Of a stretch of DNA of 64,000 nucleotides, positions 1 to 64,000 are shown piece after piece. The position numbers and the translations under genes were made by a program. Under the pieces are notes generated by a model that did no database searches, was not told the origin of the DNA, and worked only from the letters and a program-made list of their open reading frames with translations. This DNA is from Candidatus Omnitrophota bacterium. Its GTDB lineage: Bacteria > Omnitrophota > Gorgyraeia > B26-G9. The stretch spans positions 5,844 through 69,843 of the forward strand of contig JAZDHZ010000043.1 in assembly GCA_043805415.1 (NCBI GenBank), in the 5' to 3' direction. Positions within the stretch are counted from its first letter, which is position 1. Each line of letters begins with the position of its first letter.

Positions 1-18
1 GCTTTACTGATAGTTGTT

Positions 19-411
19 TTGCCAGGAGGCGTGATTAGCCAAATTTGGCAAGCAAATTGGCGTATTGACGGCAAAATAGAACATAGTTACTTAAATCATT
101 TGTGCTATAAATGCAATAATTCAGCCACTCTCAGTCAAAAATACAGCAATGGCGAAACCTTGTATTTTTGTTCTGAACATAAACCTTTGGAAAAAATTAG
201 ACGCAAGTATGGAGCAAAGAGCAATTCTAAAATAAAGGGATATAATCCTTTATTTTGTACTATAATAATTTTGGCTATTTATCTTGGAAATTTTATTAAT
301 GCTTTATTTAGTTTAATTATTAAGCATAAAAACAAAGCTGGATCAATTATCGGAGCTGGTTGGGGCATTTTTTGGGCAATTATTTTTTTAATTTGGTTTA
401 AAAATTTATAA
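19..411 (+). CDS. hypothetical small protein with Cys-rich N-terminus (CxxC...CxxH) and C-terminal hydrophobic helices
   Basis: ORF track; CYKC...CSEH motif, two C-terminal hydrophobic stretches; no recognisable family. Confidence 0.3.
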   Translation: MPGGVISQIWQANWRIDGKIEHSYLNHLCYKCNNSATLSQKYSNGETLYFCSEHKPLEKIRRKYGAKSNSKIKGYNPLFCTIIILAIYLGNFINALFSLIIKHKNKAGSIIGAGWGIFWAIIFLIWFKNL

Positions 412-481
412 TATTTGCGGGTTTAAAATTAAAATAATTAATTGTTTTAACATCTTCGGGAATTTAGGATAAGGTTTTCAC

Positions 482-2062
482 ATGTTTTTAATTCAAAATT
501 TAAAACTAGCTTTTGATCATACGCAAGAAGATCTTAAAAAAGCAATAGCAAAATCAATAAACATTGATATTAATCGAATTAAGCATTTTGAGATTAAGCG
601 CAAATCAATCGATGCTCGTTCGAAAACCATGATTTGTTTTGTTTATTCACTGTCAGTATCAGTGGATCCGGCTATTGCCGATAAGATTGAGATTGACAAT
701 AAACATATTCTTAATTACTTGCCTGTGGTTTATCAGCTGCCCAGCACAAAACGCAAAATAAACAAGCCGCCGATTATTATTGGTGCTGGTCCGGCCGGGT
801 TATTTGCCGGATTGCTTTTATCCGAAGCCGGGTTTTCGCCGCTAATTCTAGAACAAGGCAAAGATGTTGATGCGCGAACCGCTGATATTCAGCGGTTTTT
901 TAGCCAGGGCAAGCTGAATGAACAGTCTAATGTGCAGTTTGGGGAAGGCGGGGCAGGCACTTTTTCTGACGGAAAACTTTACACTTTGATCAATGACAAA
1001 CGTTCTCAAAAAGTTTTTGAGCTATTTGTGCAAGCCGGCGCGCCGCCGGAAATATTATACAGCGCCAAGCCGCATATCGGCACAGACAAGCTTAGAGAAG
1101 TTGTGAAGAATTTGCGCGAAAAAATCAAGGCCTTAGGCGGTCAGATAAAGTTTAATACCAAAATCACTGATTTTATAATTGAAAATAATAAAGCGCGGGC
1201 TGCCATCAGCGCTAGCAATGAAAGCTTTGAATCTGAAATCATAATCCTGGCTTTGGGCGGCAGCGCTCGCCATACCTTTGAGTTATTATATAAAAAAGGT
1301 CTGCGCATGCAGTCAAAACCCTTTTCCATCGGCGTGCGTATCGAGCATCCGCAAACTCTGATCAGTAAAGCTAAATACCGTAATTTTTACAATGATCCGC
1401 GTTTAGGACCCGCTGAATATAAACTCGCGCATCATGCGCATAATAATCGTTCAGTTTATTCCTTTTGCATGTGCCCGGGAGGAACAGTTGTCGCCTGTTC
1501 CTCGGAAAATGAGGGAATTGTTACTAATGGAATGAGCGAATTTGCCAGAGACAAACAAAATGCCAATAGTGCGATTGTTGTGGGAGTCAGGCCAGAGGAT
1601 TTTGGCTCAGATAATCCGCTGGCGGGAATTGACTTTCAACGTAAATGGGAAAAACTAGCGTTTAAAACCGGAGGCAGTAATTTTATTGCCCCAGCTCAGC
1701 TGGTAGGTGATTTTTTAAACAAAAAAAGATCAAAGCAATTAGGCAGTGTTCAGCCTTCATATCCTTTGGGAATATTGCTGGGAGATTTAACTGAATGTTT
1801 GCCGGAATTTGTAACTGATACCATAAAACAAGGATTAATTGAGTTTGATAAAAAAATAAAAGGTTTTGCCCTGCCTGATGCTGTTTTAACCGGAGTGGAA
1901 ACCAGAACTTCTTCGCCGGTGCGGATTTTAAGAGATGAAAAATACTGCAGCAATATAAAGGGTTTTTATCCGATTGGGGAAGGCGCTGGTTATGCGGGCG
2001 GCATTGTTTCCGCGGCGCTGGATGGGATAAAAGCAGCCGAAGCAATCCTGGGATTAGAATAA
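482..2062 (+). CDS. FAD-dependent dehydrogenase (COG2509-like NAD(FAD)-utilizing dehydrogenase)
   Basis: N-terminal Rossmann dinucleotide-binding motif IIIGAGPAGLFAGLLLSEAG, length 526 aa, C-terminal GEGAGYAGGI motif typical of this FAD family. Confidence 0.7.
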   Translation: MFLIQNLKLAFDHTQEDLKKAIAKSINIDINRIKHFEIKRKSIDARSKTMICFVYSLSVSVDPAIADKIEIDNKHILNYLPVVYQLPSTKRKINKPPIIIGAGPAGLFAGLLLSEAGFSPLILEQGKDVDARTADIQRFFSQGKLNEQSNVQFGEGGAGTFSDGKLYTLINDKRSQKVFELFVQAGAPPEILYSAKPHIGTDKLREVVKNLREKIKALGGQIKFNTKITDFIIENNKARAAISASNESFESEIIILALGGSARHTFELLYKKGLRMQSKPFSIGVRIEHPQTLISKAKYRNFYNDPRLGPAEYKLAHHAHNNRSVYSFCMCPGGTVVACSSENEGIVTNGMSEFARDKQNANSAIVVGVRPEDFGSDNPLAGIDFQRKWEKLAFKTGGSNFIAPAQLVGDFLNKKRSKQLGSVQPSYPLGILLGDLTECLPEFVTDTIKQGLIEFDKKIKGFALPDAVLTGVETRTSSPVRILRDEKYCSNIKGFYPIGEGAGYAGGIVSAALDGIKAAEAILGLE

Positions 2063-2173
2063 CTAAACAGATCGCAATGCTCAAAAACAATATTAACACC
2101 CAAGCGCGAAGCCGCGCTAAAAGACAAAATTGCCGGCAAACTTTAAATTAAAGCTTAGACGGCTGGATTATTT

Positions 2174-3592
2174 ATGAAAAAAATAATAAAACAATTGGCA
2201 AAAAAGATTTTGCTTATTTTCTTGGGGATTATATTTGCTGGTTTAGCAATTGAGCTGAGCTTACAGGCTTTTATCTGTTTTTCGGGATTAGCAAATCAGT
2301 TTGATCAAAAAACAAGGTTCAATTGTAAAAAAGTAAAAATACTCTGTCTTGGTGATTCGTTTACCTACGGCATAGGCGCGGAAAAGGGATTTAGCTACCC
2401 TGAACAGCTGCAAGTAATGCTGAATGAAAAACAAAACCAGCAGGAATTTGAGGTTATTAATTGCGGGCAGCCCGGATTTAATACTGCTTTAATTGTCCAA
2501 AGAGCTTTGTCCCGGATTAAAGACTTAAACCCAAATATTTTAATTATCATGACTGGAGCTAATGATTATTGGAATTTATCAGGTTTGGGCAAGGATACTG
2601 GGAACATTTTACTAGAATTAAACTCTTTGCTGTATAATTTCCGTTCTTACCGTTTAATCCAGATCGGCATGTCTAAGCTGATTCAAAAAAATAATGTTTA
2701 TCAGACCGGCATTAATCAGCTAAGACACAAGCTAAAGCCAAAGGAGTTCGAACAAGCCTTGGAATTCTTGCGCTTTATTAAATATTTCCGGCATTTTAAA
2801 CTTTCCCATAACTATGAACAAGCCTTGATTGCTTTAGATCAGGCCTTAAACCTGCGTTATTTTGATCAGCATGTTTTTGAACTATTGGATGAATTGTTTA
2901 TTGATTGGCGGGATTTTTCCAAAGCAATCTGCTATTATGAAAGACTTAATCAGTTAAATCCGGATGATGGAAACGTTGATATTCGTCTGGCGAGAATGTA
3001 TAAAGCGGTTCAGGACTATGAAAAGTCGCTTACATTTTACAAAAAAGTTCATGCGCTTGATCCGGATTCAGCAGAAGCAGCTGCCGGAATAATTAATGCG
3101 GATAATTTTTTAAAACAAAAAATAAGCAAAAACTTTACGATCAATCCTGATGAGCATTCGCTGGTTTGCAAAAACAATTTTAATTTAAAAGATATTTTTA
3201 GTGAAAACCTGGAATTAGCCGATGAAGATTATGCTTTATTGCTGGATATGATTTTACTGGTACAGAGACCCCAATTTATCAAAGAGAATAAATACCGAAA
3301 ATCTTTAGAGCCTATTTATATGAATAAATTGAAGTTGCTTGCTGATTTATGCGAACAGAAAAAGCTAAAAGTTTTATTTTTAAGTTATCCTAACTTTGTA
3401 AGAGACTATGCGTATAAAGGTTTGAAAAACAAAAATACTGAATTTATTGACCTGAGAGATAAATTCGCCCAAATCGTAAATCCCAAAAACAGAAGCGAAT
3501 ATGAATCGCTTGACGCCCATTGCACAGCAAAAGGTTATCGCCTGATTGCCGATATTGTAAGTGAGCAGATAATTAAGGATTTAGTAAAATAA
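2174..3592 (+). CDS. SGNH/GDSL-type hydrolase domain protein with TPR repeats, N-terminal membrane anchor
   Basis: GDSFTYG block I motif and GANDYW block III-like motif of SGNH hydrolases; TPR-like helical repeats in middle (YYERLNQLNPDD..., YKKVHALDPDS). Confidence 0.55.
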   Translation: MKKIIKQLAKKILLIFLGIIFAGLAIELSLQAFICFSGLANQFDQKTRFNCKKVKILCLGDSFTYGIGAEKGFSYPEQLQVMLNEKQNQQEFEVINCGQPGFNTALIVQRALSRIKDLNPNILIIMTGANDYWNLSGLGKDTGNILLELNSLLYNFRSYRLIQIGMSKLIQKNNVYQTGINQLRHKLKPKEFEQALEFLRFIKYFRHFKLSHNYEQALIALDQALNLRYFDQHVFELLDELFIDWRDFSKAICYYERLNQLNPDDGNVDIRLARMYKAVQDYEKSLTFYKKVHALDPDSAEAAAGIINADNFLKQKISKNFTINPDEHSLVCKNNFNLKDIFSENLELADEDYALLLDMILLVQRPQFIKENKYRKSLEPIYMNKLKLLADLCEQKKLKVLFLSYPNFVRDYAYKGLKNKNTEFIDLRDKFAQIVNPKNRSEYESLDAHCTAKGYRLIADIVSEQIIKDLVK

Positions 3593-3671
3593 GCTGTAAC
3601 GATAAACTCTCTAAGCAGCTTACGGAAAATGATTTGTCAAGGGGTATATTTTTCAGGCGATGTCTTTTTTA

Positions 3672-3700
3672 TTGACGCACTGACAGCAAGGGAGTATTAT
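3672..3700 (+). promoter_or_regulatory. sigma70-like promoter (TTGACG - 17 bp - TATTAT)
   Basis: Near-consensus -35 and -10 hexamers with 17-bp spacer read directly in sequence; a perfect 8-bp-arm palindrome atatcagaTGGtctgatat lies at 3857-3878 just upstream of the next CDS. Confidence 0.4.
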
Positions 3701-3919
3701 TTATTTATCATAATTAAGTAAAAAAAGTCTCTAATACCACAGTGGAGCGGAAGATGAGGCTAAAAATATAATAATATAAAGGCAATTTCTAAGTAAAGGG
3801 ATTGCTTTTTTATTTAGAGCCTTTAGCCAGGATTAAACGCCGCTAAATATAGAAATCTTATAATATCAGATGGTCTGATATTATATTTTAGATAGAGCTA
3901 ATAGCCAAAGGAGATACAT

Positions 3920-4333
3920 ATGAAAACAAAAGCAGGTTTGTGGATTGACCATAAGAAAGCGATTGTTGTAGCGATTACAGATAAAGGCGAAGAAGCGATT
4001 GAAGTAATAATATCAGAAACAGGCAAACAGCCCCGCCGTTCTGGGGATTGCCCGCTTAAGGGTGACTATGAATCACAGCAAGCTCCGGAAAGTGATGTCC
4101 GCCAAAAAACTTTGACCGGACAGCTAAATGTTTATTATAATGAAATAATCGCCAGCATTCGGCAGGCAGAATCTATTCTGATATTTGGCCCGGGTGAAGC
4201 AAAAACTGAACTGAAAAAACGCCTTGAAAAAAGCAGCCTAGGCAAACGCATCGTAGGCGTTGAAACAGTTGATAAGCTGACGGATCATCAGATTGCGGCA
4301 AAAGTACGAAAATATTTTTCAGAAGAAGCTTAA
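3920..4333 (+). CDS. hypothetical protein (possibly host-attachment/baeRF-like fold)
   Basis: 137 aa, good RBS aaaggagat 8 nt upstream of ATG; weak resemblance to release-factor-like small proteins, not verifiable here. Confidence 0.35.
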   Translation: MKTKAGLWIDHKKAIVVAITDKGEEAIEVIISETGKQPRRSGDCPLKGDYESQQAPESDVRQKTLTGQLNVYYNEIIASIRQAESILIFGPGEAKTELKKRLEKSSLGKRIVGVETVDKLTDHQIAAKVRKYFSEEA

Positions 4334-4435
4334 CGAATAAATTAATTGAACGGATTTTTCAGCGGTTAAACTTATCTCAAAGATAGCTTATTTATTTTTT
4401 TATATTTAAGTATTTTAATCTTCGGAGGAAAGATT

Positions 4436-5515
4436 ATGAAACTTTTCAGCAAATTTAATTTAGGAAAACTGGAATTAAAAAACCGTATTGTCATGTCTCC
4501 GATGACCCGCTCCAGAGCCACGGCTGAGCATATACCTAATGAGCTGATGGTTGAATACTATAAACAAAGAGCCAGTGCCGGACTGATAATTACCGAAGGC
4601 ACTGCGCCTTCAGCTAATGGCACGGGTTATCCGCGGATTCCGGGAATTTATAATCCAGCCCAAATCCAAGGCTGGAAGAAAATTACCGATGCCGTGCATG
4701 CTAAACAAGGGAAAATGTTTTTACAGATGATGCATACCGGACGGGTTTCCCATCCTGAGAATATGCCCGCAGGCGCAAAGATTATCGCTCCATCGGCAAT
4801 TGGCCTAAATGGGCAGATTTATACTGATTCCAAAGGCTTGCAGAATTTTCCTGTACCGCGGGAAATGAGTATAGCGGATATTGAACAAGCGCAAAATGAA
4901 TTTGTCCAGGCAGCCAAGAACGCGATTAAGGCGGGTTTTGACGGAGTAGAAATCCATGGAGCCAATGGATATCTGATTGATCAATTTATTAATCCGGCAG
5001 CAAATCAGCGCAACGATAACTATGGAAACACTGTGGAAAACCGCTGCAGGTTTGCCATAGAAGTTGCCCAGAAAGTAGTCAAAGCCATTGGACAGGAAAA
5101 AACCGGCATGCGGCTTTCTCCTTATGGGGTATTCAATGATATGAGTATCTTTGATCAGATTGAACAGACTTATAAATATCTTGCTGATGCCCTGGGCAAA
5201 ATAAAATTAGTTTATATTCATCTGGTAGACCATTCTTCAATGGGATCACCGCAAGTACCTGAAGCTATTGTATCCAATATTCGTAAATTTTTTAAGGGTA
5301 ACATTATTGCTAGCGGAGGATTGGATAAAGAAAAAGCCGAAGCCATATTAAAAGCAGATAAAGCTGATTTAACGGCATTTGGCAGGGCTTTTCTGGCTAA
5401 TCCGGACTTAGTATATAAAATGCAAAATGATGTAGCTTTAAATAATCCTGATTATGATACATTCTATACCCCAGGTGAAAAAGGTTATACTGATTATCCT
5501 ATTTCAGCTAAATAA
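4436..5515 (+). CDS. Old Yellow Enzyme family NADH:flavin oxidoreductase (alkene reductase, NemA-like)
   Basis: NRIVMSPMTRSRA N-terminal OYE signature, HGANGYLIDQF active-site region, TIM-barrel length 359 aa. Confidence 0.8.
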   Translation: MKLFSKFNLGKLELKNRIVMSPMTRSRATAEHIPNELMVEYYKQRASAGLIITEGTAPSANGTGYPRIPGIYNPAQIQGWKKITDAVHAKQGKMFLQMMHTGRVSHPENMPAGAKIIAPSAIGLNGQIYTDSKGLQNFPVPREMSIADIEQAQNEFVQAAKNAIKAGFDGVEIHGANGYLIDQFINPAANQRNDNYGNTVENRCRFAIEVAQKVVKAIGQEKTGMRLSPYGVFNDMSIFDQIEQTYKYLADALGKIKLVYIHLVDHSSMGSPQVPEAIVSNIRKFFKGNIIASGGLDKEKAEAILKADKADLTAFGRAFLANPDLVYKMQNDVALNNPDYDTFYTPGEKGYTDYPISAK

Positions 5516-6078
5516 ATTTATCAAAAAAATAGATGATTTATTTTTTCGGCTTAAGTATAAAGACATCCGTATCTTATCTAATTAAAACAATCGCCTCTTT
5601 TTAAAAACATTATTTACCCAGCAAAACTTTTAAAAATCATGCTTAATTTGGCAAAATCATAATTATGTGATATAATTTAACTAAGATAAGAGTTTATAAA
5701 AGAATGAAATATGTGTTGAGGAAGAGGAAGGTAATTATTTAGTATTTTATATTTATAATAATTATTCTTAAATAACGCAATTGTTTAAACTTATACACCT
5801 GCCTCCTTACTCCTCAAAGTTTTTGGGAAATTGCATTTTTGTATTATGCTTAATTTTTCTAAACCTAAGCAAAGTGCAAGTCTTCGAAAAAAAGCGTTTA
5901 AAGAAATATCCGAAAAGGCAAACCTGTCGAAAGGCAGGGGCATTCTAGTGGAATAACTATAATCGTTAATTCGCTAGAATCCCTTAAAAGGTTTTTTAAG
6001 GGGCAAAGCTATGGATCTAAAGCATATGTGATGATCGCCTGGCTGACCGATAACGAGTTAACCTATATGCCAAGATTG

Positions 6079-6114
6079 CCAAGCTGCCGAATTATTAGCA
6101 GATTGGCTTTTTTT
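6079..6114 (+). terminator. orphan intrinsic terminator-like hairpin (ccaagctgc ... gcagattgg + T7)
   Basis: 9-bp stem with one mismatch followed by TTTTTTT; nearest upstream CDS ends 560 bp away, so it may end an unannotated small transcript. Confidence 0.35.
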
Positions 6115-6204
6115 ATACTTATTAATATGATCCAGAAATAAATATTATATGGTTAGGTATTTTTCGATATTTTATATTTTTCCTTAAACAAATGGGGGCA
6201 AAAA

Positions 6205-9200
6205 ATGGATAAGCGAGCGCAATTAATTAAAATATGTTTAATTCTATATTGTCTTGAAGTTTTTATTCCGAATAGTATTTTTGCCCAACAATTGCCTGAG
6301 CAAACAGAGGCACAGACCGCTATTATTGAGGAATCATTCACTGATGGAAATGTGGAAACTCTGACCATTGCAGCTGACCCAGACACAATTCATTTGGAAT
6401 CAATGCTTTCTTCAGAGCAATTAGCGGAAACTTATGCGTATGCCTTTGACCTGCTTAATGACCAAGGCGCTGAGGATATAATTACTGCTTATCTTGAAAA
6501 TGGCTATAGTTTATCAGCTATTGGAGAAATCCTTAAAAATGCCAGCTTTTCTTTAGAAGATACTTTTAAGGCAATGGTTAATCATTTAGGGGAAGATTCC
6601 CTTGGGGAAATTATCGGAGCTCTGCTGGAAGCTAAATTTAAATCAGGGGATGTATTTAAAGTCGCGATAAATCACTTAAAGCAGGTAAGTCCTGAGCTTA
6701 CTGATAATCAAATTATTGAAAAAGTTTTGGGAACATCCGTAGATCCGGCTAATTTAAAAAGCTTGATGCAGGAGATTTTTATTGAAAAAATTTCCTCAGT
6801 AAGCGATCCGATTAAGTGCGATTTAGTTATAGCTATGATTGATTCGGGATTTAGCTTAAATGAAATAACTAGCGCATTAACTGAAAATGGTTTTAGTATT
6901 GATCAAATTGCTCAAATTTATAGTTTAGGCAGCATTGATATTGGTTTAACTTATGATCTATTGCTAAATACGCCGGGTTCGCAGGAAACGGATGTGATCA
7001 GAGCTTTACTTGCTTCATCTTACACTAAATCAGAAGTATTTGAGTGTATAGTCAATAAACTTTCTGGAACTAAAAGTGTTGAACAAATTGTGTCAACTAT
7101 CATGGGGCAGATTGATGTTGGCGGCCCAAGCGATGAACAATTAAACAATGCTATTGTTCTGTCTGGAGTATTACATGCTGGAGGAATAAGTATTTCTGAA
7201 ATAAGCGGAGCTTTTCTTTCCGCGGGATTTAATTTAGACAATGTTGTGGCTGTGCTTAACGGGATTGGAACTGCTCTGGATGATGCTTTTGCAACTTTGC
7301 TAGGCGCTAATGGCGGACAGAGTATTGCTGATGTGGCAGCAGCTTTAATCAGTAATGGATTTGATGTGCATGCTGTTTTCGCGCTAAGCACTGCAGAATT
7401 TAAAAACCAGGGAGTCGGCTTAACTCAGGTTGTCCAGGCACTTATTGGAACCATTGATCCTGAGAAAGGGCCGACTAAAAACCAGACAGATAATTCGCGG
7501 TTATTAGTAGATGTGTTGCTTAACGCAGATGACTCTTTACAGAACATAGCTGAAGCTTTTATTGCCAATGATTTTGGTTTGGAGAATACGGCTAAATTAT
7601 TTAAAAGCAATGGTGTATCAGCAGTGGATACTTATAATGCTTTAGTTGGGGCTACGGAAGGTGAATACGCGAGCGTAGCAGTGGCAATGACTACTATTGG
7701 TTTTACTGGCAGCATTGTTATTGAGCTTGCGGTAACAGATCTTAAGGCTCATGAATTCAGTAACGCGGATATTATGTCAATGCTAATTGGAACTGTAGAA
7801 GAAGGTAAAATTCCTACTAACCCTCAGATAACTATAGCGGGTTGCTTAACAAAAATTTTAATTGATCAGGGCGTTGCTTTGCCGGAAATCGGAGAAAATC
7901 TTATTAGCCAAGGCTTTAATTTAAATTATACAGCTAAAATATTTAAAAAAGCTGATGTTGATATCACTGAGGCATTTTCGGTTATGATTAAATTGGACGC
8001 CGAGGCAGGCTTTGATGTTGTATGCGCAGATTTGAAAGCCGCCGGCTACAGGGCCGCGGATATATTTAAAGAAGCGGTAACTGCCCTGCAGGAGCAAGGG
8101 CATGGTGTCAGTGAAATTATAAATATTTTAATCACTGCGGTTGATTCTGGAAAAAATGCTACAGGCGCGCAAATTAATAATGCTGGCGACTTGGTAAAGT
8201 ATTTAATTTCCGGGGGCAGCGCATCACAGGAAATTTGCGAAGGGCTCTTGGCTATTAATTTTTCTTTATCTGACATCGCGAAGGTAATGCGAAAAACAAG
8301 CGTAGAACTTGATGTTGTTTTTGCGGAAATCCTTGCTCTGGGTGGCGGGCAGGACATTGGTTTGGTTTCTGAGGCGCTTATTGCCGGAAGCTATGATCGT
8401 AATAGTGTTTTTCAAATAGCAATAGGAGAATTAAAAGCTCAAGATTACAGTACAGCCGCGATTATAAATACGCTAATCGGCGTGGTTGATCCCGAAGAAG
8501 GACAATCCGTTTATCAGAAAACTAATGCCCCATACTTGCTGCTGAGTTTATCTTTGGATGGGGGAAATTTAGAAGAAATCTGCGGCGGTTTTCTTAGTGC
8601 TGGTTTTAGTTTAGACGAAATAGCGTCAGCAACAAAAAAAGTCAACATTGATCTTATCCAAACCTATTCCGCGTTATTAAACGCGAATGGCGGTCAAGAT
8701 TCTGAAGCTGTGATTAACGCGCTTAATAATGCCGGATATGAAATATCGACCTTGTTCGAATTAATTGTTCCAGAGCTTCAGGGTAAGGATTACAGTACAG
8801 CGCAGATAATAACTTTCTTAATCGGCAATGTTAATCCAGTATCTGGACTTTCCGCTAAACAATTAGAAAGAGCGCATATTCTGGTTTATGTTCTAAGCGA
8901 AACAGGGGAATCTATAGAAAATATTTCCACAGCTATGGCTACTGCTGGATTTAAAGTCGAAGACAATGCGAAAATACTTTATCGGAAAATTGGAGATGCT
9001 GCTGAAGCCTACAATCTATTAACTAGTACTTACGGCCAAGAAAGTGTCACTACCATAGCTTTAGGAATGATTAATGCTGGATATGATATAGAATCTGTGC
9101 TCAATATAATTATTCCTATTTTCGAAGATCAAGAACTTTCCATGCCGGATATTATTAGCACAATTATCGGAGTAATCGCTTCAGAAAATAAGCCGACCTC

Positions 9201-11427
9201 TTTGCAGCTGAAACTGGCGGCAAAACTTACGGATATATTTACTGCTAAGGGAAATACTATTGAGGAAATTGCTCAGTGTTTATTTACTGTGGGAATTGGG
9301 CTGGATAATGTAGCGGTTATATTAAAAGCAAAAAGTACTGAGTTTGATAGTGCCTATAGCATTTTAACTAATCTTACCCAAGGGCAAAAACTTATGGATG
9401 TCGCATTTGCATTGATAAACAGCGGATTTGATAATGAAACAGTTGTCAGCACAGTTGTCGATGAACTTAAAATTCAGGGCAAGACTAATGCCGAAATTAT
9501 AAATCTTTTTATCGGAACTGTTGATCTTAAGAGCGGATTAACTGATACGCAGAAACAATGCGCATTGTCTTTAATAAAAAAATTGCGTGCTGAAGAAGGA
9601 GTATCCTTGTCAAGCATTTGCAATGACTTGGGCTCCACGGGATTAACTTTAGAAAAAATCCTTCCGCTTATGAAATCCGCGGAAATTAGTACAGAAGATA
9701 CTTTTAACGCGCTTTTAAGTTTTGACAAAGGACAAGATCCAGTGGAATTGGCAAATGTTTTAATGACTAATAATTATACGCATAAAGAAGTTTTTGAAGC
9801 ACTGGTAAATTATTTAGAGGGACTTGGTTCGGAATATAGTGTTAATAAGATAATTGAGATGGTAATCGGGGATATTGATGCTGAGAACGGATTAAGCGGG
9901 ATACAGCTGGGATACGCGCGTGATCTTGCTAATGCTTTTTTAGCAAATGATACTTCTTTAGAAGTCATTGCCACAGGATTTTTAAATCATGGGGTCACGC
10001 TTACAAATACCGTAATTATTTTAAAACTGGCTGAAGCGGAAGCAGAAGAAACTTACACGGCCCTGATGTCCGCATATGTGCCTAAGGAAGATGAAGTAGC
10101 GATTAGAGAGATAACATCAAAAATGATCAGCGCTGGGTACAGCTCTTTTACTGTTTATGCTTTTGCCGTTAAAAAGCTTGCTGATCAAGGGATCACTAAT
10201 GAAGTTGAAATAGTAGATATATTAATTGGACCGGTTAATTCCGAGGATTCCCAGCAACTTCGCAATGCCGGGAAACTATCGATGGTTATTAATTATAATA
10301 AAGCGATATTAACTGCCCAGAACACTGAGGAATCGTTTATTGTTTTATTTAAACAAGGATTTACCATAGAACAGATTACCCAGATGTTGAATGAAGGAGG
10401 AGTTAGCGACGAGCAAGTAAACGCGACCTTTTTGCAGGGATTTAGTGATATTGTTAAAGAATTAGTCAAATCAGGAATGAGCCCGGAGAGCATTGTTAAG
10501 TTACTTATTAATAAGGATAACAAACTAGATTATGTCCGGCCGCTTGCCGAACAGTTAAGACGCAATGATTTTGCCTCAACGGAAGTGCGCAGCGCTTTTT
10601 ATTCCATGCCTGGAGGCATGTACTCTTCGGATTGGGATCTTATCAGTAATGGTTTAGCAGATGCGGATGATTACCGGATTGAAAATACGCAAGAAGCTCA
10701 GACGATTAATTCGATGCTTAATGAAGGTCAGACTTTAACCGAGATTAGTCAGCATTTCGCGGAACAAGGATATCAGATGTCCTTTATCGGAAAACTGTTT
10801 AAAACTCTCGGACAATCAATTGAAGAAATATTTAATGCTTTGGATAATACTAAAACTTTTTATAGTGATGATCTTCTGGTTAATGATACTGCCGCTTCAA
10901 TTGTATTGCTAAAATATTATTCACACAAGGATGTTTTTACTTGCGCAACCCAATATTATAAGGAAAGGAACGTGAATTCTGAGGGGATTATTTTAAAGCT
11001 GATGAGTTCAGCGATTAAAGTTGATTCAACCAACGTTATCGCGGATACAATTGTAGGAGAGTATTACGCGTCTAAAGCCGATATTCAGACACAGTCTTTT
11101 GTAACTCTTATGGATGCTGGATATTCGGTTATTTGGATAAAAGACGCATTATTGAAAAAGAATTTTACTGCCGAAGCCATTGAAGCATTTATCCAAAATG
11201 GTGACAACTTTAAAGCGATATACCAGGGATTATCTGCCCAGGGATTTAGCGCCAGCAATATTGTTAAGCGTTTTGAAGTTGCGGAAAGCCCGGGAGAATA
11301 TACCGTACTCCTGGCTGAAAATATGATTAAAGATGGTCTCAGTGAAACGGAAGTAACCAGCATTCTTTTAAGTTATAAGGCTGATCCTGATTTAATAAAA
11401 CAAGGCATTGCCAGAGGATTAGCTTGA
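6205..11427 (+). CDS. giant secreted repeat protein (1740 aa), about 10 tandem ~140-aa alpha-helical modules
   Basis: N-terminal signal peptide (LIKICLILYCLEVFIPNSIFAQQ); recurring motifs GFSL(D/N)EI, NGGQDS..V(I/A)..AL...GY, ELK.QDYSTA.II..LIG.VDP..G repeated through the protein; uninterrupted 5.2-kb ORF with RBS gggggcaaaaaATG. Confidence 0.7.
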   Translation: MDKRAQLIKICLILYCLEVFIPNSIFAQQLPEQTEAQTAIIEESFTDGNVETLTIAADPDTIHLESMLSSEQLAETYAYAFDLLNDQGAEDIITAYLENGYSLSAIGEILKNASFSLEDTFKAMVNHLGEDSLGEIIGALLEAKFKSGDVFKVAINHLKQVSPELTDNQIIEKVLGTSVDPANLKSLMQEIFIEKISSVSDPIKCDLVIAMIDSGFSLNEITSALTENGFSIDQIAQIYSLGSIDIGLTYDLLLNTPGSQETDVIRALLASSYTKSEVFECIVNKLSGTKSVEQIVSTIMGQIDVGGPSDEQLNNAIVLSGVLHAGGISISEISGAFLSAGFNLDNVVAVLNGIGTALDDAFATLLGANGGQSIADVAAALISNGFDVHAVFALSTAEFKNQGVGLTQVVQALIGTIDPEKGPTKNQTDNSRLLVDVLLNADDSLQNIAEAFIANDFGLENTAKLFKSNGVSAVDTYNALVGATEGEYASVAVAMTTIGFTGSIVIELAVTDLKAHEFSNADIMSMLIGTVEEGKIPTNPQITIAGCLTKILIDQGVALPEIGENLISQGFNLNYTAKIFKKADVDITEAFSVMIKLDAEAGFDVVCADLKAAGYRAADIFKEAVTALQEQGHGVSEIINILITAVDSGKNATGAQINNAGDLVKYLISGGSASQEICEGLLAINFSLSDIAKVMRKTSVELDVVFAEILALGGGQDIGLVSEALIAGSYDRNSVFQIAIGELKAQDYSTAAIINTLIGVVDPEEGQSVYQKTNAPYLLLSLSLDGGNLEEICGGFLSAGFSLDEIASATKKVNIDLIQTYSALLNANGGQDSEAVINALNNAGYEISTLFELIVPELQGKDYSTAQIITFLIGNVNPVSGLSAKQLERAHILVYVLSETGESIENISTAMATAGFKVEDNAKILYRKIGDAAEAYNLLTSTYGQESVTTIALGMINAGYDIESVLNIIIPIFEDQELSMPDIISTIIGVIASENKPTSLQLKLAAKLTDIFTAKGNTIEEIAQCLFTVGIGLDNVAVILKAKSTEFDSAYSILTNLTQGQKLMDVAFALINSGFDNETVVSTVVDELKIQGKTNAEIINLFIGTVDLKSGLTDTQKQCALSLIKKLRAEEGVSLSSICNDLGSTGLTLEKILPLMKSAEISTEDTFNALLSFDKGQDPVELANVLMTNNYTHKEVFEALVNYLEGLGSEYSVNKIIEMVIGDIDAENGLSGIQLGYARDLANAFLANDTSLEVIATGFLNHGVTLTNTVIILKLAEAEAEETYTALMSAYVPKEDEVAIREITSKMISAGYSSFTVYAFAVKKLADQGITNEVEIVDILIGPVNSEDSQQLRNAGKLSMVINYNKAILTAQNTEESFIVLFKQGFTIEQITQMLNEGGVSDEQVNATFLQGFSDIVKELVKSGMSPESIVKLLINKDNKLDYVRPLAEQLRRNDFASTEVRSAFYSMPGGMYSSDWDLISNGLADADDYRIENTQEAQTINSMLNEGQTLTEISQHFAEQGYQMSFIGKLFKTLGQSIEEIFNALDNTKTFYSDDLLVNDTAASIVLLKYYSHKDVFTCATQYYKERNVNSEGIILKLMSSAIKVDSTNVIADTIVGEYYASKADIQTQSFVTLMDAGYSVIWIKDALLKKNFTAEAIEAFIQNGDNFKAIYQGLSAQGFSASNIVKRFEVAESPGEYTVLLAENMIKDGLSETEVTSILLSYKADPDLIKQGIARGLA

Positions 11428-11610
11428 TCAGAGACTAAACTGATTATTTAGCAATAAATCTATAGTGTATAAACAAAAATAAAAAAAGGAGCATTTTTTA
11501 ATGACTCCTTTTTTTATTGCTTTATCTAATAATTAAAACTGGATTTACTGAACAACAGATTGACAGCTATTTAGACACCTCAAAAAAAATCACTCTTAAA
11601 CATTAAAATG

Positions 11611-11639
11611 TTGAAATTGATAAATATTTTACATATAAT
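11611..11639 (+). promoter_or_regulatory. sigma70-like promoter for tRNA-Ala (TTGAAA - 17 bp - TATAAT)
   Basis: Consensus-like hexamers 17 nt upstream of mature tRNA 5-prime end. Confidence 0.4.
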
Positions 11640-11655
11640 GAGTTAGAAACTTATC

Positions 11656-11731
11656 GGGGCAGTGGCTCAGCTGGGAGAGCACCACGTTCGCAACGTGGGG
11701 GTCGTGAGTTCGAATCTCATCTGCTCCACCA
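11656..11731 (+). tRNA. tRNA-Ala (anticodon CGC)
   Basis: Cloverleaf folds by eye: 7-bp acceptor stem with G3:U70 Ala identity pair, anticodon loop TTCGCAA, T-loop GTTCGAATC, encoded CCA. Confidence 0.85.
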
Positions 11732-11737
11732 TATAAA

Positions 11738-11769
11738 AGAGGCTATTTTTACAATAGTCTCTTTTTTTT
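11738..11769 (+). terminator. rho-independent terminator after tRNA-Ala
   Basis: agaggctatt / aatagtctct stem (one mismatch) followed by T8. Confidence 0.5.
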
Positions 11770-12022
11770 ACGTCGATAAAGCAAGAAAAAGCTCACGGAT
11801 GCTCTACTAAAATAAGAACTTCTCAATTACTACCAATTTATATCAATTATGCTGTATTTTGCTGGATTATAGTCATTATTTAGTCACTAGTCACCAGTAT
11901 GTATGATGCTCAGGAAGCTTAATTATTAGGCTATTTAATTTTTACTCAGGTATATATGGCGAATCAGCTAAAAACAGGGTATACTTAATTGTTTTTAATA
12001 AACCAATATAAAATAGAATGAT

Positions 12023-12793
12023 ATGTCTAAAAAAATTATACTTACATTAATAAATTCAGTTCTAATTCTATTGCTATTTGGCATCTATGCGTTTGCTAAA
12101 AATCAAATTGTTTTAGATGTTTTATCTCCAAAGCTTAATTTAGAAAAAATCTCTTTTGAAAAATATATGTTAAAAGACCGAGTAAAACTGCTTGCCACTT
12201 TAAAGGTTTACACTCAGGAGATTGAGAATCCTTACCAAGTCTTAGGGAGGGTCACGCATCGAATTATGATGAATGATGAGAACTTAATAATCAGGGAACA
12301 AGTTAAAAAGGACGGAATGACAAGAGAAGTACATAATTCTTTATTACGGATCCTAGATGATGGGACTGAGCAGTTATTAGGACAATGTTGGTATAAGATT
12401 AATAGAAACGACGCGATTTTAGCTGGAGATGCTTCTAATATGCGTCTGCCAGCTTTTAAGATCAAGGAAGAAGGAAAGGGCTATGGTACTGTTCTTTTTG
12501 CCGCAGTATTAGAAAGTGCCAGAAATTATGATGTAACATCCTTTACTGTAAACATTGCGCTAACTTCAATATATGAACGTTTTGGATTTAGAGAGGTGGA
12601 ATATGGAATCCTTGATGAATTATATAGAATAATAAACCCAGAAGATCCCTCTTTTTTTAATACTGCAATTGATTTAGCGAAAGAACGGGGTATTACAGTG
12701 AGTTTTACCCTTCAAGAACTACCTTTCTCAGAAAAACCAGTTTTTGCACGATCAATTATCGGACTAGAAAAACCCTTCGCTCAATCAATTTAA
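12023..12793 (+). CDS. membrane-anchored protein with C-terminal GNAT-like acetyltransferase fold
   Basis: N-terminal TM helix; C-terminal EGKGYGTVL...YERFGFREVE resembles GNAT motif A/B; located between tRNA-Ala and tRNA-fragment repeats. Confidence 0.45.
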   Translation: MSKKIILTLINSVLILLLFGIYAFAKNQIVLDVLSPKLNLEKISFEKYMLKDRVKLLATLKVYTQEIENPYQVLGRVTHRIMMNDENLIIREQVKKDGMTREVHNSLLRILDDGTEQLLGQCWYKINRNDAILAGDASNMRLPAFKIKEEGKGYGTVLFAAVLESARNYDVTSFTVNIALTSIYERFGFREVEYGILDELYRIINPEDPSFFNTAIDLAKERGITVSFTLQELPFSEKPVFARSIIGLEKPFAQSI

Positions 12794-13028
12794 TCATCCA
12801 GACATTGCCGCTGTTAAAATACTATCTATTATACTGCCACTAGTTAACAAAAAAATGTTAATTAATATTTTTTAACGAAAAATAAACAAATTTTTCCCTT
12901 AGCTGATATCAAAATCAAGGAAAACAGTTCCTGGGATATCCAGGTCTATAATAAAAAATTGTTTAAAAAAGTCCTATTTGAAAGTTCTTTGGGTTTGGGT
13001 GAATCATATTTTCTTGCCGGAATTCATT

Positions 13029-13062
13029 GCGGGAGGGACGTGAATTTGAATCCAATCTGATC
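13029..13062 (+). repeat. degenerate copy of tRNA-Ala 3-prime half (T-arm + acceptor), putative att remnant
   Basis: gggagggacgtgaatttgaatccaatctgatc aligns base-for-base with gtgggggtcgtgagttcgaatctcatctgctcc of the intact tRNA-Ala at 11698-11730. Confidence 0.5.
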
Positions 13063-13107
13063 TATTCTGGAAATTAATTTTAAAAACAAAAATTGAATAA
13101 TATGAAA

Positions 13108-13587
13108 TTAACTAGTTTTACTTTCTGCTTCTGATTCAAACGCGAAAAAATGATTAAGCAGGGCCTTATACCATTCATCCTGTAAATCATATTTTGCTAT
13201 TTTAATACTAAATTTCAATGTTTCTATAGCTACTTCCGCTTTAAATAACACTTCATTATTTTTATTAATTTCAACATACGGAGTTATTCCTTTGCCGCAG
13301 CCGTAGACAATAAAGTAGATGTCGTATTTACTCCGATATGAAAATTTATGCACTGTTTTATAACCACTATTAGTTTTTTCAGCCCAAACATCTTTTCGCT
13401 CAATAGTCCTATAACTCCAGTCCTTTTCCGCATTGCCTTTGCCAACAAAACCCTCGGCAGCATTTAATTCATCTTGTATGGTTTTTAGGACTCTATAAAT
13501 TTTTAACGCGATTGTACAATCCATTTCTAGCTTTTTTTCTAAATTCTTATCATCCTGCTGTCTTGAGTTTAAATTTTCATCTGGCAT
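13108..13587 (-). CDS. hypothetical protein (159 aa), only minus-strand gene in this stretch
   Basis: ORF track; bracketed by the two tRNA-Ala fragment repeats; no recognisable family. Confidence 0.4.
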   Translation of the reverse strand: MPDENLNSRQQDDKNLEKKLEMDCTIALKIYRVLKTIQDELNAAEGFVGKGNAEKDWSYRTIERKDVWAEKTNSGYKTVHKFSYRSKYDIYFIVYGCGKGITPYVEINKNNEVLFKAEVAIETLKFSIKIAKYDLQDEWYKALLNHFFAFESEAESKTS

Positions 13588-13940
13588 ATAACACCCTTTA
13601 ATTAGTAAAACAATAATTAGATTTAATTAATATATGATACACGAATTAATCCTGTCAATCTAAAGCTATATAGAATCTTCAATTAGGCAAACAAAAACCA
13701 TAGCAATCAGAAAACTTACCTGCCTAATATCCCTTTTTTTATTGACAACTGATAGTAAATATTAGCTGTGACCAAATAAGAAAAGTTTTTATTTAATAAT
13801 AGGCATTATTTAAACACTATCTGCAAAAACCCAATCCTAACAAAATAATTGAAGTTTTATAACTAGAATCATATTATATTTGTACCTGGATAAAAAATCA
13901 ACACTTTTTATTGACGGATTCCATTCGCGAGGTGGGGGCG

Positions 13941-13984
13941 CGCGGGTCGAATCCGATCTGCTCGATTATCAGGAAATTAATTAA
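13941..13984 (+). repeat. second degenerate tRNA-Ala fragment (anticodon arm through acceptor 3-prime strand), putative att remnant
   Basis: ccattcgcgaggtgggggcgcgcgggtcgaatccgatctgctcg parallels cacgttcgcaacgtgggggtcgtgagttcgaatctcatctgctcc; followed by aggaaattaatt shared with fragment 1. Confidence 0.5.
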
Positions 13985-14245
13985 AAATACAAATCAAATG
14001 ATTTTTTTTATAAAACTTTTGAATGCTTTTGCGTTTAGGTATACAATATTAATGTCAGATGAAGCTGATCCTGAATCTGAAGAAAATAAAGCAGTGAAGA
14101 ATCGGTTAAAGGCAAATAGAATAATAAAAATTAATTAAAAATTTCATGAAGCCAGTCGAGATAAATGATCTTAATGGTTTTAATCAGTTTCTGTTGAGTT
14201 CTGTCCATCCGGCAGACGCGTTTAGAAATACCCTCAATAGTTTAT

Positions 14246-14687
14246 TTGATATTTCTAATCAGCAAAAGGAGGCAAGTAATGGCTAAAAAAACAATCAGAA
14301 TATCCCAGCTGGAGGAGCATAGTGATGAGCGGGGTGTTAGCTTTTCCGTTCCCGCGGCGAATCTAAGTTATATTAAGAAAATCAATAATATGCATTTTGC
14401 CACGATTATGCCCGGGGCTGTTCGCGGCAATCATTATCATGAACAAAAGAAAGAATGTCTTTTGGTCATATATTCTGATGCTTGGATTTTTAGTTATCAG
14501 GAAAAAAAAAGCAAAGCAGCCGATGTTTAAACATTTTGAAGGTCAATCAGGAGTTGTGATTGAGGTTGATCCGGGGGTAGCGCATGGGCTTAAAAATACA
14601 GGCACTAAACCGCTGATTGTCGGGGTATTTTCCAATAAAGCAAATGATCTGAATAATCCTGACAATATTAGTAAAATCGTGGTATAA
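14246..14687 (+). pseudogene. cupin-fold protein (sugar ketoisomerase/WxcM-like?) interrupted by +1 frameshift in an A9 tract
   Basis: Two overlapping ORFs (14246-14530 and 14397-14687); cupin motifs RGNHYHEQKKE (frame 1) and GVAHGLKNTGTKPLIV (frame 2) join across aaaaaaaaa at 14502-14510. Confidence 0.5.
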
Positions 14688-14696
14688 TATTTTGAA

Positions 14697-15383
14697 ATGA
14701 AAAACTTTATTTTAAATAATCTAATCATATTGTTTATCCAAATTCTTTTTGTCACCGCGGTGTACGCGGAAGTCGGTATCGGCAGTACCCGGCAAGAGGT
14801 TATCAGTGCTTTTGGTGAGCCTTCGGGAATAATGACTAGCGGCCAGGAAGAAATTCTCAGCTATCCGGGCGGGATGATTGTGATCTTTGACGGCAAAGTT
14901 AGTAATATGGATAAGGATTTTGGCAAACGTTTAGAATCGCGTAAAGAAGAAACAGAATTCAGCGCTCAGCAGCAGGAAAAAGGATTAGTTGAGCACTTAG
15001 GCCAATGGGTAACACCCGCGGAAAAACAAAAAGCGGAAAGTCGAAAAAACCTTAGCCAGCAGATAATGATTTTTTCCAATGGCGGCGCGGAAATAACTGT
15101 TGATCAGATTCTTGTGCCAGGTAAAATAACCTTGCTTGATTTTTATGCTGATTGGTGCGCGCCTTGCAAACAACTCTCGCCTTATCTTGAAAAGCTGGCG
15201 AATAGTGATAAAGATGTTTATCTGCGTAAAGTTAATATTGTTAAATGGGGAACTCCGGTAACTAAACAATTTTCTATAAACAGTGTTCCTGATGTGCGGG
15301 TATTTGACCGCTATGGCCGCATGGTCGGCAGACCAACATATGATTTTAATGAAATTCTATCCTATGTAAAACGCTCCAAATAA
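14697..15383 (+). CDS. secreted thioredoxin-fold protein
   Basis: N-terminal signal peptide; WCAPCK CxxC active site inside thioredoxin-like segment DFYADWCAPCKQL. Confidence 0.7.
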   Translation: MKNFILNNLIILFIQILFVTAVYAEVGIGSTRQEVISAFGEPSGIMTSGQEEILSYPGGMIVIFDGKVSNMDKDFGKRLESRKEETEFSAQQQEKGLVEHLGQWVTPAEKQKAESRKNLSQQIMIFSNGGAEITVDQILVPGKITLLDFYADWCAPCKQLSPYLEKLANSDKDVYLRKVNIVKWGTPVTKQFSINSVPDVRVFDRYGRMVGRPTYDFNEILSYVKRSK

Positions 15384-15577
15384 TAGTGTTCTTAAATCCC
15401 ACAATCTCAAACCTTGCGAATAAACCATTTAAAAAAATACTGGATTAAGCATTAAAACCCTAAAGCTTTGACTATTTCAGCAGTCTAATAAGCATGGCCA
15501 AATTAAGCTTAGAATGCTTAAGAAATAGTAAACAGGGGAAAGCCTAAATAATTTTGGCTTTTGTTCAGCATATTTTA

Positions 15578-15606
15578 TTGACAAGAACTATATTATCAGG
15601 TATAGT
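15578..15606 (+). promoter_or_regulatory. sigma70-like promoter (TTGACA - 17 bp - TATAGT) upstream of antiporter gene
   Basis: Hexamers read directly; followed by a 2x20-nt tandem repeat (cattatgagttagtatgagt) at 15621-15660 in the leader. Confidence 0.4.
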
Positions 15607-15722
15607 TTATGGCAAATAGCCATTATGAGTTAGTATGAGTCATTATGAGTTAGTATAAGATATGATAATCAAGTAAATATTAAGTCAAAATCTAATAAGT
15701 CAGGATTGGAGTTTAAATATAA

Positions 15723-17375
15723 ATGAATATAAATATGCTTTTATTAACCGGAATATCTATATTTTTAGGGACTTTTGGCGGTAAGTTATTTCAAAAATTC
15801 AAAATCCCTCAGGTTGTTGGCTATATAGTAGTCGGGGTTATAATGGGCCAATCAGTTTTAGGCATATTAGATGCCAAGACTATTGAAATGTTTACTCCCT
15901 TAATAAATATAGCCTTAGGGATTATCGGCTTTAGAATCGGGGCTGAATTAAAAGCCGAAGTTTTTAAGAAATACGGCCGTTCGATTTACATGATTTTGTT
16001 TGGGGAAGGGATATTAGCCTTTATTGTGGTTGCGGTATTAGTTACCTTGGTCACAAAAAAGCTGTATTTAGGACTGCTTTTAGGGGCAATTGCCTCAGCA
16101 ACCGCGCCGGCTGCTACTACTGATGTGCTTTGGGAATATAAAGCAAGAGGGCCTTTGACCACAACCCTGTTCGCGATTGTTGCCTTAGACGATGCTTTGG
16201 CACTGATCATCTACGGATTTGCCAGCGTTTTTGCCAAATCAATGCTAGCGCATGCTGATTTCTCTTTTTTTCAAAGCGTGCTAATCCCAATTTTTGATTT
16301 AATTAAATCCTGTCTGATCGGCGCTGGTTGCGGATTCGCGCTTTCCGCACTTTTGCGTCGGATTAAAGATAAAGAACTGATGTTTTCTTTTTCACTTGCC
16401 TTTATTATCTTTACTGTAGGCTTGGCGATATTTTTTCAGCTTGATTTTATATTATCCGCAATGACCTTAGGCGCGGTGTTTGCTAATATCTCTCCCCAGA
16501 TCAGCCGAAAAGTATTTGATACTATTGAATCTTTTAGCCCTCCGATATATGTGATCTTTTTTATTCTTGTTGGCGCGCGTTTGCAAGCCAAGTTATTTCT
16601 AAACGCAAGTATCGCTTTATTGGCAATTGTGTATTTAATCGGCAGAACTTCAGGTAAAATGGCCGGCGCTTATTTGGGCGGTTTTTTTTCCAAAGCACAC
16701 AAGATGGTAACTAAATATTTAGGTTTATGCCTTTTTTCTCAAGCCGGGGTAGCTATTGGTTTAGCAATGGTGGTTTATCACAATTTCAGTTTATTAGGCC
16801 CGGAAGGAGAAAAGGTCGGATTGCTTGTCTTGAATATAATCACGGCCACTACTTTTGTGGTGCAGTTAGTTGGTCCAGCTTGCGTTAAGTTTGCCATAAC
16901 CAAGGCGGATGAAGTCTGGCGCAATGTAAATGAAGAGGATGTAATCGAATCCAGTACTGTCAGTGATTTTATGCGCAAAGATTTTACATTTGTAAAAGAA
17001 AATGCCAGCTTAGACAAGATAATGCGAGCAATTAAAGAAAGAGAGTCATATCACTTTCCGGTGGTTGATAATCAAGGAGAATTAACCGGATTAATATCTT
17101 TGGGAAATTTAAGAAATATATTTGGAGAAGAACAGCTGGGTAATGTTATTTTAGCCAGGGATTTGGCTGAACCTGTACGAAAAGTGCTTTATCCTAACCA
17201 GCCGTTAAAAGAAGCCTTTGAAATCTTTCAAAAAAGAGAAATCGAGTATTTGCCGGTGGTGAAAAATGAAAACTCTAAGGAGATTGTGGGAATAGTCGAA
17301 TACCAGGGATTGGTTGATACGGTAAATCGAAAAACTTTGGAACGCCAAGAAAGTTTGGATAAAAAACATAGCTAA
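15723..17375 (+). CDS. cation:proton antiporter (CPA family) with C-terminal CBS domain pair
   Basis: About 12 predicted TM helices in first 400 aa; C-terminal tandem CBS-like segments (VSDFMRKDF...ISLGNLRN; ILARDLAEP...). Confidence 0.7.
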   Translation: MNINMLLLTGISIFLGTFGGKLFQKFKIPQVVGYIVVGVIMGQSVLGILDAKTIEMFTPLINIALGIIGFRIGAELKAEVFKKYGRSIYMILFGEGILAFIVVAVLVTLVTKKLYLGLLLGAIASATAPAATTDVLWEYKARGPLTTTLFAIVALDDALALIIYGFASVFAKSMLAHADFSFFQSVLIPIFDLIKSCLIGAGCGFALSALLRRIKDKELMFSFSLAFIIFTVGLAIFFQLDFILSAMTLGAVFANISPQISRKVFDTIESFSPPIYVIFFILVGARLQAKLFLNASIALLAIVYLIGRTSGKMAGAYLGGFFSKAHKMVTKYLGLCLFSQAGVAIGLAMVVYHNFSLLGPEGEKVGLLVLNIITATTFVVQLVGPACVKFAITKADEVWRNVNEEDVIESSTVSDFMRKDFTFVKENASLDKIMRAIKERESYHFPVVDNQGELTGLISLGNLRNIFGEEQLGNVILARDLAEPVRKVLYPNQPLKEAFEIFQKREIEYLPVVKNENSKEIVGIVEYQGLVDTVNRKTLERQESLDKKHS

Positions 17376-17485
17376 GTAAGCCTTGATTTATTGAGCTCAA
17401 AGCAGGCTTATTCTCATGGGTCTGAGAATAAAAAGTTCACAGCTTTTATTTTACAAAATAGTATTCTGTGATATAATCCTCTAAT

Positions 17486-17653
17486 ATGAAAGGTCCGAAA
17501 AAACCCTCAGAGCATGATATCTGGTTTGTGAATAAAATCAGGAAAGAGAATTCTCTTAACAAGGTGAATACTCGCCAACAGCGGATAGTCGATCGGGTTA
17601 GACGCTGGGAAAAGTATCATGGACCGATTGATCAACAGGAGTGGAAATTTTAA
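17486..17653 (+). CDS. small basic upstream ORF (55 aa) translationally coupled to crcB (TAATG overlap)
   Basis: ATG 11 nt downstream of an extended -10 (TGaTATAAT, 17469-17477); stop TAA overlaps crcB ATG at 17653; not in ORF track because under 60 aa. Confidence 0.3.
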   Translation: MKGPKKPSEHDIWFVNKIRKENSLNKVNTRQQRIVDRVRRWEKYHGPIDQQEWKF

Positions 17654-18039
17654 TGAGTAAGTTATTGTTTGTTTTTGCTGGCGGGGGAATCGGCACTTTG
17701 TGCCGCTATGGATTGTCTCTGACTGCGGATAAAATATTTAAATCTGATTTTCCTTTGGGAACACTGATTGTGAATCTAATCGGTTCTTTTTTAATCGGCT
17801 TTTTTTGGGGAATTATGCAAACCAAATCAATTAATTCTAATGAAAAAGCTTTTCTGTTTATTGGTTTTCTCGGCGGTTTTACGACTTTTTCCACTTTTAT
17901 GCTGGAAAACCTGACATTTATTCAAAATAAAGCCAACCTCCATGTTATTGGTAATATCCTGGGTTGCAATATTTTGGGTATACTTCTCGTGCTTCTTGGC
18001 TTTTACCTTTCCCATACTTTAATTATGCAAAGAGTTTGA
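17653..18039 (+). CDS. crcB: fluoride ion channel CrcB/FluC
   Basis: GGGIGTLCRYGLS and GFLGGFTTFSTF signatures of CrcB; 4 TM helices; ATG at 17653 preferred over GTG 17641 because of aggag spacing. Confidence 0.8.
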   Translation: MSKLLFVFAGGGIGTLCRYGLSLTADKIFKSDFPLGTLIVNLIGSFLIGFFWGIMQTKSINSNEKAFLFIGFLGGFTTFSTFMLENLTFIQNKANLHVIGNILGCNILGILLVLLGFYLSHTLIMQRV

Positions 18040-18189
18040 GCCGCATAATCATACCAGTTTTTACTTAGGCAGCTAAAAAATTTTGTTTATAAGTCACTTC
18101 ACTTTATGCTATAAATATGATAAACTAATACATTAAGATGAATGTGAATTTTTCTTATTTCGCAGTTTAAAGGAGAGAAAGGAGCTGTT

Positions 18190-18843
18190 ATGGCAAAAAA
18201 CGGATTTTCCGCGGGAGAAGCCTTGCAATTCGGTTGGCAAGCAACTAAAAACAAGTTTTGGTTCTTTAGTGCCATGTTTCTGGTAATTTTTATATTTGCC
18301 TTGGTGCTCAGCGTGGCAATGAATGCTTTAAAGAGCAGCAGCGCCGCGGGATATATGCTGATTAGTCTGTTTACCACGATTTTTAATATCTTTGTAAGTA
18401 TTGGGATCATCACCATTACTTTGGCTGTATGTGATGATAAACCGATTGATGTTTTTGACTTTTTTTCTAATACGCATTTGATTTTAAAGTATTTTGCCGC
18501 ATCGATTATTTACGGAATTATTGTTTTTTTGGGTTGTATATTTTTTATAATTCCCGGGATTATTTTAGCTATCCGCCTGCAGTTTTTTACTTATCTGCTT
18601 GTTGATCAGCAACTCGGACCGATTCAAGCTTTAAAGAAAAGCGCGGAGCTAACCAAAAGCTGTACTTTTTCTTTGTTCTCATTCGGGATTCTGATTATGC
18701 TGATAAATTTTTTTGGAGTTCTTTGTTTCGGCTTTGGCCTATTTGTTTCAATGCCCACAACTTTAATTGCCCTGGCTTATGTATATAAAAAATTATTAGC
18801 GCAAAATGAGAATATTGAGAAGGTAACCTCTGCGGCAAATTAA
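18190..18843 (+). CDS. polytopic membrane protein (DUF975-like)
   Basis: Multiple TM helices; N-terminal FSAGEALQFGWQ resembles DUF975-family starts. Confidence 0.4.
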   Translation: MAKNGFSAGEALQFGWQATKNKFWFFSAMFLVIFIFALVLSVAMNALKSSSAAGYMLISLFTTIFNIFVSIGIITITLAVCDDKPIDVFDFFSNTHLILKYFAASIIYGIIVFLGCIFFIIPGIILAIRLQFFTYLLVDQQLGPIQALKKSAELTKSCTFSLFSFGILIMLINFFGVLCFGFGLFVSMPTTLIALAYVYKKLLAQNENIEKVTSAAN

Positions 18844-18854
18844 AGGTATTTTTT

Positions 18855-19436
18855 ATGTATATTAAAGAGAAAATTGTTTTTGGCATGCTTTGCGCGATAA
18901 TTGGCGGTACGGTTATGATCACCAGTCTAGTGTTTGGGGTAATCCAAACGGCACATAGCAGGTATGATGATCTGTATACTTTTAGCATAAAATTAAGCGG
19001 GCAAAAAAAAGATACTGCTTGCGGTAATTTTGTTGCCAGAAAAAAAGAGCACCTTTCTTTTTGGCTGAAAGTGCCGGATCGGCGAATTGAAAACAGAGAC
19101 TTTCAATTAAGCGTTAATGTCACTGATTTTAATAAAGCGATTGATACAACCTGGAAAAATGATTTTAAATTAGGCTTTTGGCGAAACAGCTCAGAGCAAG
19201 GCCAATATTATCATCTAGGAACTTATGAGTTTAAAAATAATTTCAATGGCTCGATTTGTTATAAAACCAGCGGAAAATGGATAGCGCCTTATAACGGAGC
19301 ACTGATTATCCGCCGGGTAAAGCCGTTTAAAATCTCTTTTCCCGCTTTGGGTTTTTTTAGCGCGGGATTGCTCTTGTTCAGCTTGGTATTAAAAATGTTT
19401 TTAGAAAATAAAAAATATATATCAAATAATCCTTAA
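18855..19436 (+). CDS. hypothetical membrane-anchored protein
   Basis: N- and C-terminal hydrophobic helices; no family recognised. Confidence 0.35.
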   Translation: MYIKEKIVFGMLCAIIGGTVMITSLVFGVIQTAHSRYDDLYTFSIKLSGQKKDTACGNFVARKKEHLSFWLKVPDRRIENRDFQLSVNVTDFNKAIDTTWKNDFKLGFWRNSSEQGQYYHLGTYEFKNNFNGSICYKTSGKWIAPYNGALIIRRVKPFKISFPALGFFSAGLLLFSLVLKMFLENKKYISNNP

Positions 19437-19446
19437 TAAAAAAGCA

Positions 19447-19950
19447 ATGAAACTTTTTGACGAAAAATTTAAAGAAAATAAACTCGGATTTTTACTTCAG
19501 AGTTTATTGGCCACAGCGGTTGTGTTTATTATCCTGCTGGTTCTTGATCCGATTTCCAATTCCGCGGTTATCGCTACTTTAGGCTCAAGCTCTTTTATCG
19601 CTTTTACCATGCCGCATTTAAAAGAATCGCAGCCGCGTTGTCTTGTCGGCGGATATCTAATCGGGATTGTAGTGGGAGCAAGCTGCTATTTCTTATCAAC
19701 TTTGCCGTTTGTCGATAATATTCCTTTTTTACTAAGATATTCAACTGTTATTTTTTGTTCAATCGGCGTGGGAGTGGCGATCTTTTTAATGGTAATCACC
19801 AATACGGAACATCCTCCGGCAGCAGGCATGGCTTTGGGATTATTCATGAATCGTGCTGATCTAAGAACAATTATTGTTGTTATGATCGGCGTTTCAAGTC
19901 TGGTGATTATAAAAACCCTGCTGCGTCCTTATCTAAAAGACTTGGTTTGA
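19447..19950 (+). CDS. HPP family integral membrane protein
   Basis: Conserved HPP motif (NTEHPPAAGMALG) within 4-TM protein. Confidence 0.6.
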   Translation: MKLFDEKFKENKLGFLLQSLLATAVVFIILLVLDPISNSAVIATLGSSSFIAFTMPHLKESQPRCLVGGYLIGIVVGASCYFLSTLPFVDNIPFLLRYSTVIFCSIGVGVAIFLMVITNTEHPPAAGMALGLFMNRADLRTIIVVMIGVSSLVIIKTLLRPYLKDLV

Positions 19951-21512
19951 TTAATAGTAATATAATAAAAGCAAAGACTCTTATGATTTTAAACTTTTAT
20001 TTTTTATCTCAAAAGCCAATCCGACTGCTGCTTACCCTGTCTTATTTGCTGTTTTTTTGCGGATTTTGTTTAATCCTCTGTCCCGGCTGCTTAGCGCAAA
20101 ATAAACTCGAGATCAAGCTGCCGAATGTGCAGGGTGTTTTTTATCCAGCGGATAAAGCCGAACTTGGCCAAATGATTGACGGATTTCTGAATTCGGCTAG
20201 CGATAATAAAATCAAGGCGCATATTTATGGGCTGATTAGTCCGCATGCCGGCTATGTATATTCCGGGCCAGTGGCAGCGCAAAATTATCAAGCAATAAAA
20301 AATAGCGGTTATAAAACCATTATAATTCTGGCGGCATCGCATTATTTTACACTTGCTTCAGCGGCAGTTTATTCCCAGGGTGTTTTTCAAACTCCTTTAG
20401 GCGCTGTGCCGATTGATCAGGATTTTGCTCAGGGTTTAATCAAAAATTATAAAAACTTATTCGCGCGTAATCCTGATGTTTTTGAAAAAGAACATGCCAT
20501 TGAAGTCCAGATCCCTTTTTTGCAGCAAACCCTTAAGGATTTTAAAATAGTGCCGATTATTATTCCCCAGACTTCCTATGGATTAACCCGATCTTTAGCT
20601 CAGGCATTGACCCAGGCCATTGGCAAGAGAGAGGATGTGTTGATTATTGCCAGTTCGGATATGTCGCATTATCATCAGCAGGAAACCGCGTATAAAATGG
20701 ATCAGCAGACATTGGCGCTGATCTTAAACTCCCAGCCTGAACAGCTGTTTAATTGTGTTAGCCTGGGTAAAAATGAACTTTGCGGTTCTGCGGCTGTGGT
20801 GACTTTGCTCCAAGTAATGAAAAATTTACAAGCGGATAATATTCAACTGCTCAAATACGCGACATCAGCAGATTCCGCCTATGTCGAAAATCCGGATAAA
20901 AACCGCGTGGTTGGTTACGCGAGTATTATATTTACGAAAAAACCCGATTCAAACCAAGGGAGTAAAATTATGCTAAATAGCAGTCAAAAAAAAGAATTAC
21001 TGACCGTGGCCCGGAAATCGATTGTGAATATGGTAAAACATAAGCAAAAAAATATAGTTTTATCTGAGGATCAAGTATTGCTTGAACACAGAGGAGCATT
21101 TGTGACAATCTATAAAAATAAATCTCTGCGCGGCTGTATCGGACTGATTGAATCAGATCAGCCTTTAATCAATGTCGTTAATGCTATGGCTATCCAGGCA
21201 GCAACCCGAGATCCGCGCTTTGTTCCGATCAGCATAGACGAGCTGGATAAAATATCGCTGGAAATATCAGTAATGAGCCCGATTCAGCAAATAACCGATA
21301 TAAATCAGATTGAAGTCGGCAAACATGGACTGATTATTCGCCAGGGGTTTAATTCCGGATTATTATTGCCGCAGGTGGCTACAGAGTATAATTGGGATAG
21401 AGAACAGTTTTTAGCGCAGACCTGCAATAAAGCTGGGCTGAATCCAGATGCTTGGAAACAGGGAGCAAAAATATTTATTTTCTCAGCGGAAGTTTTTAAT
21501 GAACAGGAATAA
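19947..21512 (+). CDS. fusion of Memo-like (AmmeMemoRadiSam system protein B) and AMMECR1 domains, with hydrophobic N-terminal segment
   Basis: GLISPHAGYVYSGPVAA and SSDMSHYH motifs (Memo family); C-terminal RGAFVTIYKNKSLRGCIG (AMMECR1 conserved RGCIG); start overlaps upstream stop (ATGA). Confidence 0.7.
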   Translation: MINSNIIKAKTLMILNFYFLSQKPIRLLLTLSYLLFFCGFCLILCPGCLAQNKLEIKLPNVQGVFYPADKAELGQMIDGFLNSASDNKIKAHIYGLISPHAGYVYSGPVAAQNYQAIKNSGYKTIIILAASHYFTLASAAVYSQGVFQTPLGAVPIDQDFAQGLIKNYKNLFARNPDVFEKEHAIEVQIPFLQQTLKDFKIVPIIIPQTSYGLTRSLAQALTQAIGKREDVLIIASSDMSHYHQQETAYKMDQQTLALILNSQPEQLFNCVSLGKNELCGSAAVVTLLQVMKNLQADNIQLLKYATSADSAYVENPDKNRVVGYASIIFTKKPDSNQGSKIMLNSSQKKELLTVARKSIVNMVKHKQKNIVLSEDQVLLEHRGAFVTIYKNKSLRGCIGLIESDQPLINVVNAMAIQAATRDPRFVPISIDELDKISLEISVMSPIQQITDINQIEVGKHGLIIRQGFNSGLLLPQVATEYNWDREQFLAQTCNKAGLNPDAWKQGAKIFIFSAEVFNEQE

Positions 21513-21536
21513 GCCTAAGGTTGAGTAATAAATTGT

Positions 21537-22607
21537 TTAACCAACTAATTTCTTTTTAAGATTTTCCGGGTCACGCGTAACTTGCATTGCTTCATCAGTG
21601 CCAATAAGCTTACGTTTGAGCAGCTCCTGCAATGCCTGGTCAAGGGTTTGCATGCCTTGTTCCCGGCAGGTTTCAATAACCGAATAGATTTGATAAGTTT
21701 TGCCTTCGCGGATTAAATTTCTGATCGCTGAATTAACCACCATAATTTCCACAACCGGCACCCGTCCTTGTTCATCAGAGGTGATCACCAGTTGCTGGGA
21801 AACAACTGCTTGTAGAGTAATTGAAATCTGAGTGCGGATTTGCTGTTGTTGATGGGGCGGAAACACGTCAATTATTCGATCTATGGTTTGCACCGCGTCA
21901 GTAGTGTGCAAGGTAGCAAGCACCAGATGCCCTGTTTCCGCGGCAGTAATCGCGATGCTGATTGTTTCCAGATCACGCATTTCACCGACTAGGATTACAT
22001 CCGGGTCCTGGCGTAAAGTTTCCCGCAGGGCAAAAGCAAAAGAAGAAGTGTCTTGACCGATTTCCCGCTGGGAAACAAGCGATTTTTTATGTGAATGAAA
22101 ATATTCAATCGGATCTTCAAGCGTAATAATGTGACAACTGCGTTCGGCATTGATTAAATCAACAATCGCCGCTAAGGTAGTTGATTTTCCTGATCCAGTT
22201 GCTCCGGTGACCAAAATAAGTCCCCGTCGTCTGCGGGCAATATCTTTTAAAATCGGAGGCAATCCTAAATCAGAGAAACTTAAAATCTGGTTGGGAATAA
22301 ATCTTAAGGCCAAAGCTATGCTGCTGCGCTGGATATAAAGATTTATCCGAAAGCGGCAGAAAAGGTCACGTTTTTCATTTAAATAAGAATATGAAAAATC
22401 CAGTTCATGCTCTTTTTCAAATTTTTCCCTGCGGCTATCATTTAAAATTTCATAAGTTAAGCGTTTGACTTCATCCGGAGTAAGTTTTTCTTTATCAGTA
22501 AAAAACAATTCACCATTAATCCGTATGGCCGGAGGCGCGCCGGCTACTAAATGTAAATCTGAAGCATGTTTTTCAGTAACTTCATCAATCAGGTCAAAAA
22601 TTGTCAT
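21537..22607 (-). CDS. pilT: type IV pilus retraction ATPase PilT
   Basis: Walker A GATGSGKSTTLAA, Asp box, His box, and PilT-specific AIRNLIREGKTYQI motif; 356 aa. Confidence 0.85.
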   Translation of the reverse strand: MTIFDLIDEVTEKHASDLHLVAGAPPAIRINGELFFTDKEKLTPDEVKRLTYEILNDSRREKFEKEHELDFSYSYLNEKRDLFCRFRINLYIQRSSIALALRFIPNQILSFSDLGLPPILKDIARRRRGLILVTGATGSGKSTTLAAIVDLINAERSCHIITLEDPIEYFHSHKKSLVSQREIGQDTSSFAFALRETLRQDPDVILVGEMRDLETISIAITAAETGHLVLATLHTTDAVQTIDRIIDVFPPHQQQQIRTQISITLQAVVSQQLVITSDEQGRVPVVEIMVVNSAIRNLIREGKTYQIYSVIETCREQGMQTLDQALQELLKRKLIGTDEAMQVTRDPENLKKKLVG

Positions 22608-22618
22608 GGATTGTCTCC

Positions 22619-24208
22619 TTAGAAAAATATAATATCGCTTATCAATACCTTTGTCAAGAAATCGGGAAATTCTAACATTACTATTTTTAATAATTTACCT
22701 ACAGCTTCTTCGGGAATATTTATTACACAAGTATGCCAGCACTCATCAGGTTCCAACGGATATTTTGAATTAGTTTTCACAAAGCTTGTTGGTTTGTCTT
22801 TTTCCGGAAGAGTAAATAGTTTTAAACTAAGTTCAGTGCTTGAGTCTTGGCTGGTTTTTGGATCAAATTCAATTTTGAATCTTAAAAGCAGTCTATGCGG
22901 CAGCTCAAAAGGAGAGACTTTTTTACTGACAATATTAAAATCAGAGATGTAAAACCGATTAGACCCAGAGCTGGCAAGCTTTGTCAGAATCATTCCCGGG
23001 TCTTGAAAAACCACACTAGCTGAAGAAGTCCAGTAACTTTCTTGTCCGCTGGTAAAATTTGCCCGGTATTTTATCATTTTATTTTCCAGAGGAATCATTT
23101 CCTCCCCAAGATCAACAAAACCCAGACTGTCAAGTTCCTCAGGAGAGGGAATATCGCTGCGAATAAGTTTATTCTGTAATTGCTCGGGCTTGACTGATTT
23201 AGTAACCACTTCTAAATCAGATATTATATTTTTTTGATACAGTCTTTGCAGCGCCTGATCCAGGGTCTGCATGCCATCAGCACTGCCGCTTTCAATCGCG
23301 GAGTAAATCTGGTGATATTTTTTTTCCCGAATCATATTTTGAATCCCTTGGGTAGAAAACATGATCTCCAAGGCCGGAACCCGGCCATTGCCGTCATGGC
23401 GCATAACCAATTGCTGACAGATGATTGCTTGTAAAACAACTGATAGTTGTGTTCTGATCTGGTGCTGGGTATTTGACGGAAATGCGCCGATTAAGCGCGT
23501 AATCGTTTGAATGGAGTCAGTGGTTGCCATTGTGCCAAAAACAAGAATACCGGTTTCTGCTGCCTGCAGAGCAATATTAATGGTTTCAATATCGCGCATT
23601 TCGCCAATCATGATAATATCCGCGTCTTGGCGAATTGCTTCTCTTAAGGCGCAAGGGAAGCTGATTGAGTCAGTACCGATCTCTCTTTGGGAAAAAAGCG
23701 CTTTATTCGGCTTAAAAAAATACTCAATCGGATTCTCTAAAGTAATGATATGGCAGCCGCGTTTTTGATTTAAAACATCAAGAATAGCAGCCAGGGTGCT
23801 GGTTTTTCCTGATCCGGACGGGCCGCCGATAATAACCAGGCCTTTTTTTAATTGTGTGATTTTATCAATGTTTTCCGGTAAATTAAGTTCTTTGATTGTC
23901 GGCGTATGTTCAGAAAGCGTGTGAAACACACCATTGGTTAAGCCTTTTTGTTTGTAAAAAGTTACCCGAATCCTGCCAATTGATTCCAGAATATAGGTAA
24001 AATTCACGGAATTATCCAGCTTAAATGTTTTGGCTTGCGTCTCGCTCATCAGCGAAACAGCTAGGGTGTCGATTTGCTCACAATCTAGTTTTGTTGAACT
24101 TTCAGGAATTAACCGTCCGTTAATATTAAATAAAGCAGGCAGGCCGGCACTCAGATGCATGCTGGTGGCTTTTTTTTCCTGCATTGTTTTAACTAATTGT
24201 TTGAGCAT
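22619..24208 (-). CDS. PilT-family ATPase paralog with about 185-aa C-terminal extension of unknown function
   Basis: Core GGPSGSGKTSTLAA Walker A and GIQNMIREKKYHQI motif; extra C-terminal region (aa ~345-529) has no recognisable motifs. Confidence 0.75.
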   Translation of the reverse strand: MLKQLVKTMQEKKATSMHLSAGLPALFNINGRLIPESSTKLDCEQIDTLAVSLMSETQAKTFKLDNSVNFTYILESIGRIRVTFYKQKGLTNGVFHTLSEHTPTIKELNLPENIDKITQLKKGLVIIGGPSGSGKTSTLAAILDVLNQKRGCHIITLENPIEYFFKPNKALFSQREIGTDSISFPCALREAIRQDADIIMIGEMRDIETINIALQAAETGILVFGTMATTDSIQTITRLIGAFPSNTQHQIRTQLSVVLQAIICQQLVMRHDGNGRVPALEIMFSTQGIQNMIREKKYHQIYSAIESGSADGMQTLDQALQRLYQKNIISDLEVVTKSVKPEQLQNKLIRSDIPSPEELDSLGFVDLGEEMIPLENKMIKYRANFTSGQESYWTSSASVVFQDPGMILTKLASSGSNRFYISDFNIVSKKVSPFELPHRLLLRFKIEFDPKTSQDSSTELSLKLFTLPEKDKPTSFVKTNSKYPLEPDECWHTCVINIPEEAVGKLLKIVMLEFPDFLTKVLISDIIFF

Positions 24209-24257
24209 AATATTAATTATTACTTATTTAATTGCCTGTTTACTTATAGTAAAAGGT

Positions 24258-26264
24258 TTAATAATTTTCCTGCCAATTAATAAACGAAATTCCGGCAATA
24301 AAATCCGGAGGAGGATCCGGCACCATTTTTGGCACATAGCGCATATCAAGCTCTTTTCTAAGAAAAATATCATTGGCAACAATGCAGCCTTCAAGCTTGA
24401 AAGTTTCCAGATCAACAATCCCGTTTTCGGAAAATATTATTCCGTCAAAATCCCGATCCCGCGGATCTTCCACACCGGTTTCAGTAATATTGCCATCCTT
24501 GGTAATTAAAGTAGGATATTGCGGCCGCCATCTTCTAAAATAAACTCTGCCGCCGGCAGGAGTTATGACTTCTCCGGCGCGCAAGACCATGGTCTGATAG
24601 CTTTGCGCGCCGGCAAAAAAAGTAATATTAAATATCGAATTATCCATGTCGCGATTGCCCATTCCCCAAGTGAAGTTACGGAAATTATTAATCTGCATAT
24701 CAGCATATTGACCAGGAGCTATAGTGATTGTCGGACTAAAGGAAACAATTTGTCCGTCAGAAGCCCGGCCCGATGGCGGCGGATAACTCCAGTTGGTGGT
24801 AAATCCAGCTTGTCCCTGAACCTGGCTTCTCACTTCTTCATAAGCTCCGAGAAATGAAACCAGGGAAGCCCAGGACGCGGACATCGCGGTTATGGTAATC
24901 GGAGCAGTTGTATTGTTCTTGATTTGAAATTCCACATCACTGTTGGTATTAGCTTGTCTGGTAAGTTCAATATAATCCAGGCCAGAGGGGCGATATTCAT
25001 TGATAATATCGATTCCGCCAACAGCGGTAATCATGCATTGGGGAAAATTAAGATTTTTATAATAAGTATTAATTGTCGCTTTACCAGTTATATAATAACT
25101 TTCCCATAAATAATAAGCAGTGCTGGAAAAATCAAAATCAACAAACTTATCATAGCCATTAAATACAAAGTCGCCGTCAACAAATTTAGTTGCCCGGTTC
25201 CGGTAGGCCAGCATATCAACTGAAGGCATACTGACCAAAGGATCTCCCAAAGAACCCTGAGTAATATCACCGTCAATTTCTAAAGCATCAGCCGCGGGAC
25301 TGGAAGCAAGTCCCACGCTTACTGGATAAAAAGTTGATCCATCAGAAAAAGTCACATTAAAAGTAGTATTATCCATATCGCGGCGCGGATTAGAATTACC
25401 GCTAAGTCTACTGCTAAAAGTTTCTAAACGAATCTCAGCAGTAGCCATATTGGCAATAAACACTGGTTCAGTAAAGTTAACAGTTTCTCCGCTGGCAGCC
25501 CGGTTGCCGCCATTATCATAGAGGTCCCAGACACTTCCATAGTTTGTTCCACTGTACACTCTAACCCGGACTTCACTATAATAAGCAGTTGGGCTAGTCC
25601 AGGTGGCAGTTAATTGAGTAAGATTTAATGTTGCTCCGGTTTCATTAGTAACTTCAAAATTTACATTTGAATTAGAGTTCTGATCTCTGGACCCATCAAC
25701 ATAATACAACCCTGATTTAACCCCTATTCCCAATACTGAATTATTGGCGTGAATATCACCTTCTAAACTGCCTGTAGCAGTATCCGCAAAAGTAATATTA
25801 GTATTAGACATTAAGAGAAATTTCCAGGCGCATAAATAAACAATTGCCTCAGTGGTCCGCTGGGCATTGCCGACATAACCAGTGGAAATAATCCGGACAA
25901 AATCCTCACCAATATCTACTGCCTCAGCAACTGTAACAATGTAATAACCATCAGTCATGTTTTCCTGATATGACCAAGGCATGGTATCAACGTTGGGAGT
26001 TTCGACGATTAAGCGCATTGCCCGGTCAATTCCGGCTTCAGCCACAAAAAAAGCTTTTTCTCCGTTTTCCTGATTGCGGGCAATGCCGCTTTCACTAAGC
26101 ATAGTAGACAGGTAAGTGGTACTAAGCATAAATAGCACTACCATGACAATCAAGGCAAGGAGCAAAGCAATGCCTTTGTCTTGTCTTTTTTTAGATTTAA
26201 TGATTATATTTTTATTTACATTTTGATCTAACATCTTGTCCTTATTAATTAAAATCCTACTCAA
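24258..26264 (-). CDS. large pilus-associated protein with PilX-like N-terminal segment and internal tandem duplication
   Basis: N-terminal KGIALLLALIVMVVLFMLSTTYLSTMLSESGIA resembles PilX_N; two homologous segments (…RRDMDNTTFNVTFSDGSTFYP… vs …NRDMDNSIFNITFFAGAQSYQ…); sits downstream of pseudopilins. Confidence 0.45.
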   Translation of the reverse strand: MSRILINKDKMLDQNVNKNIIIKSKKRQDKGIALLLALIVMVVLFMLSTTYLSTMLSESGIARNQENGEKAFFVAEAGIDRAMRLIVETPNVDTMPWSYQENMTDGYYIVTVAEAVDIGEDFVRIISTGYVGNAQRTTEAIVYLCAWKFLLMSNTNITFADTATGSLEGDIHANNSVLGIGVKSGLYYVDGSRDQNSNSNVNFEVTNETGATLNLTQLTATWTSPTAYYSEVRVRVYSGTNYGSVWDLYDNGGNRAASGETVNFTEPVFIANMATAEIRLETFSSRLSGNSNPRRDMDNTTFNVTFSDGSTFYPVSVGLASSPAADALEIDGDITQGSLGDPLVSMPSVDMLAYRNRATKFVDGDFVFNGYDKFVDFDFSSTAYYLWESYYITGKATINTYYKNLNFPQCMITAVGGIDIINEYRPSGLDYIELTRQANTNSDVEFQIKNNTTAPITITAMSASWASLVSFLGAYEEVRSQVQGQAGFTTNWSYPPPSGRASDGQIVSFSPTITIAPGQYADMQINNFRNFTWGMGNRDMDNSIFNITFFAGAQSYQTMVLRAGEVITPAGGRVYFRRWRPQYPTLITKDGNITETGVEDPRDRDFDGIIFSENGIVDLETFKLEGCIVANDIFLRKELDMRYVPKMVPDPPPDFIAGISFINWQENY

Positions 26265-26273
26265 ATAAACTTA

Positions 26274-26843
26274 TCACATGTTTCTTAGATGAACTGCTTT
26301 GCGCATAGTTGATGTATAATCAGATGCTTTACCGATTTTTTTAATCCGCAGAGTCGCGGTAATAAAAAAAACATTGCCTGGGCTTGTGGTTTCACCGGAA
26401 TGTTTATCATAGTATTTCAGATCCAATAAATCCACATAATTAGCCAAAGGCATACCCGCTGATTCTGAATCAAATTTTCTTAATAAATCCGCGCCAAAGA
26501 TTCCGCTCCAAGTATAGGAGAGGATTTCATTGCTGTCCGCGATTTTATTCTCATTTGTGTCTTGGTACCAAAAACGGATCTGATTAGCTGTTATTGTATA
26601 AAATTCACGGCCATGCTTAATTTCATCACACATTTTATCCAATCCGATCCTGGCGTTTTGAATAACCTCGGTTTTATTTTCTCCGGTTTCCCAAGACAAA
26701 GCGCCTTGACGTAAAAACTCATATATCGGATAAAGCACTAGGGCAAGAATTGCCACAGTGCAGATAAGCTCAACCAAGCTCATGCCTGATTTGTTTAAAT
26801 TTAATTTTGCTGTATTTAATTTTAAGGTATTAAGATTATCCAT
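26274..26843 (-). CDS. prepilin-type N-terminal cleavage/methylation domain protein (minor pilin/pseudopilin)
   Basis: KSGMSLVELICTVAILALV resembles class III signal GFTLIEL + hydrophobic helix. Confidence 0.55.
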   Translation of the reverse strand: MDNLNTLKLNTAKLNLNKSGMSLVELICTVAILALVLYPIYEFLRQGALSWETGENKTEVIQNARIGLDKMCDEIKHGREFYTITANQIRFWYQDTNENKIADSNEILSYTWSGIFGADLLRKFDSESAGMPLANYVDLLDLKYYDKHSGETTSPGNVFFITATLRIKKIGKASDYTSTMRKAVHLRNM

Positions 26844-26854
26844 ACTTAGCTGGT

Positions 26855-27436
26855 CTAATAATGAGACATTATTGTTTCCACGGTTTTGTTATTAATTTTT
26901 GGATGCGCGACTGTAACCACAATACTTTTATAATAAGTTGAAGCTCCAGCTGGTTCCCATGTATTATTATTAATTCGCGTGTATTTTACTTTTACGCTTC
27001 TGGTAAAGTCCTTGAAATCAGTTAACACAATGCCGTCAATAGTTTTGGGCGGTTTGCTGCTCCAGTTATTGTAATCATCAATATCATCAAAAGTAGAGCG
27101 GTTATTCGGATCTTCGCCAAAATCAGTGCCCAAAGCTCCCAAACTGACTGGTTCATCAGGAAACTCATTCTCATCAAATCGCTTACCTTTGATTTCTTCG
27201 ATTAAATCATCAGCTAAATCAGTGGCTTGGGTAACTATTTCCGCATTAATATTGCCTTGAAATCCAATATAAAATTGAGATAAGAGAGGGATTAGAGCCA
27301 AGGCCAGAATCATTACTGCCATCAGCACCTCAATATAAGAAAACCCCGCTTGAGCAGATACTCTTGCGAGGTTGGGAAAAAGCGAATAAACTAAATATCG
27401 TATTTGTCTTATTGCTAGCTTAGCTAAGCGTATCAT
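26855..27436 (-). CDS. prepilin-type N-terminal domain protein (minor pilin/pseudopilin)
   Basis: AGFSYIEVLMAVMILALALIPLL prepilin-like motif after a 25-aa leader. Confidence 0.55.
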   Translation of the reverse strand: MIRLAKLAIRQIRYLVYSLFPNLARVSAQAGFSYIEVLMAVMILALALIPLLSQFYIGFQGNINAEIVTQATDLADDLIEEIKGKRFDENEFPDEPVSLGALGTDFGEDPNNRSTFDDIDDYNNWSSKPPKTIDGIVLTDFKDFTRSVKVKYTRINNNTWEPAGASTYYKSIVVTVAHPKINNKTVETIMSHY

Positions 27437-27611
27437 ATGCCAACCGTATTTACAGTTATTTAATTAAAGTTCTAATCAGTTTTATGATAAATTTATTATA
27501 AAAAAACAGGTAACTGTACTATTTTCCGTTATTTATGGTCAAATTTCTTTTGCCTTGATTTTACCATTTGACTGATACTATGTCAAGCCAATTATCGAGG
27601 GAAAACTTTAC

Positions 27612-27641
27612 TTGACAGCTAATTGCCCTTAATGATAAAAT
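27612..27641 (+). promoter_or_regulatory. sigma70-like promoter (TTGACA - 18 bp - TAAAAT) upstream of pilin gene
   Basis: Hexamers read directly; lies in the divergent intergenic region between the minus-strand and plus-strand pilus operons. Confidence 0.35.
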
Positions 27642-27696
27642 TAAACACGGAAACCCTTTTAATTAAATATGTTAAAAAAAAAATTCACTACATAGA

Positions 27697-28161
27697 ATGC
27701 TTGATTTTTTTCCTGCGGTCCGGAAAAATTTTGGGTTTAGTTTGATTGAGCTGCTGATTGTTATTTCGATTATCGGAGTAATGTCTTTATTAGGGATTCC
27801 GCTGTTTAAGGATTATGTGCAATTTTCAGCTTTAAAAAGCGATGCTTGGAAGGTGGTTTCGGATTTTCGTTCATACCGACAACTGGCGATTATTGAGCAT
27901 TGCAATTATCGGTTTGTATTTGATCTAAACAGCGATTCATATAAAATAGAGCAAAGGGATTCCGGAACCAATGCTTTAATTGCAACCATTGCCACCAGAA
28001 CACTTAGCAATGATATTACCCAAGCTGTGGATACTACTTTTATGCCTAAGGGCCAGGCTGATCCAGCAGCAACGATACTGATAAAAGGGAAGAATTCAGC
28101 AGACAAAGTAACGATCACGGTGTTCGCGACTACTGGTTTGTCAAAAATGACTGGGCCATAA
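27697..28161 (+). CDS. type IV pilin (prepilin with class III signal)
   Basis: FGFSLIELLIVISIIGVMS canonical prepilin cleavage/methylation motif (G-F-x-x-x-E) followed by hydrophobic alpha1 helix; 154 aa. Confidence 0.7.
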   Translation: MLDFFPAVRKNFGFSLIELLIVISIIGVMSLLGIPLFKDYVQFSALKSDAWKVVSDFRSYRQLAIIEHCNYRFVFDLNSDSYKIEQRDSGTNALIATIATRTLSNDITQAVDTTFMPKGQADPAATILIKGKNSADKVTITVFATTGLSKMTGP

Positions 28162-28167
28162 AATAAT

Positions 28168-29763
28168 ATGCTACCTAAAATCAAACAAATTAAAGGCAAT
28201 TTAGATCAGGAAATCAATCTTTTTGAGCCAGGACAAAAACTGGTGAGTATTGATATTGGTTCTGAATTGATTAAGCTGGTGGTGCTTAAAGAAGCGCCGA
28301 TCGGCACGCGTTTGATCACTCTGGCTTGTGTGGAAATTCCCCCAGCAGCTGACGCGGAAACACCAGAAGACGCGAACAAAAGAATAAACTCTGCTTTAAA
28401 AAAAGCAATTAGCCAGCTAAGCACCCCAATTAAAAAAGTAAATACAATTATTATTACTCCGTCTTTAAATATTAAAAATATCAGTTTGCCTTTGATGCCG
28501 GATGAAGAATTAAAAGAATCGGTTAAATGGGAAATGGAACAGAATATTACTTATCCTATTGATACCGCTACCGTAGATTTTTTAATTGCCGGAGAAACTA
28601 TCCGTTCAGGAGCCAAGAATCTAGAATTAGAAGTTGTGGCAGCGCAGAATGAAGAGATCAATCAGTTTATCCAGAAATATACGGATAATAAATTGATAGT
28701 AAGCTCGATTAATATCCCGGCTTTTTGTCTTTGGAATACATTTCAAAAATCGAATCAATGGAAAGAAGATGACACAATCGCTTTGGTTGATATTGGCGCC
28801 AGCTCTACAAAAATATGCATTTTTACTAATAATATCCTTAAATTCACCCGGGAAATATTTTTTGGCAGCAAGACAATTACCGCTGCTTTGCAAAAAGATA
28901 ATAATCTTGCTTACGCGGAAGCGGAAAATCTTAAGATCAGGTATGGCTTAACTGAGTCTGCGACTTATTATCAAAGTGTGGCTGATTCGCTTAAAGAACT
29001 GACTGGCCAGATGAATCGATCCTTTGGTTATTATAAAGCCCAATTTCATATTGAACGTGTTGATCGGCTAATTGTTTATGGCGGCACCTCAAAAATGATT
29101 AATTTAGACAAATTTCTTAGTGAAGAACTAGGGATATTTGCTGAAATCGGTAAACCGTTCAATGGTTTATTGTTTAATCAAAAGGCGTTTGAAAATCTTG
29201 ATGATTTCGCGGCTTTTTTCGGCATGGCTATTGGCGCTGCCATGACCAGCGGAAATGCCAAACGAATAAATCTTTTACCTGCTGAACTGCGTAAAGACAA
29301 GACCGTGGGCATGAAAAAAGCTTTGTTTAAGATTATTCCATTACTAATAATCTTTGCTCTGTTTTTCATATACATCAGATTGATCGATACAGAAAAAAAA
29401 CTTACGCGGGAAAAAGTAGCAAAAGAATTAATAATCAGCACTTGGAAAGAACAGCAGGAGTATGAAAGAAAACTAAAATTTCTAAAGTCATTGCCTGACG
29501 CGCAGGATTCATGGATTAAGATTTTTCGGGGAGTCAGTGAGATTATTCCCGAAGGGGTTTGGCTTGACTCAATTACGATTGAAGAGAAAAACAAAAAAAT
29601 TGTTTTAAAAGGCGCCGGACAGACGAATATCATTGTTATGGAACTTGTCCGCAAGCTGGAATCATTGCCTTATTTCAGCAATGTGAGGCTTGAGTCTGTT
29701 GAAGAAAAAGGCGATGAAAAAGCGCCTACGACTTATTTTAAAATAACCATCGGGAAAAAATAA
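28168..29763 (+). CDS. type IV pilus assembly PilM-PilN fusion protein
   Basis: N-terminal actin-like PilM (VSIDIGSELIKLVVL, IDIGASSTKICIF) followed by INLLPAELRKDK + TM helix characteristic of the PilN N-terminus. Confidence 0.7.
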   Translation: MLPKIKQIKGNLDQEINLFEPGQKLVSIDIGSELIKLVVLKEAPIGTRLITLACVEIPPAADAETPEDANKRINSALKKAISQLSTPIKKVNTIIITPSLNIKNISLPLMPDEELKESVKWEMEQNITYPIDTATVDFLIAGETIRSGAKNLELEVVAAQNEEINQFIQKYTDNKLIVSSINIPAFCLWNTFQKSNQWKEDDTIALVDIGASSTKICIFTNNILKFTREIFFGSKTITAALQKDNNLAYAEAENLKIRYGLTESATYYQSVADSLKELTGQMNRSFGYYKAQFHIERVDRLIVYGGTSKMINLDKFLSEELGIFAEIGKPFNGLLFNQKAFENLDDFAAFFGMAIGAAMTSGNAKRINLLPAELRKDKTVGMKKALFKIIPLLIIFALFFIYIRLIDTEKKLTREKVAKELIISTWKEQQEYERKLKFLKSLPDAQDSWIKIFRGVSEIIPEGVWLDSITIEEKNKKIVLKGAGQTNIIVMELVRKLESLPYFSNVRLESVEEKGDEKAPTTYFKITIGKK

Positions 29764-29765
29764 AT

Positions 29766-30332
29766 ATGGATATGCCGTCAATCAGGTTGCCCAATATTCA
29801 GACAAAGTATAAGGTGATAGCCGCTATTGGAATAATTGCCTTGGTTTTCGGCTATTATTATGATCATGCTTATAAGCCGCACGCGAAAAAAATTGAGGAT
29901 TTACAATCAGAATTGCTTACGTTGGAAGATACTTTGAAAATCATTAAAACTTTAGAATATCCTGATGTTAAAACTGATCAAGCGATCTTAAGTAAGATTC
30001 AAATTAAAAAGAATTCATTCCTTTCCCAAATCGACGGGCATGAAAGTAAACTTGCTAATAAAAATCAGTTTTCTAAAATTCTTGAGCAAATAACGCGTCT
30101 TTCTTATGATGTGGGTTTTGATATAAAAGCCTTAGAGCCCAAAGAGTTTACCTTGAAGCAGGATTATAACAGCATGTATTTAAACATGGAGGTGAATTCC
30201 CGGTTTCAAAACTTGCTTGATTTTCTTGAGCGTTTAAAAGAACTTCCGGTTTTCCCGGAAAGTATTTATATTGATATCAGGGAAAGACCGAATTTAGGCA
30301 TTAGACTTAATCTTTCAATCCTGGCTAGGTAG
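29766..30332 (+). CDS. PilO-like pilus assembly protein
   Basis: N-terminal TM, coiled-coil then alpha/beta domain; position after PilMN. Confidence 0.5.
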   Translation: MDMPSIRLPNIQTKYKVIAAIGIIALVFGYYYDHAYKPHAKKIEDLQSELLTLEDTLKIIKTLEYPDVKTDQAILSKIQIKKNSFLSQIDGHESKLANKNQFSKILEQITRLSYDVGFDIKALEPKEFTLKQDYNSMYLNMEVNSRFQNLLDFLERLKELPVFPESIYIDIRERPNLGIRLNLSILAR

Positions 30333-30336
30333 GAAA

Positions 30337-30867
30337 ATGAATAAAATAGCGAAAAATAAAAATCAGATTCTTGAAGTTCTGAACCGGCTTGCCGCAAAGC
30401 GTTTTTCGAATAATGAAAAAATCGCTTTGATTATTATTTTTATTATTATCGGTTTAATCGGTAATTATTATTTTAACAATTGGATTGCCGCTTTAAAAAG
30501 TAAAAATAGTGTGGTTATTCCTATATCGCCGCCGATTATTCCCAAATTGCCTGATCCGCTTATTATAAAACCAGTAAAATTTGAAGAACCGATTTTTCCG
30601 GAAATAAATACTCCGACACTGCGCGATCCATTTCTCTCATCTAAAAATCCGCAAGAACTGAAAACTATTGTCACCAAAAAACCTTCGGTGGAATTAAAAC
30701 TCAGCGGGATTCTCTGGGATGACAAGATCCCCTCGGCAATCATAAACTCAAGTATTGTAAAAATCGGGGATTTGATTGAAGGCAAAACAGTAGTTGACAT
30801 AGAAAAGAACCAGGTAGTTGTGATGGAAGACGGCAAAATTCTTATCCTGGAACTTAGAAAACAATAA
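30337..30867 (+). CDS. hypothetical membrane-anchored pilus-operon protein (PilP-like?)
   Basis: TM helix then Pro-rich linker and beta-rich C-terminus; last gene of pilMNO block. Confidence 0.3.
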   Translation: MNKIAKNKNQILEVLNRLAAKRFSNNEKIALIIIFIIIGLIGNYYFNNWIAALKSKNSVVIPISPPIIPKLPDPLIIKPVKFEEPIFPEINTPTLRDPFLSSKNPQELKTIVTKKPSVELKLSGILWDDKIPSAIINSSIVKIGDLIEGKTVVDIEKNQVVVMEDGKILILELRKQ

Positions 30868-30945
30868 ATTTTTTTCCCGGGATTGGTTCGGCTTTTCATC
30901 TCAGGATATTAATATTTAAAAAAATCTTAAATTATTCTTATAATT

Positions 30946-32130
30946 ATGGAAACAAAACAAAAAAAAATCCGTGTGCTGCATTTAATTACCCGCATGATTG
31001 TGGGCGGAGCCCAGGAAAACACACTATTAACTGTTGTCGGCTTAAATAAAATAGCGGATTATGAGCTCACGCTGTTAACCGGACCTTCTTTAGGCCCAGA
31101 AGGAGCTTTGCTCAATAACCAGACCAGTGGTTTTAAGCTGGAGGTCTGTCCATTTCTAATAAGGAATATTAACCCGATTTTTGATTTAATCGCGTTTTGG
31201 AAAATATATTGGTTTATTAAAAAAAACAAAATCGATATTGTCCATACGCACAGCTCAAAAGCCGGAATCTTGGGCCGTGTTGCCGCAAAATTAGCCAAGG
31301 TTCCGATCATTATTCACACAATTCATGGTTTGCCGTTTTTTGCCGAGCAGAATAATTTAATTAATAAAATCTATATTTTTCTCGAGAAAGCAGCCGCCAG
31401 GTTTACGGACGCGATAATCTGCGTGTCTCAATCAATTATTGATGAAGCGGTGCAAGCCCATATTGCTAAAAAAGAAAAATTTGTAAAAATTTACAGCGGC
31501 ATTGACCTGACTCATTATCATTCGGATGAGCAGATTCGGCAGGCTTATAGAAAAAGACTGTCAATTCCTGAAGACAGTCTGGTGGTAGGGAAATTAGCAC
31601 GCTTATTTAATTTAAAAGGCCATAATTTTCTCTTGGAAGCAGCAGTGATTGTTAAACAAAAATTCCCGAATCTTAAACTCTTATTTATCGGCGATGGGAT
31701 TTTAAAAAAACAATTAGAACAAAAAGCAAAGAAACTCGGGCTTGAGGATTGCCTAATTTTAACGCGTTTAATCCGGCCGGAAGCAGTACCTTATTATCTG
31801 CAGTGTGTGGATGTTTTAGCGCATGTATCTTTGCATGAAGGCTTACCTAGGGCAGTTGTTCAGGGCTTTGCCTTGGAAATTCCAGCGGTTTGTTTTGATT
31901 TAGATGGAGCCAAGGATATTATTCGCAATGGAGTTAATGGTATCTTGGTCAGCCCGAAAAATGTTCCGGAACTGGCAAAAGCCTTGTCTAAACTGCTTGG
32001 CGATAAAGCGCTGCGACGGCAAATGGGTGAGCAAGGTAAAAAAATTGTCCAGGATGCTTTTGACAGCCAAACAATGGTTTTGGCAATTGATTTTGTTTAT
32101 CGAAGATTATTAAAATCATGTGGAAATTAA
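30946..32130 (+). CDS. GT4-family glycosyltransferase
   Basis: EGLPRAVVQGFALEIPAVCFDLDGAKDIIRNGVNGILV matches the GT-B C-terminal E-x7-E region of GT4 enzymes. Confidence 0.75.
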   Translation: METKQKKIRVLHLITRMIVGGAQENTLLTVVGLNKIADYELTLLTGPSLGPEGALLNNQTSGFKLEVCPFLIRNINPIFDLIAFWKIYWFIKKNKIDIVHTHSSKAGILGRVAAKLAKVPIIIHTIHGLPFFAEQNNLINKIYIFLEKAAARFTDAIICVSQSIIDEAVQAHIAKKEKFVKIYSGIDLTHYHSDEQIRQAYRKRLSIPEDSLVVGKLARLFNLKGHNFLLEAAVIVKQKFPNLKLLFIGDGILKKQLEQKAKKLGLEDCLILTRLIRPEAVPYYLQCVDVLAHVSLHEGLPRAVVQGFALEIPAVCFDLDGAKDIIRNGVNGILVSPKNVPELAKALSKLLGDKALRRQMGEQGKKIVQDAFDSQTMVLAIDFVYRRLLKSCGN

Positions 32131-33191
32131 TTTATAGCTATATTTTTATTTTTAGTTTATTTGCTTCCTTGGTCCTGGTAAGCGCTTTTCGCCGCCTGGC
32201 TATCCGCTGGCAGGTTGTTGATCTGCCCCAGGCGCAGAGAAAAATTCATACCCAGTCCACGCCGCTTTTAGGCGGAGCAGCAATGTACGCGGCATTTACT
32301 TTAACCATTGGCCTGAATCTGCTCCTGATTTATTTTTTCTTTGCCAAAGGAATGCTTCCTGAATACATCACTGTGTATCTAGCCGGGATAAAATTAATTA
32401 CACTCCAGCTGAGCGCGATTCTAGGCACAACTTTTGTTTTAGTGCTTATGGGAATTTATGATGATATTAAAGGCCTTGGCGCTAAAACTAAATTAGGCAT
32501 TGAAATAATCCTGGCCAGCATTGTTTTTTTCAGCGGAATCAAAATCAGCTTATTTATCCATAATCCGTTTATTTGCTGGCTGATTACGGTTTTATGGATT
32601 GTCGGGATCAGCAATGCTTTTAATTTACTTGATAATATGGATGGCTTGAGCAGCGGGATTGCTTTAATCTCCAGCATTATATTTTTTCTGGTTGCTGTGT
32701 CTGGCCACCATTTTTTTGTGGCCACGATTCTGGCTTGTTTTTCCGGAGTAATGCTCGGGTTTTTATGGTTTAATTTTCCGCCGGCCAAGGTATTTATGGG
32801 TGATGCCGGCAGTTTATTCATTGGCTATACTTTGAGCCTGCTGACAATCATCAATACTTATTATACCCATTCCGCGCCAACTATCGCGCCGGTAATCATG
32901 CCTTTATTAATCATGGCTGTGCCGATTTTTGATACCTTGTCCGTGATCCGCATCCGTTTAAAAAATAAAGTATCGATTTTTCAGGCTGATAAAAATCATC
33001 TTTCGCACCGCCTGATGCAGCGGGGAATGAGCGTAAAACAGACATTGTTTTTTATTTATCTGTTAAGTTTCGCCATTGGACTGGGCGGATTATTGCTTAC
33101 TGCTTTAAACGCGCAGGGATGTTATCTAGTTTTAATTCAGGCAATCTGCATTATTTTAATCATTGCTATTTTAGAAGGGAATAAACAATGA
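32118..33191 (+). CDS. polyprenyl-phosphate N-acetylhexosamine-1-phosphate transferase (WecA/MraY family)
   Basis: NAFNLLDNMDGL and FMGDAGSLFIGY motifs diagnostic of MraY/WecA superfamily; about 10 TM helices. Confidence 0.8.
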   Translation: MWKLIYSYIFIFSLFASLVLVSAFRRLAIRWQVVDLPQAQRKIHTQSTPLLGGAAMYAAFTLTIGLNLLLIYFFFAKGMLPEYITVYLAGIKLITLQLSAILGTTFVLVLMGIYDDIKGLGAKTKLGIEIILASIVFFSGIKISLFIHNPFICWLITVLWIVGISNAFNLLDNMDGLSSGIALISSIIFFLVAVSGHHFFVATILACFSGVMLGFLWFNFPPAKVFMGDAGSLFIGYTLSLLTIINTYYTHSAPTIAPVIMPLLIMAVPIFDTLSVIRIRLKNKVSIFQADKNHLSHRLMQRGMSVKQTLFFIYLLSFAIGLGGLLLTALNAQGCYLVLIQAICIILIIAILEGNKQ

Positions 33192-35140
33192 TCCGGCTGA
33201 TCTTGGCAATGCTTGTCATAGTCTTATGCTGCTTTTGGCTGGTCTGGCGAAGATTCGACAAAAATATTCCCAATGCCGTACGCTTAATTATTATTTCAAC
33301 CTGCGGGCTTTTTTTCTTAAGAACCATAATCGGTGAAACTTATTTATTTTCCGCTCAGCTGATTTTTCAGGTATTGATTTTTTTTCTTGGTTTTGTTTAT
33401 CTTTTATACCTCTGCATCGGCAAACAACAGCTCGCTAATCAGCCGGTTTGCTTTAGCTTGAATTTATTTGATAAATTATTTTTTCTGTTTATAAGTTTTT
33501 TAACCATAAGCGTTTGGTTTTCGGTTAATAAAGAAGCGAGTATTGCCACGCTGGTTTATTTTTCCTCGCTGTATGTCTGGTATTGGCTGATTGCCAATCT
33601 GCCGCAAGCCAAAAGCATTAACCGGATTTTTCAAGCCATAATTTTTCTTGCCTGCGGTTTATTGATCAGCTATGGTTTTTATCAATATCATATTGGTTTT
33701 CAAACCATGCGCGAGTTTTTAGCTAAAAACCCGGAGTATATGATCCAATCCCGGGAATTTATCCGCAGGATGCAGTCAAACGTTGTATTCGCGACTTTTA
33801 TTTATGCCCCGGCATTTGGCAGCTATTTGACCATGATGTTTTTAACTATCCTGGGATTTTGTTTTGCCCAAGGCAATCTGTTTCAGCCGGCATTTAAACT
33901 GCGATTATGTTTAAAATATGTGCTGCTTTTATTAATCATTCCTTTACTGATTTTAACCAAAGCCAAAGCAGCCTGGCTGGGTTTAGGCATTGGCCTGATT
34001 TGTTTTTTTCTGCTGATTAAACCTAAAACCAGGCAAAAAGGTTTTCTGATCGGAACGCTGCTTAGTTTACTGGGATTATTTACCCTAAGTTTTATCTTGA
34101 TCAGCAGTTCTGATAAAATTCATTTACCCAAACTGGAAAATTTTCTGGTTTCTTTTAAGGTAAGACTGGAATACTGGAAGGCAGCTTTTGCTATGATCAA
34201 ACAGCGGCCTTTGCTTGGCTTTGGCCCTGGAACATTCGGCAGCGTGTATCCTTTGTTTAAAACCCTTAATGCTGAAGAAACAATTATGTGCCACAATAGT
34301 TTTCTTCAGATCTGGGCAGAGGGAGGCAGTTTTGTATTTCTGGCTTTTTGTTTATTTTGGCTGAGCTTTATCCAGCAGGCAATAAGCAGGATTAAAAAGA
34401 TCTTTGGAGCCAGCCGGTTTATCAGTGCTGGCTTATTCTCCGCTATCTTAAGTTTCTTATTTGTCAATCTGCTTGATTTCAGCTTATATGACGGACAAAC
34501 TGCTTTGATTGGTTTTGGGCTTATCGGCTTATTGCAGTATCAGCTTAACTCTGAGCCAAAACTCAATACTGAACATATGCCTAAGCGCAAACTGCATAAA
34601 CTGCTGATTATTTGTATTGGCTGTTTATTTTTAACTTGTGTTCTGGGTTATTCAGGTTTAGTTTATTGCGCGCGGATTTTTGATGATAAAGCTTCTTTTG
34701 AATATAAAAATGCCAGGCTTGAACAGGCATTAGCTTATACCAATAAAGCCATTGGTTTACAGGGGTTTAGCGGAAAATATTATTATCATAAAGGGATTAT
34801 TCTGGAAAAAATGATTTTAAATCCTAAAATCAGCCCTGAGCAGAAAAAGGAATTATTAAACCAGGCAGTTAAAAATTTTGAGCAGGCAGTAAAATTGGAC
34901 TGGTTTATGCCGCATTATCATTATAAATTAGCCACGGTTTTATATTATTTAAATCAGCCGGAAGCTAAACAGCGCGCAGGCAGAGAATTTGAACAAGCCG
35001 CTGCTTTATATCCGGTAAATCCGTTTTATCACGAGCAGCTTGCCGAGTTTTATAATATAAACGGCAAAATTGGTGACGCGCAGAAACAGCAGGCAATTGC
35101 CGCGGAAATGAAAAAATATTTTAAAACCGGAACAAGATAA
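33188..35140 (+). CDS. Wzy_C/O-antigen ligase-family protein with C-terminal TPR repeats (candidate O-oligosaccharyltransferase)
   Basis: Polytopic membrane domain with GFGPGTFGSVYP...HNSFLQIWAEGG Wzy_C signature; C-terminal TPR-like helices. Confidence 0.65.
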   Translation: MIRLILAMLVIVLCCFWLVWRRFDKNIPNAVRLIIISTCGLFFLRTIIGETYLFSAQLIFQVLIFFLGFVYLLYLCIGKQQLANQPVCFSLNLFDKLFFLFISFLTISVWFSVNKEASIATLVYFSSLYVWYWLIANLPQAKSINRIFQAIIFLACGLLISYGFYQYHIGFQTMREFLAKNPEYMIQSREFIRRMQSNVVFATFIYAPAFGSYLTMMFLTILGFCFAQGNLFQPAFKLRLCLKYVLLLLIIPLLILTKAKAAWLGLGIGLICFFLLIKPKTRQKGFLIGTLLSLLGLFTLSFILISSSDKIHLPKLENFLVSFKVRLEYWKAAFAMIKQRPLLGFGPGTFGSVYPLFKTLNAEETIMCHNSFLQIWAEGGSFVFLAFCLFWLSFIQQAISRIKKIFGASRFISAGLFSAILSFLFVNLLDFSLYDGQTALIGFGLIGLLQYQLNSEPKLNTEHMPKRKLHKLLIICIGCLFLTCVLGYSGLVYCARIFDDKASFEYKNARLEQALAYTNKAIGLQGFSGKYYYHKGIILEKMILNPKISPEQKKELLNQAVKNFEQAVKLDWFMPHYHYKLATVLYYLNQPEAKQRAGREFEQAAALYPVNPFYHEQLAEFYNINGKIGDAQKQQAIAAEMKKYFKTGTR

Positions 35141-35197
35141 AGAGCAGTCACAGGTCACAAGACACAAGGTCACAAGCTGCAAGGTCAAATGGCTAAA

Positions 35198-35285
35198 CAG
35201 GGGATTGCTTTTTTGTTGTAATGACGGACAGAAAACTTTGCTTCGAGTAGGGCAAAGCTAAAATAAATAGTCGCTGTCCCTATTT
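35198..35285 (+). repeat. 88-bp structured repeat, copy 1 (nested hairpins GGACAG..CTGTCC and CTTTGC..GCAAAG)
   Basis: Near-identical to 36716-36803 (2-3 mismatches). Confidence 0.6.
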
Positions 35286-35301
35286 TTACTAAAGAGAACC
35301 A

Positions 35302-36057
35302 ATGGGTATATTTGATTTTTTTGTTAAGAAGAAAAAATTTAATCCTGATGGAAAAGTTGCTTGCAAGACTTGCGGTAATATGATTTTACCTATTACAGCC
35401 AATCTCACGGATAATCGATGTAGGCCTTGTTTTAATGCAGTACGCAGAAAACCGCCTTTTGTTGGTGCTTTTCACGATGGATTGGCTACAATTGAACTTG
35501 ACTATAGCGCTCCCAAAGGATTTGTGAATAAAGATAATGTTATTGTGATCAAGCCACGATTTCCTAGGGCATCTAATTTTAGCGAGGGTTTGGCTTGTGT
35601 CTGTGATCCTGAATCATACAAGTATGGATATATTGATAAAAAGGGAAATTATATTATCAAACCCCAGTTTAAAACTGCCGGCGATTTTCATGAGGGACTG
35701 GCTGCGTTTACGCTTGGAGGAACTGAATCTTGGTGCGGGCAGCTTTGGGGATTCATTAATCAGCAAGGTAATGTGGTAATTAAACCAATATATCGTTTTA
35801 ATTCTCCTGATTACACCCCTTATTTTAGCGAGGGGCTGGCGGTAGTTGCCCTAGATTTTCACCTCGGAGAAGCAATACCGGAAATAGATATGGATGTCAT
35901 TGATAGATGGGACCTTGTTTATATTGATAAAAAAGGAGATATTCTTATTCCCGGACCATTTAAAAAAGCATCTGCCTTTAAAAATGGAGTAGCCGAAGTA
36001 GTTATCAAAGGGCGTAATACTACTATTCGTAAAGATGGTTCTATCCAAGAGCAATAA
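35302..36057 (+). CDS. Zn-ribbon + WG-repeat (PF14903-like) protein
   Basis: N-terminal CKTCGN...CRPC zinc ribbon; repeated YIDKKGNYIIKPQF / WGFINQQGNVVIKPIY / YIDKKGDILIP WG-repeat units. Confidence 0.55.
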   Translation: MGIFDFFVKKKKFNPDGKVACKTCGNMILPITANLTDNRCRPCFNAVRRKPPFVGAFHDGLATIELDYSAPKGFVNKDNVIVIKPRFPRASNFSEGLACVCDPESYKYGYIDKKGNYIIKPQFKTAGDFHEGLAAFTLGGTESWCGQLWGFINQQGNVVIKPIYRFNSPDYTPYFSEGLAVVALDFHLGEAIPEIDMDVIDRWDLVYIDKKGDILIPGPFKKASAFKNGVAEVVIKGRNTTIRKDGSIQEQ

Positions 36058-36169
36058 TAATCAGATAAAATGTGGTTTAGAATAGGGGCGAAATCTAAAA
36101 TTCCCCTCTAAAAAAACAGCGGGACAAGCAAGACCTAATCACAATTGTTTTGGGAAGGAAGGAATTGAA

Positions 36170-36580
36170 ATGCAAAAAGTACCATGTGCTATATGCGAAG
36201 TCATGATTTTAACTGGAACAGCAGACAAAACAGGTGGTTTTTGTATTCCTTGTTATAGAAAAAACTTATTTGAGCAAAAAGAATCATTCATTTTAAAGGC
36301 TCAGACCTCTTATGATCAAAAAATGGATAGAGATGAAATAGTGAGCGTATTTTTATTTCGGCAAGAACAAGATTTGCTTAGTGCTTGCAATCGTCTTACC
36401 AAAGAACTTTCCATTTGGTTTGAACTGCGTCGTTCCACAGTAGATGGACAGTTCTCTTATTGGATTGTTGTTAGATACAAGGATGTCAATATCGCGGCTA
36501 AAGCAATTAAGGATTTTGAAGATTTATCACACCCGTTTTATGGCCGTGGAGTTATAGATCAATCAGAATTTTATAAATAG
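36170..36580 (+). CDS. hypothetical protein with N-terminal Zn-ribbon
   Basis: CAICEV...CIPC motif; 136 aa; lies between the two 88-bp repeats. Confidence 0.4.
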   Translation: MQKVPCAICEVMILTGTADKTGGFCIPCYRKNLFEQKESFILKAQTSYDQKMDRDEIVSVFLFRQEQDLLSACNRLTKELSIWFELRRSTVDGQFSYWIVVRYKDVNIAAKAIKDFEDLSHPFYGRGVIDQSEFYK

Positions 36581-36715
36581 TGAAATAAACATCATTGACG
36601 TACTGGGAGTAAAATAGTATTATTTATATATCAAAATACGAATCTTGATCTTACTATGTATTAAGGAATCGGAAGATGACGGCAAAATTAAAATAATCCA
36701 GCAATCTCTAAATAA

Positions 36716-36803
36716 AGGGGATTGCTTTTTTGTTGTAATGACGGACAGAAAACTTTGCTTCGAGTAGGGCAAAGCTAAAATAAATAGCCGCTGTCCCTAT
36801 TTA
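36716..36803 (+). repeat. 88-bp structured repeat, copy 2
   Basis: Direct repeat of 35198-35285. Confidence 0.6.
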
Positions 36804-36887
36804 TTGAAAAAGTAGACAATCCCTTCATACAATGGTAAGATATCGATAATCTTAGCGCAATTAATAATATTATAAAGGAGGAAAACA

Positions 36888-37325
36888 ATGGCAAATATAC
36901 TGGTAATTCATGGGCCGAATTTAAATCTTTTAGGCGAAAGAGAGCCGGATATCTACGGTAAGGTGACTCTGGAAACTATAAATAATAATATTTTAAAATG
37001 GGCAAAGAAAAATGGTGTTAAGATCGATATCATCCAATCAAATCATGAAGGTGAAATTGTCGATATAATCGGCAAAGCCAATTCCACTTATAATGCTTTA
37101 CTGATCAATCCCGCGGCTTATACTCATACCAGCGTGGCGATCCGCGACGCGATCAGCGCTGTGGGCATTCCTACAGTGGAAGTACATTTATCAAATATCT
37201 ATGCCCGGGAAGAATTCCGGCATACTTCTTTAATCGCACCGGTCAGTTCCGGTCAGGTATCAGGATTTGGTCAGCATAGTTATATTTTGGGATTAGAAGC
37301 GATATTAACGATTATAAACAAATAG
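36888..37325 (+). CDS. aroQ: 3-dehydroquinate dehydratase, type II
   Basis: [22 protein letters not shown]-terminal signature; 145 aa. Confidence 0.85.
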
Positions 37326-37358
37326 AATCAAACAATAAATCAAGAAAAAACCCAAAAA

Positions 37359-38402
37359 ATGAGCAATCTTAGAGTAAACAAATTAAAAACCCAGCTTAAA
37401 AAAGCGAATATTGATGCCATGCTGGTCAGTTCTCCGGCTAATGTGCGTTATTTAAGCGGTTTTACTTCTGCTGAGTCCTGGCTGCTGATCAGCCCCAGCC
37501 AGAATATATTTATCAGTGATTTCCGTTATAAGCTCCAGGCTGAACAGGAAATTGATAAAAGTTTTCAAATCGAAATGGTGGCTAATTCTGTATATGCTTT
37601 AGTTGGACAGCTGGTAAATAAACTTAAAATCAGTTCGCTTTGCTTTGAGCCTGACCATATGACCTATAATCAATACAGCCGGATCAAAGCAGCTTTACCC
37701 CCAGATACACGGCTTGTAGCGGCTAAAGGCTTTGTCGAACAGCTGAGAATGCTTAAAAGTCCGCAAGAGATTATCTTAATCCGAAAAGCAGTTAAAATTG
37801 TCAAGAAATCACTAAATCAATTAAAACCTTTGATTAAACCCGGGGTCAGTGAACTGTTTCTTAAAAATAAGCTGGAACAAATGTTAAAAGATAATGGCTC
37901 AACTCAGCCGGCATTTGATACCATTGTTGCTTCAGGACCAAATGCCGCTATGCCGCACGCGGTTACCACCACACGCAAAATCGCTAAAAACGAACCGATT
38001 ATTATTGATGTGGGCGCAACTGTTAATGGTTATAAATCCGACTTGACAAGGACTTTCTTTTCAGGTAAAATTAGCCAGTACATTGAATATTATAAACTCG
38101 TTGCTACTGCTCAAGATAGAGCAATTAAGCTAATCCGGCCGCTGGTTAAGATTCAGAGTATTGACCAAGCAGCAAGACAAGTGCTTAAAAACGCTAATCT
38201 GGATAAGTATTTTGGTCATTCGCTAGGTCATGGAGTTGGTTTAGAAATTCATGAAGGTCCGAATATTTCAGACAAAAACACTATGCGCTTAAAAAGTTCA
38301 ATGGTATTTACAATCGAGCCTGGTATCTATATCCCCGGCTCTGGCGGAATTAGAATAGAGGATATGGTCTTAGTTACTAACAAAGGATGTGAGATTTTAT
38401 AA
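37359..38402 (+). CDS. pepP: Xaa-Pro aminopeptidase / M24 family peptidase
   Basis: HGLGHGVGLEIHEGP metal-binding signature of M24B. Confidence 0.8.
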   Translation: MSNLRVNKLKTQLKKANIDAMLVSSPANVRYLSGFTSAESWLLISPSQNIFISDFRYKLQAEQEIDKSFQIEMVANSVYALVGQLVNKLKISSLCFEPDHMTYNQYSRIKAALPPDTRLVAAKGFVEQLRMLKSPQEIILIRKAVKIVKKSLNQLKPLIKPGVSELFLKNKLEQMLKDNGSTQPAFDTIVASGPNAAMPHAVTTTRKIAKNEPIIIDVGATVNGYKSDLTRTFFSGKISQYIEYYKLVATAQDRAIKLIRPLVKIQSIDQAARQVLKNANLDKYFGHSLGHGVGLEIHEGPNISDKNTMRLKSSMVFTIEPGIYIPGSGGIRIEDMVLVTNKGCEIL

Positions 38403-38404
38403 TT

Positions 38405-38962
38405 ATGATAACAGCAAATCAGTTTAAAACCGGATTAACACTTGAATATGAAGGCGGAATCTATGTGATAGTTGATTTTCAGCCGGTTAAGCCAGGAAAA
38501 GGCGCGGCTTTTACCCGAACAAAAATGCGCAACTTAAGAACTAAAAAGATATTAGAAAGAACATTCAGAGTTGAGGAGAAATTGGAAGTCGCGTTTATTG
38601 AAGAAAAAAAAATGCAGTATCTTTATGCCGCGGGAAATACTTATCATTTCATGGATCAGGAAACATATGAACAAGCAACCATGGATAAAAGTGTTTTAGG
38701 TGATATTGTCGGGTATTTAAAGGAAAATATGGATGTTTCGCTTATCAGCTACAAAAAAGAGCTCTTGGACGTAAATCTGCCGATTTTTGTTGAGCTGACG
38801 ATTACCCATACTGAACCAGGGATAAAAGGCGATACAACCAAGAGTTCTTTAAAACCAGCTACTTTGGAAACCGGAGCAACAATTTCCGTGCCTTTATTTG
38901 TTAATCAGGGTGATCGGATAAAAATTGATACGCGAACCGGCGCGTATGTGGAAAGAGTTTAG
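38405..38962 (+). CDS. efp: translation elongation factor P
   Basis: 185 aa, KPGKGAAFTRTKMRNL motif with the modified-Lys loop. Confidence 0.9.
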   Translation: MITANQFKTGLTLEYEGGIYVIVDFQPVKPGKGAAFTRTKMRNLRTKKILERTFRVEEKLEVAFIEEKKMQYLYAAGNTYHFMDQETYEQATMDKSVLGDIVGYLKENMDVSLISYKKELLDVNLPIFVELTITHTEPGIKGDTTKSSLKPATLETGATISVPLFVNQGDRIKIDTRTGAYVERV

Positions 38963-39061
38963 TTTTTTTCATTTTTAGTATATAATAAAGAAGCAGAATA
39001 ATGAACATTAATCAGGAATAAATAATAAAGCAGTTTGGACTTTTAATGTTAGGAGTTGCTT

Positions 39062-39526
39062 ATGAATTTAAAAGAAATTAAAGAAATGGTAGCATTAATG
39101 AAAGACAATGATCTAACTGAGCTGGAGTTAGAAAAAGAAGGCTTGAAAATTCGTTTAAGCCGAGGTGGTGCTGCAAATAATGTGGTGTTTGAAAGAATGC
39201 CGCAGCAGTCAAATATGGGATATATGGGGCAATCGCCGGATGTGAATCAGCTAGTAACTCAAGCAGTAGCTGCTCCGATAAACGGCGGAATGGAAATAAA
39301 GGCGCCGATGGTCGGAACTTTTTATCGTGCTCCGTCTCCGGATGCAAGTCCTTTTGTGGAAGTCGGCGGTATGGTTGAGATCGGCCAGGTTATCTGTATT
39401 ATAGAAGCAATGAAATTAATGAATGAAATTAAATCTGAAGTTAGAGGTAAGATAAAAGCAATTAATGTGGAAAACGCTGACCCAATCGAATTTGGTCAGG
39501 TACTTTTTGTTATTGAACCAAGCTGA
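39062..39526 (+). CDS. accB: acetyl-CoA carboxylase biotin carboxyl carrier protein
   Basis: EAMKLMNEI biotinyl-lysine motif; ATG at 39062 preferred (aggag 7 nt upstream) over TTG 39056. Confidence 0.85.
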   Translation: MNLKEIKEMVALMKDNDLTELELEKEGLKIRLSRGGAANNVVFERMPQQSNMGYMGQSPDVNQLVTQAVAAPINGGMEIKAPMVGTFYRAPSPDASPFVEVGGMVEIGQVICIIEAMKLMNEIKSEVRGKIKAINVENADPIEFGQVLFVIEPS

Positions 39527-39539
39527 TTAGGGAAAAATT

Positions 39540-40889
39540 ATGTTTTCAAAAATTCTTATAGCCAATAGAGGCGAAATCGCGTTAAGAATCATCCGGGCGT
39601 GTAAAGAAATGGGGATCAGGACTGTAGCGGTTTATTCCGAAGCTGATGCTAGTTCTATGCATGTGCAATTTGCTGATGAATCTGTATGTATCGGGCCAGC
39701 CCAAGGAACAGCGAGTTATTTAAACATTGCCGCGATCATGAGTGCCGCGGAAATTACGGATGTGGAAGCAATTCACCCGGGATACGGCTTTCTTTCGGAA
39801 AACGCGCATTTCGCGGAAATATGTGAATCATGCCATATTAATTTTATTGGACCAACTCCGGATAATATCCGGTCTTTGGGTGATAAAATGATGGCCAAAG
39901 ATTCAATGCGCAAAGCTGGAGTGCCGGTAATTCCCGGATCCGGGGGGCTGATTGATAATAAGGATGTGGCAATTAAAATCGCCAATAAGATAAAATATCC
40001 GGTGATTATTAAAGCCGCCAGCGGCGGCGGGGGAAAAGGCATGCGCGTGGCGCATAATGACGTGCGTCTGGTAAGCTCAATACTCGCGGCTCAAACCGAA
40101 GCAGAAGCAAATTTCGGCAGCGGGAGTGTTTATTTGGAAAAATATTTTGAAAAACCCCGGCATATTGAAGTGCAGATCCTGGCAGATAAATACGGCCATG
40201 TAATTCATTTAGGGGAAAGAGATTGTACAGTACAGCGCAGACATCAGAAATTGATTGAGGAAACTCCTTCTCCGGCCTTGGACGCGAAAACCCGGAAAAA
40301 ACTTCATGAAACAGCGGTGCGCGCGGCCAAAGCTGTAAATTACACCAGCGCCGGAACAATTGAGTTTCTCTTGGATTCTGACGGGAAATTTTATTTTATG
40401 GAGATGAATACCCGGATCCAGGTAGAACATACGGTTACGGAAATGGTAACCGGGGTTGATTTGATTAAAGAACAGATAAAAATCGCGGCCGGAGAAAAAT
40501 TAAAACTCACGCAGGAAGATATAAAAATTAACGGCTGTTCTATGGAATGCCGGATCAATGCCGAAGACCCGGATAATAATTTCATGCCTTGTCCGGGAAC
40601 AATTGAAAGTCTGCATATGCCCGGCGGCAGAGGGATAAGAGTGGATTCGCATGTTTACAGCGGATATAAAATATCGCCTTACTATGATTCTATGATTGCC
40701 AAATTAATTGTCCATGGGAAAGATCGAAAAGAAGCGATAAAAATTATGCAAAGAGCATTGGACGAATTTGTTATCAGCCCGATAAAGACAACGATTCCAT
40801 TTCATAAAGCTGTTTTTACCAATCCGCAGTTTTTAAAAGGGGATTATTATACGAATTTCGTGGAAAAACTTCTGGAAAATAAAGTTTAA
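39540..40889 (+). CDS. accC: acetyl-CoA carboxylase biotin carboxylase subunit
   Basis: ATP-grasp signatures ([28 protein letters not shown]); 449 aa; directly downstream of accB. Confidence 0.9.
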
Positions 40890-40901
40890 AAGGGGGAAGC
40901 T

Positions 40902-41267
40902 GTGACAGAAAAAGATAAAAAAAACGATTTAGGAGTTTTGAAAATCAATAATGAAGTAATTGCTTCTATTGCCCGAAACGCCGCTTTGCAGGTTGACGGA
41001 GTTGAGAGTGTGAAACGCGGTATGTTTTCAATGCTCAGTGACTTGTTCAGTAAAGGATATCATCATAAAGGAATCACTTTGGATATCAGCGACAGTGAAG
41101 TCAAAATCGGAGTAACGATTGTAGTGCGTTATGGCGTGACTATTCCGGATGTTTCCAGTTTAGTTCAGGAAAACATCCGCGCGGCGATTGAAGAAATGAC
41201 TGGATTATCTGTGTCTGAAGTCAATGTGAATATCGCTGACATCCATTCGGAAGAATCCGAAAACTAA
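40902..41267 (+). CDS. Asp23/Gls24 family (alkaline shock protein-like)
   Basis: 121 aa; N-terminal GVLKINNEVIASIARNAALQVDGV typical of Asp23/DUF322. Confidence 0.7.
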   Translation: MTEKDKKNDLGVLKINNEVIASIARNAALQVDGVESVKRGMFSMLSDLFSKGYHHKGITLDISDSEVKIGVTIVVRYGVTIPDVSSLVQENIRAAIEEMTGLSVSEVNVNIADIHSEESEN

Positions 41268-41280
41268 AAAGGGGGAATTT

Positions 41281-41865
41281 ATGCGGATTTTTAACAAGAT
41301 TATTGTTTTTTTCTACTCACTTATCTTTGTTTTAATTGGTACTGGTTTAATTTTTTTCGCGTTTCATTTAGCGGGCAAATATGATTTAAGTATTTTGATT
41401 GAGTATATAATAAATTTCCCTAACTTGCATTTGATTGTCGGTCTAACCGGTATCTTGTTAATTTTAGTCAGTATTTCTCTAGCGAATATTTCCTTTAAGA
41501 AATTTCAGGCGGAAAAAACAATCGGTTATGCTACTAATGGCGGACAGATAATTATTTCTCTGGGAGCGATTGAGGATTTTATCCGTAAACTTGTTAATCA
41601 GCTTCCTGAGGTCAAAGAGCTTCGGTCCGAAGTGTTTGTGACCAGAAAAAGAATTGAAATTGAAACCCGGGTAGTGCTTTGGTCAACTTCCAATATTCCG
41701 GAGATTACAGAGAAAATTCAGTCTTCAATCCAGGTGCAGGTTCAGACCTTATTAGCCGGCATAGAAAAACCGATTATGGTTAATATGCATGTGGTAAAAA
41801 TCGCGCCGAAAGATTTTGATAAAAATAAAAAAATAAAACAGCAGGAAATACCATTTCTGCGTTAA
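41281..41865 (+). CDS. membrane protein, possible Asp23 membrane anchor (AmaP-like)
   Basis: Two N-terminal TM helices, 194 aa, adjacent to the Asp23 gene; family assignment is by context only. Confidence 0.35.
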   Translation: MRIFNKIIVFFYSLIFVLIGTGLIFFAFHLAGKYDLSILIEYIINFPNLHLIVGLTGILLILVSISLANISFKKFQAEKTIGYATNGGQIIISLGAIEDFIRKLVNQLPEVKELRSEVFVTRKRIEIETRVVLWSTSNIPEITEKIQSSIQVQVQTLLAGIEKPIMVNMHVVKIAPKDFDKNKKIKQQEIPFLR

Positions 41866-41869
41866 AATA

Positions 41870-42457
41870 ATGGGGTTAGGTATCCGCATGAAAGCAACTG
41901 TTCAGGAAATATTAATTAATTCTAGCCAGGTGATTCAAGCTGTTGCCGCGAAAAACAGCGAGCAGATAATCGCGATCAGTAAAGCGATTATCGCGGCTTA
42001 TCAAAATGATAAAAAGTTATTGGTATTCGGCAATGGCGGCAGCGCTGCTGATGCTCAGCACATGGCCGCGGAACTTGTCGGCAGGTTTAAAAAAGAACGC
42101 AGAGCATTCGCGGCAATCGCCCTAAGCACTAATACTTCGATTCTCACGGCCTTAGCTAATGATTATAGCTATGATTATGTTTTTGAGCGTCAGGTAGAAG
42201 CCTTATGTCAAAAAGATGATATTGTGATTGGAATTTCCACCAGCGGCAAAGCAAAAAATGTTATTACTGCCTTGAAAAAAGCCCGGGGAAAAGGGGCATT
42301 TACCATTGCTTTAACCGGAGCCAAAGGCGATAATCTGAACGAATTAGCTGATATTTGTCTGATGGTCCCATCTGATGATACTCCGCGCATCCAAGAAGCG
42401 CATATTACGATTATTCATATTATTTGTAAGCTTGTGGAAGATGCTCTGACAAAATGA
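41870..42457 (+). CDS. gmhA: D-sedoheptulose-7-phosphate isomerase (SIS domain)
   Basis: LLVFGNGGSAADAQHMAAELVGRF SIS/GmhA signature; 195 aa. Confidence 0.8.
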   Translation: MGLGIRMKATVQEILINSSQVIQAVAAKNSEQIIAISKAIIAAYQNDKKLLVFGNGGSAADAQHMAAELVGRFKKERRAFAAIALSTNTSILTALANDYSYDYVFERQVEALCQKDDIVIGISTSGKAKNVITALKKARGKGAFTIALTGAKGDNLNELADICLMVPSDDTPRIQEAHITIIHIICKLVEDALTK

Positions 42458-42936
42458 TAAAAGCAAAAATAAAAACACTGCCGATTCTGGCTAAAATTAT
42501 TGCTGAACATAAGCAAGCCAAGAAAAAAATCGTATTTACTAATGGCTGTTTTGATCTTATGCATCGCGGACACGCGAATTATCTGGAAAGAGCCAAGAAA
42601 AAAGGCGATATTCTGGTTGTGGCCATAAATAGCGATGCGTCGGTTAGAAAATTAAAAGGCAAGTCTCGTCCGATTAATAGCCAGCTGGATAGATCTGAGC
42701 TTATTGCCGCGCTTGAGAGCGTTGACTATGTGACAATTTTTTCACAGTCAACTCCGCTTGAGGTAATAAAAAAAATCAGGCCGGATGTTCTGGTTAAAGG
42801 CGCTGATTGGAAGGCCAGTGATATTGTCGGGGCTGATATTTTAAAACAATATGGCGGAAAAATTGCCCGGGAAAAATTTCTCAGCGGCTATTCGACGACT
42901 AAACTGATTGAAAAAATTGCTAAAACAAAACTTTGA
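42454..42936 (+). CDS. D-glycero-beta-D-manno-heptose-1-phosphate adenylyltransferase (HldE domain II / RfaE2-like cytidylyltransferase)
   Basis: VFTNGCFDLMHRGHANYL nucleotidyltransferase HxGH motif; 160 aa; start overlaps gmhA stop. Confidence 0.75.
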   Translation: MIKAKIKTLPILAKIIAEHKQAKKKIVFTNGCFDLMHRGHANYLERAKKKGDILVVAINSDASVRKLKGKSRPINSQLDRSELIAALESVDYVTIFSQSTPLEVIKKIRPDVLVKGADWKASDIVGADILKQYGGKIAREKFLSGYSTTKLIEKIAKTKL

Positions 42937-43369
42937 AAATATTAAGCTGGACAGATTACTTGATGCTAATGCCAATCGGCTAAAAGAAGGCTTGCGCGTA
43001 CTCGAGGATATTACCCGGTTTATTATTGATGATAGCCGCTTGACCGGACAGTTTAAAAAGATTCGCCACGCTGTCACTGCTTGCCTTAAAAGCAATAAAC
43101 TTACCGCGCCGGCGCGGATAATAAAAAAACGCCAGATTCAAACTGATGTGGGTAAAAAAACAATAGTTTCAGAACTAGAGAGAAAAAACATCGCGGATAT
43201 TTTTTTAGCTAATTGTCAGAGAGTAAAAGAGTCAATCCGGGTTTTGGAAGAATGCATGAAACTTTTTGACCGGAAAACCGCTCAGCGCTTTAAGTCAATG
43301 CGTTACAGCATTTATCATCTGGAAAAACGCTCTATTGAAAAAATCGTTAAAATATGTAATAATATTTAG
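42908..43369 (+). CDS. hypothetical helical protein
   Basis: 153 aa ORF overlapping upstream gene by 29 nt; no motif recognised. Confidence 0.3.
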   Translation: MKKLLKQNFENIKLDRLLDANANRLKEGLRVLEDITRFIIDDSRLTGQFKKIRHAVTACLKSNKLTAPARIIKKRQIQTDVGKKTIVSELERKNIADIFLANCQRVKESIRVLEECMKLFDRKTAQRFKSMRYSIYHLEKRSIEKIVKICNNI

Positions 43370-43587
43370 TATTCTTTTTATCGCTGATAAGAAGATAAAT
43401 TACAAAAACAACACAGCTTTTATCGCGGCCTTTAATTATTTGATCTGACTGCCTATAACTGGGAGTTTAATCCCTGTTTGATTTAAAGATAGAGTAATAT
43501 TGTTTATTCCTCTAACTAGTAGTTATTTCCTAATTACAGGGCAATCCTTGCGCCGCTTTTAAACGCTAAACCCAAAGAATAAACAAA

Positions 43588-44862
43588 ATGAAAACTCTAA
43601 TTGAATCCGCCAGATCCGGTAAGTCCACCTTACTTGTTGAGCAAATAGCAAAAAAAGAAAATATCGCCCCCAAACTGCTGTTAGACTACATTGCCCAGGG
43701 TAAAGTAGTTATTCCGGTCAATAATATTCGTAAACTAAAAAAGCCTTGCGGCATTGGCCAAATGATGAGTGTAAAGATAAATGCTAATCTCGGAACATCT
43801 CCGGATGAATCAGACGCCAAAAACGAGCTTAAAAAATTAAAAACCGCGATTGAATTCGGCGCGGATACTGTAATGGATTTAAGCATTGCCGGTGATATCA
43901 GAAAAACCCAAAAGCTGTTGATTGATAACTGCTGTGTGCCTTTAGGCACTGTGCCGCTTTATGAAATCGCTTTATCGGCGAAAAAACTTCGCGGGAGTAT
44001 CTATAATTTAACCAAAGATGATTTTCTCGATATCCTAACCGCGCAGGCTAAAACCGGAGTTGATTTTTTTACGATTCATTCCGGAATCACTAAGCAAACT
44101 TTAAAATGTCTGGAGCAAAATCCCCGGTTTATGGGTATTGTCAGCCGCGGGGGAGCAATAACTGCTGACTGGATTAAAAAAACCCAAAAAGAAAATCCGT
44201 TTTATGAATATTTTGATGATGTAATTAAAATTTGCAAAAAATATGATATTACCCTTAGCTTAGGCGATGGCTTAAGGCCAGGAACAGTTGTTGATGCTAC
44301 GGATAAACCGCAAATCGCTGAGTTAAAGCTGCTCGGGAAACTGGCTAAGCAGGCGCTAGCGCAAGGCGTGCAGGTGATGATTGAAGGTCCGGGACATATT
44401 CCGATTGATCAAATCAGCCGGAATATTGCTTTGCAGAAAAAATATTGCGACGGAGCTCCGTTTTATGTTTTAGGACCATTGGTAACGGATATCGGCATGG
44501 GTTATGACCATATAACCGCGGCCATTGGTTCGGGAATTGCCGCTGCCTGCGGAGCGGATTTTATTTGTTTTGTTACTCCGGCGGAACATATTAAGCTGCC
44601 GAATGTGGAGGATATTAAACTAGGCGTGATTGCCAGCCGGATAGCCGCGCACAGCGGTGATTTAGCCCGCGGCAATAAGCAGGCATGGGAAAAAGACCGG
44701 TTAATGAGTTTAGCGCGGAAAAAAAGAGATTGGGAAAAGCAGATTAACCTGTCGATGGATCCTGAGCTGATCAGAGCTAGTCGCAAAGCTTCTCAGTCCA
44801 AGGTTAATGATGCTTGTACCATGTGCGGTGAATTTTGTTCAATGAAACTTATGGATGATTAA
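43588..44862 (+). CDS. thiC: phosphomethylpyrimidine synthase ThiC (short form)
   Basis: 424 aa; C-terminal CTMCGEFCSMK Fe-S cysteine motif and central MIEGPGHIP block typical of ThiC. Confidence 0.85.
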   Translation: MKTLIESARSGKSTLLVEQIAKKENIAPKLLLDYIAQGKVVIPVNNIRKLKKPCGIGQMMSVKINANLGTSPDESDAKNELKKLKTAIEFGADTVMDLSIAGDIRKTQKLLIDNCCVPLGTVPLYEIALSAKKLRGSIYNLTKDDFLDILTAQAKTGVDFFTIHSGITKQTLKCLEQNPRFMGIVSRGGAITADWIKKTQKENPFYEYFDDVIKICKKYDITLSLGDGLRPGTVVDATDKPQIAELKLLGKLAKQALAQGVQVMIEGPGHIPIDQISRNIALQKKYCDGAPFYVLGPLVTDIGMGYDHITAAIGSGIAAACGADFICFVTPAEHIKLPNVEDIKLGVIASRIAAHSGDLARGNKQAWEKDRLMSLARKKRDWEKQINLSMDPELIRASRKASQSKVNDACTMCGEFCSMKLMDD

Positions 44863-44986
44863 ATAAACATCTGATTGTCTATTGCGGGCGTAGTTTCCGC
44901 CGCCAAAGCGGCGAGACCTCGCCAAAACAAGGTTTTGGCGGGCAGTGGTAATCAGAATCATAGAAGTAAAATAACGCTTAATTATT

Positions 44987-45060
44987 GCGGGCGTAGTTCA
45001 GTGGTAGAACATCAGCTTCCCAAGCTGAATATGAGGGTTCGATTCCCTTCGCCCGCTCCA
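44987..45060 (+). tRNA. tRNA-Gly (anticodon CCC)
   Basis: Acceptor GCGGGCG/CGCCCGC, anticodon loop TTCCCAA, T-loop GGTTCGATTCC, discriminator U, encoded CCA. Confidence 0.85.
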
Positions 45061-45128
45061 TGTATAAGCGACTGGCTAAAATCGGGATATTTTTACAGGC
45101 GCTTAATTAAGTAATGTTTTGAGGAAAA

Positions 45129-45806
45129 ATGAGAGTGGGAATAAGAGTTATATTAATAGTATTGCTTATTTTGACATCTGGCTGCTCCGCCAGACCAAAA
45201 ATTACTACTAGTACTTTGCCTTATGCTGTAGTGCATCCGAATGTAAAAGGCCAGTATCATATTGTAAAAAAAGGGGAAACCCTTTGGAGTATATCCAAGT
45301 GTTACGCGGTTAATTTAGACGCGATTGCCGAAATAAATAAAATTGATAACGCGAAAAGCATTGAAATCGGGCAAAAGATATTTATTCCGGATTCGCTGGC
45401 AAAGGATAATGCTGATTCGCAATGCAGTGTAAGTAATCTTTTTGATTGGCCTTATAAAGGGCAAATCCTACTGGGGTTTAATGAAAAAAAGCAGGATGTA
45501 AACAATCAAGGTATTGATATTGCCGCTAAACCCGGCAGTTCGATCAGCGCCGCAGCCGCGGGAAATATTGTGTTTACCTCGCAGAATTTGCGAGGTTATG
45601 GCCGAACAATAATCATTCGCCATAATAATGATTTTGTAACTGTATATAGTAATAATGATGAAAATTTAGTAAAAACAGGAGATTTCGTTAGACAAGGACA
45701 GGTCATTGCCAAGGCAGGAAGCACAGGCCGTGCTTCTAGTTGTCTGGTACATTTTGAGTTAAGGAAGAAGAATAAACCACAAAACCCGATATTGTATTTG
45801 CCTTAA
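45129..45806 (+). CDS. LysM domain + M23 family metallopeptidase (lipoprotein)
   Basis: Lipobox LTSGC; LysM (YHIVKKGETLWSISKCY...IFIP); M23 motifs GIDIAAKPGSSISAAAAGNIVFT and HFEL. Confidence 0.8.
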   Translation: MRVGIRVILIVLLILTSGCSARPKITTSTLPYAVVHPNVKGQYHIVKKGETLWSISKCYAVNLDAIAEINKIDNAKSIEIGQKIFIPDSLAKDNADSQCSVSNLFDWPYKGQILLGFNEKKQDVNNQGIDIAAKPGSSISAAAAGNIVFTSQNLRGYGRTIIIRHNNDFVTVYSNNDENLVKTGDFVRQGQVIAKAGSTGRASSCLVHFELRKKNKPQNPILYLP

Positions 45807-45827
45807 AGGGTAGAAATCAGGTGATCC

Positions 45828-47447
45828 ATGCTTTCTTTACAAAATAAAGGCCATGAGCGTTCTGATCTTTTAGAACTCCTGGAAAAGCGGGTAAGCGCTT
45901 TTAAGAATAAATACCGCCAGAATATCGCGATTATCGGTCATCAGGCTTTAGGTAAGACCGCTTTGGTTTTTGATTTATTAAAAATCATTAAAGACGGCGC
46001 AATAATTCCGATATATTTGCAGGTTAAAACAAAATCGTTTGAATTATTTACCAAAAATTTTATCGGTGTTCTGCTGTATGAGTATTTAGCTTTAGAAACA
46101 GGGGAAATTGAAGACAGTTTTGAATTTTTATTAGCCAAATGCAAAGAAACCGCCCCGAAAACCGCTAAAGCGATTAATAATATCAATAAATTATTAAAAG
46201 ATGAGGCAGAGTATGATGAGATTTATACTCAGCTATTAGATTTGCCTCAGATCTTATACGATGAAACAAAAAAACCCGTATTGCTGATTTTTGATGAGTT
46301 TCAGAATCTGGAAGATTTTAAACTAAGCAATCCGTTTTTAGAACTGAGCAATAAAATCATGGTGCAGAAAAACACCATGTATATAGTAGTAAGTTCTCAG
46401 ATTCATAATTCATTAAATATCCTTTCAAAAAAATTGAGCCTTTTGTTCGGGAATTTTGAAATGATAAATGTACAGCCTTTTGATAATAATATTGCCGGTC
46501 AGTTCATTGAAAATAAACTTGATAAAATAAAAATTGATTGTTTGCTGAAAAACTTTATTATTCATTTTAGCGGAGCATATCCGTTTTATTTAAGTGTGAT
46601 TTGTGAGCAGCTAAAGTGTATTTGCCTGGAAAATTCGATAGAGACTGTAACGGAAAAGGAATTATTGCTCAGTCTGATCGAGTTAATGCATAATGATCAT
46701 GGAGTGATAAATCAATATTTTAATCATAAATACCATGCTATTTTAAATATTAATCATAAAAATCTTTATCCGCTGATTTTGCTGGTGATTGCCAATGGGA
46801 CAAAAAAAACCTCGCAAATCGGCAAACAGTTAAATAAAAAAGCTCCGGAAATAAATCGGCATTTAACCGCTCTGGCGCAAAAAGATATTATCTCAAAACG
46901 GGGAGTGTTTAATGAAATAAACGACCCCTTATTAATTTATTGGCTTAGGTTTGTTATGGCTAAGCAGGAAAATTCGTTCAGCACTGATCAGGAAAAAGCA
47001 ACGCGAAGATTTGAGGCTGATATCCAGGGGCTTTTAAAACTATTTATTCAGGAATCTGAGAAAAAAGTACCGCAAAGATTAAAAGAAGTATTTGAGCTGT
47101 TTGAAAACGATATTGTGGAATTAGATCGCAAGCGATTTATGCTTACGCATTTTGATGAAATAGATATTCATGATAATAATGGCGCGTGCTTAGTTAATGC
47201 CCGCAGACTTAAAAAATCATGGATTTGCTGCATTGAAAAGAATTTTGTGGATGAAGCTAAAATCGGATATTTTCTTGAAAAAGCAAAGCGCAAAGAGTTT
47301 ATTAAAAAAATCCTCATCACTTTAGACGGCATTGATGCCAATGCCAGATTAAAGGCTTTAGACGCTAAAGTATGGATCTGGGATCAAAATATACTTAATG
47401 AATTATTAACATTATTTGAAAAACCAAGGCTGATAAAATGCGAATAG
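45828..47447 (+). CDS. AAA-type ATPase (Arch_ATPase/DUF234-like)
   Basis: Walker A-like IAIIGHQALGKTALV near N-terminus, Walker B-like LLIFDEFQ; 539 aa. Confidence 0.5.
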   Translation: MLSLQNKGHERSDLLELLEKRVSAFKNKYRQNIAIIGHQALGKTALVFDLLKIIKDGAIIPIYLQVKTKSFELFTKNFIGVLLYEYLALETGEIEDSFEFLLAKCKETAPKTAKAINNINKLLKDEAEYDEIYTQLLDLPQILYDETKKPVLLIFDEFQNLEDFKLSNPFLELSNKIMVQKNTMYIVVSSQIHNSLNILSKKLSLLFGNFEMINVQPFDNNIAGQFIENKLDKIKIDCLLKNFIIHFSGAYPFYLSVICEQLKCICLENSIETVTEKELLLSLIELMHNDHGVINQYFNHKYHAILNINHKNLYPLILLVIANGTKKTSQIGKQLNKKAPEINRHLTALAQKDIISKRGVFNEINDPLLIYWLRFVMAKQENSFSTDQEKATRRFEADIQGLLKLFIQESEKKVPQRLKEVFELFENDIVELDRKRFMLTHFDEIDIHDNNGACLVNARRLKKSWICCIEKNFVDEAKIGYFLEKAKRKEFIKKILITLDGIDANARLKALDAKVWIWDQNILNELLTLFEKPRLIKCE

Positions 47448-47917
47448 GCGTAATTTCCGACACACATATTCCGATTGTCTGCGATGAGTTGCCGCTGGTG
47501 CTGAAAAAATACTTTAAAGGCGTGGATATGATCCTCCATGCCGGAGATCTTGTCGAGCAGTGCGTGCTTGATCAGCTATTGGCATACTGTCCCAAGGTTG
47601 AGGCGGTTTGCGGCAATATGGATTGCGCGCAGCTGCAGACTAAGCTGCCGGCTAAGAAAATTATCCAGGCCGGTAAATACACTATCGGCTTAACGCATGG
47701 CTGGGGTCCGCCGAAAAACATAGCTGATCGGATTGCTAAAGAATTTGACAATGTGGATATTATTGTTTTTGGACATTCGCATACGCCGATGAATGAAACA
47801 AAAAACAATGTTTTATTTTTTAATCCCGGCAGCGCGACTGATATGGTAAACGCTAAAAGATCAATTGGAATTATTGAGTTAAACAAGGAAATTAAAGCGA
47901 AAATAATTTCATTTTAA
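47438..47917 (+). CDS. YfcE/MJ0936-family metallophosphoesterase
   Basis: MRIGVISDTHIP, HAGDL, GHSHTP calcineurin-like motifs; 159 aa; start overlaps ATPase gene by 10 nt. Confidence 0.75.
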   Translation: MRIGVISDTHIPIVCDELPLVLKKYFKGVDMILHAGDLVEQCVLDQLLAYCPKVEAVCGNMDCAQLQTKLPAKKIIQAGKYTIGLTHGWGPPKNIADRIAKEFDNVDIIVFGHSHTPMNETKNNVLFFNPGSATDMVNAKRSIGIIELNKEIKAKIISF

Positions 47918-47962
47918 ATAAATGATTCGGCCTGTGACTCATGATATAATGTAGAATAGAAA

Positions 47963-48086
47963 ATAGCGATTAGCGGTTAGGAAAAGCAAAAAGGGTTTGG
48001 ATAATAGCTGATAGCTAATGGCCGATAGATAAAAAACAAAGAAAAAAGAGTATTGGGTAGTTGGTTCTTTTCACGCAATACGCGAT
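47963..48086 (+). repeat. intergenic repeat family, copy A (upstream of HIT-guaA)
   Basis: agcgattagcgg...ggataatagctgatagctaatggccgataga...ggttggttcttttcacgcaatacgcgatac, about 85% identical to 50208-50347. Confidence 0.55.
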
Positions 48087-48182
48087 ACTCACGGCGCAAT
48101 ACTGAGAATAAAAGACGGAAAACAGAAGACTAAAAAACATTCTACGATAACAAAAAACGGAATTTTGCGGAAAAGAGGCAAA

Positions 48183-48650
48183 ATGGACAAGTTATGGGCG
48201 CCTTGGCGCATAAAGTACATTCAGGCGAAAAAAACAAAAGGCTGTATATTTTGTCTGAAACCAAAACAAAAAAAAGACAAAATAAATTATATTGTTGCCA
48301 GAGGCAAATATGTGTATTCGATTTTAAACATTTTTCCTTATAATAATGGGCATATTATGATCACGCCTTATCGCCATATCGCGGATATTGATAAACTTAA
48401 TGTCCAGGAATGGGCGGAAATGTTTGAGTTTATAAAAAACACCACACAGCTTTTAAAAATAAAACTGCAGGCGCAGGGATTTAATATCGGGTTTAATATC
48501 GGCAAGGTTGCCGGAGCAGGCATTGACCAGCATCTGCATATGCATATTGTGCCCCGCTGGGACGCGGATACTAATTTTATGCCGGTATTAACCGACTCAA
48601 AGGTGATTTCACAGTCTTTGGATGAACTTTATAGGATTTTGACCACATGA
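48183..48650 (+). CDS. HIT family hydrolase
   Basis: [11 protein letters not shown] histidine-triad motif; ATG 48183 with aagagg RBS preferred over TTG 48165. Confidence 0.75.
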
Positions 48651-50185
48651 AAGAATTAATCATAATCATTGATTTTGGTTCACAGTATAGTCAGCTTATT
48701 GCCCGCAGAGTCCGCGAATATAATGTCTATTGCGAGGTGCATCCGCCGCAAATCAGCGCGGCAAAGCTTCAGGAACTTAATCCTCTGGGCATAATTTTCT
48801 CCGGCGGACCGAAAAGTCTTACCCAGAAAAACGCGCCTAAAAGCGACCCGGCAATATTTGATTTAAACATACCTTTGCTCGGAATTTGTTATGGCATGCA
48901 GCTGATCGCGCATCATTTTAAGGGAAATGTCGGCAAATCATCAGCCCGGGAATACGGCAGAACCGAATTATTAATTGATGATGGAAAAGACTTGTTTAAA
49001 GGTCTGGGCAAAAAAATCATTACCTGGATGTCGCATGAAGACAAAGTAAAAAAACTGCCCAAGGATTTTATCGCTTTAGCGCGTACGGCTAATTCCAGCA
49101 TTGCCAGTTTTGCTAATCGAAGAAAAAAAATATTCGGCGTGCAGTTTCATCCGGAAGTTGTCCATACACCCAAGGGAAATATTATTCTGAGGAATTTTCT
49201 GTTTAATGTCTGCGGCTGTAAAGGGCTTTGGACCATGCAGTCATTTATTCATGACTCGATCAAGCAGATCAAGCAGCAGGTGGGAGATGACTCAGTTGTC
49301 TTAGGTCTAAGCGGCGGAGTTGACTCTTCAGTGGCCGCGGTATTATTGCATAAAGCTTTGGGAAAAAAACTGCATTGTATTTTTGTAAACAATGGCTTAC
49401 TCAGAGACGGGGAAGCGGAACAGGTAAGAAACACCTTCGCGAAACATTATAAGATGAATTTTCACTATGCTGAGGCGGAAAAACTTTTCCTGGATAAACT
49501 AAAAAACATTACTGATCCGGAAAAGAAAAGAAAAATCATCGGACGTTTATTTATCGAGGTTTTTGACGCTTATGCCAAGAAACTTAAAAATATAAAATTT
49601 CTCGCGCAGGGCACGCTTTACCCGGATGTAATTGAAAGCCAGTCGGTATTCGGCGGACCAAGTTCAATGATCAAAAGCCATCATAATGTCGGCGGCTTAC
49701 CCAAGAAAATGAAATTAAAATTAGTTGAACCGCTCAAATTTTTATTTAAAGACGAAGTCAGACTGCTGGGCAAAGAGCTCAAAATTCCAGCAGAGTTAAT
49801 TGAGCGCCATCCTTTTCCCGGTCCTGGCCTGGCTATCCGGATATTAGGCGCGGTAAGCAAGGAAAGGCTGGATATCCTCCGCCAGGCGGATAAACGGTTT
49901 ATTGAAGAGATTAAGGCCGCGGGCTTATATCATCAGGTTTGGCAGGCTTTAGCAGTTTTATTGCCGGTAAGAAGTGTCGGGGTTATGGGCGATGAAAGAA
50001 CATATGAGAATACGATTGCTCTGCGGGCAGTAACCAGTGTTGATGGAATGACTGCTGATTGGGCAAAATTACCCATGGATATGTTAGGCATAGTTTCCAA
50101 CAAAATCATAAACGAAGTTAAAGGAGTTAACAGAGTAGTCTATGATATCAGTAGTAAGCCTCCGGCAACTATTGAGTGGGAATAA
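48647..50185 (+). CDS. guaA: GMP synthase (glutamine-hydrolysing)
   Basis: GATase CYGMQL catalytic Cys, ATP-PPase SGGVDSSV P-loop, C-terminal dimerisation domain ending IEWE. Confidence 0.9.
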
Positions 50186-50207
50186 AACAGCGATTAGCGG
50201 ATAGAAA

Positions 50208-50347
50208 AAAGCAGAAGACAGAAAAAGCAAAAAGCACTTGGCTAATAGCTTATAGCTGATGGTCGACAGATAAAAAATCAAAAAAAAGAGTATGGGGTGG
50301 TTGGTTCTTTTCACGCAATAGGCGATACATAATCATAAGTTTAATTT
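50208..50347 (+). repeat. intergenic repeat family, copy B (downstream of guaA); partial inverted copy at 50404-50455
   Basis: Direct repeat of copy A; the segment tcgaccattagctat...tgatacgcgatac at 50404-50455 is the reverse complement of its atagctgatggtcga core plus the gatacgcgatac tail. Confidence 0.55.
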
Positions 50348-50471
50348 TTATTTGGAGTTTGTAGGTTTGGATTTATTTAGGATTTAGCGTTTAGGTTTTT
50401 TAAAAAAGTATCGACCATTAGCTATTGACTATTAGTTTGTTGATACGCGATACAGAAAATTAAGAGATATT

Positions 50472-53400
50472 ATGAAACACAGTGATTTCGTACATTTACA
50501 TGTACATAGCCAATATAGTCTGCTTGATGGCGCCTGTATGCTGCCGAAACTTATTGATCTGGCGCATGAAATGCGCATGCCGGCACTAACAATTACTGAT
50601 CATGGTAATATGTTCGGGGCAATTGAATTTTATTCCCAGGCAATGAAAAAGGGATTAAAACCAATTATTGGCTGCGAAATGTATATGGCCAAAGGCAGCC
50701 GACTGGGCCGGGGAGAAGATGGGCTCAAAGGTCAGCATCATTTAACCTTGCTGGTAAAAGATGAGCAGGGATATAGAAATCTGATTCGGCTTGTGTCTAT
50801 AGCCAATCGCGAAGGCTTTTACTATAAACCCCGGATTGATCAAGAAATGCTCACGCAATATTCCCAGGGGCTGATTTGTTTGAGCGGCTGTTTAAAAGGC
50901 GAGATTGCTTCTTTACTGCTTAGCGGAAAAGAAAAGCAGGCAATTGAATCAGCCGAATTCATGAAACAATTATTCGGTAAGGATAGTTTTTATATCGAGT
51001 TAATGGATCATGGACTAGTTGAGCAGAAAAAAGTAAATAAACTCCTGATCCAGCTTGCCCGCAACCTGGATCTGCCCTTAGTCGCTACCAATGATGTGCA
51101 TTATTTAAAAAAAGAAATGGCCACCGCGCACGAAGTTCTGCTTTGTCTGCAGACTCAGACTACTTTGGCTGATGTTAACCGGATGAAGATGAGCACCAAT
51201 GAATTTTATTTTAAATCTCCGGAAGAAATGAAAAAGCTGTTTGCTGAAGTTCCGGACGCGATAAGTAATACGCTTAAAATCACGGAAATGTGCAATCTGG
51301 AACTGGATTTTAGCAAAACCCATTTACCCAAATATAATCTTCCCGACGGATCAAAAGCAATTGATGTGCTTGGCGATATGTGTAAGCAAAAAATCCCGGA
51401 ATTATATAAAGGCCGGGAAACCCCGGCGCTTGAGCGTTTAGACATGGAACTGGGCGTAATTAATCATTCCGGATTTGCCAGTTACTTTTTAATCACCGCG
51501 GATTTTGTTCATTTTGCCAAGGAAAATAAAATCCCGGTTGGTCCGGGTAGAGGTTCGGCTGCCGGCAGTATTGTGGCTTATTTAATGGGGATTACGGAAA
51601 TTGATCCTTTGAAATATGATCTTTTGTTTGAACGGTTTTTAAATCCCGCGCGGGTAAGCTTTCCCGATATAGATATTGACTTTTGCTTTGAACGCCGCGA
51701 TGAAGTAATTCAGTATGTAATTGATAAATACGGCAAGGACAATGTTGCCCAGATTATAACTTTTGGCACAATGGCAGCTAAAGGCGCGATTCGCGATGTG
51801 GGCAGAGCGCTGGGTATTCCTTATGCCGAAGTAGATAAAATTGCCAAATTAGTCCCGCTAGAGCTTAATATCACCATAACTAAAGCGCTTAGTGTTGAGC
51901 CGGAATTAAAGAATTTATACAAATCAAACCCTAACATTAAAGAGCTGATTGATACAGCGCTGATTCTAGAGGGAATCAATCGGCATGCTTCAACTCATGC
52001 TGCCGGAGTAGTAATCAGTGATAAACCTTTGTATGAGCATATTCCATTATATCGTTCACAGGAAGGCCAGACCACTACCGGCTATACCATGAAATCTTTG
52101 GATAAAATCGGTTTATTGAAGATGGACTTTCTTGGTTTAAAAACCCTGACAATTATTTCCCAGGCTGTTAAAATTATTAAACGCACCAAAGGCATTGATC
52201 TGAATATCAGCACAATTAATCTGGAAGATGAAAAAACTTTTGATTTATTTAAAAAAGCCAAAACTCAGGGTGTGTTTCAGCTGGAAAGTACCGGCATGCA
52301 GGACATTCTTAAGAAACTCAAGCCGGATAAGTTTGAAGATATTATTGCTTTGCTGGCTTTATATCGACCCGGACCTTTAGGCAGCGGCATGGTTGATGAT
52401 TTTATTAAACGCAAACGCTCCGGGGAAAAAGTAAAGTATGATCATCCTTGTCTTGAACCTGTGCTCAAAGATACTTATGGAATTATTCTTTATCAGGAAC
52501 AGGTAATGCGGATCAGCAATGTGCTTGCCGGATTTTCTTTAGCCCAAGCGGATTTGCTCAGAAGAGCAATGGGTAAGAAAATTCCTGAAGTTATTGAGGA
52601 TCTTAAGAAAACTTTTGTTGACGGAGCAGTAAAGAATAATATCAGCCGGGCGATCGCGGAAAAAGTTTTCGGCTTGATCGAATATTTTGCCGGATATGGT
52701 TTTAATAAAAGCCATTCCACAGCCTATGCTTTAATTTCCTATCAAACCGCTTATTTAAAAGCAAATTATCCGGTTGAATTCATGGCCGCGTTACTGACTT
52801 GCGAAAAAGATAATATGGATAAAATCGCCCGTTATATTAATGAATGCAAGCGGATGAAAATTAAAATCCTGCCGCCGGATATTAATGAAAGTTTTTCTCA
52901 GTTTACAGTGGTTAATGATGACGCGATACGCTTTGGGCTTTCCGCGGTTAAAAATGTAGGCTCCGGAGCGGTTGAGCTGATTATTAAGGCGCGAAAATTA
53001 GAAGGCGAATTTACTTCTCTGTTTAACTGCTGTAAGCGGGTTGATTCCAAAGCCGCGAATAAAAAAGTTTTGGAAAGTTTAATAAAATGCGGCGCTTTTG
53101 ACCGCTTAGGCGCTAAGCGTTCTCAGCTGATGGATGGGGTTGAGAAAATCATGAATCTTGCCGGAGCGATCAATAAGGATAAACAAAACGGACAGCTGTT
53201 ATTTTTTGAACAGCCGTCTAATGACGCGAATGATAACGCGGATCTGGCGGATATCGAAGAATGGCCGATATCCAAATTGCTGGCCTATGAAAAAATGATG
53301 CTTGGTTTTTATATTACCGCCCATCCTTTAGATCAGTATAAAAAAATAATTAAAAGATATGATTTGTCAAACACCAGTGATTTGCATAAAATGGATAAAA

Positions 53401-53906
53401 ACGGCCTGGATGTTTCGGTAATCGGAATTTTAGAAAAAATCCGGACTACGGTCACCAAAAGAAAAGCTGAGAAAATGGCAATTGTAAGACTGGAAGACAC
53501 CGAGAGCTTTGTGGAAGTTTTAGTGTTTCCGGAAACTTATAAAAAAACCTATATGAGTTTGGTGGAGGATGAGGTGGTTATTGTTAAAGGCAAACTGGAT
53601 TTAAAAGAAGATACTCCCAAAATTCTGGCTAGTGACATTATTCCGATTGAACAAGCCTCAAATCGTTTGATCGATAGTATTAGTTTGAATATTTCTTCTG
53701 AAGCATCAGGTAAGATATTTCACGAATTAAAAGATATTCTCCAGCTGCATCCGGGAAATACTCCGGTTCATCTGGCGATGGCAAATAAAGAGGGTAGAAC
53801 AATTAAAATTCAGCCAGATACTGGTGTGGCTATTAATAATATACTGCTTTCCGACCTGGAAAAAATTTTAGGTAAAGAAGAAGTATTGATAAAAGTTAAA
53901 AAATAA
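50472..53906 (+). CDS. dnaE: DNA polymerase III alpha subunit
   Basis: 1144 aa; N-terminal PHP domain (FVHLHVHSQYSLLDG), polymerase core GFNKSHSTAYA, OB-fold region. Confidence 0.9.
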   Translation: MKHSDFVHLHVHSQYSLLDGACMLPKLIDLAHEMRMPALTITDHGNMFGAIEFYSQAMKKGLKPIIGCEMYMAKGSRLGRGEDGLKGQHHLTLLVKDEQGYRNLIRLVSIANREGFYYKPRIDQEMLTQYSQGLICLSGCLKGEIASLLLSGKEKQAIESAEFMKQLFGKDSFYIELMDHGLVEQKKVNKLLIQLARNLDLPLVATNDVHYLKKEMATAHEVLLCLQTQTTLADVNRMKMSTNEFYFKSPEEMKKLFAEVPDAISNTLKITEMCNLELDFSKTHLPKYNLPDGSKAIDVLGDMCKQKIPELYKGRETPALERLDMELGVINHSGFASYFLITADFVHFAKENKIPVGPGRGSAAGSIVAYLMGITEIDPLKYDLLFERFLNPARVSFPDIDIDFCFERRDEVIQYVIDKYGKDNVAQIITFGTMAAKGAIRDVGRALGIPYAEVDKIAKLVPLELNITITKALSVEPELKNLYKSNPNIKELIDTALILEGINRHASTHAAGVVISDKPLYEHIPLYRSQEGQTTTGYTMKSLDKIGLLKMDFLGLKTLTIISQAVKIIKRTKGIDLNISTINLEDEKTFDLFKKAKTQGVFQLESTGMQDILKKLKPDKFEDIIALLALYRPGPLGSGMVDDFIKRKRSGEKVKYDHPCLEPVLKDTYGIILYQEQVMRISNVLAGFSLAQADLLRRAMGKKIPEVIEDLKKTFVDGAVKNNISRAIAEKVFGLIEYFAGYGFNKSHSTAYALISYQTAYLKANYPVEFMAALLTCEKDNMDKIARYINECKRMKIKILPPDINESFSQFTVVNDDAIRFGLSAVKNVGSGAVELIIKARKLEGEFTSLFNCCKRVDSKAANKKVLESLIKCGAFDRLGAKRSQLMDGVEKIMNLAGAINKDKQNGQLLFFEQPSNDANDNADLADIEEWPISKLLAYEKMMLGFYITAHPLDQYKKIIKRYDLSNTSDLHKMDKNGLDVSVIGILEKIRTTVTKRKAEKMAIVRLEDTESFVEVLVFPETYKKTYMSLVEDEVVIVKGKLDLKEDTPKILASDIIPIEQASNRLIDSISLNISSEASGKIFHELKDILQLHPGNTPVHLAMANKEGRTIKIQPDTGVAINNILLSDLEKILGKEEVLIKVKK

Positions 53907-53920
53907 AAAAAGGAGTAAGA

Positions 53921-55315
53921 ATGGATAATTCAATGGATTTTTACGCGGAAATGCGGGCCAATACGAGAATTCGTTCGAGGATCAGCGTTTCTTATCAAAT
54001 TATTAATCCTGATGGATCGCTGCAGACATCAGCCAAGACCTTTGCCCGCGACATTAGTTCAACCGGGATTTTTATTGTTTTAAAAAAGCCTCTGGATCTT
54101 AATACTAAACTGCGGTTTGAATTCAGGCTGCCTAAGATCAACAATCTTATTGAAATAATTTCTCACGTTGTGCGGATTGAAGAAATTGAGAATAGTGAAT
54201 TTGGAATCGGCATTCTGTTTGATCAAATCCTAAATGAAAATCAGGATGAAATTCTCAAATGCATAGAGTCAATGGACCTTGTCCGATTACTCCAAATTAC
54301 TGCTCAGAAAAAAGCATCGGATTTGCATCTTACCTATAATCGTCCTCCGATCATGCGTTTACACGGAAAACTGGTGCCAATGGAATTAGAGGCATTGGGA
54401 ACAACTGAACTAAAGAATTTAATTTTCAGCATACTTAGTGATGAGCAAATCGCGAGATTTGAAAAATTCAAAGAATTAGATTTTGCTTTTTCGCCTCACC
54501 CGGATTTGCGGTTCAGAGCGAATGTGCATATGCAGCGGGGAAATGTGGAAGCTACTTTCCGGGTAATCATGCCGGACCTTAAAACCATCCAGGAATTAGG
54601 ACTGCCCAGCGTTGTGGAAAAACTCGCTTTATTAAAAAAAGGAATTGTGATTATTGCCGGCCCAACCGGATCAGGGAAAACAACTACGCTCGCGGCAATG
54701 GTGGACATCATTAATCGGCAAAGACAATCAGTTATTATTTGTTTGGAAGATCCGATTGAATATATCCACGCGAATTTAAATTGTATTATTAAGCAAAGAG
54801 AAATCGGTACAGATACGCTTTCTTTTTCCGTTGCTTTAAAACGGACTTTAAGACAAGATCCTGATGTTATTGTTGTCGGGGAGCTTTTAGACGCGGAAAC
54901 AGTGCGCACAGTTATTACCGCAGCGGAAACCGGACATCTGGTTCTCACTTCTTTGCATGCGCCTGATACGATTCAGGCAATTGACCGCTTGATCAGTATT
55001 TTCCCTCCGCAGCAGCGGCAGCAAGCATGTATTCAGGTAGCCAATAGTTTGCAAGGTATTGTTACCCAGTCACTTATACCAAAAAAAGATCGCGAAACAA
55101 GAGTTTTGGCAACAGAAGTAATGATCATGACTGACGCGATTCGTAATCATATCAGAGAGGGGCAGACCATTCAGATTCCCTCGACAATTCAGACCGGAGC
55201 ACGCTATCAAATGCATACTATGGCTGAGAGTCTTAAGCGATTATATTATGGACATATGATTTCCAAAGAAACAGCTATTGATTACGCGCCTGAGCTTGCG
55301 GAAATAATAACTTGA
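53921..55315 (+). CDS. PilZ-domain / PilT-family ATPase fusion
   Basis: N-terminal PilZ motifs RIRSR...DISSTGIF; then Walker A GPTGSGKTTTLAA and PilT-type AIRNHIREGQTIQI. Confidence 0.7.
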   Translation: MDNSMDFYAEMRANTRIRSRISVSYQIINPDGSLQTSAKTFARDISSTGIFIVLKKPLDLNTKLRFEFRLPKINNLIEIISHVVRIEEIENSEFGIGILFDQILNENQDEILKCIESMDLVRLLQITAQKKASDLHLTYNRPPIMRLHGKLVPMELEALGTTELKNLIFSILSDEQIARFEKFKELDFAFSPHPDLRFRANVHMQRGNVEATFRVIMPDLKTIQELGLPSVVEKLALLKKGIVIIAGPTGSGKTTTLAAMVDIINRQRQSVIICLEDPIEYIHANLNCIIKQREIGTDTLSFSVALKRTLRQDPDVIVVGELLDAETVRTVITAAETGHLVLTSLHAPDTIQAIDRLISIFPPQQRQQACIQVANSLQGIVTQSLIPKKDRETRVLATEVMIMTDAIRNHIREGQTIQIPSTIQTGARYQMHTMAESLKRLYYGHMISKETAIDYAPELAEIIT

Positions 55316-55377
55316 CAGTTTTTGTGTGATATGATAACATTTTAACAGTAGTTGTTGTTAACAAGAAGGATACGAAA

Positions 55378-55863
55378 ATGATAGATAAAATTTTAGAAGG
55401 TAAGATTACGCAGTTAAGTGATTTTGTTGAGTTGTGGGCTTCATTTTATGAACTATATAAACGGGCTACAGATCAACAAACGTTCACTGAAGAGGAAGAA
55501 AAAAACTTTTTGGAATTAAAAAGTAGCTTAGCAAGAAAATATCAAGGTTTAATGGATTCGCTGGGGATCAAGCCAACTGCTGAAGATAGAACTTTTGATG
55601 TAATCTCGCAAGTTATGAGTTTAAAAAGCATTACCACTTTATCTCCGCTGCAGCTGGAAAAATTAGAAAATGATTGGCACAATTCTTATATTACTTTAAA
55701 TAAGATAATGGGTTCTTTGGAAAATAGAAAAGGCGAGTTGGCTAAAATTAATGTTTTCGCGTTAAAATGTAAGCGTTTATTGCTTAATCCTTTTTTCGCG
55801 TTGATCTTAATTATAATAGTTATATCGTTTATCTATTATTTTATTAAAAACTTTTTCTCTTAA
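55378..55863 (+). CDS. hypothetical protein with C-terminal TM helix
   Basis: ORF track; helical, C-terminal LLNPFFALILIIIVISFIYYFI anchor. Confidence 0.3.
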   Translation: MIDKILEGKITQLSDFVELWASFYELYKRATDQQTFTEEEEKNFLELKSSLARKYQGLMDSLGIKPTAEDRTFDVISQVMSLKSITTLSPLQLEKLENDWHNSYITLNKIMGSLENRKGELAKINVFALKCKRLLLNPFFALILIIIVISFIYYFIKNFFS

Positions 55864-55913
55864 ATTAACCCTAAATTTGTTCTGCCAGTATTGTTGAAAG
55901 GAGGACTCCGAAA

Positions 55914-56186
55914 ATGACTAAGAAAGATATAGTGCTCAAGATTGCGACTGAAACAAAGATGAAGCAACAGGACATTAAGAAAGTTGTACAAAAAGCGCTT
56001 GACGCGATCATCGATAGTCTAGTAAATGGTCAAACCGTAGAATTACGCAATTTTGGTATTTTTAAAGTTAAATCCAGACGGGGAAGAACTGGCCGTAATC
56101 CTAGAACCGGTCAGGTAGTTCCAGTACCTCCAAAAAAAGTTGTAGTTTTTAAGCCAGGACTGGAAATGAAAAAACTGGTAAAATAA
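55914..56186 (+). CDS. hup: DNA-binding protein HU
   Basis: 90 aa; ELRNFGIFKVKSRRGRTGRNPRTGQVVPVP arm signature of HU/IHF. Confidence 0.85.
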   Translation: MTKKDIVLKIATETKMKQQDIKKVVQKALDAIIDSLVNGQTVELRNFGIFKVKSRRGRTGRNPRTGQVVPVPPKKVVVFKPGLEMKKLVK

Positions 56187-56221
56187 TTATCAGTTCAGAT
56201 TATAATTTGCTAATATTACAT

Positions 56222-56249
56222 AAAACCTCAATTACAGAATTGGGGTTTT
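56222..56249 (+). terminator. rho-independent terminator after hup
   Basis: aaaacctcaatt-acag-aattggggtttt: 12-bp stem (one G:U) ending in T4. Confidence 0.5.
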
Positions 56250-56271
56250 ATGCTTAAATTTGTAGGTTCAG

Positions 56272-57546
56272 ATGAAAATAAACGCCCTTAAGGGAGTTCA
56301 AGACATACTTCCCGAACAAATTTCTCAATGGAATTATCTGCATGATCTTGCCCAAGAAATTTTTTCCTGCTATGGATATAAGCAAATAATTATTCCGATT
56401 ATTGAAGAAAGCGCGCTTTTTACCAGAAGTATCGGGCAGCAAACCGATATTGTGGAAAAAGAAATGTATTCTTTTGTTGATCGGGGAATGCGGAATATTT
56501 CCTTGCGCCCGGAAGCCACTGCCTCAGTTGTCAGAGCTTATCTCGAACATGCTCTGGATAAAGAAGGTTATTCAAAACTTTTCTACAGCGGCCCGATGTT
56601 CCGAGGAGAAAAGCCGCAAGCCGGAAGAAACCGCCAATTTTATCAAATCGGAATAGAAGCTTTGGGCTCTTATAATCCCTTGCTTGACGCTGAGGTTATA
56701 AAACTTGCCGTGGATTATTTAAAAGCAATTGGGCTTAAGGATTTTAAGCTGTTGATTAATTCTGTGGGTACAACTAAAGATAAGCATGATTTCGGCAGCG
56801 CGCTTAAAATTTTTCTCCAGGATAAACAGGACAGTTTATGCGACAGCTGCAAAGCGCGCTATGAGCGGAATGTTTTAAGAATTCTTGACTGTAAAAGCCG
56901 CAACTGCAAAAAAGTTCTCCAAGACGCTCCGATTATTTTAGATAATTTGTCCGAAGAATCTAAACATGATTTCGCCCGGTTAAAATCCGGATTAGACGAA
57001 TTAAACGTTGAATATCAAGTTATGCCTTATCTTGTCCGCGGCCTGGATTATTATACAAAAACTGTTTTTGAAATTACTCACGATAAACTCGGCGCGCAGA
57101 ATACGATTCTTGCTGGAGGAAGATATGATAATTTAATCAGTGATTTAGGGGGACAGCCAGCCGGCGCGGTCGGCTTTGCCTGCGGAGTAGAAAGACTAAT
57201 GCTTGCCGCAAACGCTGATTTAGTAAAATTCCCCGAAACCAATAAACCCGCGGTATTTGTGATCGGCCTAGGCAGTAAAGCCCATAGCAAAGCTTTCGCG
57301 ATTGCTGACCAATTAAGGCAGCAGAGGATTGTGACTTATATTGATTTTCAGGATCGGTCTTTAAAAGCCCAAATGCGCCAGGCAAATAAGCTTGATTGCG
57401 CATATGTTTTAATTCTCGGCGAAGATGAGTTAAAAAATAATAATATTCAGTTAAAAAATATGCGGCAAGGCACGCAGCAGCTGCTTTGCCTGGATTCTTT
57501 GGCAGAACATGTAAAAACCATTATTCTAAAACACTCAGCCACATAA
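56272..57546 (+). CDS. hisS: histidyl-tRNA synthetase
   Basis: Class II motifs (FRGEKPQAGRNRQFYQIG motif 2, GGRYDNL motif 3), C-terminal anticodon-binding domain; 424 aa. Confidence 0.85.
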   Translation: MKINALKGVQDILPEQISQWNYLHDLAQEIFSCYGYKQIIIPIIEESALFTRSIGQQTDIVEKEMYSFVDRGMRNISLRPEATASVVRAYLEHALDKEGYSKLFYSGPMFRGEKPQAGRNRQFYQIGIEALGSYNPLLDAEVIKLAVDYLKAIGLKDFKLLINSVGTTKDKHDFGSALKIFLQDKQDSLCDSCKARYERNVLRILDCKSRNCKKVLQDAPIILDNLSEESKHDFARLKSGLDELNVEYQVMPYLVRGLDYYTKTVFEITHDKLGAQNTILAGGRYDNLISDLGGQPAGAVGFACGVERLMLAANADLVKFPETNKPAVFVIGLGSKAHSKAFAIADQLRQQRIVTYIDFQDRSLKAQMRQANKLDCAYVLILGEDELKNNNIQLKNMRQGTQQLLCLDSLAEHVKTIILKHSAT

Positions 57547-57679
57547 TTTTATTGTGTTTGTAAGCTTAGGATTAAATTATTCTCTTGACAAGCATATGTG
57601 ATGTTTTATAATAGAGATATAGATGGAAAATAAAGTTTTTTTAAAAGTTTAAAAAGCTTTTAAACAATGGAGGTATAGT

Positions 57680-58057
57680 ATGGATGCTAGGAATTTTCAG
57701 GATGAAAAAAGGCAGTATAAAAGAGTTGCTTTGCCTGGTGTAAGCTGTAGTTTTAAATTGCTTGACCCTCGGACATGGTCTACTTACCTGGATAAAACTC
57801 TCAATGATGTTCAGGATATAAGCATTGGCGGACTGCGGTTTAGCACAAAAAATGAACTTAGCCTCAAAGCACCGGTTGGTGTTGATATAAAGATTAATCC
57901 CAGTCAGGAAGCAATCCGCACTTTTGGTAGAGTCGCCTGGATTAAAAAAGAAAATCCGGCAGATGCTGACTATTCAGTAGGAATAAGCTTTTCCTGGTGG
58001 AAAAATGACGAAGAAAAAAAATTAGTATACGATGCTATCTCAAAACAAATCTCCTAA
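57680..58057 (+). CDS. stand-alone PilZ domain protein
   Basis: RQYKRV (RxxxR) and DISIGGLRF (DxSxxG) c-di-GMP-binding motifs; 125 aa. Confidence 0.65.
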   Translation: MDARNFQDEKRQYKRVALPGVSCSFKLLDPRTWSTYLDKTLNDVQDISIGGLRFSTKNELSLKAPVGVDIKINPSQEAIRTFGRVAWIKKENPADADYSVGISFSWWKNDEEKKLVYDAISKQIS

Positions 58058-58081
58058 TAAAATCAAGAGGCCTGACTTAAA

Positions 58082-59581
58082 ATGAAAAATCCCTACCAAG
58101 AAGAATTATTTGCTAAGCTGGTTGATCATCCTTCATGGCGGCATGAGTCAAAGTCATTGAGTCTTATAATTGGCCCAGCAATTTGGTTAATTATCCCTTC
58201 AGGGATTGAAGAACCGATTAAATCGCAAAAAAACCAATTTGTAAATATTGAACAGGAAAATGAATTTCGGCCAATTATTTTGTCTTTACTCAGCGAAGCA
58301 AAAAAAACTAATCATATCCAAAAAGTTTCGATTAGCGATGGAAGTAATTTTTATTGCATTCCGATAAATCGCAAAGATGAGTCTTATGGATATGTATTGA
58401 TTTGTAATTTAGCGACAACTATTCCGGAAAAAATCTTCAGATTAATTAATTCATACACGTGCACAACAATTGAAAATGTGCAAAAAGAATTAGAAGTAGC
58501 CAAATTGTATGAAACAATCCGCCCAAAAACAATCGCTCTGTCTACAGTGCATACGGTAGGCAGAATTATTAGCTCCACGCTGGAACTAGAAGAGCTTTTG
58601 CCCAGAATTGCTCGTCTTAGTTTGCAGGTTTTACGCGCGCAGCGCTGCTGCATCATGCTTGTTGATAAATATAAACGTAATCTTGTCTCACATGCTGTTG
58701 TTGATGTGCAAAATAAAAATGTTAAGCAAAAGACGCTTAAAATCGGCGAGGGCATTCCGGGAAAAGTTGTGAAAAATGGAAATGCTATTGTCGGTCCGAA
58801 AATTTTATGCGTTCCGCTTATTGCTGAAGAGCATATAATCGGAACAATAACCATGTCGCAACGTTTGAATAATAAGCCATTTGGAATTTTTGATAAAGAA
58901 ATATTAACTACTCTTTCCGAGCAAGCGGTAATCGCGATTAAAAACGCGCAGTTATATGATGAACAGGAAAAATTAACGCTCAATAGCATTAAAGCTTTGG
59001 CTTCAATTTTAAGTTCAGGGGTCGCGGATAATTATGGCCGCTCTAATCTATTTATCAATGTGATTATGTCAATCGGCATGGAATTAAAATTAGGTTCTGA
59101 TCAAATGCGAATGCTTTACTACGCGGCAATACTGCACAATGTGAGTCAAATGGGTCTGCCGAAAAAAATTCTGAGAAAGTCAACAAAGCTTACTGGTAAG
59201 GATTATGAAATTATTAAAGAGCAGCATATTAAAGGTACTCAGCTGATAACGCCCATAGGCGGCAGACTAAAAGCTGTTCTGCCGATTATAATTCATCATC
59301 ATGAGCGTTATGATGGAAATGGCTATCCCAGCGGGCTAAGGGGAGAGGATATTCCTTTAGGCGCTCGGATTTTAGCAATTGCTGATTCATTTGAAGCCAT
59401 GATCTCAAAACGCCCCTATCGGAGAAAATTGTCGATTTCTCAGGCAGTTTCAGAAATAGTTAATTCCAGCGGTGAGCAATTTGACCCAGTAATTGTCGAC
59501 GCTTTTGTCCGGGTAATAAAGCGGTCAAAGAATAAAATTTTTAAAAATAAAGGAAAAGCCTGGATTTGGAAAAAAATGTAG
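58082..59581 (+). CDS. GAF domain + HD-GYP domain protein (HD dyad degenerate: HN)
   Basis: C-terminal HHHERYDGNGYPSGL HD-GYP signature; the position matching the canonical LHDIGK reads LHNVSQ; central GAF-like region. Confidence 0.7.
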   Translation: MKNPYQEELFAKLVDHPSWRHESKSLSLIIGPAIWLIIPSGIEEPIKSQKNQFVNIEQENEFRPIILSLLSEAKKTNHIQKVSISDGSNFYCIPINRKDESYGYVLICNLATTIPEKIFRLINSYTCTTIENVQKELEVAKLYETIRPKTIALSTVHTVGRIISSTLELEELLPRIARLSLQVLRAQRCCIMLVDKYKRNLVSHAVVDVQNKNVKQKTLKIGEGIPGKVVKNGNAIVGPKILCVPLIAEEHIIGTITMSQRLNNKPFGIFDKEILTTLSEQAVIAIKNAQLYDEQEKLTLNSIKALASILSSGVADNYGRSNLFINVIMSIGMELKLGSDQMRMLYYAAILHNVSQMGLPKKILRKSTKLTGKDYEIIKEQHIKGTQLITPIGGRLKAVLPIIIHHHERYDGNGYPSGLRGEDIPLGARILAIADSFEAMISKRPYRRKLSISQAVSEIVNSSGEQFDPVIVDAFVRVIKRSKNKIFKNKGKAWIWKKM

Positions 59582-59795
59582 GATTAGCGACTGAAAAAGC
59601 CTGCTGTTTTTCTGCTAATAATAGCTTATTATTCTGGATTGCGGCTTTAATTTTGATTTTATAAGTTATTTATTAATAAATAACTTATAAAATAAGTCGA
59701 TTATTATTTAAAAACATGTTGTTATTTGCTGATTTTTTGATATAATAATTTTAATAAAATATTTTTAAAGAATTGCTGATACAGGAGGTATCTCA

Positions 59796-60416
59796 ATGAC
59801 TTATAAGAACAGGGAGGTTCAGCCCGAGCTTTTTTGCAAAACCAAAAAAGAGCAAAAACAGAATTTACTTAATAAGAATATTTTCTGTTCCCATTATAAA
59901 TCAGCGATCTCAGTTTCTTTGGATACTTTGATCGTTATTATTATTGGGGTAATGATGGTTAATTTAACTGCTTTTGTTCTTGGCATTGAAAAAGGCAAGC
60001 TTATTGCCGCTAAAAACGAACAAACCAAAACAATAGTTTTGGAACCTGTAGGAAATGCGGCTGTACCTTCAAAACAGAAAAAAAAGCTAATTGTTCCGGC
60101 GGTAATTGAACCAGAAAAAAATATCGAAATAAATACTGAAATAAATACTATTGAAGAAAAACAGATAGTTAAAAATATTGAACATCCTGCTGATGGGTAT
60201 ATAATTCAGCTTGTGACTTATAGCAGTGATTCAAACGCGAATAGCGAAGTAGATCGTTTAAACGCTCAGGGTTTGCAAGGGCATGTTTTAAAATCCGGAG
60301 AATATTATATCGTGTATTCCGGAATGTATAATTCTAAAATAAAAGCAAATGAAAAAGTGACGAGTTTTAAACAACGCTATAAAGATTGCTTTGTGCGTTT
60401 GTTAAAAAAATCTTGA
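59796..60416 (+). CDS. SPOR-domain membrane protein
   Basis: TM helix then C-terminal YIIQLVTYSSDSNANSEVDRLNAQGL...GEYYIVYSGMY resembling the SPOR peptidoglycan-binding fold. Confidence 0.55.
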   Translation: MTYKNREVQPELFCKTKKEQKQNLLNKNIFCSHYKSAISVSLDTLIVIIIGVMMVNLTAFVLGIEKGKLIAAKNEQTKTIVLEPVGNAAVPSKQKKKLIVPAVIEPEKNIEINTEINTIEEKQIVKNIEHPADGYIIQLVTYSSDSNANSEVDRLNAQGLQGHVLKSGEYYIVYSGMYNSKIKANEKVTSFKQRYKDCFVRLLKKS

Positions 60417-60436
60417 TTTGAAAGGAGTATATACTA

Positions 60437-60685
60437 ATGTCGATTCACCCAAGTTTAAAGGCAACCAAAGGAAATAAACAAAGAAGTGTTTTAAAGCGTT
60501 ATGAACGCATTGAAAAGCTTAAGAGTGCCGGTAAATGGCAAGAAGAAAAATCTGCTTTTGGTTTGATCAAAGGTAAGGTTTTAAAAATTAAGATTAAGAA
60601 ACCTGTAAAAACTGCTGAAGCAAAAACCGCGGAAGCAGGTAAGGAAGCGGCAAAACCAGCAGCAGCAAAACCTAGTAAAAAATAG
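60437..60685 (+). CDS. small basic protein with Lys/Ala-rich tail (histone H1-like tail)
   Basis: 82 aa; strong RBS gaaaggag; C-terminal KTAEAKTAEAGKEAAKPAAAKPSKK. Confidence 0.3.
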   Translation: MSIHPSLKATKGNKQRSVLKRYERIEKLKSAGKWQEEKSAFGLIKGKVLKIKIKKPVKTAEAKTAEAGKEAAKPAAAKPSKK

Positions 60686-60699
60686 ATCATACCTTAAAA

Positions 60700-61722
60700 A
60701 TGAAAAAAACAATATTTAACATACTGTTAATCGGATGTGTTTTTATTTTTTCAAGCTTGGCCAATGATTCTGCTTTTTCGCGAGAAGCGGAAAATCAGGT
60801 ATTCACGGGAATTATTAATGATAACTCGGTTAATATCCGCAGCGGACCTGGGGTTAATTTTGAAATTTTAAGAAAAATGGATAAAGATGAACTTGTCCTT
60901 GTCCTGGGAAATGAACTTGACTGGTACAAGCTAAAACTTCCCCGAAACAGTAAAGCCTATATCCATAACCAATTCATCAAAATGGGCGACACTAATTATG
61001 GCTATATTAATACTGATAGGGTTAATGTCCGAGCAGGCAAAGGCACAAATTTTAATGTCATTGGCCAGCTGAACGCGAATGATTTAGTTGAAGTCATTGA
61101 TCAGGATAATGAATGGGCCCAGATTTTTACAGATATTAATTGTTTTGCCTGGGCACACAAGGATTTTGTCAATAATCATGGCCCAGCTTCGATTTATATT
61201 TCAAAAGAAAATGTTAACCAGGAAGCCTGGAAACTGCTGCAGCAGGCAAAGCAGTTTGAACAAGCATCTGGGATTACGGATACAGATGAAAAACAAGCTG
61301 CCTGTATCCAAAAATATAACGCGATTATCCGCGATTATCCGCAAACGATCGCGGCAAACAGCGCGAAAAAATGTATAACCCGATTAAGCAAAATAATCCC
61401 GGTAATCAAAAAACCTGAACCAGTGTCCGATGAACTTGTAAAAAACCAAGCTCAAATCCAAACTGAGAAAAAAAGACTTTTGGTAAAACCCGCGACGAAT
61501 CCGATTGCTCAGGGAAAAGTTGTTGAATCCGGCAGATTTTTTTACCGGCCGGGAACACATAAATTAATTGAGAATAATCAAACCGGCTATTTCCTTAAAA
61601 GCGACACTATTGATTTAAATAGCTATATATATCATAATGTTCAGATTTGGGGAAAAATAATCAGTTCTGATAAAACAAAGATTCCGACAATTGAAGTTGA
61701 ATACGTGAATCAACTTAACTAA
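60700..61722 (+). CDS. secreted protein with two bacterial SH3-like domains
   Basis: Signal peptide; VNIRSGPGVNFEIL...WYKLKL and VNVRAGKGTNFNVIGQL...WAQIF SH3b-like units. Confidence 0.55.
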   Translation: MKKTIFNILLIGCVFIFSSLANDSAFSREAENQVFTGIINDNSVNIRSGPGVNFEILRKMDKDELVLVLGNELDWYKLKLPRNSKAYIHNQFIKMGDTNYGYINTDRVNVRAGKGTNFNVIGQLNANDLVEVIDQDNEWAQIFTDINCFAWAHKDFVNNHGPASIYISKENVNQEAWKLLQQAKQFEQASGITDTDEKQAACIQKYNAIIRDYPQTIAANSAKKCITRLSKIIPVIKKPEPVSDELVKNQAQIQTEKKRLLVKPATNPIAQGKVVESGRFFYRPGTHKLIENNQTGYFLKSDTIDLNSYIYHNVQIWGKIISSDKTKIPTIEVEYVNQLN

Positions 61723-61725
61723 ATA

Positions 61726-62310
61726 ATGTCTGAAAGTGGATCAATTATAATCAGCTTTTTTCAAAATCTGCCGGCATTTTTAATTGCTTTAGTTGTTCAT
61801 GAATATGCCCATGGGTTTGTAGCGCATAAACTGGGTGATAATACTGCTAAGCAGATGGGCCGATTAACTTTAAATCCCCTGGCTCATGTGGACATGTTTG
61901 GAACAATTTTTTTACCTCTGTTTTTAATTATTTCCGGATCTCCTTTTGTATTTGGCTGGGCAAAACCAGTTCCGGTTAATTTCTATAATTTAACTAATCC
62001 GAAAAAAGATATGATTTGGGTGGGATTAGCCGGACCCGCGGCAAATTTTTTAACTGCCTTAATTGTGTTTTTAATTTTAGTAACCGGTATAGCTAAAAAC
62101 GTAATCCTCGCTGAATTTCTAGTTAAAGTTTTAATCATCAGTATATTTCTTGGCGGGTTTAATCTTATTCCGATTCCGCCTTTAGACGGTTCGCGGATTT
62201 TAATGGGATTGCTGCCGATGAAACTGGCCAGAGCCTATAGCCGGATTACCCCGGGAGCGGGCATGGTTTTACTAATTATACTGCTGTCATTATTGCGGAG
62301 ATATTTTTAA
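61726..62310 (+). CDS. site-2 protease family (M50-like) small membrane metalloprotease
   Basis: HEYAHGFVAH (HExxH) in first TM helix, LDGSRIL third-ligand motif; 194 aa. Confidence 0.7.
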   Translation: MSESGSIIISFFQNLPAFLIALVVHEYAHGFVAHKLGDNTAKQMGRLTLNPLAHVDMFGTIFLPLFLIISGSPFVFGWAKPVPVNFYNLTNPKKDMIWVGLAGPAANFLTALIVFLILVTGIAKNVILAEFLVKVLIISIFLGGFNLIPIPPLDGSRILMGLLPMKLARAYSRITPGAGMVLLIILLSLLRRYF

Positions 62311-63398
62311 TGAAAATAGTTAAGCTTGAACTTGAAGATCGATCTTATCCCATAGTTATTACTAAAGATGATTTTAAAAACCTGGCTTTAAGATTAAAAC
62401 AACTGGCTTTGGGTAATGAGGCGTTTATTATCAGCAATCCGATAATTTCAGGATTATATGCTAGCCAGCTTAAAGCTGCTCTTTTGGCTGTGGGCATAAG
62501 CTCTGTGGTATATAATATTAAAGATTCAGAGTCAAGCAAGTCAATTGGCCAATACATCAAAACTATCAGCAAAATATCTGCTATTGATACAAAAAAACGC
62601 TTATTCTGCATTGCTTTAGGCGGGGGAGTGGTAGGGGATTTGACGGGATTTGTGGCAGCAACCTATAAGCGGGGAATTGCTTATGTCCAGGTACCAACAA
62701 CGCTTTTAGCGCAAGTCGATTCAGCGATTGGCGGTAAGACCGCGATTGATTTAGCCTCAGGCAAAAACCTGGTCGGAGCTTTTTTTCAGCCAAAGTTAGT
62801 TTATTCTAATGTTTCCTTATTAAGCAGTTTGCCGGCGCGTCAGATCAGCAGCGGTTTGGCTGAGGTTGTTAAATACGGGGTAATTGTTGATAAAAATTTA
62901 TTTTCTTTTCTTGAGAAAAATTATCAGCAGATTCTTAAATTAGATAAAGATTGTCTGATCAGGATCATCAGCACTGCCAGCAAAATCAAAGCTCAAATTG
63001 TCGCGGCTGATGAAAAAGAAACTAAAGGTTTGCGGACAATTCTTAATTTCGGGCATACAATCGGTCATGCCATGGAAACCGCGACTGATTATTCTAATTT
63101 AAATCATGGCGAAGCAATCAGCATCGGTATGGTCGCGGCTTGTGAGATCGCGCGGGAAATCGGGATTTTAGAGCCAAAGGTTCAGCATCGCCTGGCTGAT
63201 CTTTTGTTGAAATTTAATTTACCGATAAAAGCTAAGAAAATTAATTTAAACAAAGTCTATCAGGCGTTTTATCGCGATAAGAAATTTATCAACGGAAAAA
63301 TTCGGATGGTGGTTCCCAGCCGGATCGGACATGTAATTGTAACAGAGGATATTCCCTTTAAAATTATTCAAAAAATCATTCAAAGGAGCGTAAGCTGA
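62310..63398 (+). CDS. aroB: 3-dehydroquinate synthase
   Basis: GGGVVGDLTGFVAATYKRGIAYVQVPTTLLAQVDSAIGGKTAID NAD/metal-binding signature; 362 aa. Confidence 0.85.
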   Translation: MKIVKLELEDRSYPIVITKDDFKNLALRLKQLALGNEAFIISNPIISGLYASQLKAALLAVGISSVVYNIKDSESSKSIGQYIKTISKISAIDTKKRLFCIALGGGVVGDLTGFVAATYKRGIAYVQVPTTLLAQVDSAIGGKTAIDLASGKNLVGAFFQPKLVYSNVSLLSSLPARQISSGLAEVVKYGVIVDKNLFSFLEKNYQQILKLDKDCLIRIISTASKIKAQIVAADEKETKGLRTILNFGHTIGHAMETATDYSNLNHGEAISIGMVAACEIAREIGILEPKVQHRLADLLLKFNLPIKAKKINLNKVYQAFYRDKKFINGKIRMVVPSRIGHVIVTEDIPFKIIQKIIQRSVS

Positions 63399-63400
63399 TT

Positions 63401-63880
63401 ATGGAAATTAAAATCCGCCAATTTAAAGAAGAAGACACTGCGCAAGTAATAAAACTGATTACTTCAATTCTTAAAACTGAATTTGATTTAGAAAAAGAAA
63501 CTTATGCTGATTTTGATCTAAAAAACATCAAAGAAGTTTACGGCGGAAAAAGAGATTTATTTTTAGTTGCTGTGATCGGACATACGATTATCGGCACTAT
63601 CGCGATTAAAGAAGATGATAATAATAGTGCTTTGTTAAGAAGGGTTTTTGTTGCTTCTGAGTTTCGCGGTGTTGGCTTAGGTAAAAAACTGGTTGTAAAA
63701 GCTATTGAATTTTGCGAAGAAAAAGATTATAGTGTTATAAATTTTTGTTCAACTGATAAGATGACAGCTGCTAATAATCTTTGCAAAAAAAGCGGTTTTA
63801 CCAGACGCGCGTGCATGACACTGGGCCCGGTTAAATTATTACGTTTTGCCCGCAGATTGCGTCATGTGGGACGTAATTAG
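63401..63880 (+). CDS. GNAT family N-acetyltransferase
   Basis: RRVFVASEFRGVGLGKKLV motif A (Q/RxxGxG/A). Confidence 0.75.
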   Translation: MEIKIRQFKEEDTAQVIKLITSILKTEFDLEKETYADFDLKNIKEVYGGKRDLFLVAVIGHTIIGTIAIKEDDNNSALLRRVFVASEFRGVGLGKKLVVKAIEFCEEKDYSVINFCSTDKMTAANNLCKKSGFTRRACMTLGPVKLLRFARRLRHVGRN

Positions 63881-63887
63881 CAATTCA

Positions 63888-64000
63888 ATGAAAAAAATCT
63901 CGGAAAAGCTGGTTTTTGAAGGCAATTGGCTGTTAGTAAAAGAAACCCTGCATATTAATAAACATGGTCAAGAAGTTATTTGGGAAACAGTCCAGCGCAA
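63888..64000 (+). CDS. partial CDS (5-prime end only), possibly NUDIX/ADP-ribose pyrophosphatase-like
   Basis: MKKISEKLVFEGNWLLVKETL... resembles NudF N-termini; truncated by window edge. Confidence 0.3.
   Translation, partial: MKKISEKLVFEGNWLLVKETLHINKHGQEVIWETVQR

Follow-up and report, generated by a model that had tools for sequence, protein, structure and literature searches.

Glycan-assembly genes that lie close behind type IV pilus genes raise the question of what their products glycosylate. In the 64-kb window analysed here (the whole stretch of DNA, taken from a Candidatus Omnitrophota MAG), such an arrangement led the sequence-only reading to propose that a short lipid-linked glycan is transferred to the neighbouring 154-aa pilin or to other surface proteins. 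The compact three-gene run on which that proposal was built is borne out: three ORFs (GT4, a WecA/MraY-type initiating transferase and Wzy_C-TPR) lie exactly at 30946-35140, with a 13-nt overlap between the GT4 stop and the WecA-like start and a 4-nt overlap (ATGA) between the WecA-like stop and the Wzy_C start, and the three genes are translationally coupled. The distance of about 80 bp from the pilMNO block also agrees with the 78 nt that we find after PilMN-PilO-p176.

30868..30945, + strand: 78-nt spacer that separates the trio from the pilus-assembly block; it contains a weak hairpin and, as a promoter-like element, TTTAAA-18-TATAAT
30946..32130, + strand: GT4-family (GT-B) glycosyltransferase, 394 aa (PF00534 and PF13439)
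32118..33191, + strand: polyprenyl-phosphate HexNAc-1-phosphate transferase (WecA/MraY superfamily), 357 aa (PF00953)
33188..35140, + strand: Wzy_C/O-antigen-ligase-superfamily membrane enzyme with a C-terminal TPR domain, 650 aa

The analysis turned up no strong terminator, and co-transcription of the trio with the PilMN-PilO-p176 block is possible; the unaligned upstream sequences of orthologues, inspected by eye, showed no obvious conservation of the spacer. The shared strand, the short distance and the lack of a strong terminator would all suit a system dedicated to O-glycosylation of this pilus's own pilins, analogous to TfpO/PilO, TfpM or PglS, and the identity of the pilus genes bears directly on that reading.

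21537..27436, - strand: divergent pilus genes (PilT-like ATPase, 529-aa T2SSE ATPase, 668-aa PilX_N/GspK-like protein, 189-aa prepilin, 193-aa PilV-like protein)
27558-27586 (- strand) and 27612-27641 (+ strand): strong divergent promoter-like sites
27697..28161, + strand: GspH/FimU/FimT-type minor pilin, 154 aa, with an N_methyl motif (context rather than a demonstrated part of the module)
28168..29763, + strand: PilM-PilN fusion, 531 aa (PilM_2 E 5e-37, PilN 1e-14)
29766..30332, + strand: PilO, 188 aa (PilO E 6e-7)
within the 28168..30867 block, 3' of PilO, + strand: p176, 176 aa, in the PilP position

p176 matches nothing in Pfam, NCBIfam or the PDB, and the protein in its position in locus L079 gives weak T2SSB/CdsD_C matches. 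The 154-aa protein matches the NCBIfam models GspH and ComGD, both weakly; PF12019 (GspH) is likewise weak, in 7/8 of its orthologues, a homologue carries the JGI name 'FimT', and its AF2 model (pLDDT 88) matches EpsH (2qv8), FimU (4ipu) and XcpH (9a1e). It is a GspH/FimU-type minor pilin and not a demonstrated major pilin, which counts against a dedicated pilin system, as does a search of the 64 kb for prepilin motifs, in which this protein and the 189-aa prepilin ORF were the only hits. The Wzy_C enzyme does resemble TfpO/PilO and TfpM (Pseudomonas 1244, Acinetobacter, Moraxella) in residing within a pilus gene neighbourhood; however, those enzymes are 420-470 aa long, are encoded immediately 3' of the gene for their cognate pilin, which they modify at a C-terminal Ser/Thr (PMC9829042), whereas the Omnitrophota enzyme has 650 aa with a TPR domain, follows three non-pilin and two glycan-synthesis genes, and is accompanied by pilin-like proteins (the 154-aa protein included) in which no conserved C-terminal Ser/Thr was found.

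Comparison of related loci separates the trio from the pilus more clearly. The arrangement of pilus block and trio is kept in nine species-level loci (the window, L001, L008, L003, L010, L011, L012, L016 and L079), and in L001 and L008 the two remain together even where aroQ has been lost from downstream, both of which favour a pilus-dedicated role. Against this, the trio outlives the pilus block: it is intact in L005/L009, where the pilus genes have decayed (PilT cut to 62 aa, PilB gone, PilX split and six other pilus genes missing), and it is intact in L015 (with Memo directly 5' of the GT4 gene) and L080, where the block is absent, its catalytic residues being conserved in all of these loci. 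Similarly, no pilus genes lie beside the WecA-Wzy_C-TPR pairs or lone Wzy_C-TPR genes of L082, L083 and L055. Since it persists intact where the pilus block has decayed or is absent, the trio reads best as an autonomous envelope module, widely conserved and only sometimes beside pilus genes, and its adjacency to pilMNO is a juxtaposition in a subset of lineages only. Downstream of Wzy_C-TPR genes, the neighbour most widely kept is aroQ, which a 1.5-kb insertion separates from the trio in the window.

36888..37325, + strand: aroQ, type II dehydroquinase (PF01220 E 5e-59)

Wzy_C-TPR is followed by aroQ or pepP-efp in L003, L005, L010, L012-L017, L055, L078-L080 and L082-L084; the deepest-conserved neighbours are aroQ/pepP-efp-accBC and not pilus genes, and the depth of linkage declines from Wzy_C-TPR with aroQ/pepP-efp through WecA and then GT4 to the pilus genes. 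The pilMNOPQ genes are commonly found beside aro genes with no functional link, and local synteny is therefore weak evidence. In Elusimicrobia, pilMNOPQ-Wzy_C (L036, L039, L073) and, on the short contig L066, pilQ-Wzy_C occur independently; this adjacency speaks for pilus dedication and leaves a pilus or protein link plausible. Nonetheless, because the trio is independent, conserved and only sometimes near pilus genes, a dedicated pilin-glycosylation role is improbable.

The first two enzymes of the trio are consistent with assembly of a glycan on undecaprenyl pyrophosphate (Und-PP). The WecA-like protein matches Pfam PF00953 (Glycos_transf_4, E 2.5e-35) and the NCBIfam WecA model TIGR02380 (E 4.2e-35; 121.5 bits, under the 326-bit cutoff), and its family would make it the initiating enzyme. 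The GT4 protein matches Glycos_transf_1 (PF00534, E 1.4e-34) and Glyco_transf_4 (PF13439, E 2.1e-21), with TIGR03088 stp2 as its best NCBIfam match (E 1.9e-44, under cutoff), and is predicted to extend the Und-PP-linked primer by a second sugar. In most orthologous loci its gene directly precedes the one for the WecA-like protein, and it adjoins Wzy_C-TPR in candidate division FCPU426, and the coupling of WecA to Wzy_C-TPR is kept even in distant relatives (L080, L081, L082).

The third protein scores 74.3 bits against Pfam Wzy_C (cutoff 31.7), and a 100%-identical protein is named 'O-antigen ligase family protein [Candidatus Omnitrophota bacterium]' at NCBI. Its AlphaFold (AF2) model (pLDDT 83, pTM 0.85) shares the GT-C_B-type membrane fold of Cupriavidus metallidurans WaaL (PDB 7TPG; CAZy GT121), which at TM 0.60 is the sole membrane-domain match, and the only PDB relative by both structure and sequence, among the 50 fold matches listed by Foldseek.

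33923..34351, + strand: catalytic periplasmic-loop region (Pfam Wzy_C, residues 246-388), with K258/K260, R326 and H369
34718..35113, + strand: TPR domain (residues ~511-642, ~3.5 repeats), predicted periplasmic

All 17 orthologues have K260, R326 and H369 (K258 is nearly invariant, >=90%); these three align with R191, R265 and H313 of WaaL, residues to which Und-PP binding and, for the His, acceptor activation are ascribed (PMC10920833). R326 and H369 are also kept in pilus-less L015 and in distant homologues, and L015, L017, L013, L055 and L020, but not L036, have Lys or Arg at the first basic position. Because it retains the basic residues for Und-PP binding and the His that activates the acceptor, the protein is, to judge from its sequence, of the ligase/oligosaccharyltransferase type, as the sequence-only reading had supposed, and not of the polymerase type.

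The same residues bear on the possibility of a Wzy-type polymerase that joins Und-PP repeat units into exopolysaccharide or capsule, with the TPR domain as a scaffold for export, on the model of PelB, BcsC and AlgK. Wzy_C domains are common to polymerases, TPR scaffolds are frequent in polysaccharide export (cited in PMC2943079), VpsP is matched weakly by 9/17 orthologues, and in L080 there is an Alginate_exp gene 5.5 kb upstream. However, clan GT-C1 polymerases have Asp or Glu at the position of the invariant His (PMC10920833), the module holds one elongating glycosyltransferase only, and no Wzx, Wzz/Wzc or Wza/OPX gene was found among the window ORFs scanned against Pfam, leaving polymerization very improbable. 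The best curated model, IctB (TIGR00947, cyanobacteria), also matched weakly in 17/17 orthologues, might be counted on the polymerase side; the match in the window protein spans residues 40-450, almost the whole membrane domain, yet scores ~40 bits against a 366-bit cutoff, and IctB has no TPR domain. To our knowledge, the true function of IctB is itself unknown.

The C-terminal TPR array is weak as a single-sequence Pfam match (TPR_17, E 3e-4) but is confirmed as genuine by the family profile (E 1.8e-18 against consensus-TPR structures), by TPR matches in 16/17 orthologues and by seven modelled helices at residues 511-642; in Foldseek the region matches consensus TPR proteins (TM 0.79-0.91 over ~147 residues) and the TPR region of OGT (~151 residues covered). 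With 14 TM helices and K/R-rich loops on the cytoplasmic side (positive-inside), the C-terminus is predicted to lie outside, placing the TPR domain in the periplasm.

In our best reading, the trio builds a short Und-PP-linked glycan, which is then ligated en bloc on the periplasmic side of the inner membrane. The WecA-like enzyme would transfer HexNAc-1-phosphate to Und-P, GT4 would add at least one further sugar on the cytoplasmic side, and a flippase encoded elsewhere would carry the product across the membrane (no flippase gene was found among the 64-kb ORFs scanned against Pfam). By alignment with WaaL, K260 and R326 of Wzy_C-TPR would hold the Und-PP while H369 activates a hydroxyl acceptor to receive the glycan, and the TPR domain would most likely serve to bring in the acceptor or a partner protein. 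A coherent module that transfers a short lipid-linked glycan en bloc is supported, whereas one dedicated to the pilus, or to the 154-aa protein, is not.

It has been reported that sequence cannot separate WaaL from O-oligosaccharyltransferases (O-OTases) (PMC3643930). We tentatively favour general protein O-glycosylation, with periplasmic or surface proteins as targets and type IV pilins as possible, non-exclusive substrates. This preference follows from the C-terminal TPR motifs that a review attributes to PglL and the predicted S-layer O-OTase WsfB (PMC2943079), from the frequent location of PglL homologues beside pilin genes (21/31 cases; PMC3643930), from Wzy_C genes beside pilus genes in two phyla (Omnitrophota and Elusimicrobia), and from a TMEM260-like GT-C gene adjoining the FCPU426 homologue together with the absence of flanking waa or rfb genes in the 64 kb. 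The enzyme resembles PglL (the general O-OTase of Neisseria, Acinetobacter and Burkholderia) in its Wzy_C domain, its conserved Arg and His and its size class (550-600 aa against 650); unlike PglL, it belongs to another phylum and any glycoprotein product of it is putative, and the comparison with PglL suggested by the sequence-only reading turned up no PglL_A signature (PF15864) in 17/17 orthologues even at E<=10. That absence, the lack of any match to curated O-OTase models and the lack of a flippase near the trio count against the reading we favour. WsfB (Paenibacillus alvei), likened here by description only, shares Wzy_C with a C-terminal TPR motif and is encoded with glycan-synthesis genes (PMC2943079), although its context is a Gram-positive S-layer.

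A WaaL-type ligase is a substantial, if somewhat doubtful, possibility: the WecA/GT4-built unit would be attached to lipid A-core or another lipid or glycan, as a short conserved O-unit or LOS cap, and partners in LPS assembly or export would be docked by the TPR domain. Beyond the fold, the residues and the NCBI name, multidomain O-antigen ligases such as WadA are known (PMC10920833), and a core LPS function is fitted equally well by the fixed, housekeeping-like position of Wzy_C-TPR beside aroQ, pepP, efp and accBC with or without pilus genes, by conserved GmhA-like and RfaE-II-like (heptose-1-P adenylyltransferase-like) genes 6.7 kb downstream of the trio, and by LptF/LptG 6-8 kb from the L083 homologue. 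However, the similarity to WaaL is remote (family profile E 1e-4 against 7TPG, ~14% identity in the structural alignment, Lys replacing the first Arg), with none detected to E. coli WaaL by hhalign, and WaaL has 12 TM helices in ~400 aa (PMC10920833), whereas the Omnitrophota enzyme carries an extra ~180-residue segment comprising the 14th TM helix and the TPR domain. Nor is its gene part of a waa or rfb cluster: no gene for a heptosyltransferase, a Kdo transferase, Wzx or Wzz, and no rfb gene, was found in the 64 kb, and the combination of firm clustering with WaaL and an adjacent rfb cluster, which the sequence-only reading had named as evidence against itself, was not found. In other Omnitrophota, an O-antigen ligase is reported from within variable polysaccharide cassettes (bioRxiv 10.64898/2026.05.20.726742), which suggests that some other gene may encode the canonical WaaL. 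With neither pilus dedication nor a WaaL-rfb association supported, we therefore leave the acceptor between protein and lipid A-core. Clustered at 50% identity, the Wzy_C-TPR family numbers 574 representatives with E<=1e-30.

The compact three-gene run at 30946-35140 proposed by the sequence-only reading is borne out by the ORF map, in which all three reading frames lie on one strand at the coordinates which that reading gave, and by matches to Pfam and NCBIfam families:

30946-32130, plus strand, GT4 glycosyltransferase of 394 aa (Glycos_transf_1, E 1.4e-34; Glyco_transf_4, E 2.1e-21)
32118-33191, plus strand, WecA/MraY-type enzyme of 357 aa (PF00953, E 2.5e-35; NCBIfam WecA model, E 4e-35, below cutoff)
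33188-35140, plus strand, Wzy_C-TPR protein of 650 aa (Wzy_C, 74.3 bits, residues 246-388; weak TPR_17 match)

The genes of this trio are translationally coupled, with overlaps of 13 nt and then 4 nt, and 78 nt separate GT4 from the gene preceding it. On the same strand and 5' of the trio lie genes for a 154-aa prepilin-type protein, a PilM-PilN fusion (PilMN), PilO, and a 176-aa protein (p176) at the PilP position; divergent genes on the opposite strand encode a PilV-like protein, a 189-aa prepilin, a 668-aa PilX_N/GspK-like protein, and two T2SSE ATPases. The 3' flank carries a WG-repeat gene and a gene for a 136-aa protein, then aroQ, pepP, efp, accB, and accC, and, past accC, two Asp23 genes, a GmhA-like SIS gene, and a cytidylyltransferase-like gene. 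The WecA-like protein exceeds the gathering score of Glycos_transf_4 (PF00953; 122.3 bits vs. 27) and falls short of the NCBIfam trusted cutoff of the UDP-GlcNAc-specific WecA equivalog TIGR02380 (121.5 bits vs. 326). We call p176 PilP-like because of its position and a weak T2SSB match at one homologous locus in another genome (L079), and nothing else; its family profile retrieved no match from the PDB, and the protein contains a linker rich in Pro/Ser/Thr. PilM and PilN are fused as one 531-aa protein (28168-29763) in the window and in all orthologous Omnitrophota loci, and are encoded by separate genes in Elusimicrobia. The spacer 5' of GT4 holds only weak sites in consensus scans, and inspection of the unaligned sequences from 11 loci revealed no obviously conserved promoter or terminator. 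At the homologous locus L014, where the pilus-operon spacer is absent 5' of GT4, the ~130 nt preceding the GT4 start (~230-361) form a degenerate tandem repeat of TTCTGTT/GCCTGTT units.

An NCBI protein with 100% identity to the 650-aa product is named [quoted passage not shown], and the match to Wzy_C (PF04932), well above the gathering score at 74.3 vs. 31.7 bits, is shared by 17/17 orthologues, which align over their full length at 39-68% identity. An AlphaFold (AF2) model based on this alignment (pLDDT 83, pTM 0.85) predicts a multi-TM fold resembling WaaL, a large periplasmic loop included, and of the 50 fold matches listed, only the WaaL structure from Cupriavidus metallidurans (7TPG, TM 0.60) is a membrane protein. 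With the family profile, 7TPG scored E 0.0035 and consensus-TPR structures E 1.8e-18; when the profile was restricted to the membrane domain, 7TPG scored E 1e-4. A phmmer search of the PDB with the membrane domain as a single sequence gave no match, 7TPG being reached by the family profile only, and hhalign found no meaningful alignment between the family profile and Escherichia coli K-12 WaaL. PglL-type general O-OTases modify Ser/Thr at internal sequons in multiple proteins. PglL_A (PF15864), the motif that tells PglL from WaaL (PMC3643930), was absent from all 17 orthologues at E<=10, as were Wzy_C_2 and O-antigen_lig. When the 17 orthologues were compared with the NCBIfam and Pfam models for WaaL, PglL, PEP-CTERM ligases, and polymerases, the only matches were to TPR families and, far below threshold in NCBIfam, to IctB (17/17) and VpsP (9/17); the protein thus falls into no curated subfamily.

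Alignment of the membrane-domain profile with 7TPG pairs K260, R326, and H369, all invariant in the 17-orthologue alignment, with WaaL R191, R265, and H313, the first basic position being Lys in Wzy_C-TPR vs. Arg in WaaL. In WaaL, two Arg bind the Und-PP phosphates and His activates the acceptor, whereas in Wzy-type polymerases of the same clan this His is replaced by Asp or Glu (PMC10920833). The predicted signature of two basic residues and a His, not Asp/Glu, is that of O-Lig (GT121-type) enzymes, which argues for a ligase/oligosaccharyltransferase-type rather than a polymerase-type enzyme. We dropped a Wzy polymerase identity on account of the His in place of the acidic residue and regard polymerase activity as highly improbable.

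Residues ~511-642 of the model resemble both consensus TPR proteins and the TPR region of OGT. The K/R-rich loops between the 14 TM helices alternate as expected; the catalytic loop, periplasmic by homology, is followed by three TM helices and a K/R-rich cytoplasmic linker (residues 454-467), and because one more TM helix lies past this linker, the TPR domain is predicted to be periplasmic. Literature searches on Wzy_C+TPR proteins and on Omnitrophota pilin glycosylation gave no direct precedent; C-terminal TPR domains have reported precedents in PglL and in the predicted O-OTase WsfB (PMC2943079). An exhaustive HMM search at E<=1e-30 retrieved 574 representatives (50%-identity clusters) of the Wzy_C-TPR family, many of which are full length, and this uncharacterised architecture is hence widely distributed. 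The enzyme is a new, divergent Wzy_C ligase/OTase whose TPR fusion is found in many uncultivated lineages.

The relation of the trio to the pilus genes was traced by a scan of species-representative genomes, contig look-ups, and tblastn mapping of the window proteins. The pilus block adjoins the trio in the window and at L001/L007, L008, L003/L004, L010, L011, L012, L016, and L079 (homologous loci in other genomes). At L005 and L009, the trio is intact (391, 361, and 631 aa) and the pilus block has decayed: in L005 4640-6518, and identically in L009, PilT is reduced to its last 62 residues and PilX lies in two frames without its N-terminal 106 residues; PilB, two minor pilins, the FimU-like gene, PilMN, PilO, and p176 are missing; and the Memo/AMMECR1 gene flanking the decayed cluster is intact. 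At L015, GT4 comes straight after Memo/AMMECR1, the 7.7 kb 5' of the trio being free of pilus genes, and the Wzy_C-TPR protein of this locus keeps R326, H369, and a basic residue at the K260 position. Further arrangements include GT4-epimerase-WecA-Wzy_C-TPR-pepP-efp without pilus genes (L080), methyltransferase-WecA-Wzy_C-TPR-aroQ (L082), WecA-Wzy_C-TPR (L081), GT2-Wzy_C-TPR-aroQ-pepP-efp-accBC on an Armatimonadota-labelled contig (L055), and epimerase-GT4-Wzy_C-TPR-TMEM260-like in candidate division FCPU426 (L020). In Maf-Wzy_C-TPR-aroQ (L083, on a 272-kb contig) and Wzy_C-TPR-aroQ (L084), no WecA, GT4, or pilus genes adjoin Wzy_C-TPR. The pilus genes and trio are retained and the aroQ neighbour is lost at L001 and L008. 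Since the trio occurs without the pilus block at some loci and without aroQ at others, the trio, with the WecA/Wzy_C-TPR pair as its core, is the constant element of the locus and both flanks vary; the module is independent of the pilus genes. Either aroQ or pepP-efp lies directly 3' of Wzy_C-TPR genes in very divergent lineages (L055, L078-L080, L082-L084; the corresponding stretch of the window is 33188-37325), including cases without WecA, GT4, and pilus genes, and no functional reason for this lasting Wzy_C-TPR/aroQ adjacency is apparent.

Whichever acceptor the enzyme uses, pilMNO adjacency is not evidence of pilin glycosylation, because Wzy_C-TPR stays by aroQ/efp where the pilus genes have decayed. 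A link to the pilus is kept alive as an idea by Elusimicrobia, three species of which (L036, L039, L073) carry a TPR-less Wzy_C gene directly after pilM-N-O-(P)-Q, as does a short contig (L066) directly after pilQ. In these loci (L036 4585-17892; L039, L073, L066), a 486-aa Wzy_C protein is encoded ~10-80 bp past pilQ (secretin), followed by unassigned large proteins of 780 and 622 aa, an LPG_synthase_TM protein, a methyltransferase, and a GT4; two loci of related Elusimicrobia with the same glyco-module (L021, L022) gave no PilQ match in the 1.9-2.9 kb available upstream. The gene order of characterised systems speaks against pilus dedication: TfpO/PilO and TfpM genes lie immediately downstream of the cognate pilin gene, whereas 5.0 kb and five genes (PilMN, PilO, p176, GT4, WecA) separate Wzy_C-TPR from the nearest pilin-like gene. 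TfpO and TfpM are also proteins of 420-470 aa without extra domains, unlike the 650-aa Wzy_C-TPR with its TPR region, and their systems need a pilin C-terminal Ser/Thr acceptor (PMC9829042). We consider a pilus-dedicated role improbable.

The 154-aa protein, which the sequence-only reading took for the pilin, is instead a minor pilin of the GspH/FimU type. It combines a prepilin N-terminus (N_methyl motif) with a GspH-type beta-sheet globular domain; its NCBIfam matches to GspH and ComGD are both weak, Pfam GspH is matched below threshold by 7/8 orthologues, and among its homologues, one is called FimT by JGI and another carries PF12019. Its AlphaFold model, computed from an alignment of database homologues (pLDDT 88), matches EpsH (2qv8; E 1.3e-4, TM 0.70), FimU (4ipu), and XcpH (9a1e) and no major pilin, and we dropped the major-pilin assignment. 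It joins the PilV-like, 189-aa, and PilX/GspK-like proteins in a set of minor pilins; when the 64 kb were scanned for prepilin motifs, no ORF was picked up besides those of the 154-aa protein and the 189-aa prepilin. The orthologues share no terminal Ser/Thr of the TfpO/TfpM type, their C-termini (...MTGP, ...MVTN, ...MVTP, ...RMRE, ...MVSP, ...KISS) varying in the last residue. The divergent region between the PilV-like (minus) and FimU-like (plus) genes (27437-27696) contains two near-consensus promoter-like sites, TTGACA-18-TAAAAT at 27612-27641 (plus) and TTGACA-17-TAAAAT at 27586-27558 (minus), each with 11/12 positions and an extended TG.

Judging from the enzyme families, the WecA-like enzyme would make Und-PP-HexNAc, the GT4 would extend it, a flippase (not found among the window ORFs scanned against Pfam) would move the lipid-linked glycan across the membrane, and Wzy_C-TPR would transfer the glycan en bloc in the periplasm. 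We hypothesize, tentatively and with somewhat less than even confidence, that the acceptors are periplasmic or surface proteins and that the enzyme is a putative OTase of general protein O-glycosylation, because of the periplasmic TPR domain and its precedents in WsfB and PglL (PMC2943079), the recurrence of pilus genes beside Wzy_C genes in two phyla, a compact pathway made up of a primer enzyme and one GT, the lack of waa or rfb neighbours, and the report of an O-antigen ligase in variable polysaccharide cassettes of other Omnitrophota. The sequence-only reading, in which a short lipid-linked glycan is passed to the 154-aa pilin or other surface proteins, is hence partly right in its biochemistry and probably wrong in its specific target and in its dedication to the pilus.

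Putative WaaL-type ligation of the glycan to lipid A-core is a serious if somewhat doubtful alternative. WaaL is the only structural relative among the fold matches listed, the genomic position is fixed and housekeeping-like, heptose-pathway genes are nearby, and LptF/G genes lie near the L083 homologue; sequence alone does not separate WaaL from O-OTases (PMC3643930). WaaL genes, however, are embedded among LPS core (waa) or O-antigen (rfb) genes or flanked by them, and the trio is not: among the ORFs of the 64 kb scanned against Pfam, none was found for a GT9 heptosyltransferase, a Kdo transferase, Wzx, or Wzz, and the GmhA-like and RfaE-II-like genes, 6.7 kb downstream, are the sole such LPS-related genes. 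We dropped the idea that these two genes prove a role in LPS, because ten genes lie between them and the trio, among them the widely syntenic aroQ-pepP-efp-accBC and Asp23 genes. WaaL is moreover a protein of ~400 aa with 12 TM helices and no accessory domain, whereas Wzy_C-TPR has 650 aa, 14 predicted TM helices, and a predicted periplasmic TPR domain.

Omnitrophota are uncultivated, mostly nano-sized bacteria, ultra-small and possibly host-dependent, and we know of no experimental work on their surface chemistry. If the enzyme glycosylates proteins, it would stand for a new branch of O-oligosaccharyltransferases guided by a TPR domain and might serve as a glycoengineering tool; if it is the WaaL of the phylum, the final step of LPS assembly would be identified, with an enzyme bearing an unusual periplasmic TPR domain. 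A more far-reaching form of the protein-glycosylation reading, possible but rather unlikely, is that Wzy_C-TPR proteins form a previously unrecognised, widely distributed O-OTase class in which the TPR domain would select protein acceptors and the coupled WecA-like enzyme would supply a dedicated short glycan, for general glycosylation of surface proteins in Omnitrophota, including the type IV pilus that they use. Such a class would be distinct from PglL, TfpO, TfpM, and PglS, and its acceptor-selecting TPR would have analogues in the TPR-bearing eukaryotic OGT and TMTC enzymes.

Several other features of the window and its relatives deserve mention. An 87-nt direct repeat, 99% identical between its copies at 35199-35285 and 36716-36802, brackets two genes whose products both start with CxxC...CxxC motifs:

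35302-36057, WG_beta_rep protein
36170-36580, 136-aa protein

As Wzy_C-TPR and aroQ are only ~25-50 bp apart in orthologous loci, this two-gene block is a lineage-specific 1.5-kb insertion, in which intergenic, terminator-like sequence has been duplicated. The GmhA-like SIS_2 gene and the gene for a 160-aa cytidylyltransferase-like (RfaE domain II-like) protein (41870-42936) overlap by 4 nt and occupy the same position in L003 and L005, suggesting nucleotide-heptose synthesis for the LPS core or another glycan. In L020, GT4-Wzy_C-TPR is followed by a gene (11362-13377) for a 671-aa TMEM260-like (protein O-mannosyltransferase-like, GT-C) protein, which may hint that the Wzy_C-TPR family belongs to a protein-glycosylation context. 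A 1740-aa ORF in the window (6205-11427) has marginal, partial Pfam matches and no confident family, and unassigned ORFs of 1410 and >1649 aa lie immediately 3' of Wzy_C-TPR at L001; such very large proteins without an assignment seem to be frequent in these genomes. Outside the pilus cluster and right after dnaE (50472-53906), a gene at 53921-55315 encodes a 464-aa protein in which an N-terminal PilZ domain is fused to a T2SSE (PilB/GspE-type) ATPase; this protein may be an ATPase of secretion or of a pilus that responds to c-di-GMP.

Follow-up and report, generated by a model that had tools for sequence, protein, structure and literature searches.

A near-identical repeat pair around a two-gene insert between the Wzy_C and aroQ genes of a Candidatus Omnitrophota bacterium: probably a recent duplication of cassette-boundary DNA

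In a stretch of 64 kb of Candidatus Omnitrophota DNA (hereafter the window), two short and almost identical intergenic repeats lie on either side of a pair of small genes. The original prediction for this locus had offered a MITE-like element, a cassette recombination site and a structured RNA as possible identities of the repeat, here called R. The question is whether R is an element in its own right or a trace of the way in which the genes between its copies were acquired. The features discussed are collected in Table 1; contigs of related genomes are cited by their handles (L097, L101 and so on).

The repeat pair and the genes that it encloses

A repeat search recovered a single direct-repeat family made up of R1 and R2, which are 87 nt each, are identical at 86 of 87 positions and are spaced by 1517 nt. 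The sole mismatch is T35271 versus C36788. Two near-identical copies had been predicted and were found, but not the 88 bp, the 2–3 differences or the start at 35198 given for them: the first copy begins at 35199. If one indel is allowed, the similarity of R1 and R2 gains about 6 nt (CTAAA) on the left. R-derived 35-mers and 25-mers had no other occurrence in the window at up to three mismatches, where none would be expected by chance, and among the sequences compared R is known from one genome only.

The insert between the repeats spans 1.43 kb and holds two genes, a Zn-ribbon/WG-repeat gene (A) and an orphan gene (B), so that the repeats do flank a pair of small Zn-ribbon genes as predicted. 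The sole close homolog of gene A (69% at the amino acid level) is found in L115, in a different genomic context, and the DNA homology between the two is confined to the ORF. The ribbon of gene B is homologous to that of gene A (41% over 39 aa, E-value 1e-5). A word-indexed search of 5.8 billion proteins returned gene B itself alone, and phmmer found one homolog of its C-terminal domain, standing alone on L119, together with many ribbon-only matches. The DNA homology of this domain elsewhere is likewise limited to coding sequence. A single-sequence AlphaFold model of gene B reached a pLDDT of 55, too low for a fold search. PADLOC returned no match for genes A and B, and the composition of the cassette carries no clear foreign signature. 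Look-ups of the exact AroQ and gene A proteins of the window found no recorded entry.

Table 1. Positions of the features of the locus and of the related module elsewhere in the window
Feature	Positions	Strand	Description and evidence
Paralog of element E (promoter, leader, terminator)	3661-3821	+	blastn 68% over 145 nt, E-value 2e-12
Wzy_C/TPR gene (O-antigen-ligase-like)	33188-35140	+	Pfam Wzy_C, E-value 1e-20; stop codon is the left islet border
Heptad/15-nt tandem array ('iterons')	35141-35198	+	AGAGCAG TCACAG GTCACAAG ACACAAG GTCACAAG CTGCAAG GTCAAATGG, then CTAAACA
R1 (repeat copy 1)	35199-35285	+	half terminator 35199-35226 and M3' module 35227-35285
Gene A	35302-36057	+	N-terminal Zn ribbon (CxxC...CxxC) and four WG_beta_rep repeats, PF14903, E-value 9e-36
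Gene B	36170-36580	+	Zn ribbon at residues 2-45 in fusion with a rare domain of 85 aa at residues 52-135
Element E, promoter module	36590-36645	+	TTGACG-17-TATTAT at 36595-36623, promoter scan
Element E, six-codon leader ORF (MTAKLK)	36676-36696	+	read from sequence
Element E, Rho-independent terminator	36700-36731	+	AGCAATCTCT-AAATAAA-GGGGATTGCT, then TTTTT
R2 (repeat copy 2)	36716-36802	+	opens with 16 nt that form the 3' arm and U-tract of the E terminator
Conserved aroQ promoter and 5' UTR	36806-36887	+	right islet border
aroQ (type II 3-dehydroquinate dehydratase)	36888-37325	+	PF01220, E-value 5e-59; conserved right flank

Half a terminator joined to a second module

The second copy of R overlaps the end of a module of about 150 nt, element E, which consists of a promoter, a leader and a terminator, and has a paralog in the window and copies in relatives. 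Its promoter module occurs in six copies in the window and relatives (nhmmer, E-values 1e-11 to 1e-15). The ATG of the putative six-codon leader ORF aligns with the start codons of real genes or of short ORFs in relatives. The terminator was recovered by a terminator scan as a typical Rho-independent one, with 10 pairs (4 of them GC), a 7-nt loop and a T-run; terminators of this kind have a stem of 5 bp or more that contains GC pairs, a short loop and a U-tract behind it. A partial match to R noted earlier near 3798 is real; positions 3798-3811 are the terminator of the paralogous module of about 145 nt, in which nhmmer matched both the promoter and the terminator. A consensus structure computed among three E copies contained the terminator only, and because nothing else of E was conserved the idea of E as a structured sRNA was dropped. 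Rfam searches of 35000-37000 and 3550-3950 at E-values up to 10 gave nothing relevant; a weak manA-II match (E-value 9.9) reflects the terminator only.

R starts with 28 nt from the terminator of E, made up of its 3' arm, its U-tract and 12 further nt, so that the left edge of R falls within the terminator loop. The remaining 59 nt, the M3' module, form a small hairpin followed by the tail CCCTATTTTT. Each part was found by itself in relatives. Positions 1-28 of R are 100% identical to the end of an E copy in L097 (3484-3511) and 96% identical to L103 3010-3037, and in both the sequence beyond differs. Positions 34-87 match L101 2853-2911 at 75%, and in L101 this M3'-like sequence stands directly after the same CACAAG array, without the 28-nt terminator piece. 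On the basis of these alignments R is not a self-contained element but is put together from two modules, which relatives carry apart from each other, and the independence of its two halves argues against R as one unit. A terminator of the E family in L103 carries an insert of about 80 nt in its loop.

The same comparisons bear on the suggestion that R is a structured cis-regulatory or small RNA, built of nested hairpins and controlling gene A and aroQ. R does lie upstream of two genes, and the two stems that had been predicted, GGACAG 35226-31 with CTGTCC 35274-79 and CTTTGC 35236-41 with GCAAAG 35252-57, are both present in the minimum-free-energy fold; the inner hairpin is also kept in L101 in a shifted register. 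However, the fold is no better than that of shuffled sequences (z-scores of -1.1, -2.0 and -1.3, not significant). Compensatory changes number zero, and three of the six outer-stem pairs are broken in L101, the only diverged homolog. Rfam gave no match to R at the gathering threshold over the whole window, nor at E-values up to 10 over 35000-37000. Moreover, R2 sits upstream of the conserved promoter that aroQ has of its own, and R is missing upstream of the orthologs of both aroQ and gene A. A structured RNA is therefore very hard to reconcile with the absence of an Rfam match and of covariation, the insignificant fold and the broken outer stem, and we regard it as highly improbable.

What R would do in transcription probably differs between its copies. 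R2 together with the arm upstream of it makes a complete terminator, which would end the transcript from the E promoter and any read-through from genes A and B. Next to R1, unlike R2, there is no 5' arm that would match, and the nhmmer terminator model matched only a 3' half there (35189-35226). Since R1 lacks the canonical 5' arm, transcription of the Wzy_C gene probably reads into gene A. On the other hand, the 3' arm of R1 can pair with 35093-35102 at -12.7 kcal/mol, compared with -12.9 kcal/mol for the true arm, a pairing equalled by 4% of shuffles (p about 0.04) and so only marginally above chance, and a second possible partner lies at 35139-35149. With such alternative partners upstream, R1 may not be a dead half-terminator. 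A weak -10-like TAAAAT inside R may also have a promoter role.

A hypervariable islet and the origin of the repeat

Comparison with relatives indicates that the segment from the Wzy_C stop codon to the aroQ promoter is a hypervariable islet. On the left, the homology between the window and L101 stops at the Wzy_C stop codon. On the right, the promoter and 5' UTR of aroQ are 77-89% identical directly upstream of aroQ in all islet-bearing relatives, and the gene order aroQ-pepP-efp-accB-accC is kept. The right border lies about 4-9 nt past the end of R2, and the right borders of relatives differ by about 10-35 nt. In the place of genes A and B, L101 carries HATPase/HSP90-like genes, L097 carries ParE/RHH, lipoprotein and transglutaminase genes with a fragment of a REP-associated tyrosine transposase (RAYT), and L103 carries HEAT and HerA-like genes. 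The site is empty in the more distant L111 and L112/L113, where Wzy_C adjoins aroQ directly. Even genomes with an AroQ identity of 94-95% have entirely different content in the islet. R is missing from the islet junctions of the relatives that carry other cassettes. In L115, which belongs to a different Omnitrophota genome, the WG-repeat gene is bracketed by intergenic repeats of its own, of about 120 nt and containing a terminator, and one such repeat follows every gene in the fashion of a cassette array.

Such an arrangement could be produced by a site-specific recombination site, att-like or integron-attC-like, used by a recombinase encoded elsewhere in the genome. The direct repeats bracket the cassette exactly, with R2 ending close to the right islet border; the locus is a hotspot of insertion, with an empty state in distant relatives; and the L115 repeats recall a cassette array. 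However, no integrase, recombinase or transposase was found among more than 40 ORFs of the window, the junctions of other cassettes at the hotspot lack R and have variable right borders, and the left edge of R lies inside a terminator loop, three observations which count heavily against the recombination site that had been proposed. In addition, an identity of 87 nt is far longer than a typical crossover core, and R as read from its sequence shows neither an imperfect palindrome nor GTTRRRY/RYYYAAC ends. A recombination site is thus an unlikely identity for R, although a dedicated recombinase could be encoded in the genome outside the window.

The likeness to integron cassette arrays and CALINs extends to a repeat placed after a cassette and to small, promoter-poor ORFs without an assigned function. 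Integron arrays and CALINs have homogeneous attC sites. The present locus, in contrast, lacks intI, an imperfect palindrome of attC type and a GTTRRRY core; there are no inverted arms spanning R and no RYYYAAC...GTTRRRY pair, the repeats hold ordinary intrinsic terminators, and the islet borders vary among relatives. Nor does the insert resemble a prophage or an ICE, as it encodes only the WG-repeat protein and an orphan protein. Prophages and ICEs have att direct repeats around an element with an integrase of its own, frequently beside a tRNA gene; the tRNAs of the window are not at R but at 11656 and 44987, and BLAST searches of phage and plasmid sequences returned no match.

We consider that R is, rather more probably than not, a recent duplication of cassette-boundary DNA generated by recombination, which now flanks the two-gene insert in the islet. 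The junction of E and M3' is shared by both copies, which differ at 1 of 87 positions, so one copy was made recently from the other; the earlier suggestion of recent duplication or homogenisation agrees well with this identity and with the position of the repeats around a cassette in a region of gene turnover. The direction and the mechanism of the duplication can be proposed from the sequences. The most likely route would be homologous recombination between boundary modules, either as a Campbell-type integration of a circular cassette bearing R, or as unequal exchange or gene conversion with a subsequent deletion that had its endpoint in the terminator loop. The direct repeats would in turn make the cassette deletable by RecA-type recombination.

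The direct repeats of Campbell-type or unequal recombination, attL/attR-like in form, are a close known parallel in that near-identical repeats bracket an insert at a hotspot which is empty in relatives, and the arrangement of R likewise predicts excision through recombination between the repeats. Unlike those systems, R has no integrase with it, it encloses no more than 1.43 kb and two genes, and it is a mosaic of generic boundary modules and not a tRNA end or a defined core. In addition, neither a circular form nor an empty allele with R only was observed, R being carried by one genome only. R would mark a very recent gain of a cassette in an uncultivated phylum, being itself an ordinary footprint of recombination.

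Heptad arrays and the mosaic of intergenic modules

Between the Wzy_C stop codon and R1 lies a tandem array in which Tandem Repeats Finder found a period of 15 (2.4 copies, score 51) and also a period of 7 (score 33). It is 96% identical over 25 nt to L101 2823-2847, where it stands behind a different gene. No partner complementary to it at 35147-35190 was found, and folding of the region is no better than that of shuffled sequence (z 0.01). TAG-N4 x3 arrays form 8 clusters compared with 0.8 expected. Judged by their sequences, the array is one of a class of intergenic heptad (NAG-N4) arrays that is found throughout the lineage after stop codons.

Three iteron-like GGTCA repeats had been described here, and the units are indeed present at 35153, 35168 and 35183 with an exact period of 15 nt; it is their interpretation as iterons that gives way to this general post-stop class. 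If the array consisted of iterons or operators bound by a replication initiator or a regulator, with R as part of the control region, the regular period and the 96% conservation in L101 would be accounted for. But neither a rep gene nor a regulator gene lies close by, the array resolves into NAG-ended units of 7-8 nt like many post-stop arrays of unrelated sequence, GGTCACAAG is not over-represented in the window, and the gene before the L101 array is unrelated. Iterons of replication origins are several direct repeats of 17-22 bp beside a rep gene, accompanied by DnaA boxes or an AT-rich region, and here 2.4 copies of a 15-nt unit made of 7-8-nt sub-units stand without a rep gene. There is very little to recommend a role as iterons or operators.

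Contiguous heptamer repeats have been described in Nostoc and Beggiatoaceae genomes (bioRxiv 10.1101/2022.06.06.494920), and the hexameric protein HutP binds XAG-N4 sites next to a terminator (PMC2425495). The present arrays are similar to the former in being short, intergenic and of 7-nt period, and UAG-N4-UAG has the same spacing as the XAG motifs to which HutP binds. They differ in that no HutP-like gene was identified, that the window array uses AAG with spacers of 4-5 nt, and that arrays here often form long hairpins with inverted partners.

The abundance of such modules raises the possibility that R represents a non-autonomous mobile or repetitive element dispersed in the genome, a MITE or a BIME/REP-like mosaic, which landed twice near these genes. 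The lineage is rich in mosaic intergenic repeats, among them the E copies, a module of about 140 nt found at 47950 and again at 50183, and inverted heptad arms of 28 nt at 50241/50409; and the RAYT fragment in the same islet of L097 is flanked by TAG-N4 heptad arrays. That fragment, being truncated, matches NF047646 with an E-value of 1e-8 that does not reach the family cut-off, and the window contains no full RAYT gene. In REP/REPIN-RAYT systems, a RAYT gene has short intergenic repeats on its flanks, and the repeats form inverted doublets. Against a mobile element, the repeat search found neither terminal inverted repeats nor a target-site duplication at R, and the flanks of the copies differ. 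The 64 kb of the window hold two copies, and about 100 kb of related contigs hold none of full length, the halves of R being found there independently; further full-length copies could lie in the genome outside the window. Pattern scans were equally empty: GGACAG-N4-CTTTGC-N10-GCAAAG matched 96 stretches of genome contigs, of which the 80 listed all came from taxa that are not related (chance level), did not include the source genome and resembled R no further than the pattern; the terminator at the 3' end of E matched only two metagenome contigs, both already among those compared; and the inner hairpin matched nothing in viral contigs. The MITE-like element of the original prediction is not supported by these results, and we hold a dispersed element to be improbable.

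Some likeness to enterobacterial BIMEs and REPs and to pneumococcal BOX elements is still apparent, as short modules (promoter-like, terminator, hairpin and heptad array) come back in varying combinations in intergenic DNA just past stop codons and an array-flanked RAYT fragment occurs in the islet of L097. R differs in being present twice and only at the Wzy_C-aroQ locus, and so far it is in variable islets that the modules are seen to concentrate. REP elements are GTAG-headed palindromes, whereas the array units here are NAG-ended heptads.

Returning to the duplication of boundary DNA that we favour, it could be one instance of a wider process, although we consider this extension doubtful. 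The Wzy_C-aroQ hotspot, and possibly other sites, would be a modular platform for cassette exchange, on which cassettes with standardised boundary modules serve as substrates for swapping. The modules would be the promoter-leader-terminator unit, M3'-type tails and heptad NAG-N4 arrays directly after stop codons; swapping would be carried out by a RAYT-like enzyme or by homologous recombination, with R as a fresh exchange junction. UAG-N4 arrays beside or inside terminator loops might then be sites at which a HutP-like ring protein tunes termination. The locus reveals no new RNA class and no new mobile element; the islet with its shared promoter and terminator modules and heptad arrays offers a tractable case of accessory-gene shuffling in Omnitrophota. 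The inverted heptad doublets at 50241/50409 of the window have a counterpart in L101, at 795-885.

The repeat R and its two components

A direct repeat, R, was found by repeat search of the window at both ends of a two-gene insert, with copies R1 (upstream) and R2 (downstream, before aroQ) spaced 1517 nt apart. The copies are identical at 86 of 87 positions and the sole mismatch is T35271 against C36788. The near-identical pair of the original prediction is real, but its coordinates, spanning 88 bp, were one base off register and the number of differences is one, not 2-3. Long sub-patterns of R did not occur again in the 64 kb at up to 3 mismatches, where chance expectation is none. The two small Zn-ribbon genes expected between the copies are present (genes A and B), and their ribbons are homologous.

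Features of the repeat region and content of the islet between the Wzy_C/TPR gene and aroQ
Feature	Coordinates	Size	Description	Basis
R1	35199-35285	87 nt	upstream copy of R	repeat search
R2	36716-36802	87 nt	downstream copy of R	repeat search
E promoter (predicted)	36595-36623		TTGACG-17-TATTAT	promoter scan
E terminator (predicted)	36700-36731		AGCAATCTCT-AAATAAA-GGGGATTGCT then TTTTT	terminator scan
Gene A	35302-36057	251 aa	CxxC...CxxC ribbon and four WG_beta_rep repeats, E-value 9e-36	
Gene B	36170-36580	136 aa	N-terminal ribbon homologous to that of gene A, 41% over 39 aa	
Islet, window			genes A and B	
Islet, L101 (AroQ 94% identical)			HATPase gene, HSP90-like gene, 688-aa and 203-aa genes	
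Islet, L097 (AroQ 95%)			HSP90-like gene, RHH/ParE, four small secreted proteins, transglutaminase-core protein, 86-aa fragment	
Islet, L103 (AroQ 94%)			HEAT-repeat protein, HerA-like ATPase (PADLOC HerA, E-value 2e-32), two small genes	
Islet, L111 (AroQ 81%) and L112/L113 (76%)			empty; Wzy_C then aroQ after 18 and 160 nt	

R combines two modules. The intergenic module E (36594-36734) aligns with 3671-3814 at 68% identity over 145 nt (E-value 2e-12). Both copies contain a sigma-70-like promoter, ~60-80 poorly conserved nt with a short ORF, and an intrinsic terminator, which was the only consensus structure of E when three copies were compared. In the window and relatives, nhmmer models recovered six copies of the promoter module and seven of the terminator module. 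In L101 real genes follow the promoter and 5' UTR part of E, and in L097 a 228-aa gene ends, terminator included, in sequence 86% identical to the last 52 nt of E; since its parts precede or end real genes, E has the appearance of a generic promoter-leader-terminator unit for cassettes, or of a cassette that has been gutted. A paralog of E at 3661-3821, between a GDSL-lipase/TPR gene and a 137-aa gene, has a five-codon ORF (MRLKI). In L103 (2680-3037) the leader ORF of E is tandemly duplicated (MSIKQPPNNQAAIS...) and an ~80-nt insert (heptad array and CCCTTTTTTT tail) separates the two terminator arms.

R2 starts inside the loop of the E terminator. Positions 1-28 of R (AGGGGATTGCTTTTTTGTTGTAATGACG) match the end of E at 100% identity in L097 (3484-3511) and at 96% in L103 (3010-3037), and the sequence downstream in these contigs is unrelated to R. 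The remaining 59 nt, M3', comprise GGACAG, the CTTTGC...GCAAAG hairpin and AATAGTCGCTGTCCCTATTT, and match L101 2853-2911 at 75%. This counterpart stands directly after a CACAAG array without the 28-nt piece of E, and the array (2823-2847) is 96% identical to window 35159-35183. The final 20 nt of R were found alone in L097 (8232-8251 and ~3120). By these alignments the two halves of R occur independently elsewhere and are joined in the window only, where this junction occurs twice. It follows that one copy must derive from the other; with a single substitution in 87 nt the duplication is recent, which bears out the suggested duplication or homogenisation. Sequence comparison shows R to be a unique E/M3' junction, recently duplicated, at both ends of the two-gene insert.

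Alternative readings and origin of the duplication

The nested hairpins described earlier were recovered as the minimum-free-energy structure of R, but with z-scores of only -1.1 (R1 context), -2.0 (R2 context) and -1.3 (M3' alone); -2.9 was reached only by the R2 context with the complete terminator. No Rfam family matched R at E-values up to 10. The alignment with L101 contained zero compensatory changes and three of the six outer-stem pairs were broken. The inner hairpin is kept in L101 with identical stem sequence, its register shifted by one base, and hence provides no covariation evidence. R2 lies upstream of a conserved promoter belonging to aroQ itself, and R precedes aroQ in none of the relatives. 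A structured RNA is thus unsupported.

The same holds for a MITE-like element, as the repeat search detected neither inverted termini nor target duplication of R and ~100 kb of related contigs held no full-length copy. None of the >40 window ORFs encodes an integrase, transposase or recombinase domain. In GTDB representative genomes the stem pattern gave nothing above chance level among the matches listed, and when metagenome contigs were scanned with the 3' end of E, the two that matched were both already part of the comparison. The inner-hairpin pattern found nothing in viral contigs, and region 35141-36887 matched no phage or plasmid record. The proposed cassette recombination site, a dedicated att or attC-like site, is likewise unsupported, although its recombinase might be encoded outside the window: these results argue against it, as do the islet junctions of relatives bearing other cassettes, where R is missing and the position of the right border varies by 10-35 nt. 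The best reading of R is a recombination footprint built of ordinary boundary modules, a new example of a known feature type.

The duplication probably arose by recombination between boundary modules. A circular cassette bearing R might have integrated Campbell-style into a resident R. Alternatively, neighbouring cassettes each ending in E-M3' would have been homogenised, followed by a deletion between the post-stop array and the terminator loop, which share CTAAA microhomology, with loss of the upstream part. R2 is predicted to complete a good terminator. R1 matches the terminator model in its 3' half only, and because it has no adjacent canonical 5' arm, Wzy_C transcription probably reads into gene A, for which the promoter scan recognised no promoter of its own. 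A caveat is that 35093-35102 (-12.7 kcal/mol; as good in 4% of shuffles) or 35139-35149 can serve as partner of the R1 arm, an arrangement resembling L103, where the same terminator carries the ~80-nt insert in its loop. Given the 87 bp of identity, occasional RecA-dependent loss of the cassette should be possible.

The hypervariable islet and its cassette genes

AroQ, whose gene follows R2, is 100% identical to a protein of a Candidatus Omnitrophota MAG, and homologs of AroQ led to the contigs of relatives. Housekeeping and type IV pilus functions account for the >40 window ORFs, and downstream synteny (aroQ-pepP-efp-accB-accC...) is kept in all recovered relatives. What lies between the Wzy_C/TPR gene and aroQ is not conserved among them, and the two-gene insert sits in a hotspot at which more distant relatives have nothing inserted. 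Pairwise alignments placed the left border at the Wzy_C stop codon and the right border at ~36806-36811. The latter falls 4-9 nt past R2, at the onset of the conserved aroQ promoter and 5' UTR, so the hypervariable islet encloses both genes as well as R1 and R2.

Gene A has a single close homolog (69% aa, L115), with DNA similarity strictly inside the ORF, 35301-36048. Gene B gave no Pfam match; on L119 its C-terminal domain forms an 85-aa gene by itself (75% nt identity over 36319-36589), and its ribbon matches many other proteins. L115 has its own ~120-nt terminator-containing repeat, which flanks its WG-repeat gene and recurs behind each gene there (five copies within 4.7 kb, at 66-94% identity). 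Mosaicism at the cassette level is, on the sequence of gene B's domain and ribbon and the L115 repeats, general. The hotspot itself and the modular intergenic repeats of this lineage form a more interesting context than R.

Gene B (36170-36580 against L119 1764-2034) appears to be a fusion, residues 52-135 standing alone elsewhere (70% aa), and the Zn ribbon at its N terminus is a widespread module with which gene A begins too. In L115, from another Omnitrophota genome, the repeat (7810-11977) follows five consecutive genes including the gene A homolog; it consists of a conserved 50-nt box, a terminator with a 13-bp stem and TTTTTTGTTGGTGTATCATGA, and the post-terminator motif resembles TTTTTTGTTGTAATGAC of R.

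Heptad arrays and other intergenic features

Just upstream of R1, Tandem Repeats Finder reported an array at 35147-35187 (period 15, 2.4 copies, score 51; a period-7 reading is also possible). GGTCA does occur three times, at 35153, 35168 and 35183, as predicted. Its reading as iterons finds no support, as no rep gene was found and the window shows no enrichment of GGTCACAAG. The array breaks down into units of 7-8 nt whose last three bases are NAG (AGAGCAG TCACAG GTCACAAG ACACAAG GTCACAAG CTGCAAG). No inverted partner of 35147-35190 was found and the region folds no better than shuffles (z 0.01). Similar arrays of unrelated units (e.g. CGATTAG CGGATAG GGTTTAG GGTATAG; CTGATGG CTTATGG CTAATAG) begin directly after stop codons in many intergenic regions of the window and relatives. 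TAG-N4-TAG-N4-TAG forms 8 clusters where dinucleotide shuffles predict 0.8 (no more than 3 in any of 30 shuffles), and the sense strand carries most of them. Across the window, L097, L101, L103 and L112 such arrays are ~ten-fold over dinucleotide shuffles (e.g. window 47957, 50188, 50378; L101 4908; L103 2761, 2942; L097 7245).

Some arrays form long hairpins with inverted partners, as in L101 795-885 (z -4.3) and window 50241-50268 with 50409-50436. An 86-aa ORF beside aroQ in L097 is a truncated REP-associated tyrosine transposase (NF047646, E-value 1.4e-8) with TAG-N4 arrays on both sides, and so the heptad arrays may be REP-like repeats of this lineage. This fragment (7329-7589) lies directly upstream of the aroQ promoter and is also present in L098, L099 and L100. 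HutP binds XAG motifs at a terminator, and the UAG-N4 spacing of the arrays equals that of its bound motifs (PMC2425495). The arrays may also be compared with the contiguous heptamer repeats which occur in Nostoc and Beggiatoaceae (bioRxiv 10.1101/2022.06.06.494920).

The window pair 50241-50268/50409-50436 consists of ~28-nt inverted repeats (24/28) of heptad units with ~140 nt enclosed (fold z -2.4), a long MITE- or REPIN-like hairpin. A common ~140-nt intergenic module follows the metallophosphoesterase gene (47950-48090) and guaA (50183-50330), with heptad arrays AGCGATTAGCGGxTAG... and GGCTAATAGCTxATAGCTxATGG... and a conserved tail, GAGTATxGGGTxGTTGGTTCTTTTCACGCAATA. An intergenic 10-nt tandem repeat (TATGAGTTAG x3.3, score 52) at 15624-15656 lies upstream of the Na+/H+ exchanger gene. 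At 5907-6091 (+), upstream of ORF 6205-11427 (1740 aa, no significant Pfam domain), a c-di-GMP-I riboswitch aptamer scored 41.6 bits (E-value 1e-4), above the Rfam gathering score, with the match stretched to 185 nt for a model of 87 positions.

Follow-up and report, generated by a model that had tools for sequence, protein, structure and literature searches.

Several described systems place a PilZ or other c-di-GMP receptor in contact with a motility motor. The MshE/PilB-type ATPases (with an N-terminal MshEN domain, T2SSE_N) and PilF (GSPII-B) carry an N-terminal c-di-GMP receptor on a type IV pilus/T2SS motor in the same polypeptide, and the MshE/PilB-type arrangement gives pilus dynamics direct second-messenger control. 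PilZ-fold proteins also cooperate with a type IV pilus ATPase as separate polypeptides, as in the FimX-PilZ-PilB complex of Xanthomonas and for PA2960; these PilZ proteins are devoid of the c-di-GMP motifs and target the extension ATPase PilB. For some PilZ proteins, protein contacts alone are the mode of action. Finally, the canonical PilZ domains of the YcgR and MotI brakes turn the c-di-GMP level into control of the flagellar motor, acting in trans on its rotor or stator. The window analyzed here, a 64,000-nucleotide stretch of a Candidatus Omnitrophota contig, encodes a PilZ-PilT fusion that is related to each of these arrangements but differs in being a PilT-family retraction ATPase, rather than an extension or secretion ATPase, with a PilZ beta-barrel instead of the MshEN fold, and in that this PilZ domain is canonical and joined to the pilus ATPase in cis.

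The same region encodes a 499-aa HD-GYP protein, whose best sequence and fold match is PmGH of Persephonella marina (PDB 4mcw; alignment E 2e-33; Foldseek E 5e-20, TMt 0.76). Both have the same GAF-HD-GYP core, but PmGH is active and has a complete trinuclear iron site, whereas in the 499-aa protein three of the ligand positions are occupied by R, N, and Q and an extra N-terminal sensor domain is present. Metal ligands are likewise lost in PA2572 (YN-GYP), an HD-dyad variant reported to be inactive, and in DvhD (SQ/MN), HnoD (SE/QLE), and ECA3548 (PilZN-PilZ-HD-GYP, HT/ANE). Binding of c-di-GMP or of a partner without hydrolysis is documented for the last three of these degenerate proteins, DvhD in particular binding c-di-GMP (PMC13090378). 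The 499-aa protein differs from such receptors in its substitution pattern (HN, with HHE retained) and in its PocR-like and GAF sensors, and is cytoplasmic and soluble, whereas DvhD is a membrane receptor. PilZ and a degenerate HD-GYP are combined in ECA3548 as in the gene pair of the window, where, however, PilZ is encoded by a gene of its own next to that for HD-GYP instead of being fused.

Two units within a housekeeping gene block

The initial annotation described the fusion, a stand-alone PilZ protein, and the HD-GYP protein as one c-di-GMP control layer situated beside pilus ATPases. Each of the three genes proved real, with an open reading frame that has exactly the boundaries listed in Table 1. 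As annotated, the fusion gene lies directly downstream of dnaE, starting 14 bp beyond the dnaE stop at 53906. It is followed by a gene for a 161-aa tail-anchored protein, which has no Pfam or NCBIfam match, occupies the corresponding place, strongly conserved, in five other loci (L001, L004, L005, L007, and L008), and is a possible partner of the fusion. The proximity to pilus ATPases did not hold, as some 30 kb separate this region from the genes of the other two PilT-family ATPases (21.5-24.2 kb).

Table 1. Features of the window relevant to the PilZ-PilT fusion and the PilZ/HD-GYP pair
Feature	Coordinates	Strand	Evidence and remarks
Canonical PilT, 356 aa; type IV pilus cluster of the window, not adjacent	21537..22607	-	TIGR01420 483 bits; AIRNLIRE present
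PilT-family paralogue, 529 aa; degenerate His box, C-terminal extension	22619..24208	-	TIGR01420 380 bits; alignment
PilZ-PilT fusion gene, 464 aa	53921..55315	+	Pfam PilZ 42.8 bits, T2SSE 137 bits, TIGR01420 411.9 bits
Fusion protein, PilZ domain (residues 1-118)	53921..54274	+	RxxxR 53954-53968, DxSxxG 54050-54067
PilT ATPase core of the fusion, residues 119-464	54275..55312	+	Walker A GPTGSGKT 54659-54682
Conserved tail-anchored protein, 161 aa	55378..55863	+	Directly 3' of the fusion
Terminator-like hairpin after the HU gene, between the upstream unit and hisS	56219..56252	+	Consensus scan only
Sigma-70 promoter-like site TTGACA-16-TATAAT	57585..57612	+	Perfect consensus, 68 bp 5' of the small PilZ gene
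Stand-alone PilZ protein, 125 aa	57680..58057	+	Pfam PilZ 35.9 bits; canonical RQYKR (residues 11-15, 57710-57724) and DISIGG (residues 46-51, 57815-57832)
Sensor-GAF-HD-GYP protein, 499 aa, degenerate metal site	58082..59581	+	Pfam, alignments, family column counts
Sensor-like alpha/beta domain at the N-terminus (residues 1-115); in relatives, PocR-like	58082..58426	+	AF2 secondary structure
GAF domain, residues 168-288	58583..58945	+	Pfam GAF, GAF_2, GAF_3; Foldseek GAF matches
HD-GYP domain, residues 305-488	58994..59545	+	HD_5 128 bits; alignments to PmGH, V-cGAP3, PA4781, DvhD
HD-GYP site positions	R320 59039-59041; H352-N353 59135-59140; Q381 59222-59224; HHERYDGNGYP 59297-59329	+	

The proposed single control layer stood only in part: the gene for the small PilZ protein forms a tight pair with the HD-GYP gene, but the fusion belongs to a different unit after dnaE. 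The small PilZ gene precedes the HD-GYP gene with a gap of 0-24 bp in the window and in L001, L007, and L008, whose PilZ orthologues retain both motifs; in L006, this slot is occupied by a REC gene. The promoter-like site upstream of the pair is the single perfect match to the sigma-70 consensus in the 64 kb scanned, with 0.07 expected by chance. Judged from these sequence features, the pair stands apart as a tight two-gene unit, most likely an operon, with its own promoter-like consensus.

There is roughly an even chance that the three genes are functionally unrelated and lie close together simply because of conserved housekeeping synteny (dnaE, HU, hisS, SPOR, and others), with no local c-di-GMP module. 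They are co-located in only some lineages, within a housekeeping synteny block; in other Omnitrophota this block also occurs with the HD-GYP gene but with neither PilZ nor PilZ-PilT nearby, the fusion is found alone in other genomic contexts, and in the window the HU gene, a terminator-like hairpin, hisS, and the separate promoter-like site intervene between the fusion unit and the pair. On the other hand, L007 keeps the co-location although its HD-GYP protein is only 47% identical, the pairing of PilZ with HD-GYP is tight, and all three proteins probably read the same cellular pool, since all carry c-di-GMP-related domains. Cross-talk between the units is conceivable. The best reading of the region is two separate c-di-GMP-related units inside an Omnitrophota housekeeping gene block. 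As for the source of the ligand, Pfam scans of the window ORFs and a six-frame motif scan detected no GGDEF or EAL domain in the window, in agreement with the annotated lack of a GGDEF cyclase there, and GGDEF domains have been reported elsewhere in the phylum.

Metal site of the HD-GYP protein

The N-terminal sensor-like domain of the 499-aa protein is modeled by AF2 with pLDDT about 85-90, and the corresponding PocR family (PF10114) is matched by a homologue, P0199, at 25.6 bits (cut-off 23.9). A Cys cluster of this domain is conserved in a distant clade and lost in the 499-aa protein. The Pfam HD_5/HD-GYP match covers residues 305-470.

Pairwise alignments with three active enzymes, PmGH (4mcw), V-cGAP3 (5z7c), and PA4781 (4r8z), place H352-N353 at the HD dyad; the Asp is truly replaced by Asn, as initially annotated, and not merely offset. 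The loss goes further than this one change. The first metal His corresponds to R320 in a profile alignment to V-cGAP3, and the position of PmGH H250 is filled by Q381, with H382 one residue later, so that three of the seven core metal ligands are lost (H to R320, D to N353, H to Q381). In addition, the Lys of HDxGK is changed to Gln and KPG to KST. The retained elements are H352, H406, H407, D435, an acidic residue (D316) at the position of PmGH E185, HHE, the GYP motif (HHERYDGNGYP), seen intact in the alignments as had been claimed, the residues that contact the nucleotide, and the RxY[K/R] c-di-GMP motif; K366, Y415, R444, Y446, and R447 (RxY[K/R] motif) are nearly invariant in the family. 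Asn-353 is fixed in all 27 homologues with at least 57% identity, and all seven core ligands are kept in only eight of the 120 top-scoring homologues, a sample rather than a full census of the family.

This pattern of substitutions suggests that the catalytic metal site of the 499-aa protein has probably been lost. The earlier idea of a non-catalytic c-di-GMP sensor is supported, with a direct precedent in DvhD (PMC13090378) and further ones in HnoD and ECA3548. A reduced or altered metal centre might leave some residual activity. An unlikely alternative is that phosphodiesterase function persists, under the control of the PocR-like and GAF sensors, at an altered metal centre that would probably be mono- or binuclear: the retained H352, H406, H407, D435, and D316, the His next to the H250 position, the ability of Asn to ligate metals, the known heterogeneity of HD-GYP metal sites, which tolerate certain substitutions, and the existence of fully canonical relatives would all fit it, whereas the joint change of three core ligands, fixed across a clade, the altered HDxGK and KPG motifs, and the inactivity of the HD-dyad variants HnoD, ECA3548, DvhD, and, as reported, PA2572 argue against it. 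Most likely, the 499-aa protein is a receptor or scaffold that binds c-di-GMP without hydrolysis, the small PilZ protein being its putative input or partner.

The PilZ-PilT fusion

The initial description of the 464-aa ATPase as a full PilZ domain, with RxxxR and DxSxxG, joined to a PilT core was borne out, both profile matches exceeding the curated cut-offs (22.5 bits for Pfam PilZ, residues 15-116; 319.1 bits for TIGR01420 PilT/PilU, residues 120-459); the 125-aa protein also matched the PilZ profile. The junction spans about two residues, and the PilT core is complete, with intact Walker A, Walker B (DPDVIVVGE), His box (GHLVLTSLHA), and AIRNxIRE (AIRNHIRE) motifs. No T2SSE_N domain was detected in the fusion by the Pfam scan. 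Its PilT core is 45% identical to the canonical 356-aa PilT of the window, and its top Foldseek match is Geobacter PilT4 (44-45% identity, TMt 0.87). An NCBI protein from an Omnitrophota MAG (P0001) is 100% identical to the fusion.

The PilZ+PilT architecture is recurrent in Omnitrophota, where it makes up more than 100 clusters when grouped at 90% identity and about 27 when grouped at 50%, every one annotated as PilT only, and we found no paper describing it in the literature. Among 52 fusion homologues, mean column conservation is 0.54 in the PilZ domain versus 0.81 in the ATPase. The PilZ motif residues, in contrast to this domain mean of 54%, are 98-100% conserved: both motifs (R12-R16 and D44-G49 in the fusion) are intact and almost invariant (R12 in 51, R16 in 52, D/N44 in 52, S46 in 51, and G49 in 52), divergent representatives of the 50% clusters included. 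The near-invariance of the ligand residues supports binding of c-di-GMP by this domain. Canonical PilT is listed among proteins that do not bind c-di-GMP (PMC10333796), and the fusion would therefore add a new c-di-GMP input.

The fusion could instead power another type II/IV-like machine of Omnitrophota and not type IVa pilus retraction. Its location away from the pilus cluster, the presence of a canonical PilT in the same genome, and the unusual T2SS/T4P-like loci that occur beside giant genes in Omnitrophota would be compatible with such a role, which we nevertheless consider improbable: the TIGR01420 score of the protein exceeds the cut-off, its AIRNxIRE motif is of the PilT type, and its closest structural matches are PilT4 and PilT, orphan pilT genes are common, and a pseudopilin gene adjoins one divergent member of the fusion family. 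Still less probable is that the PilZ domain serves only protein interaction or localization, like PA2960/XAC1133 contacting PilB and FimX, since RxxxR and DxSxxG, absent from such non-binding proteins, are intact here and nearly invariant across the fusion family, even though PilZ proteins that do not bind c-di-GMP are known to regulate type IV pili and overall conservation is lower in the PilZ domain than in the ATPase.

We return to c-di-GMP control of retraction. The fusion is a third PilT-family paralogue with a canonical PilZ domain at its N-terminus, and the ligand would most likely bind to the arm that bears RxxxR and to the barrel face formed by DxSxxG. In the AF2 model (monomer pTM 0.57, with the PilZ-ATPase inter-domain geometry not confident), the arm (residues 1-18) is disordered, the state in which an apo PilZ would be expected to have it, and the barrel (21-103) and a helix (108-117) run straight into the PilT N-terminal domain. 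As this C-terminal helix of PilZ leads almost directly into the first PilT helix, binding would alter how the hexameric motor is folded into shape, how active it is, or how it is recruited. Inhibition at high c-di-GMP is favored, the direction being a guess.

The PilZ-PilT fusion looks so far undescribed and testable, and the remaining parts of the region follow known patterns. With moderate confidence, we read the locus as encoding a c-di-GMP-modulated retraction ATPase and a separate, non-hydrolyzing c-di-GMP receptor pair, functions that we infer from the sequences. Direct gating by c-di-GMP is a reasonable inference for the former, and pilus retraction would thereby respond directly to the second messenger.

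PilZ-PilT fusion protein

All three open reading frames proposed in the initial annotation to carry c-di-GMP-related domains were found exactly at the positions assigned there (see the feature table). In the first of them, the PilZ domain occupies residues 15-116 (PF07238, 42.8 bits at a gathering cut-off of 22.5) and is followed at residues 120-459 by a PilT/PilU domain (411.9 bits, cut-off 319.1) that covers model positions 2-341 of 343, in agreement with the annotated combination of a full PilZ receptor domain and a PilT core. Its RxxxR motif (R12-R16) lies in the N-terminal arm and its DxSxxG motif (D44-G49) in the barrel. The stand-alone PilZ protein also exceeds the Pfam cut-off (35.9 bits), and its motifs RQYKR (R11-R15) and DISIGG (D46-G51) are kept in its homologues. 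A regular expression for the PilZ motifs, applied to all six frames, gave five matches, two of them real; since the expression alone is unspecific, the PilZ assignments rest on the profile matches. Recent duplication as the origin of the two PilZ domains was ruled out by BLASTP comparison (E 1.3).

Features of the window discussed in the text
Feature	Position	Strand	Assignment
1740-aa ORF	6205-11427	+	no convincing family; sole match weak and partial (UPF0180)
Type IV pilus cluster	21.5-30.9 kb
529-aa PilT-family paralogue	22619-24208	-	TIGR01420, 380 bits
PilM-PilN, single 531-aa protein	28168-29763	+
PilZ-PilT fusion gene, 464 aa	53921-55315	+	Pfam PilZ + NCBIfam TIGR01420
161-aa protein	55378-55863	+	no family assigned; C-terminal transmembrane helix
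Stand-alone PilZ, 125 aa	57680-58057	+	Pfam PilZ
HD-GYP protein, 499 aa	58082-59581	+	GAF 168-288; HD_5/HD-GYP 305-470, 128 bits (Pfam)
Sensor domain of HD-GYP protein	58082-58426		PocR-like
32-aa ORF	59566-59664

Examination of 52 homologues of the fusion protein revealed that the ligand-contacting residues of PilZ are almost uniformly present (R12 in 51 proteins, R16 in 52, Asp or Asn at position 44 in 52, S46 in 51, and G49 in 52), while the mean column conservation is 0.54 for the PilZ domain versus 0.81 for the ATPase. Both motifs are also retained by most of the divergent representatives. As judged from these alignments, near-invariant contact residues in an otherwise variable PilZ domain are the pattern expected under selection for ligand binding.

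The ATPase core contains the Walker A motif GPTGSGKT, the Asp box EDPIEY, the Walker B motif DPDVIVVGE with the catalytic Glu, and the His box GHLVLTSLHA, all of them invariant or near-invariant across the fusion family. At residues 406-413 the sequence AIRNHIRE differs by a single substitution from AIRNLIRE, a PilT-specific motif that PilU lacks. The core and the canonical PilT of the window share 45% identity, and a Foldseek search with the fusion model detected a PilT-like two-domain fold, with Geobacter PilT4 as the best match (TMt ~0.87, 44-45% identity) and 42% identity to P. aeruginosa PilT; the PilZ part was covered by no solved structure in this search. The N-terminus of the protein is PilZ, and no Pfam match to T2SSE_N/MshEN was found in the fusion. 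In the AF2 model (pLDDT 78), the PilZ barrel strands span residues 21-103 and a C-terminal helix spans residues 108-117, both at a pLDDT of ~80-89; only about two residues separate this helix from the one that opens the N-terminal domain of PilT. The RxxxR arm is disordered in the model, which fits the ligand-free state. The pTM of the monomer is 0.57, so that the relative placement of the PilZ and ATPase domains is unreliable, and occlusion of the ATPase interface by PilZ cannot be judged from it.

The fusion and the HD-GYP protein are each 100% identical to a protein of a Candidatus Omnitrophota MAG. Proteins of 450-500 aa that combine PilZ with T2SSE recur widely. This architecture is present in 52 of the best 120 matches to the fusion, reaching down to ~54% identity; a profile built on divergent members retrieved ~65 further clusters, and an exhaustive profile search yielded end-to-end alignments for ~27 representatives of 50%-identity clusters. 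The matches listed from a scan of genome contigs with the fusion alignment were plain PilT (query residues ~118-461) and are uninformative on how the fusion is distributed. All matches with a named taxon belong to Omnitrophota/Omnitrophica, "PVC group" or "bacterium", and every homologue is annotated plainly as PilT or PilU. No description of a PilZ-PilT fusion, or of PilZ with T2SSE, was found in the literature searched, although one could still be published elsewhere. The fusion is conserved and apparently undescribed, and so far stands as a predicted domain architecture. A review table classes V. cholerae PilT as a non-binder of c-di-GMP (PMC10333796).

Metal site of the HD-GYP protein

The model of the 499-aa protein (pLDDT 84) is composed of an N-terminal alpha/beta sensor, GAF, and HD-GYP, each joined to the next by a long helix. 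Foldseek placed PmGH (4mcw) first, followed by c-di-GMP-bound DvhD (9rbz, E 4e-11), and also retrieved PA4781 (4r8z). PmGH, V-cGAP3, PA4781, and DvhD served as residue-level references, while Bd1817 (3tm8) was matched at the profile level only (E 7e-9). The sensor domain is PocR-like, the gathering score of PF10114 being reached in one homologue (P0199). Among its homologues (P0148-P0240), those of a distant clade have in this domain four Cys residues conserved at 96% or more, which are mostly lost in the clade of the query protein, and this loss parallels that of the HD aspartate.

The pair H352-N353 stands opposite the HD dyad of PmGH, V-cGAP3, and PA4781 in all three pairwise alignments, and the replacement of HD by HN noted initially is therefore real. 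Asn-353 is fixed in all 27 homologues with at least 57% identity, which excludes a sequencing error. The erosion of the metal site is wider than this single change, as Arg-320 and Gln-381 are also found at ligand positions, and in total three of the seven core metal ligands are substituted in the aligned columns.

Metal-site residues of PmGH and their counterparts in the HD-GYP protein of the window
PmGH	Query	State
E185	D316	still acidic
H189	R320	lost (profile alignment to V-cGAP3)
H221	H352	kept
D222	N353	lost
H250	Q381, H382 adjacent	lost or shifted
H276, H277	H406, H407	kept
D305	D435	kept

Arg-320 aligns with the GHS position of V-cGAP3, which is filled in the family by Pro (67 proteins), Arg (29), or His (19); an earlier phmmer alignment had paired D316 with PmGH H189, a pairing rejected in favor of R320 once the family profile had been aligned to V-cGAP3. 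The column of Gln-381 contains His in 98 of the 120 homologues, and the adjacent H382 could, given a helix-register shift, serve as a replacement ligand. In addition, the Lys of HDxGK is changed to Gln, and KPG to KST, with Pro and Gly replaced by Ser and Thr and the Lys (K366) kept. The GYP motif (G414-Y415-P416) is intact, as originally described, and E408, K366, and R444-P-Y446-R447 are likewise retained. The residues R444-x-Y446-R447 fit RxY[K/R], defined in the literature as the c-di-GMP specificity motif of HD-GYP domains, and together with K366 they are near-invariant in the family.

All 120 full-length homologues come from Omnitrophota, and just eight of them have the complete set of seven core ligands. 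In the others, erosion follows at least four patterns, PHDHHH[S/G], RHN[Q/K/H]HHD, HP[E/D]HHHD, and PHDHHHD, and the nucleotide-contact residues are approximately invariant throughout.

Such a combination has precedents. DvhD, which has SQ in place of HD and MN in place of HH, binds c-di-GMP without metal and shows no hydrolysis (PMC13090378); HnoD and ECA3548, the latter a fusion of PilZN, PilZ, and a degenerate HD-GYP domain, are further examples. The query protein similarly has an HD-GYP fold with substituted metal ligands and would be a further member of this degenerate HD-GYP type. From the retained nucleotide-contact residues we infer that it may bind c-di-GMP or partners without turnover.

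Organisation of the genes

The fusion gene starts 14 bp after the stop codon of dnaE, in line with its reported position immediately downstream. The order dnaE, PilZ-PilT, 161-aa gene, HU, hisS, (dGTPase), PilZ, HD-GYP, SPOR is common to three loci of relatives (L001, L008, and L007), and it is kept in L007 although the HD-GYP protein is just 47% identical there. Because most genes in it are housekeeping, this order represents block synteny. In other loci the fusion gene is without these partners and has ubi genes, mla/radA genes, or a pseudopilin gene as neighbors, and there are loci in which the HD-GYP gene keeps its place in this housekeeping block but PilZ and PilZ-PilT genes are missing around it. 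In every locus that has both, only 0-24 bp lie between the small PilZ and HD-GYP genes. A perfect TTGACA-16-TATAAT sequence, the sole match in 64 kb (0.07 expected by chance), lies 68 bp ahead of the small PilZ gene, and a terminator-like hairpin follows HU. The synteny, the solo occurrences, the promoter-like site, and the hairpin together argue for two units, PilZ-PilT after dnaE and the PilZ/HD-GYP gene pair, and not for one module. Of the "control layer" suggested in the initial annotation, the presence of the c-di-GMP-domain genes thus stands and their unity is not supported. Pfam scans of the ORFs and a six-frame motif scan revealed neither GGDEF nor EAL in the window, agreeing with the earlier statement that it contains no GGDEF cyclase.

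In one relative (locus L006, 7578-7991) a single-domain REC gene stands where the window has its small PilZ gene, 9 bp ahead of HD-GYP. This counterpart, with REC in place of PilZ, would parallel a split RpfG-like arrangement, and the exchange suggests that the two may be interchangeable input modules. A conserved ORF of ~88-93 aa overlaps or abuts the stop codon of the HD-GYP gene in five loci (L006, L008, L090, L091, and L092); it is absent from the window, where only a 32-aa ORF is present. The 161-aa gene is strongly conserved directly downstream of PilZ-PilT in five loci (L001, L004, L005, L007, and L008), which makes its product a candidate for a membrane-bound partner of PilZ-PilT.

The description of these genes as lying next to pilus ATPases is loose, as the other two PilT-family genes, one for a canonical PilT of 356 aa and one for a paralogue of 529 aa, belong to the type IV pilus cluster ~30 kb away. 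In the paralogue both His-box histidines are replaced (GILVFGTMATTD) and a C-terminal extension of ~190 aa has no Pfam match; it may represent a non-canonical or inactive subunit of the PilT/PilU type. The cluster also encodes PilM and PilN as one fused protein, and no PilB was found in the window. Outside the window, PilT proteins carrying N-terminal extensions of other kinds (100-400 aa) were numerous in the exhaustive search. Many others of ~710-775 aa (P0035-P0120 and P0397-P0442) have two matched stretches and are apparently tandem PilT-PilT proteins, the few named ones coming from Myxococcota/Myxococcales, Bradymonadia, Lentisphaeria, Alphaproteobacteria, and Pseudomonadota.

Possible roles in pilus regulation

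Control of type IV pili by c-di-GMP is documented on extension ATPases, namely MshE and PilB via MshEN, PilF, and FimX-PilZ-PilB. The PilZ-PilT fusion would be functionally analogous to the MshEN ATPases but is not a member of that group, and it would act on the retraction side through a receptor of a different fold. In the first unit, c-di-GMP bound to the fused PilZ domain would alter the activity, hexamer state, or recruitment of this PilT paralogue. In the second, the small PilZ protein would act with an HD-GYP protein that serves as receptor or scaffold without hydrolysis and combines its PocR-like and GAF inputs; the fusion of PilZ to a degenerate HD-GYP domain in ECA3548 is a parallel to these separate genes. 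The observation itself is confirmed, and its interpretation is supported in part.

Omnitrophota are a phylum of ultra-small, probably host-dependent or predatory bacteria, in which pili are thought to be important for contact with host or prey. A bolder scenario, which we consider possible but rather doubtful, is that PilZ-PilT is a dedicated c-di-GMP-gated retraction motor, the first retraction ATPase to carry a second-messenger receptor of its own, that the phylum-wide PocR-GAF-HD-GYP proteins have repeatedly turned from enzyme to receptor, and that together they form an attach/retract switch at host contact.

A canonical PilZ domain covalently attached to PilT would place retraction under direct second-messenger control, and the fusion, as a family conserved across Omnitrophota, offers a compact single-polypeptide system open to testing. 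The HD-GYP family enlarges the still small group of degenerate HD-GYP receptors by a well-populated natural series, in which canonical members and at least four eroded metal-site patterns share invariant nucleotide-contact residues, and this series could serve the study of the transition from enzyme to receptor.
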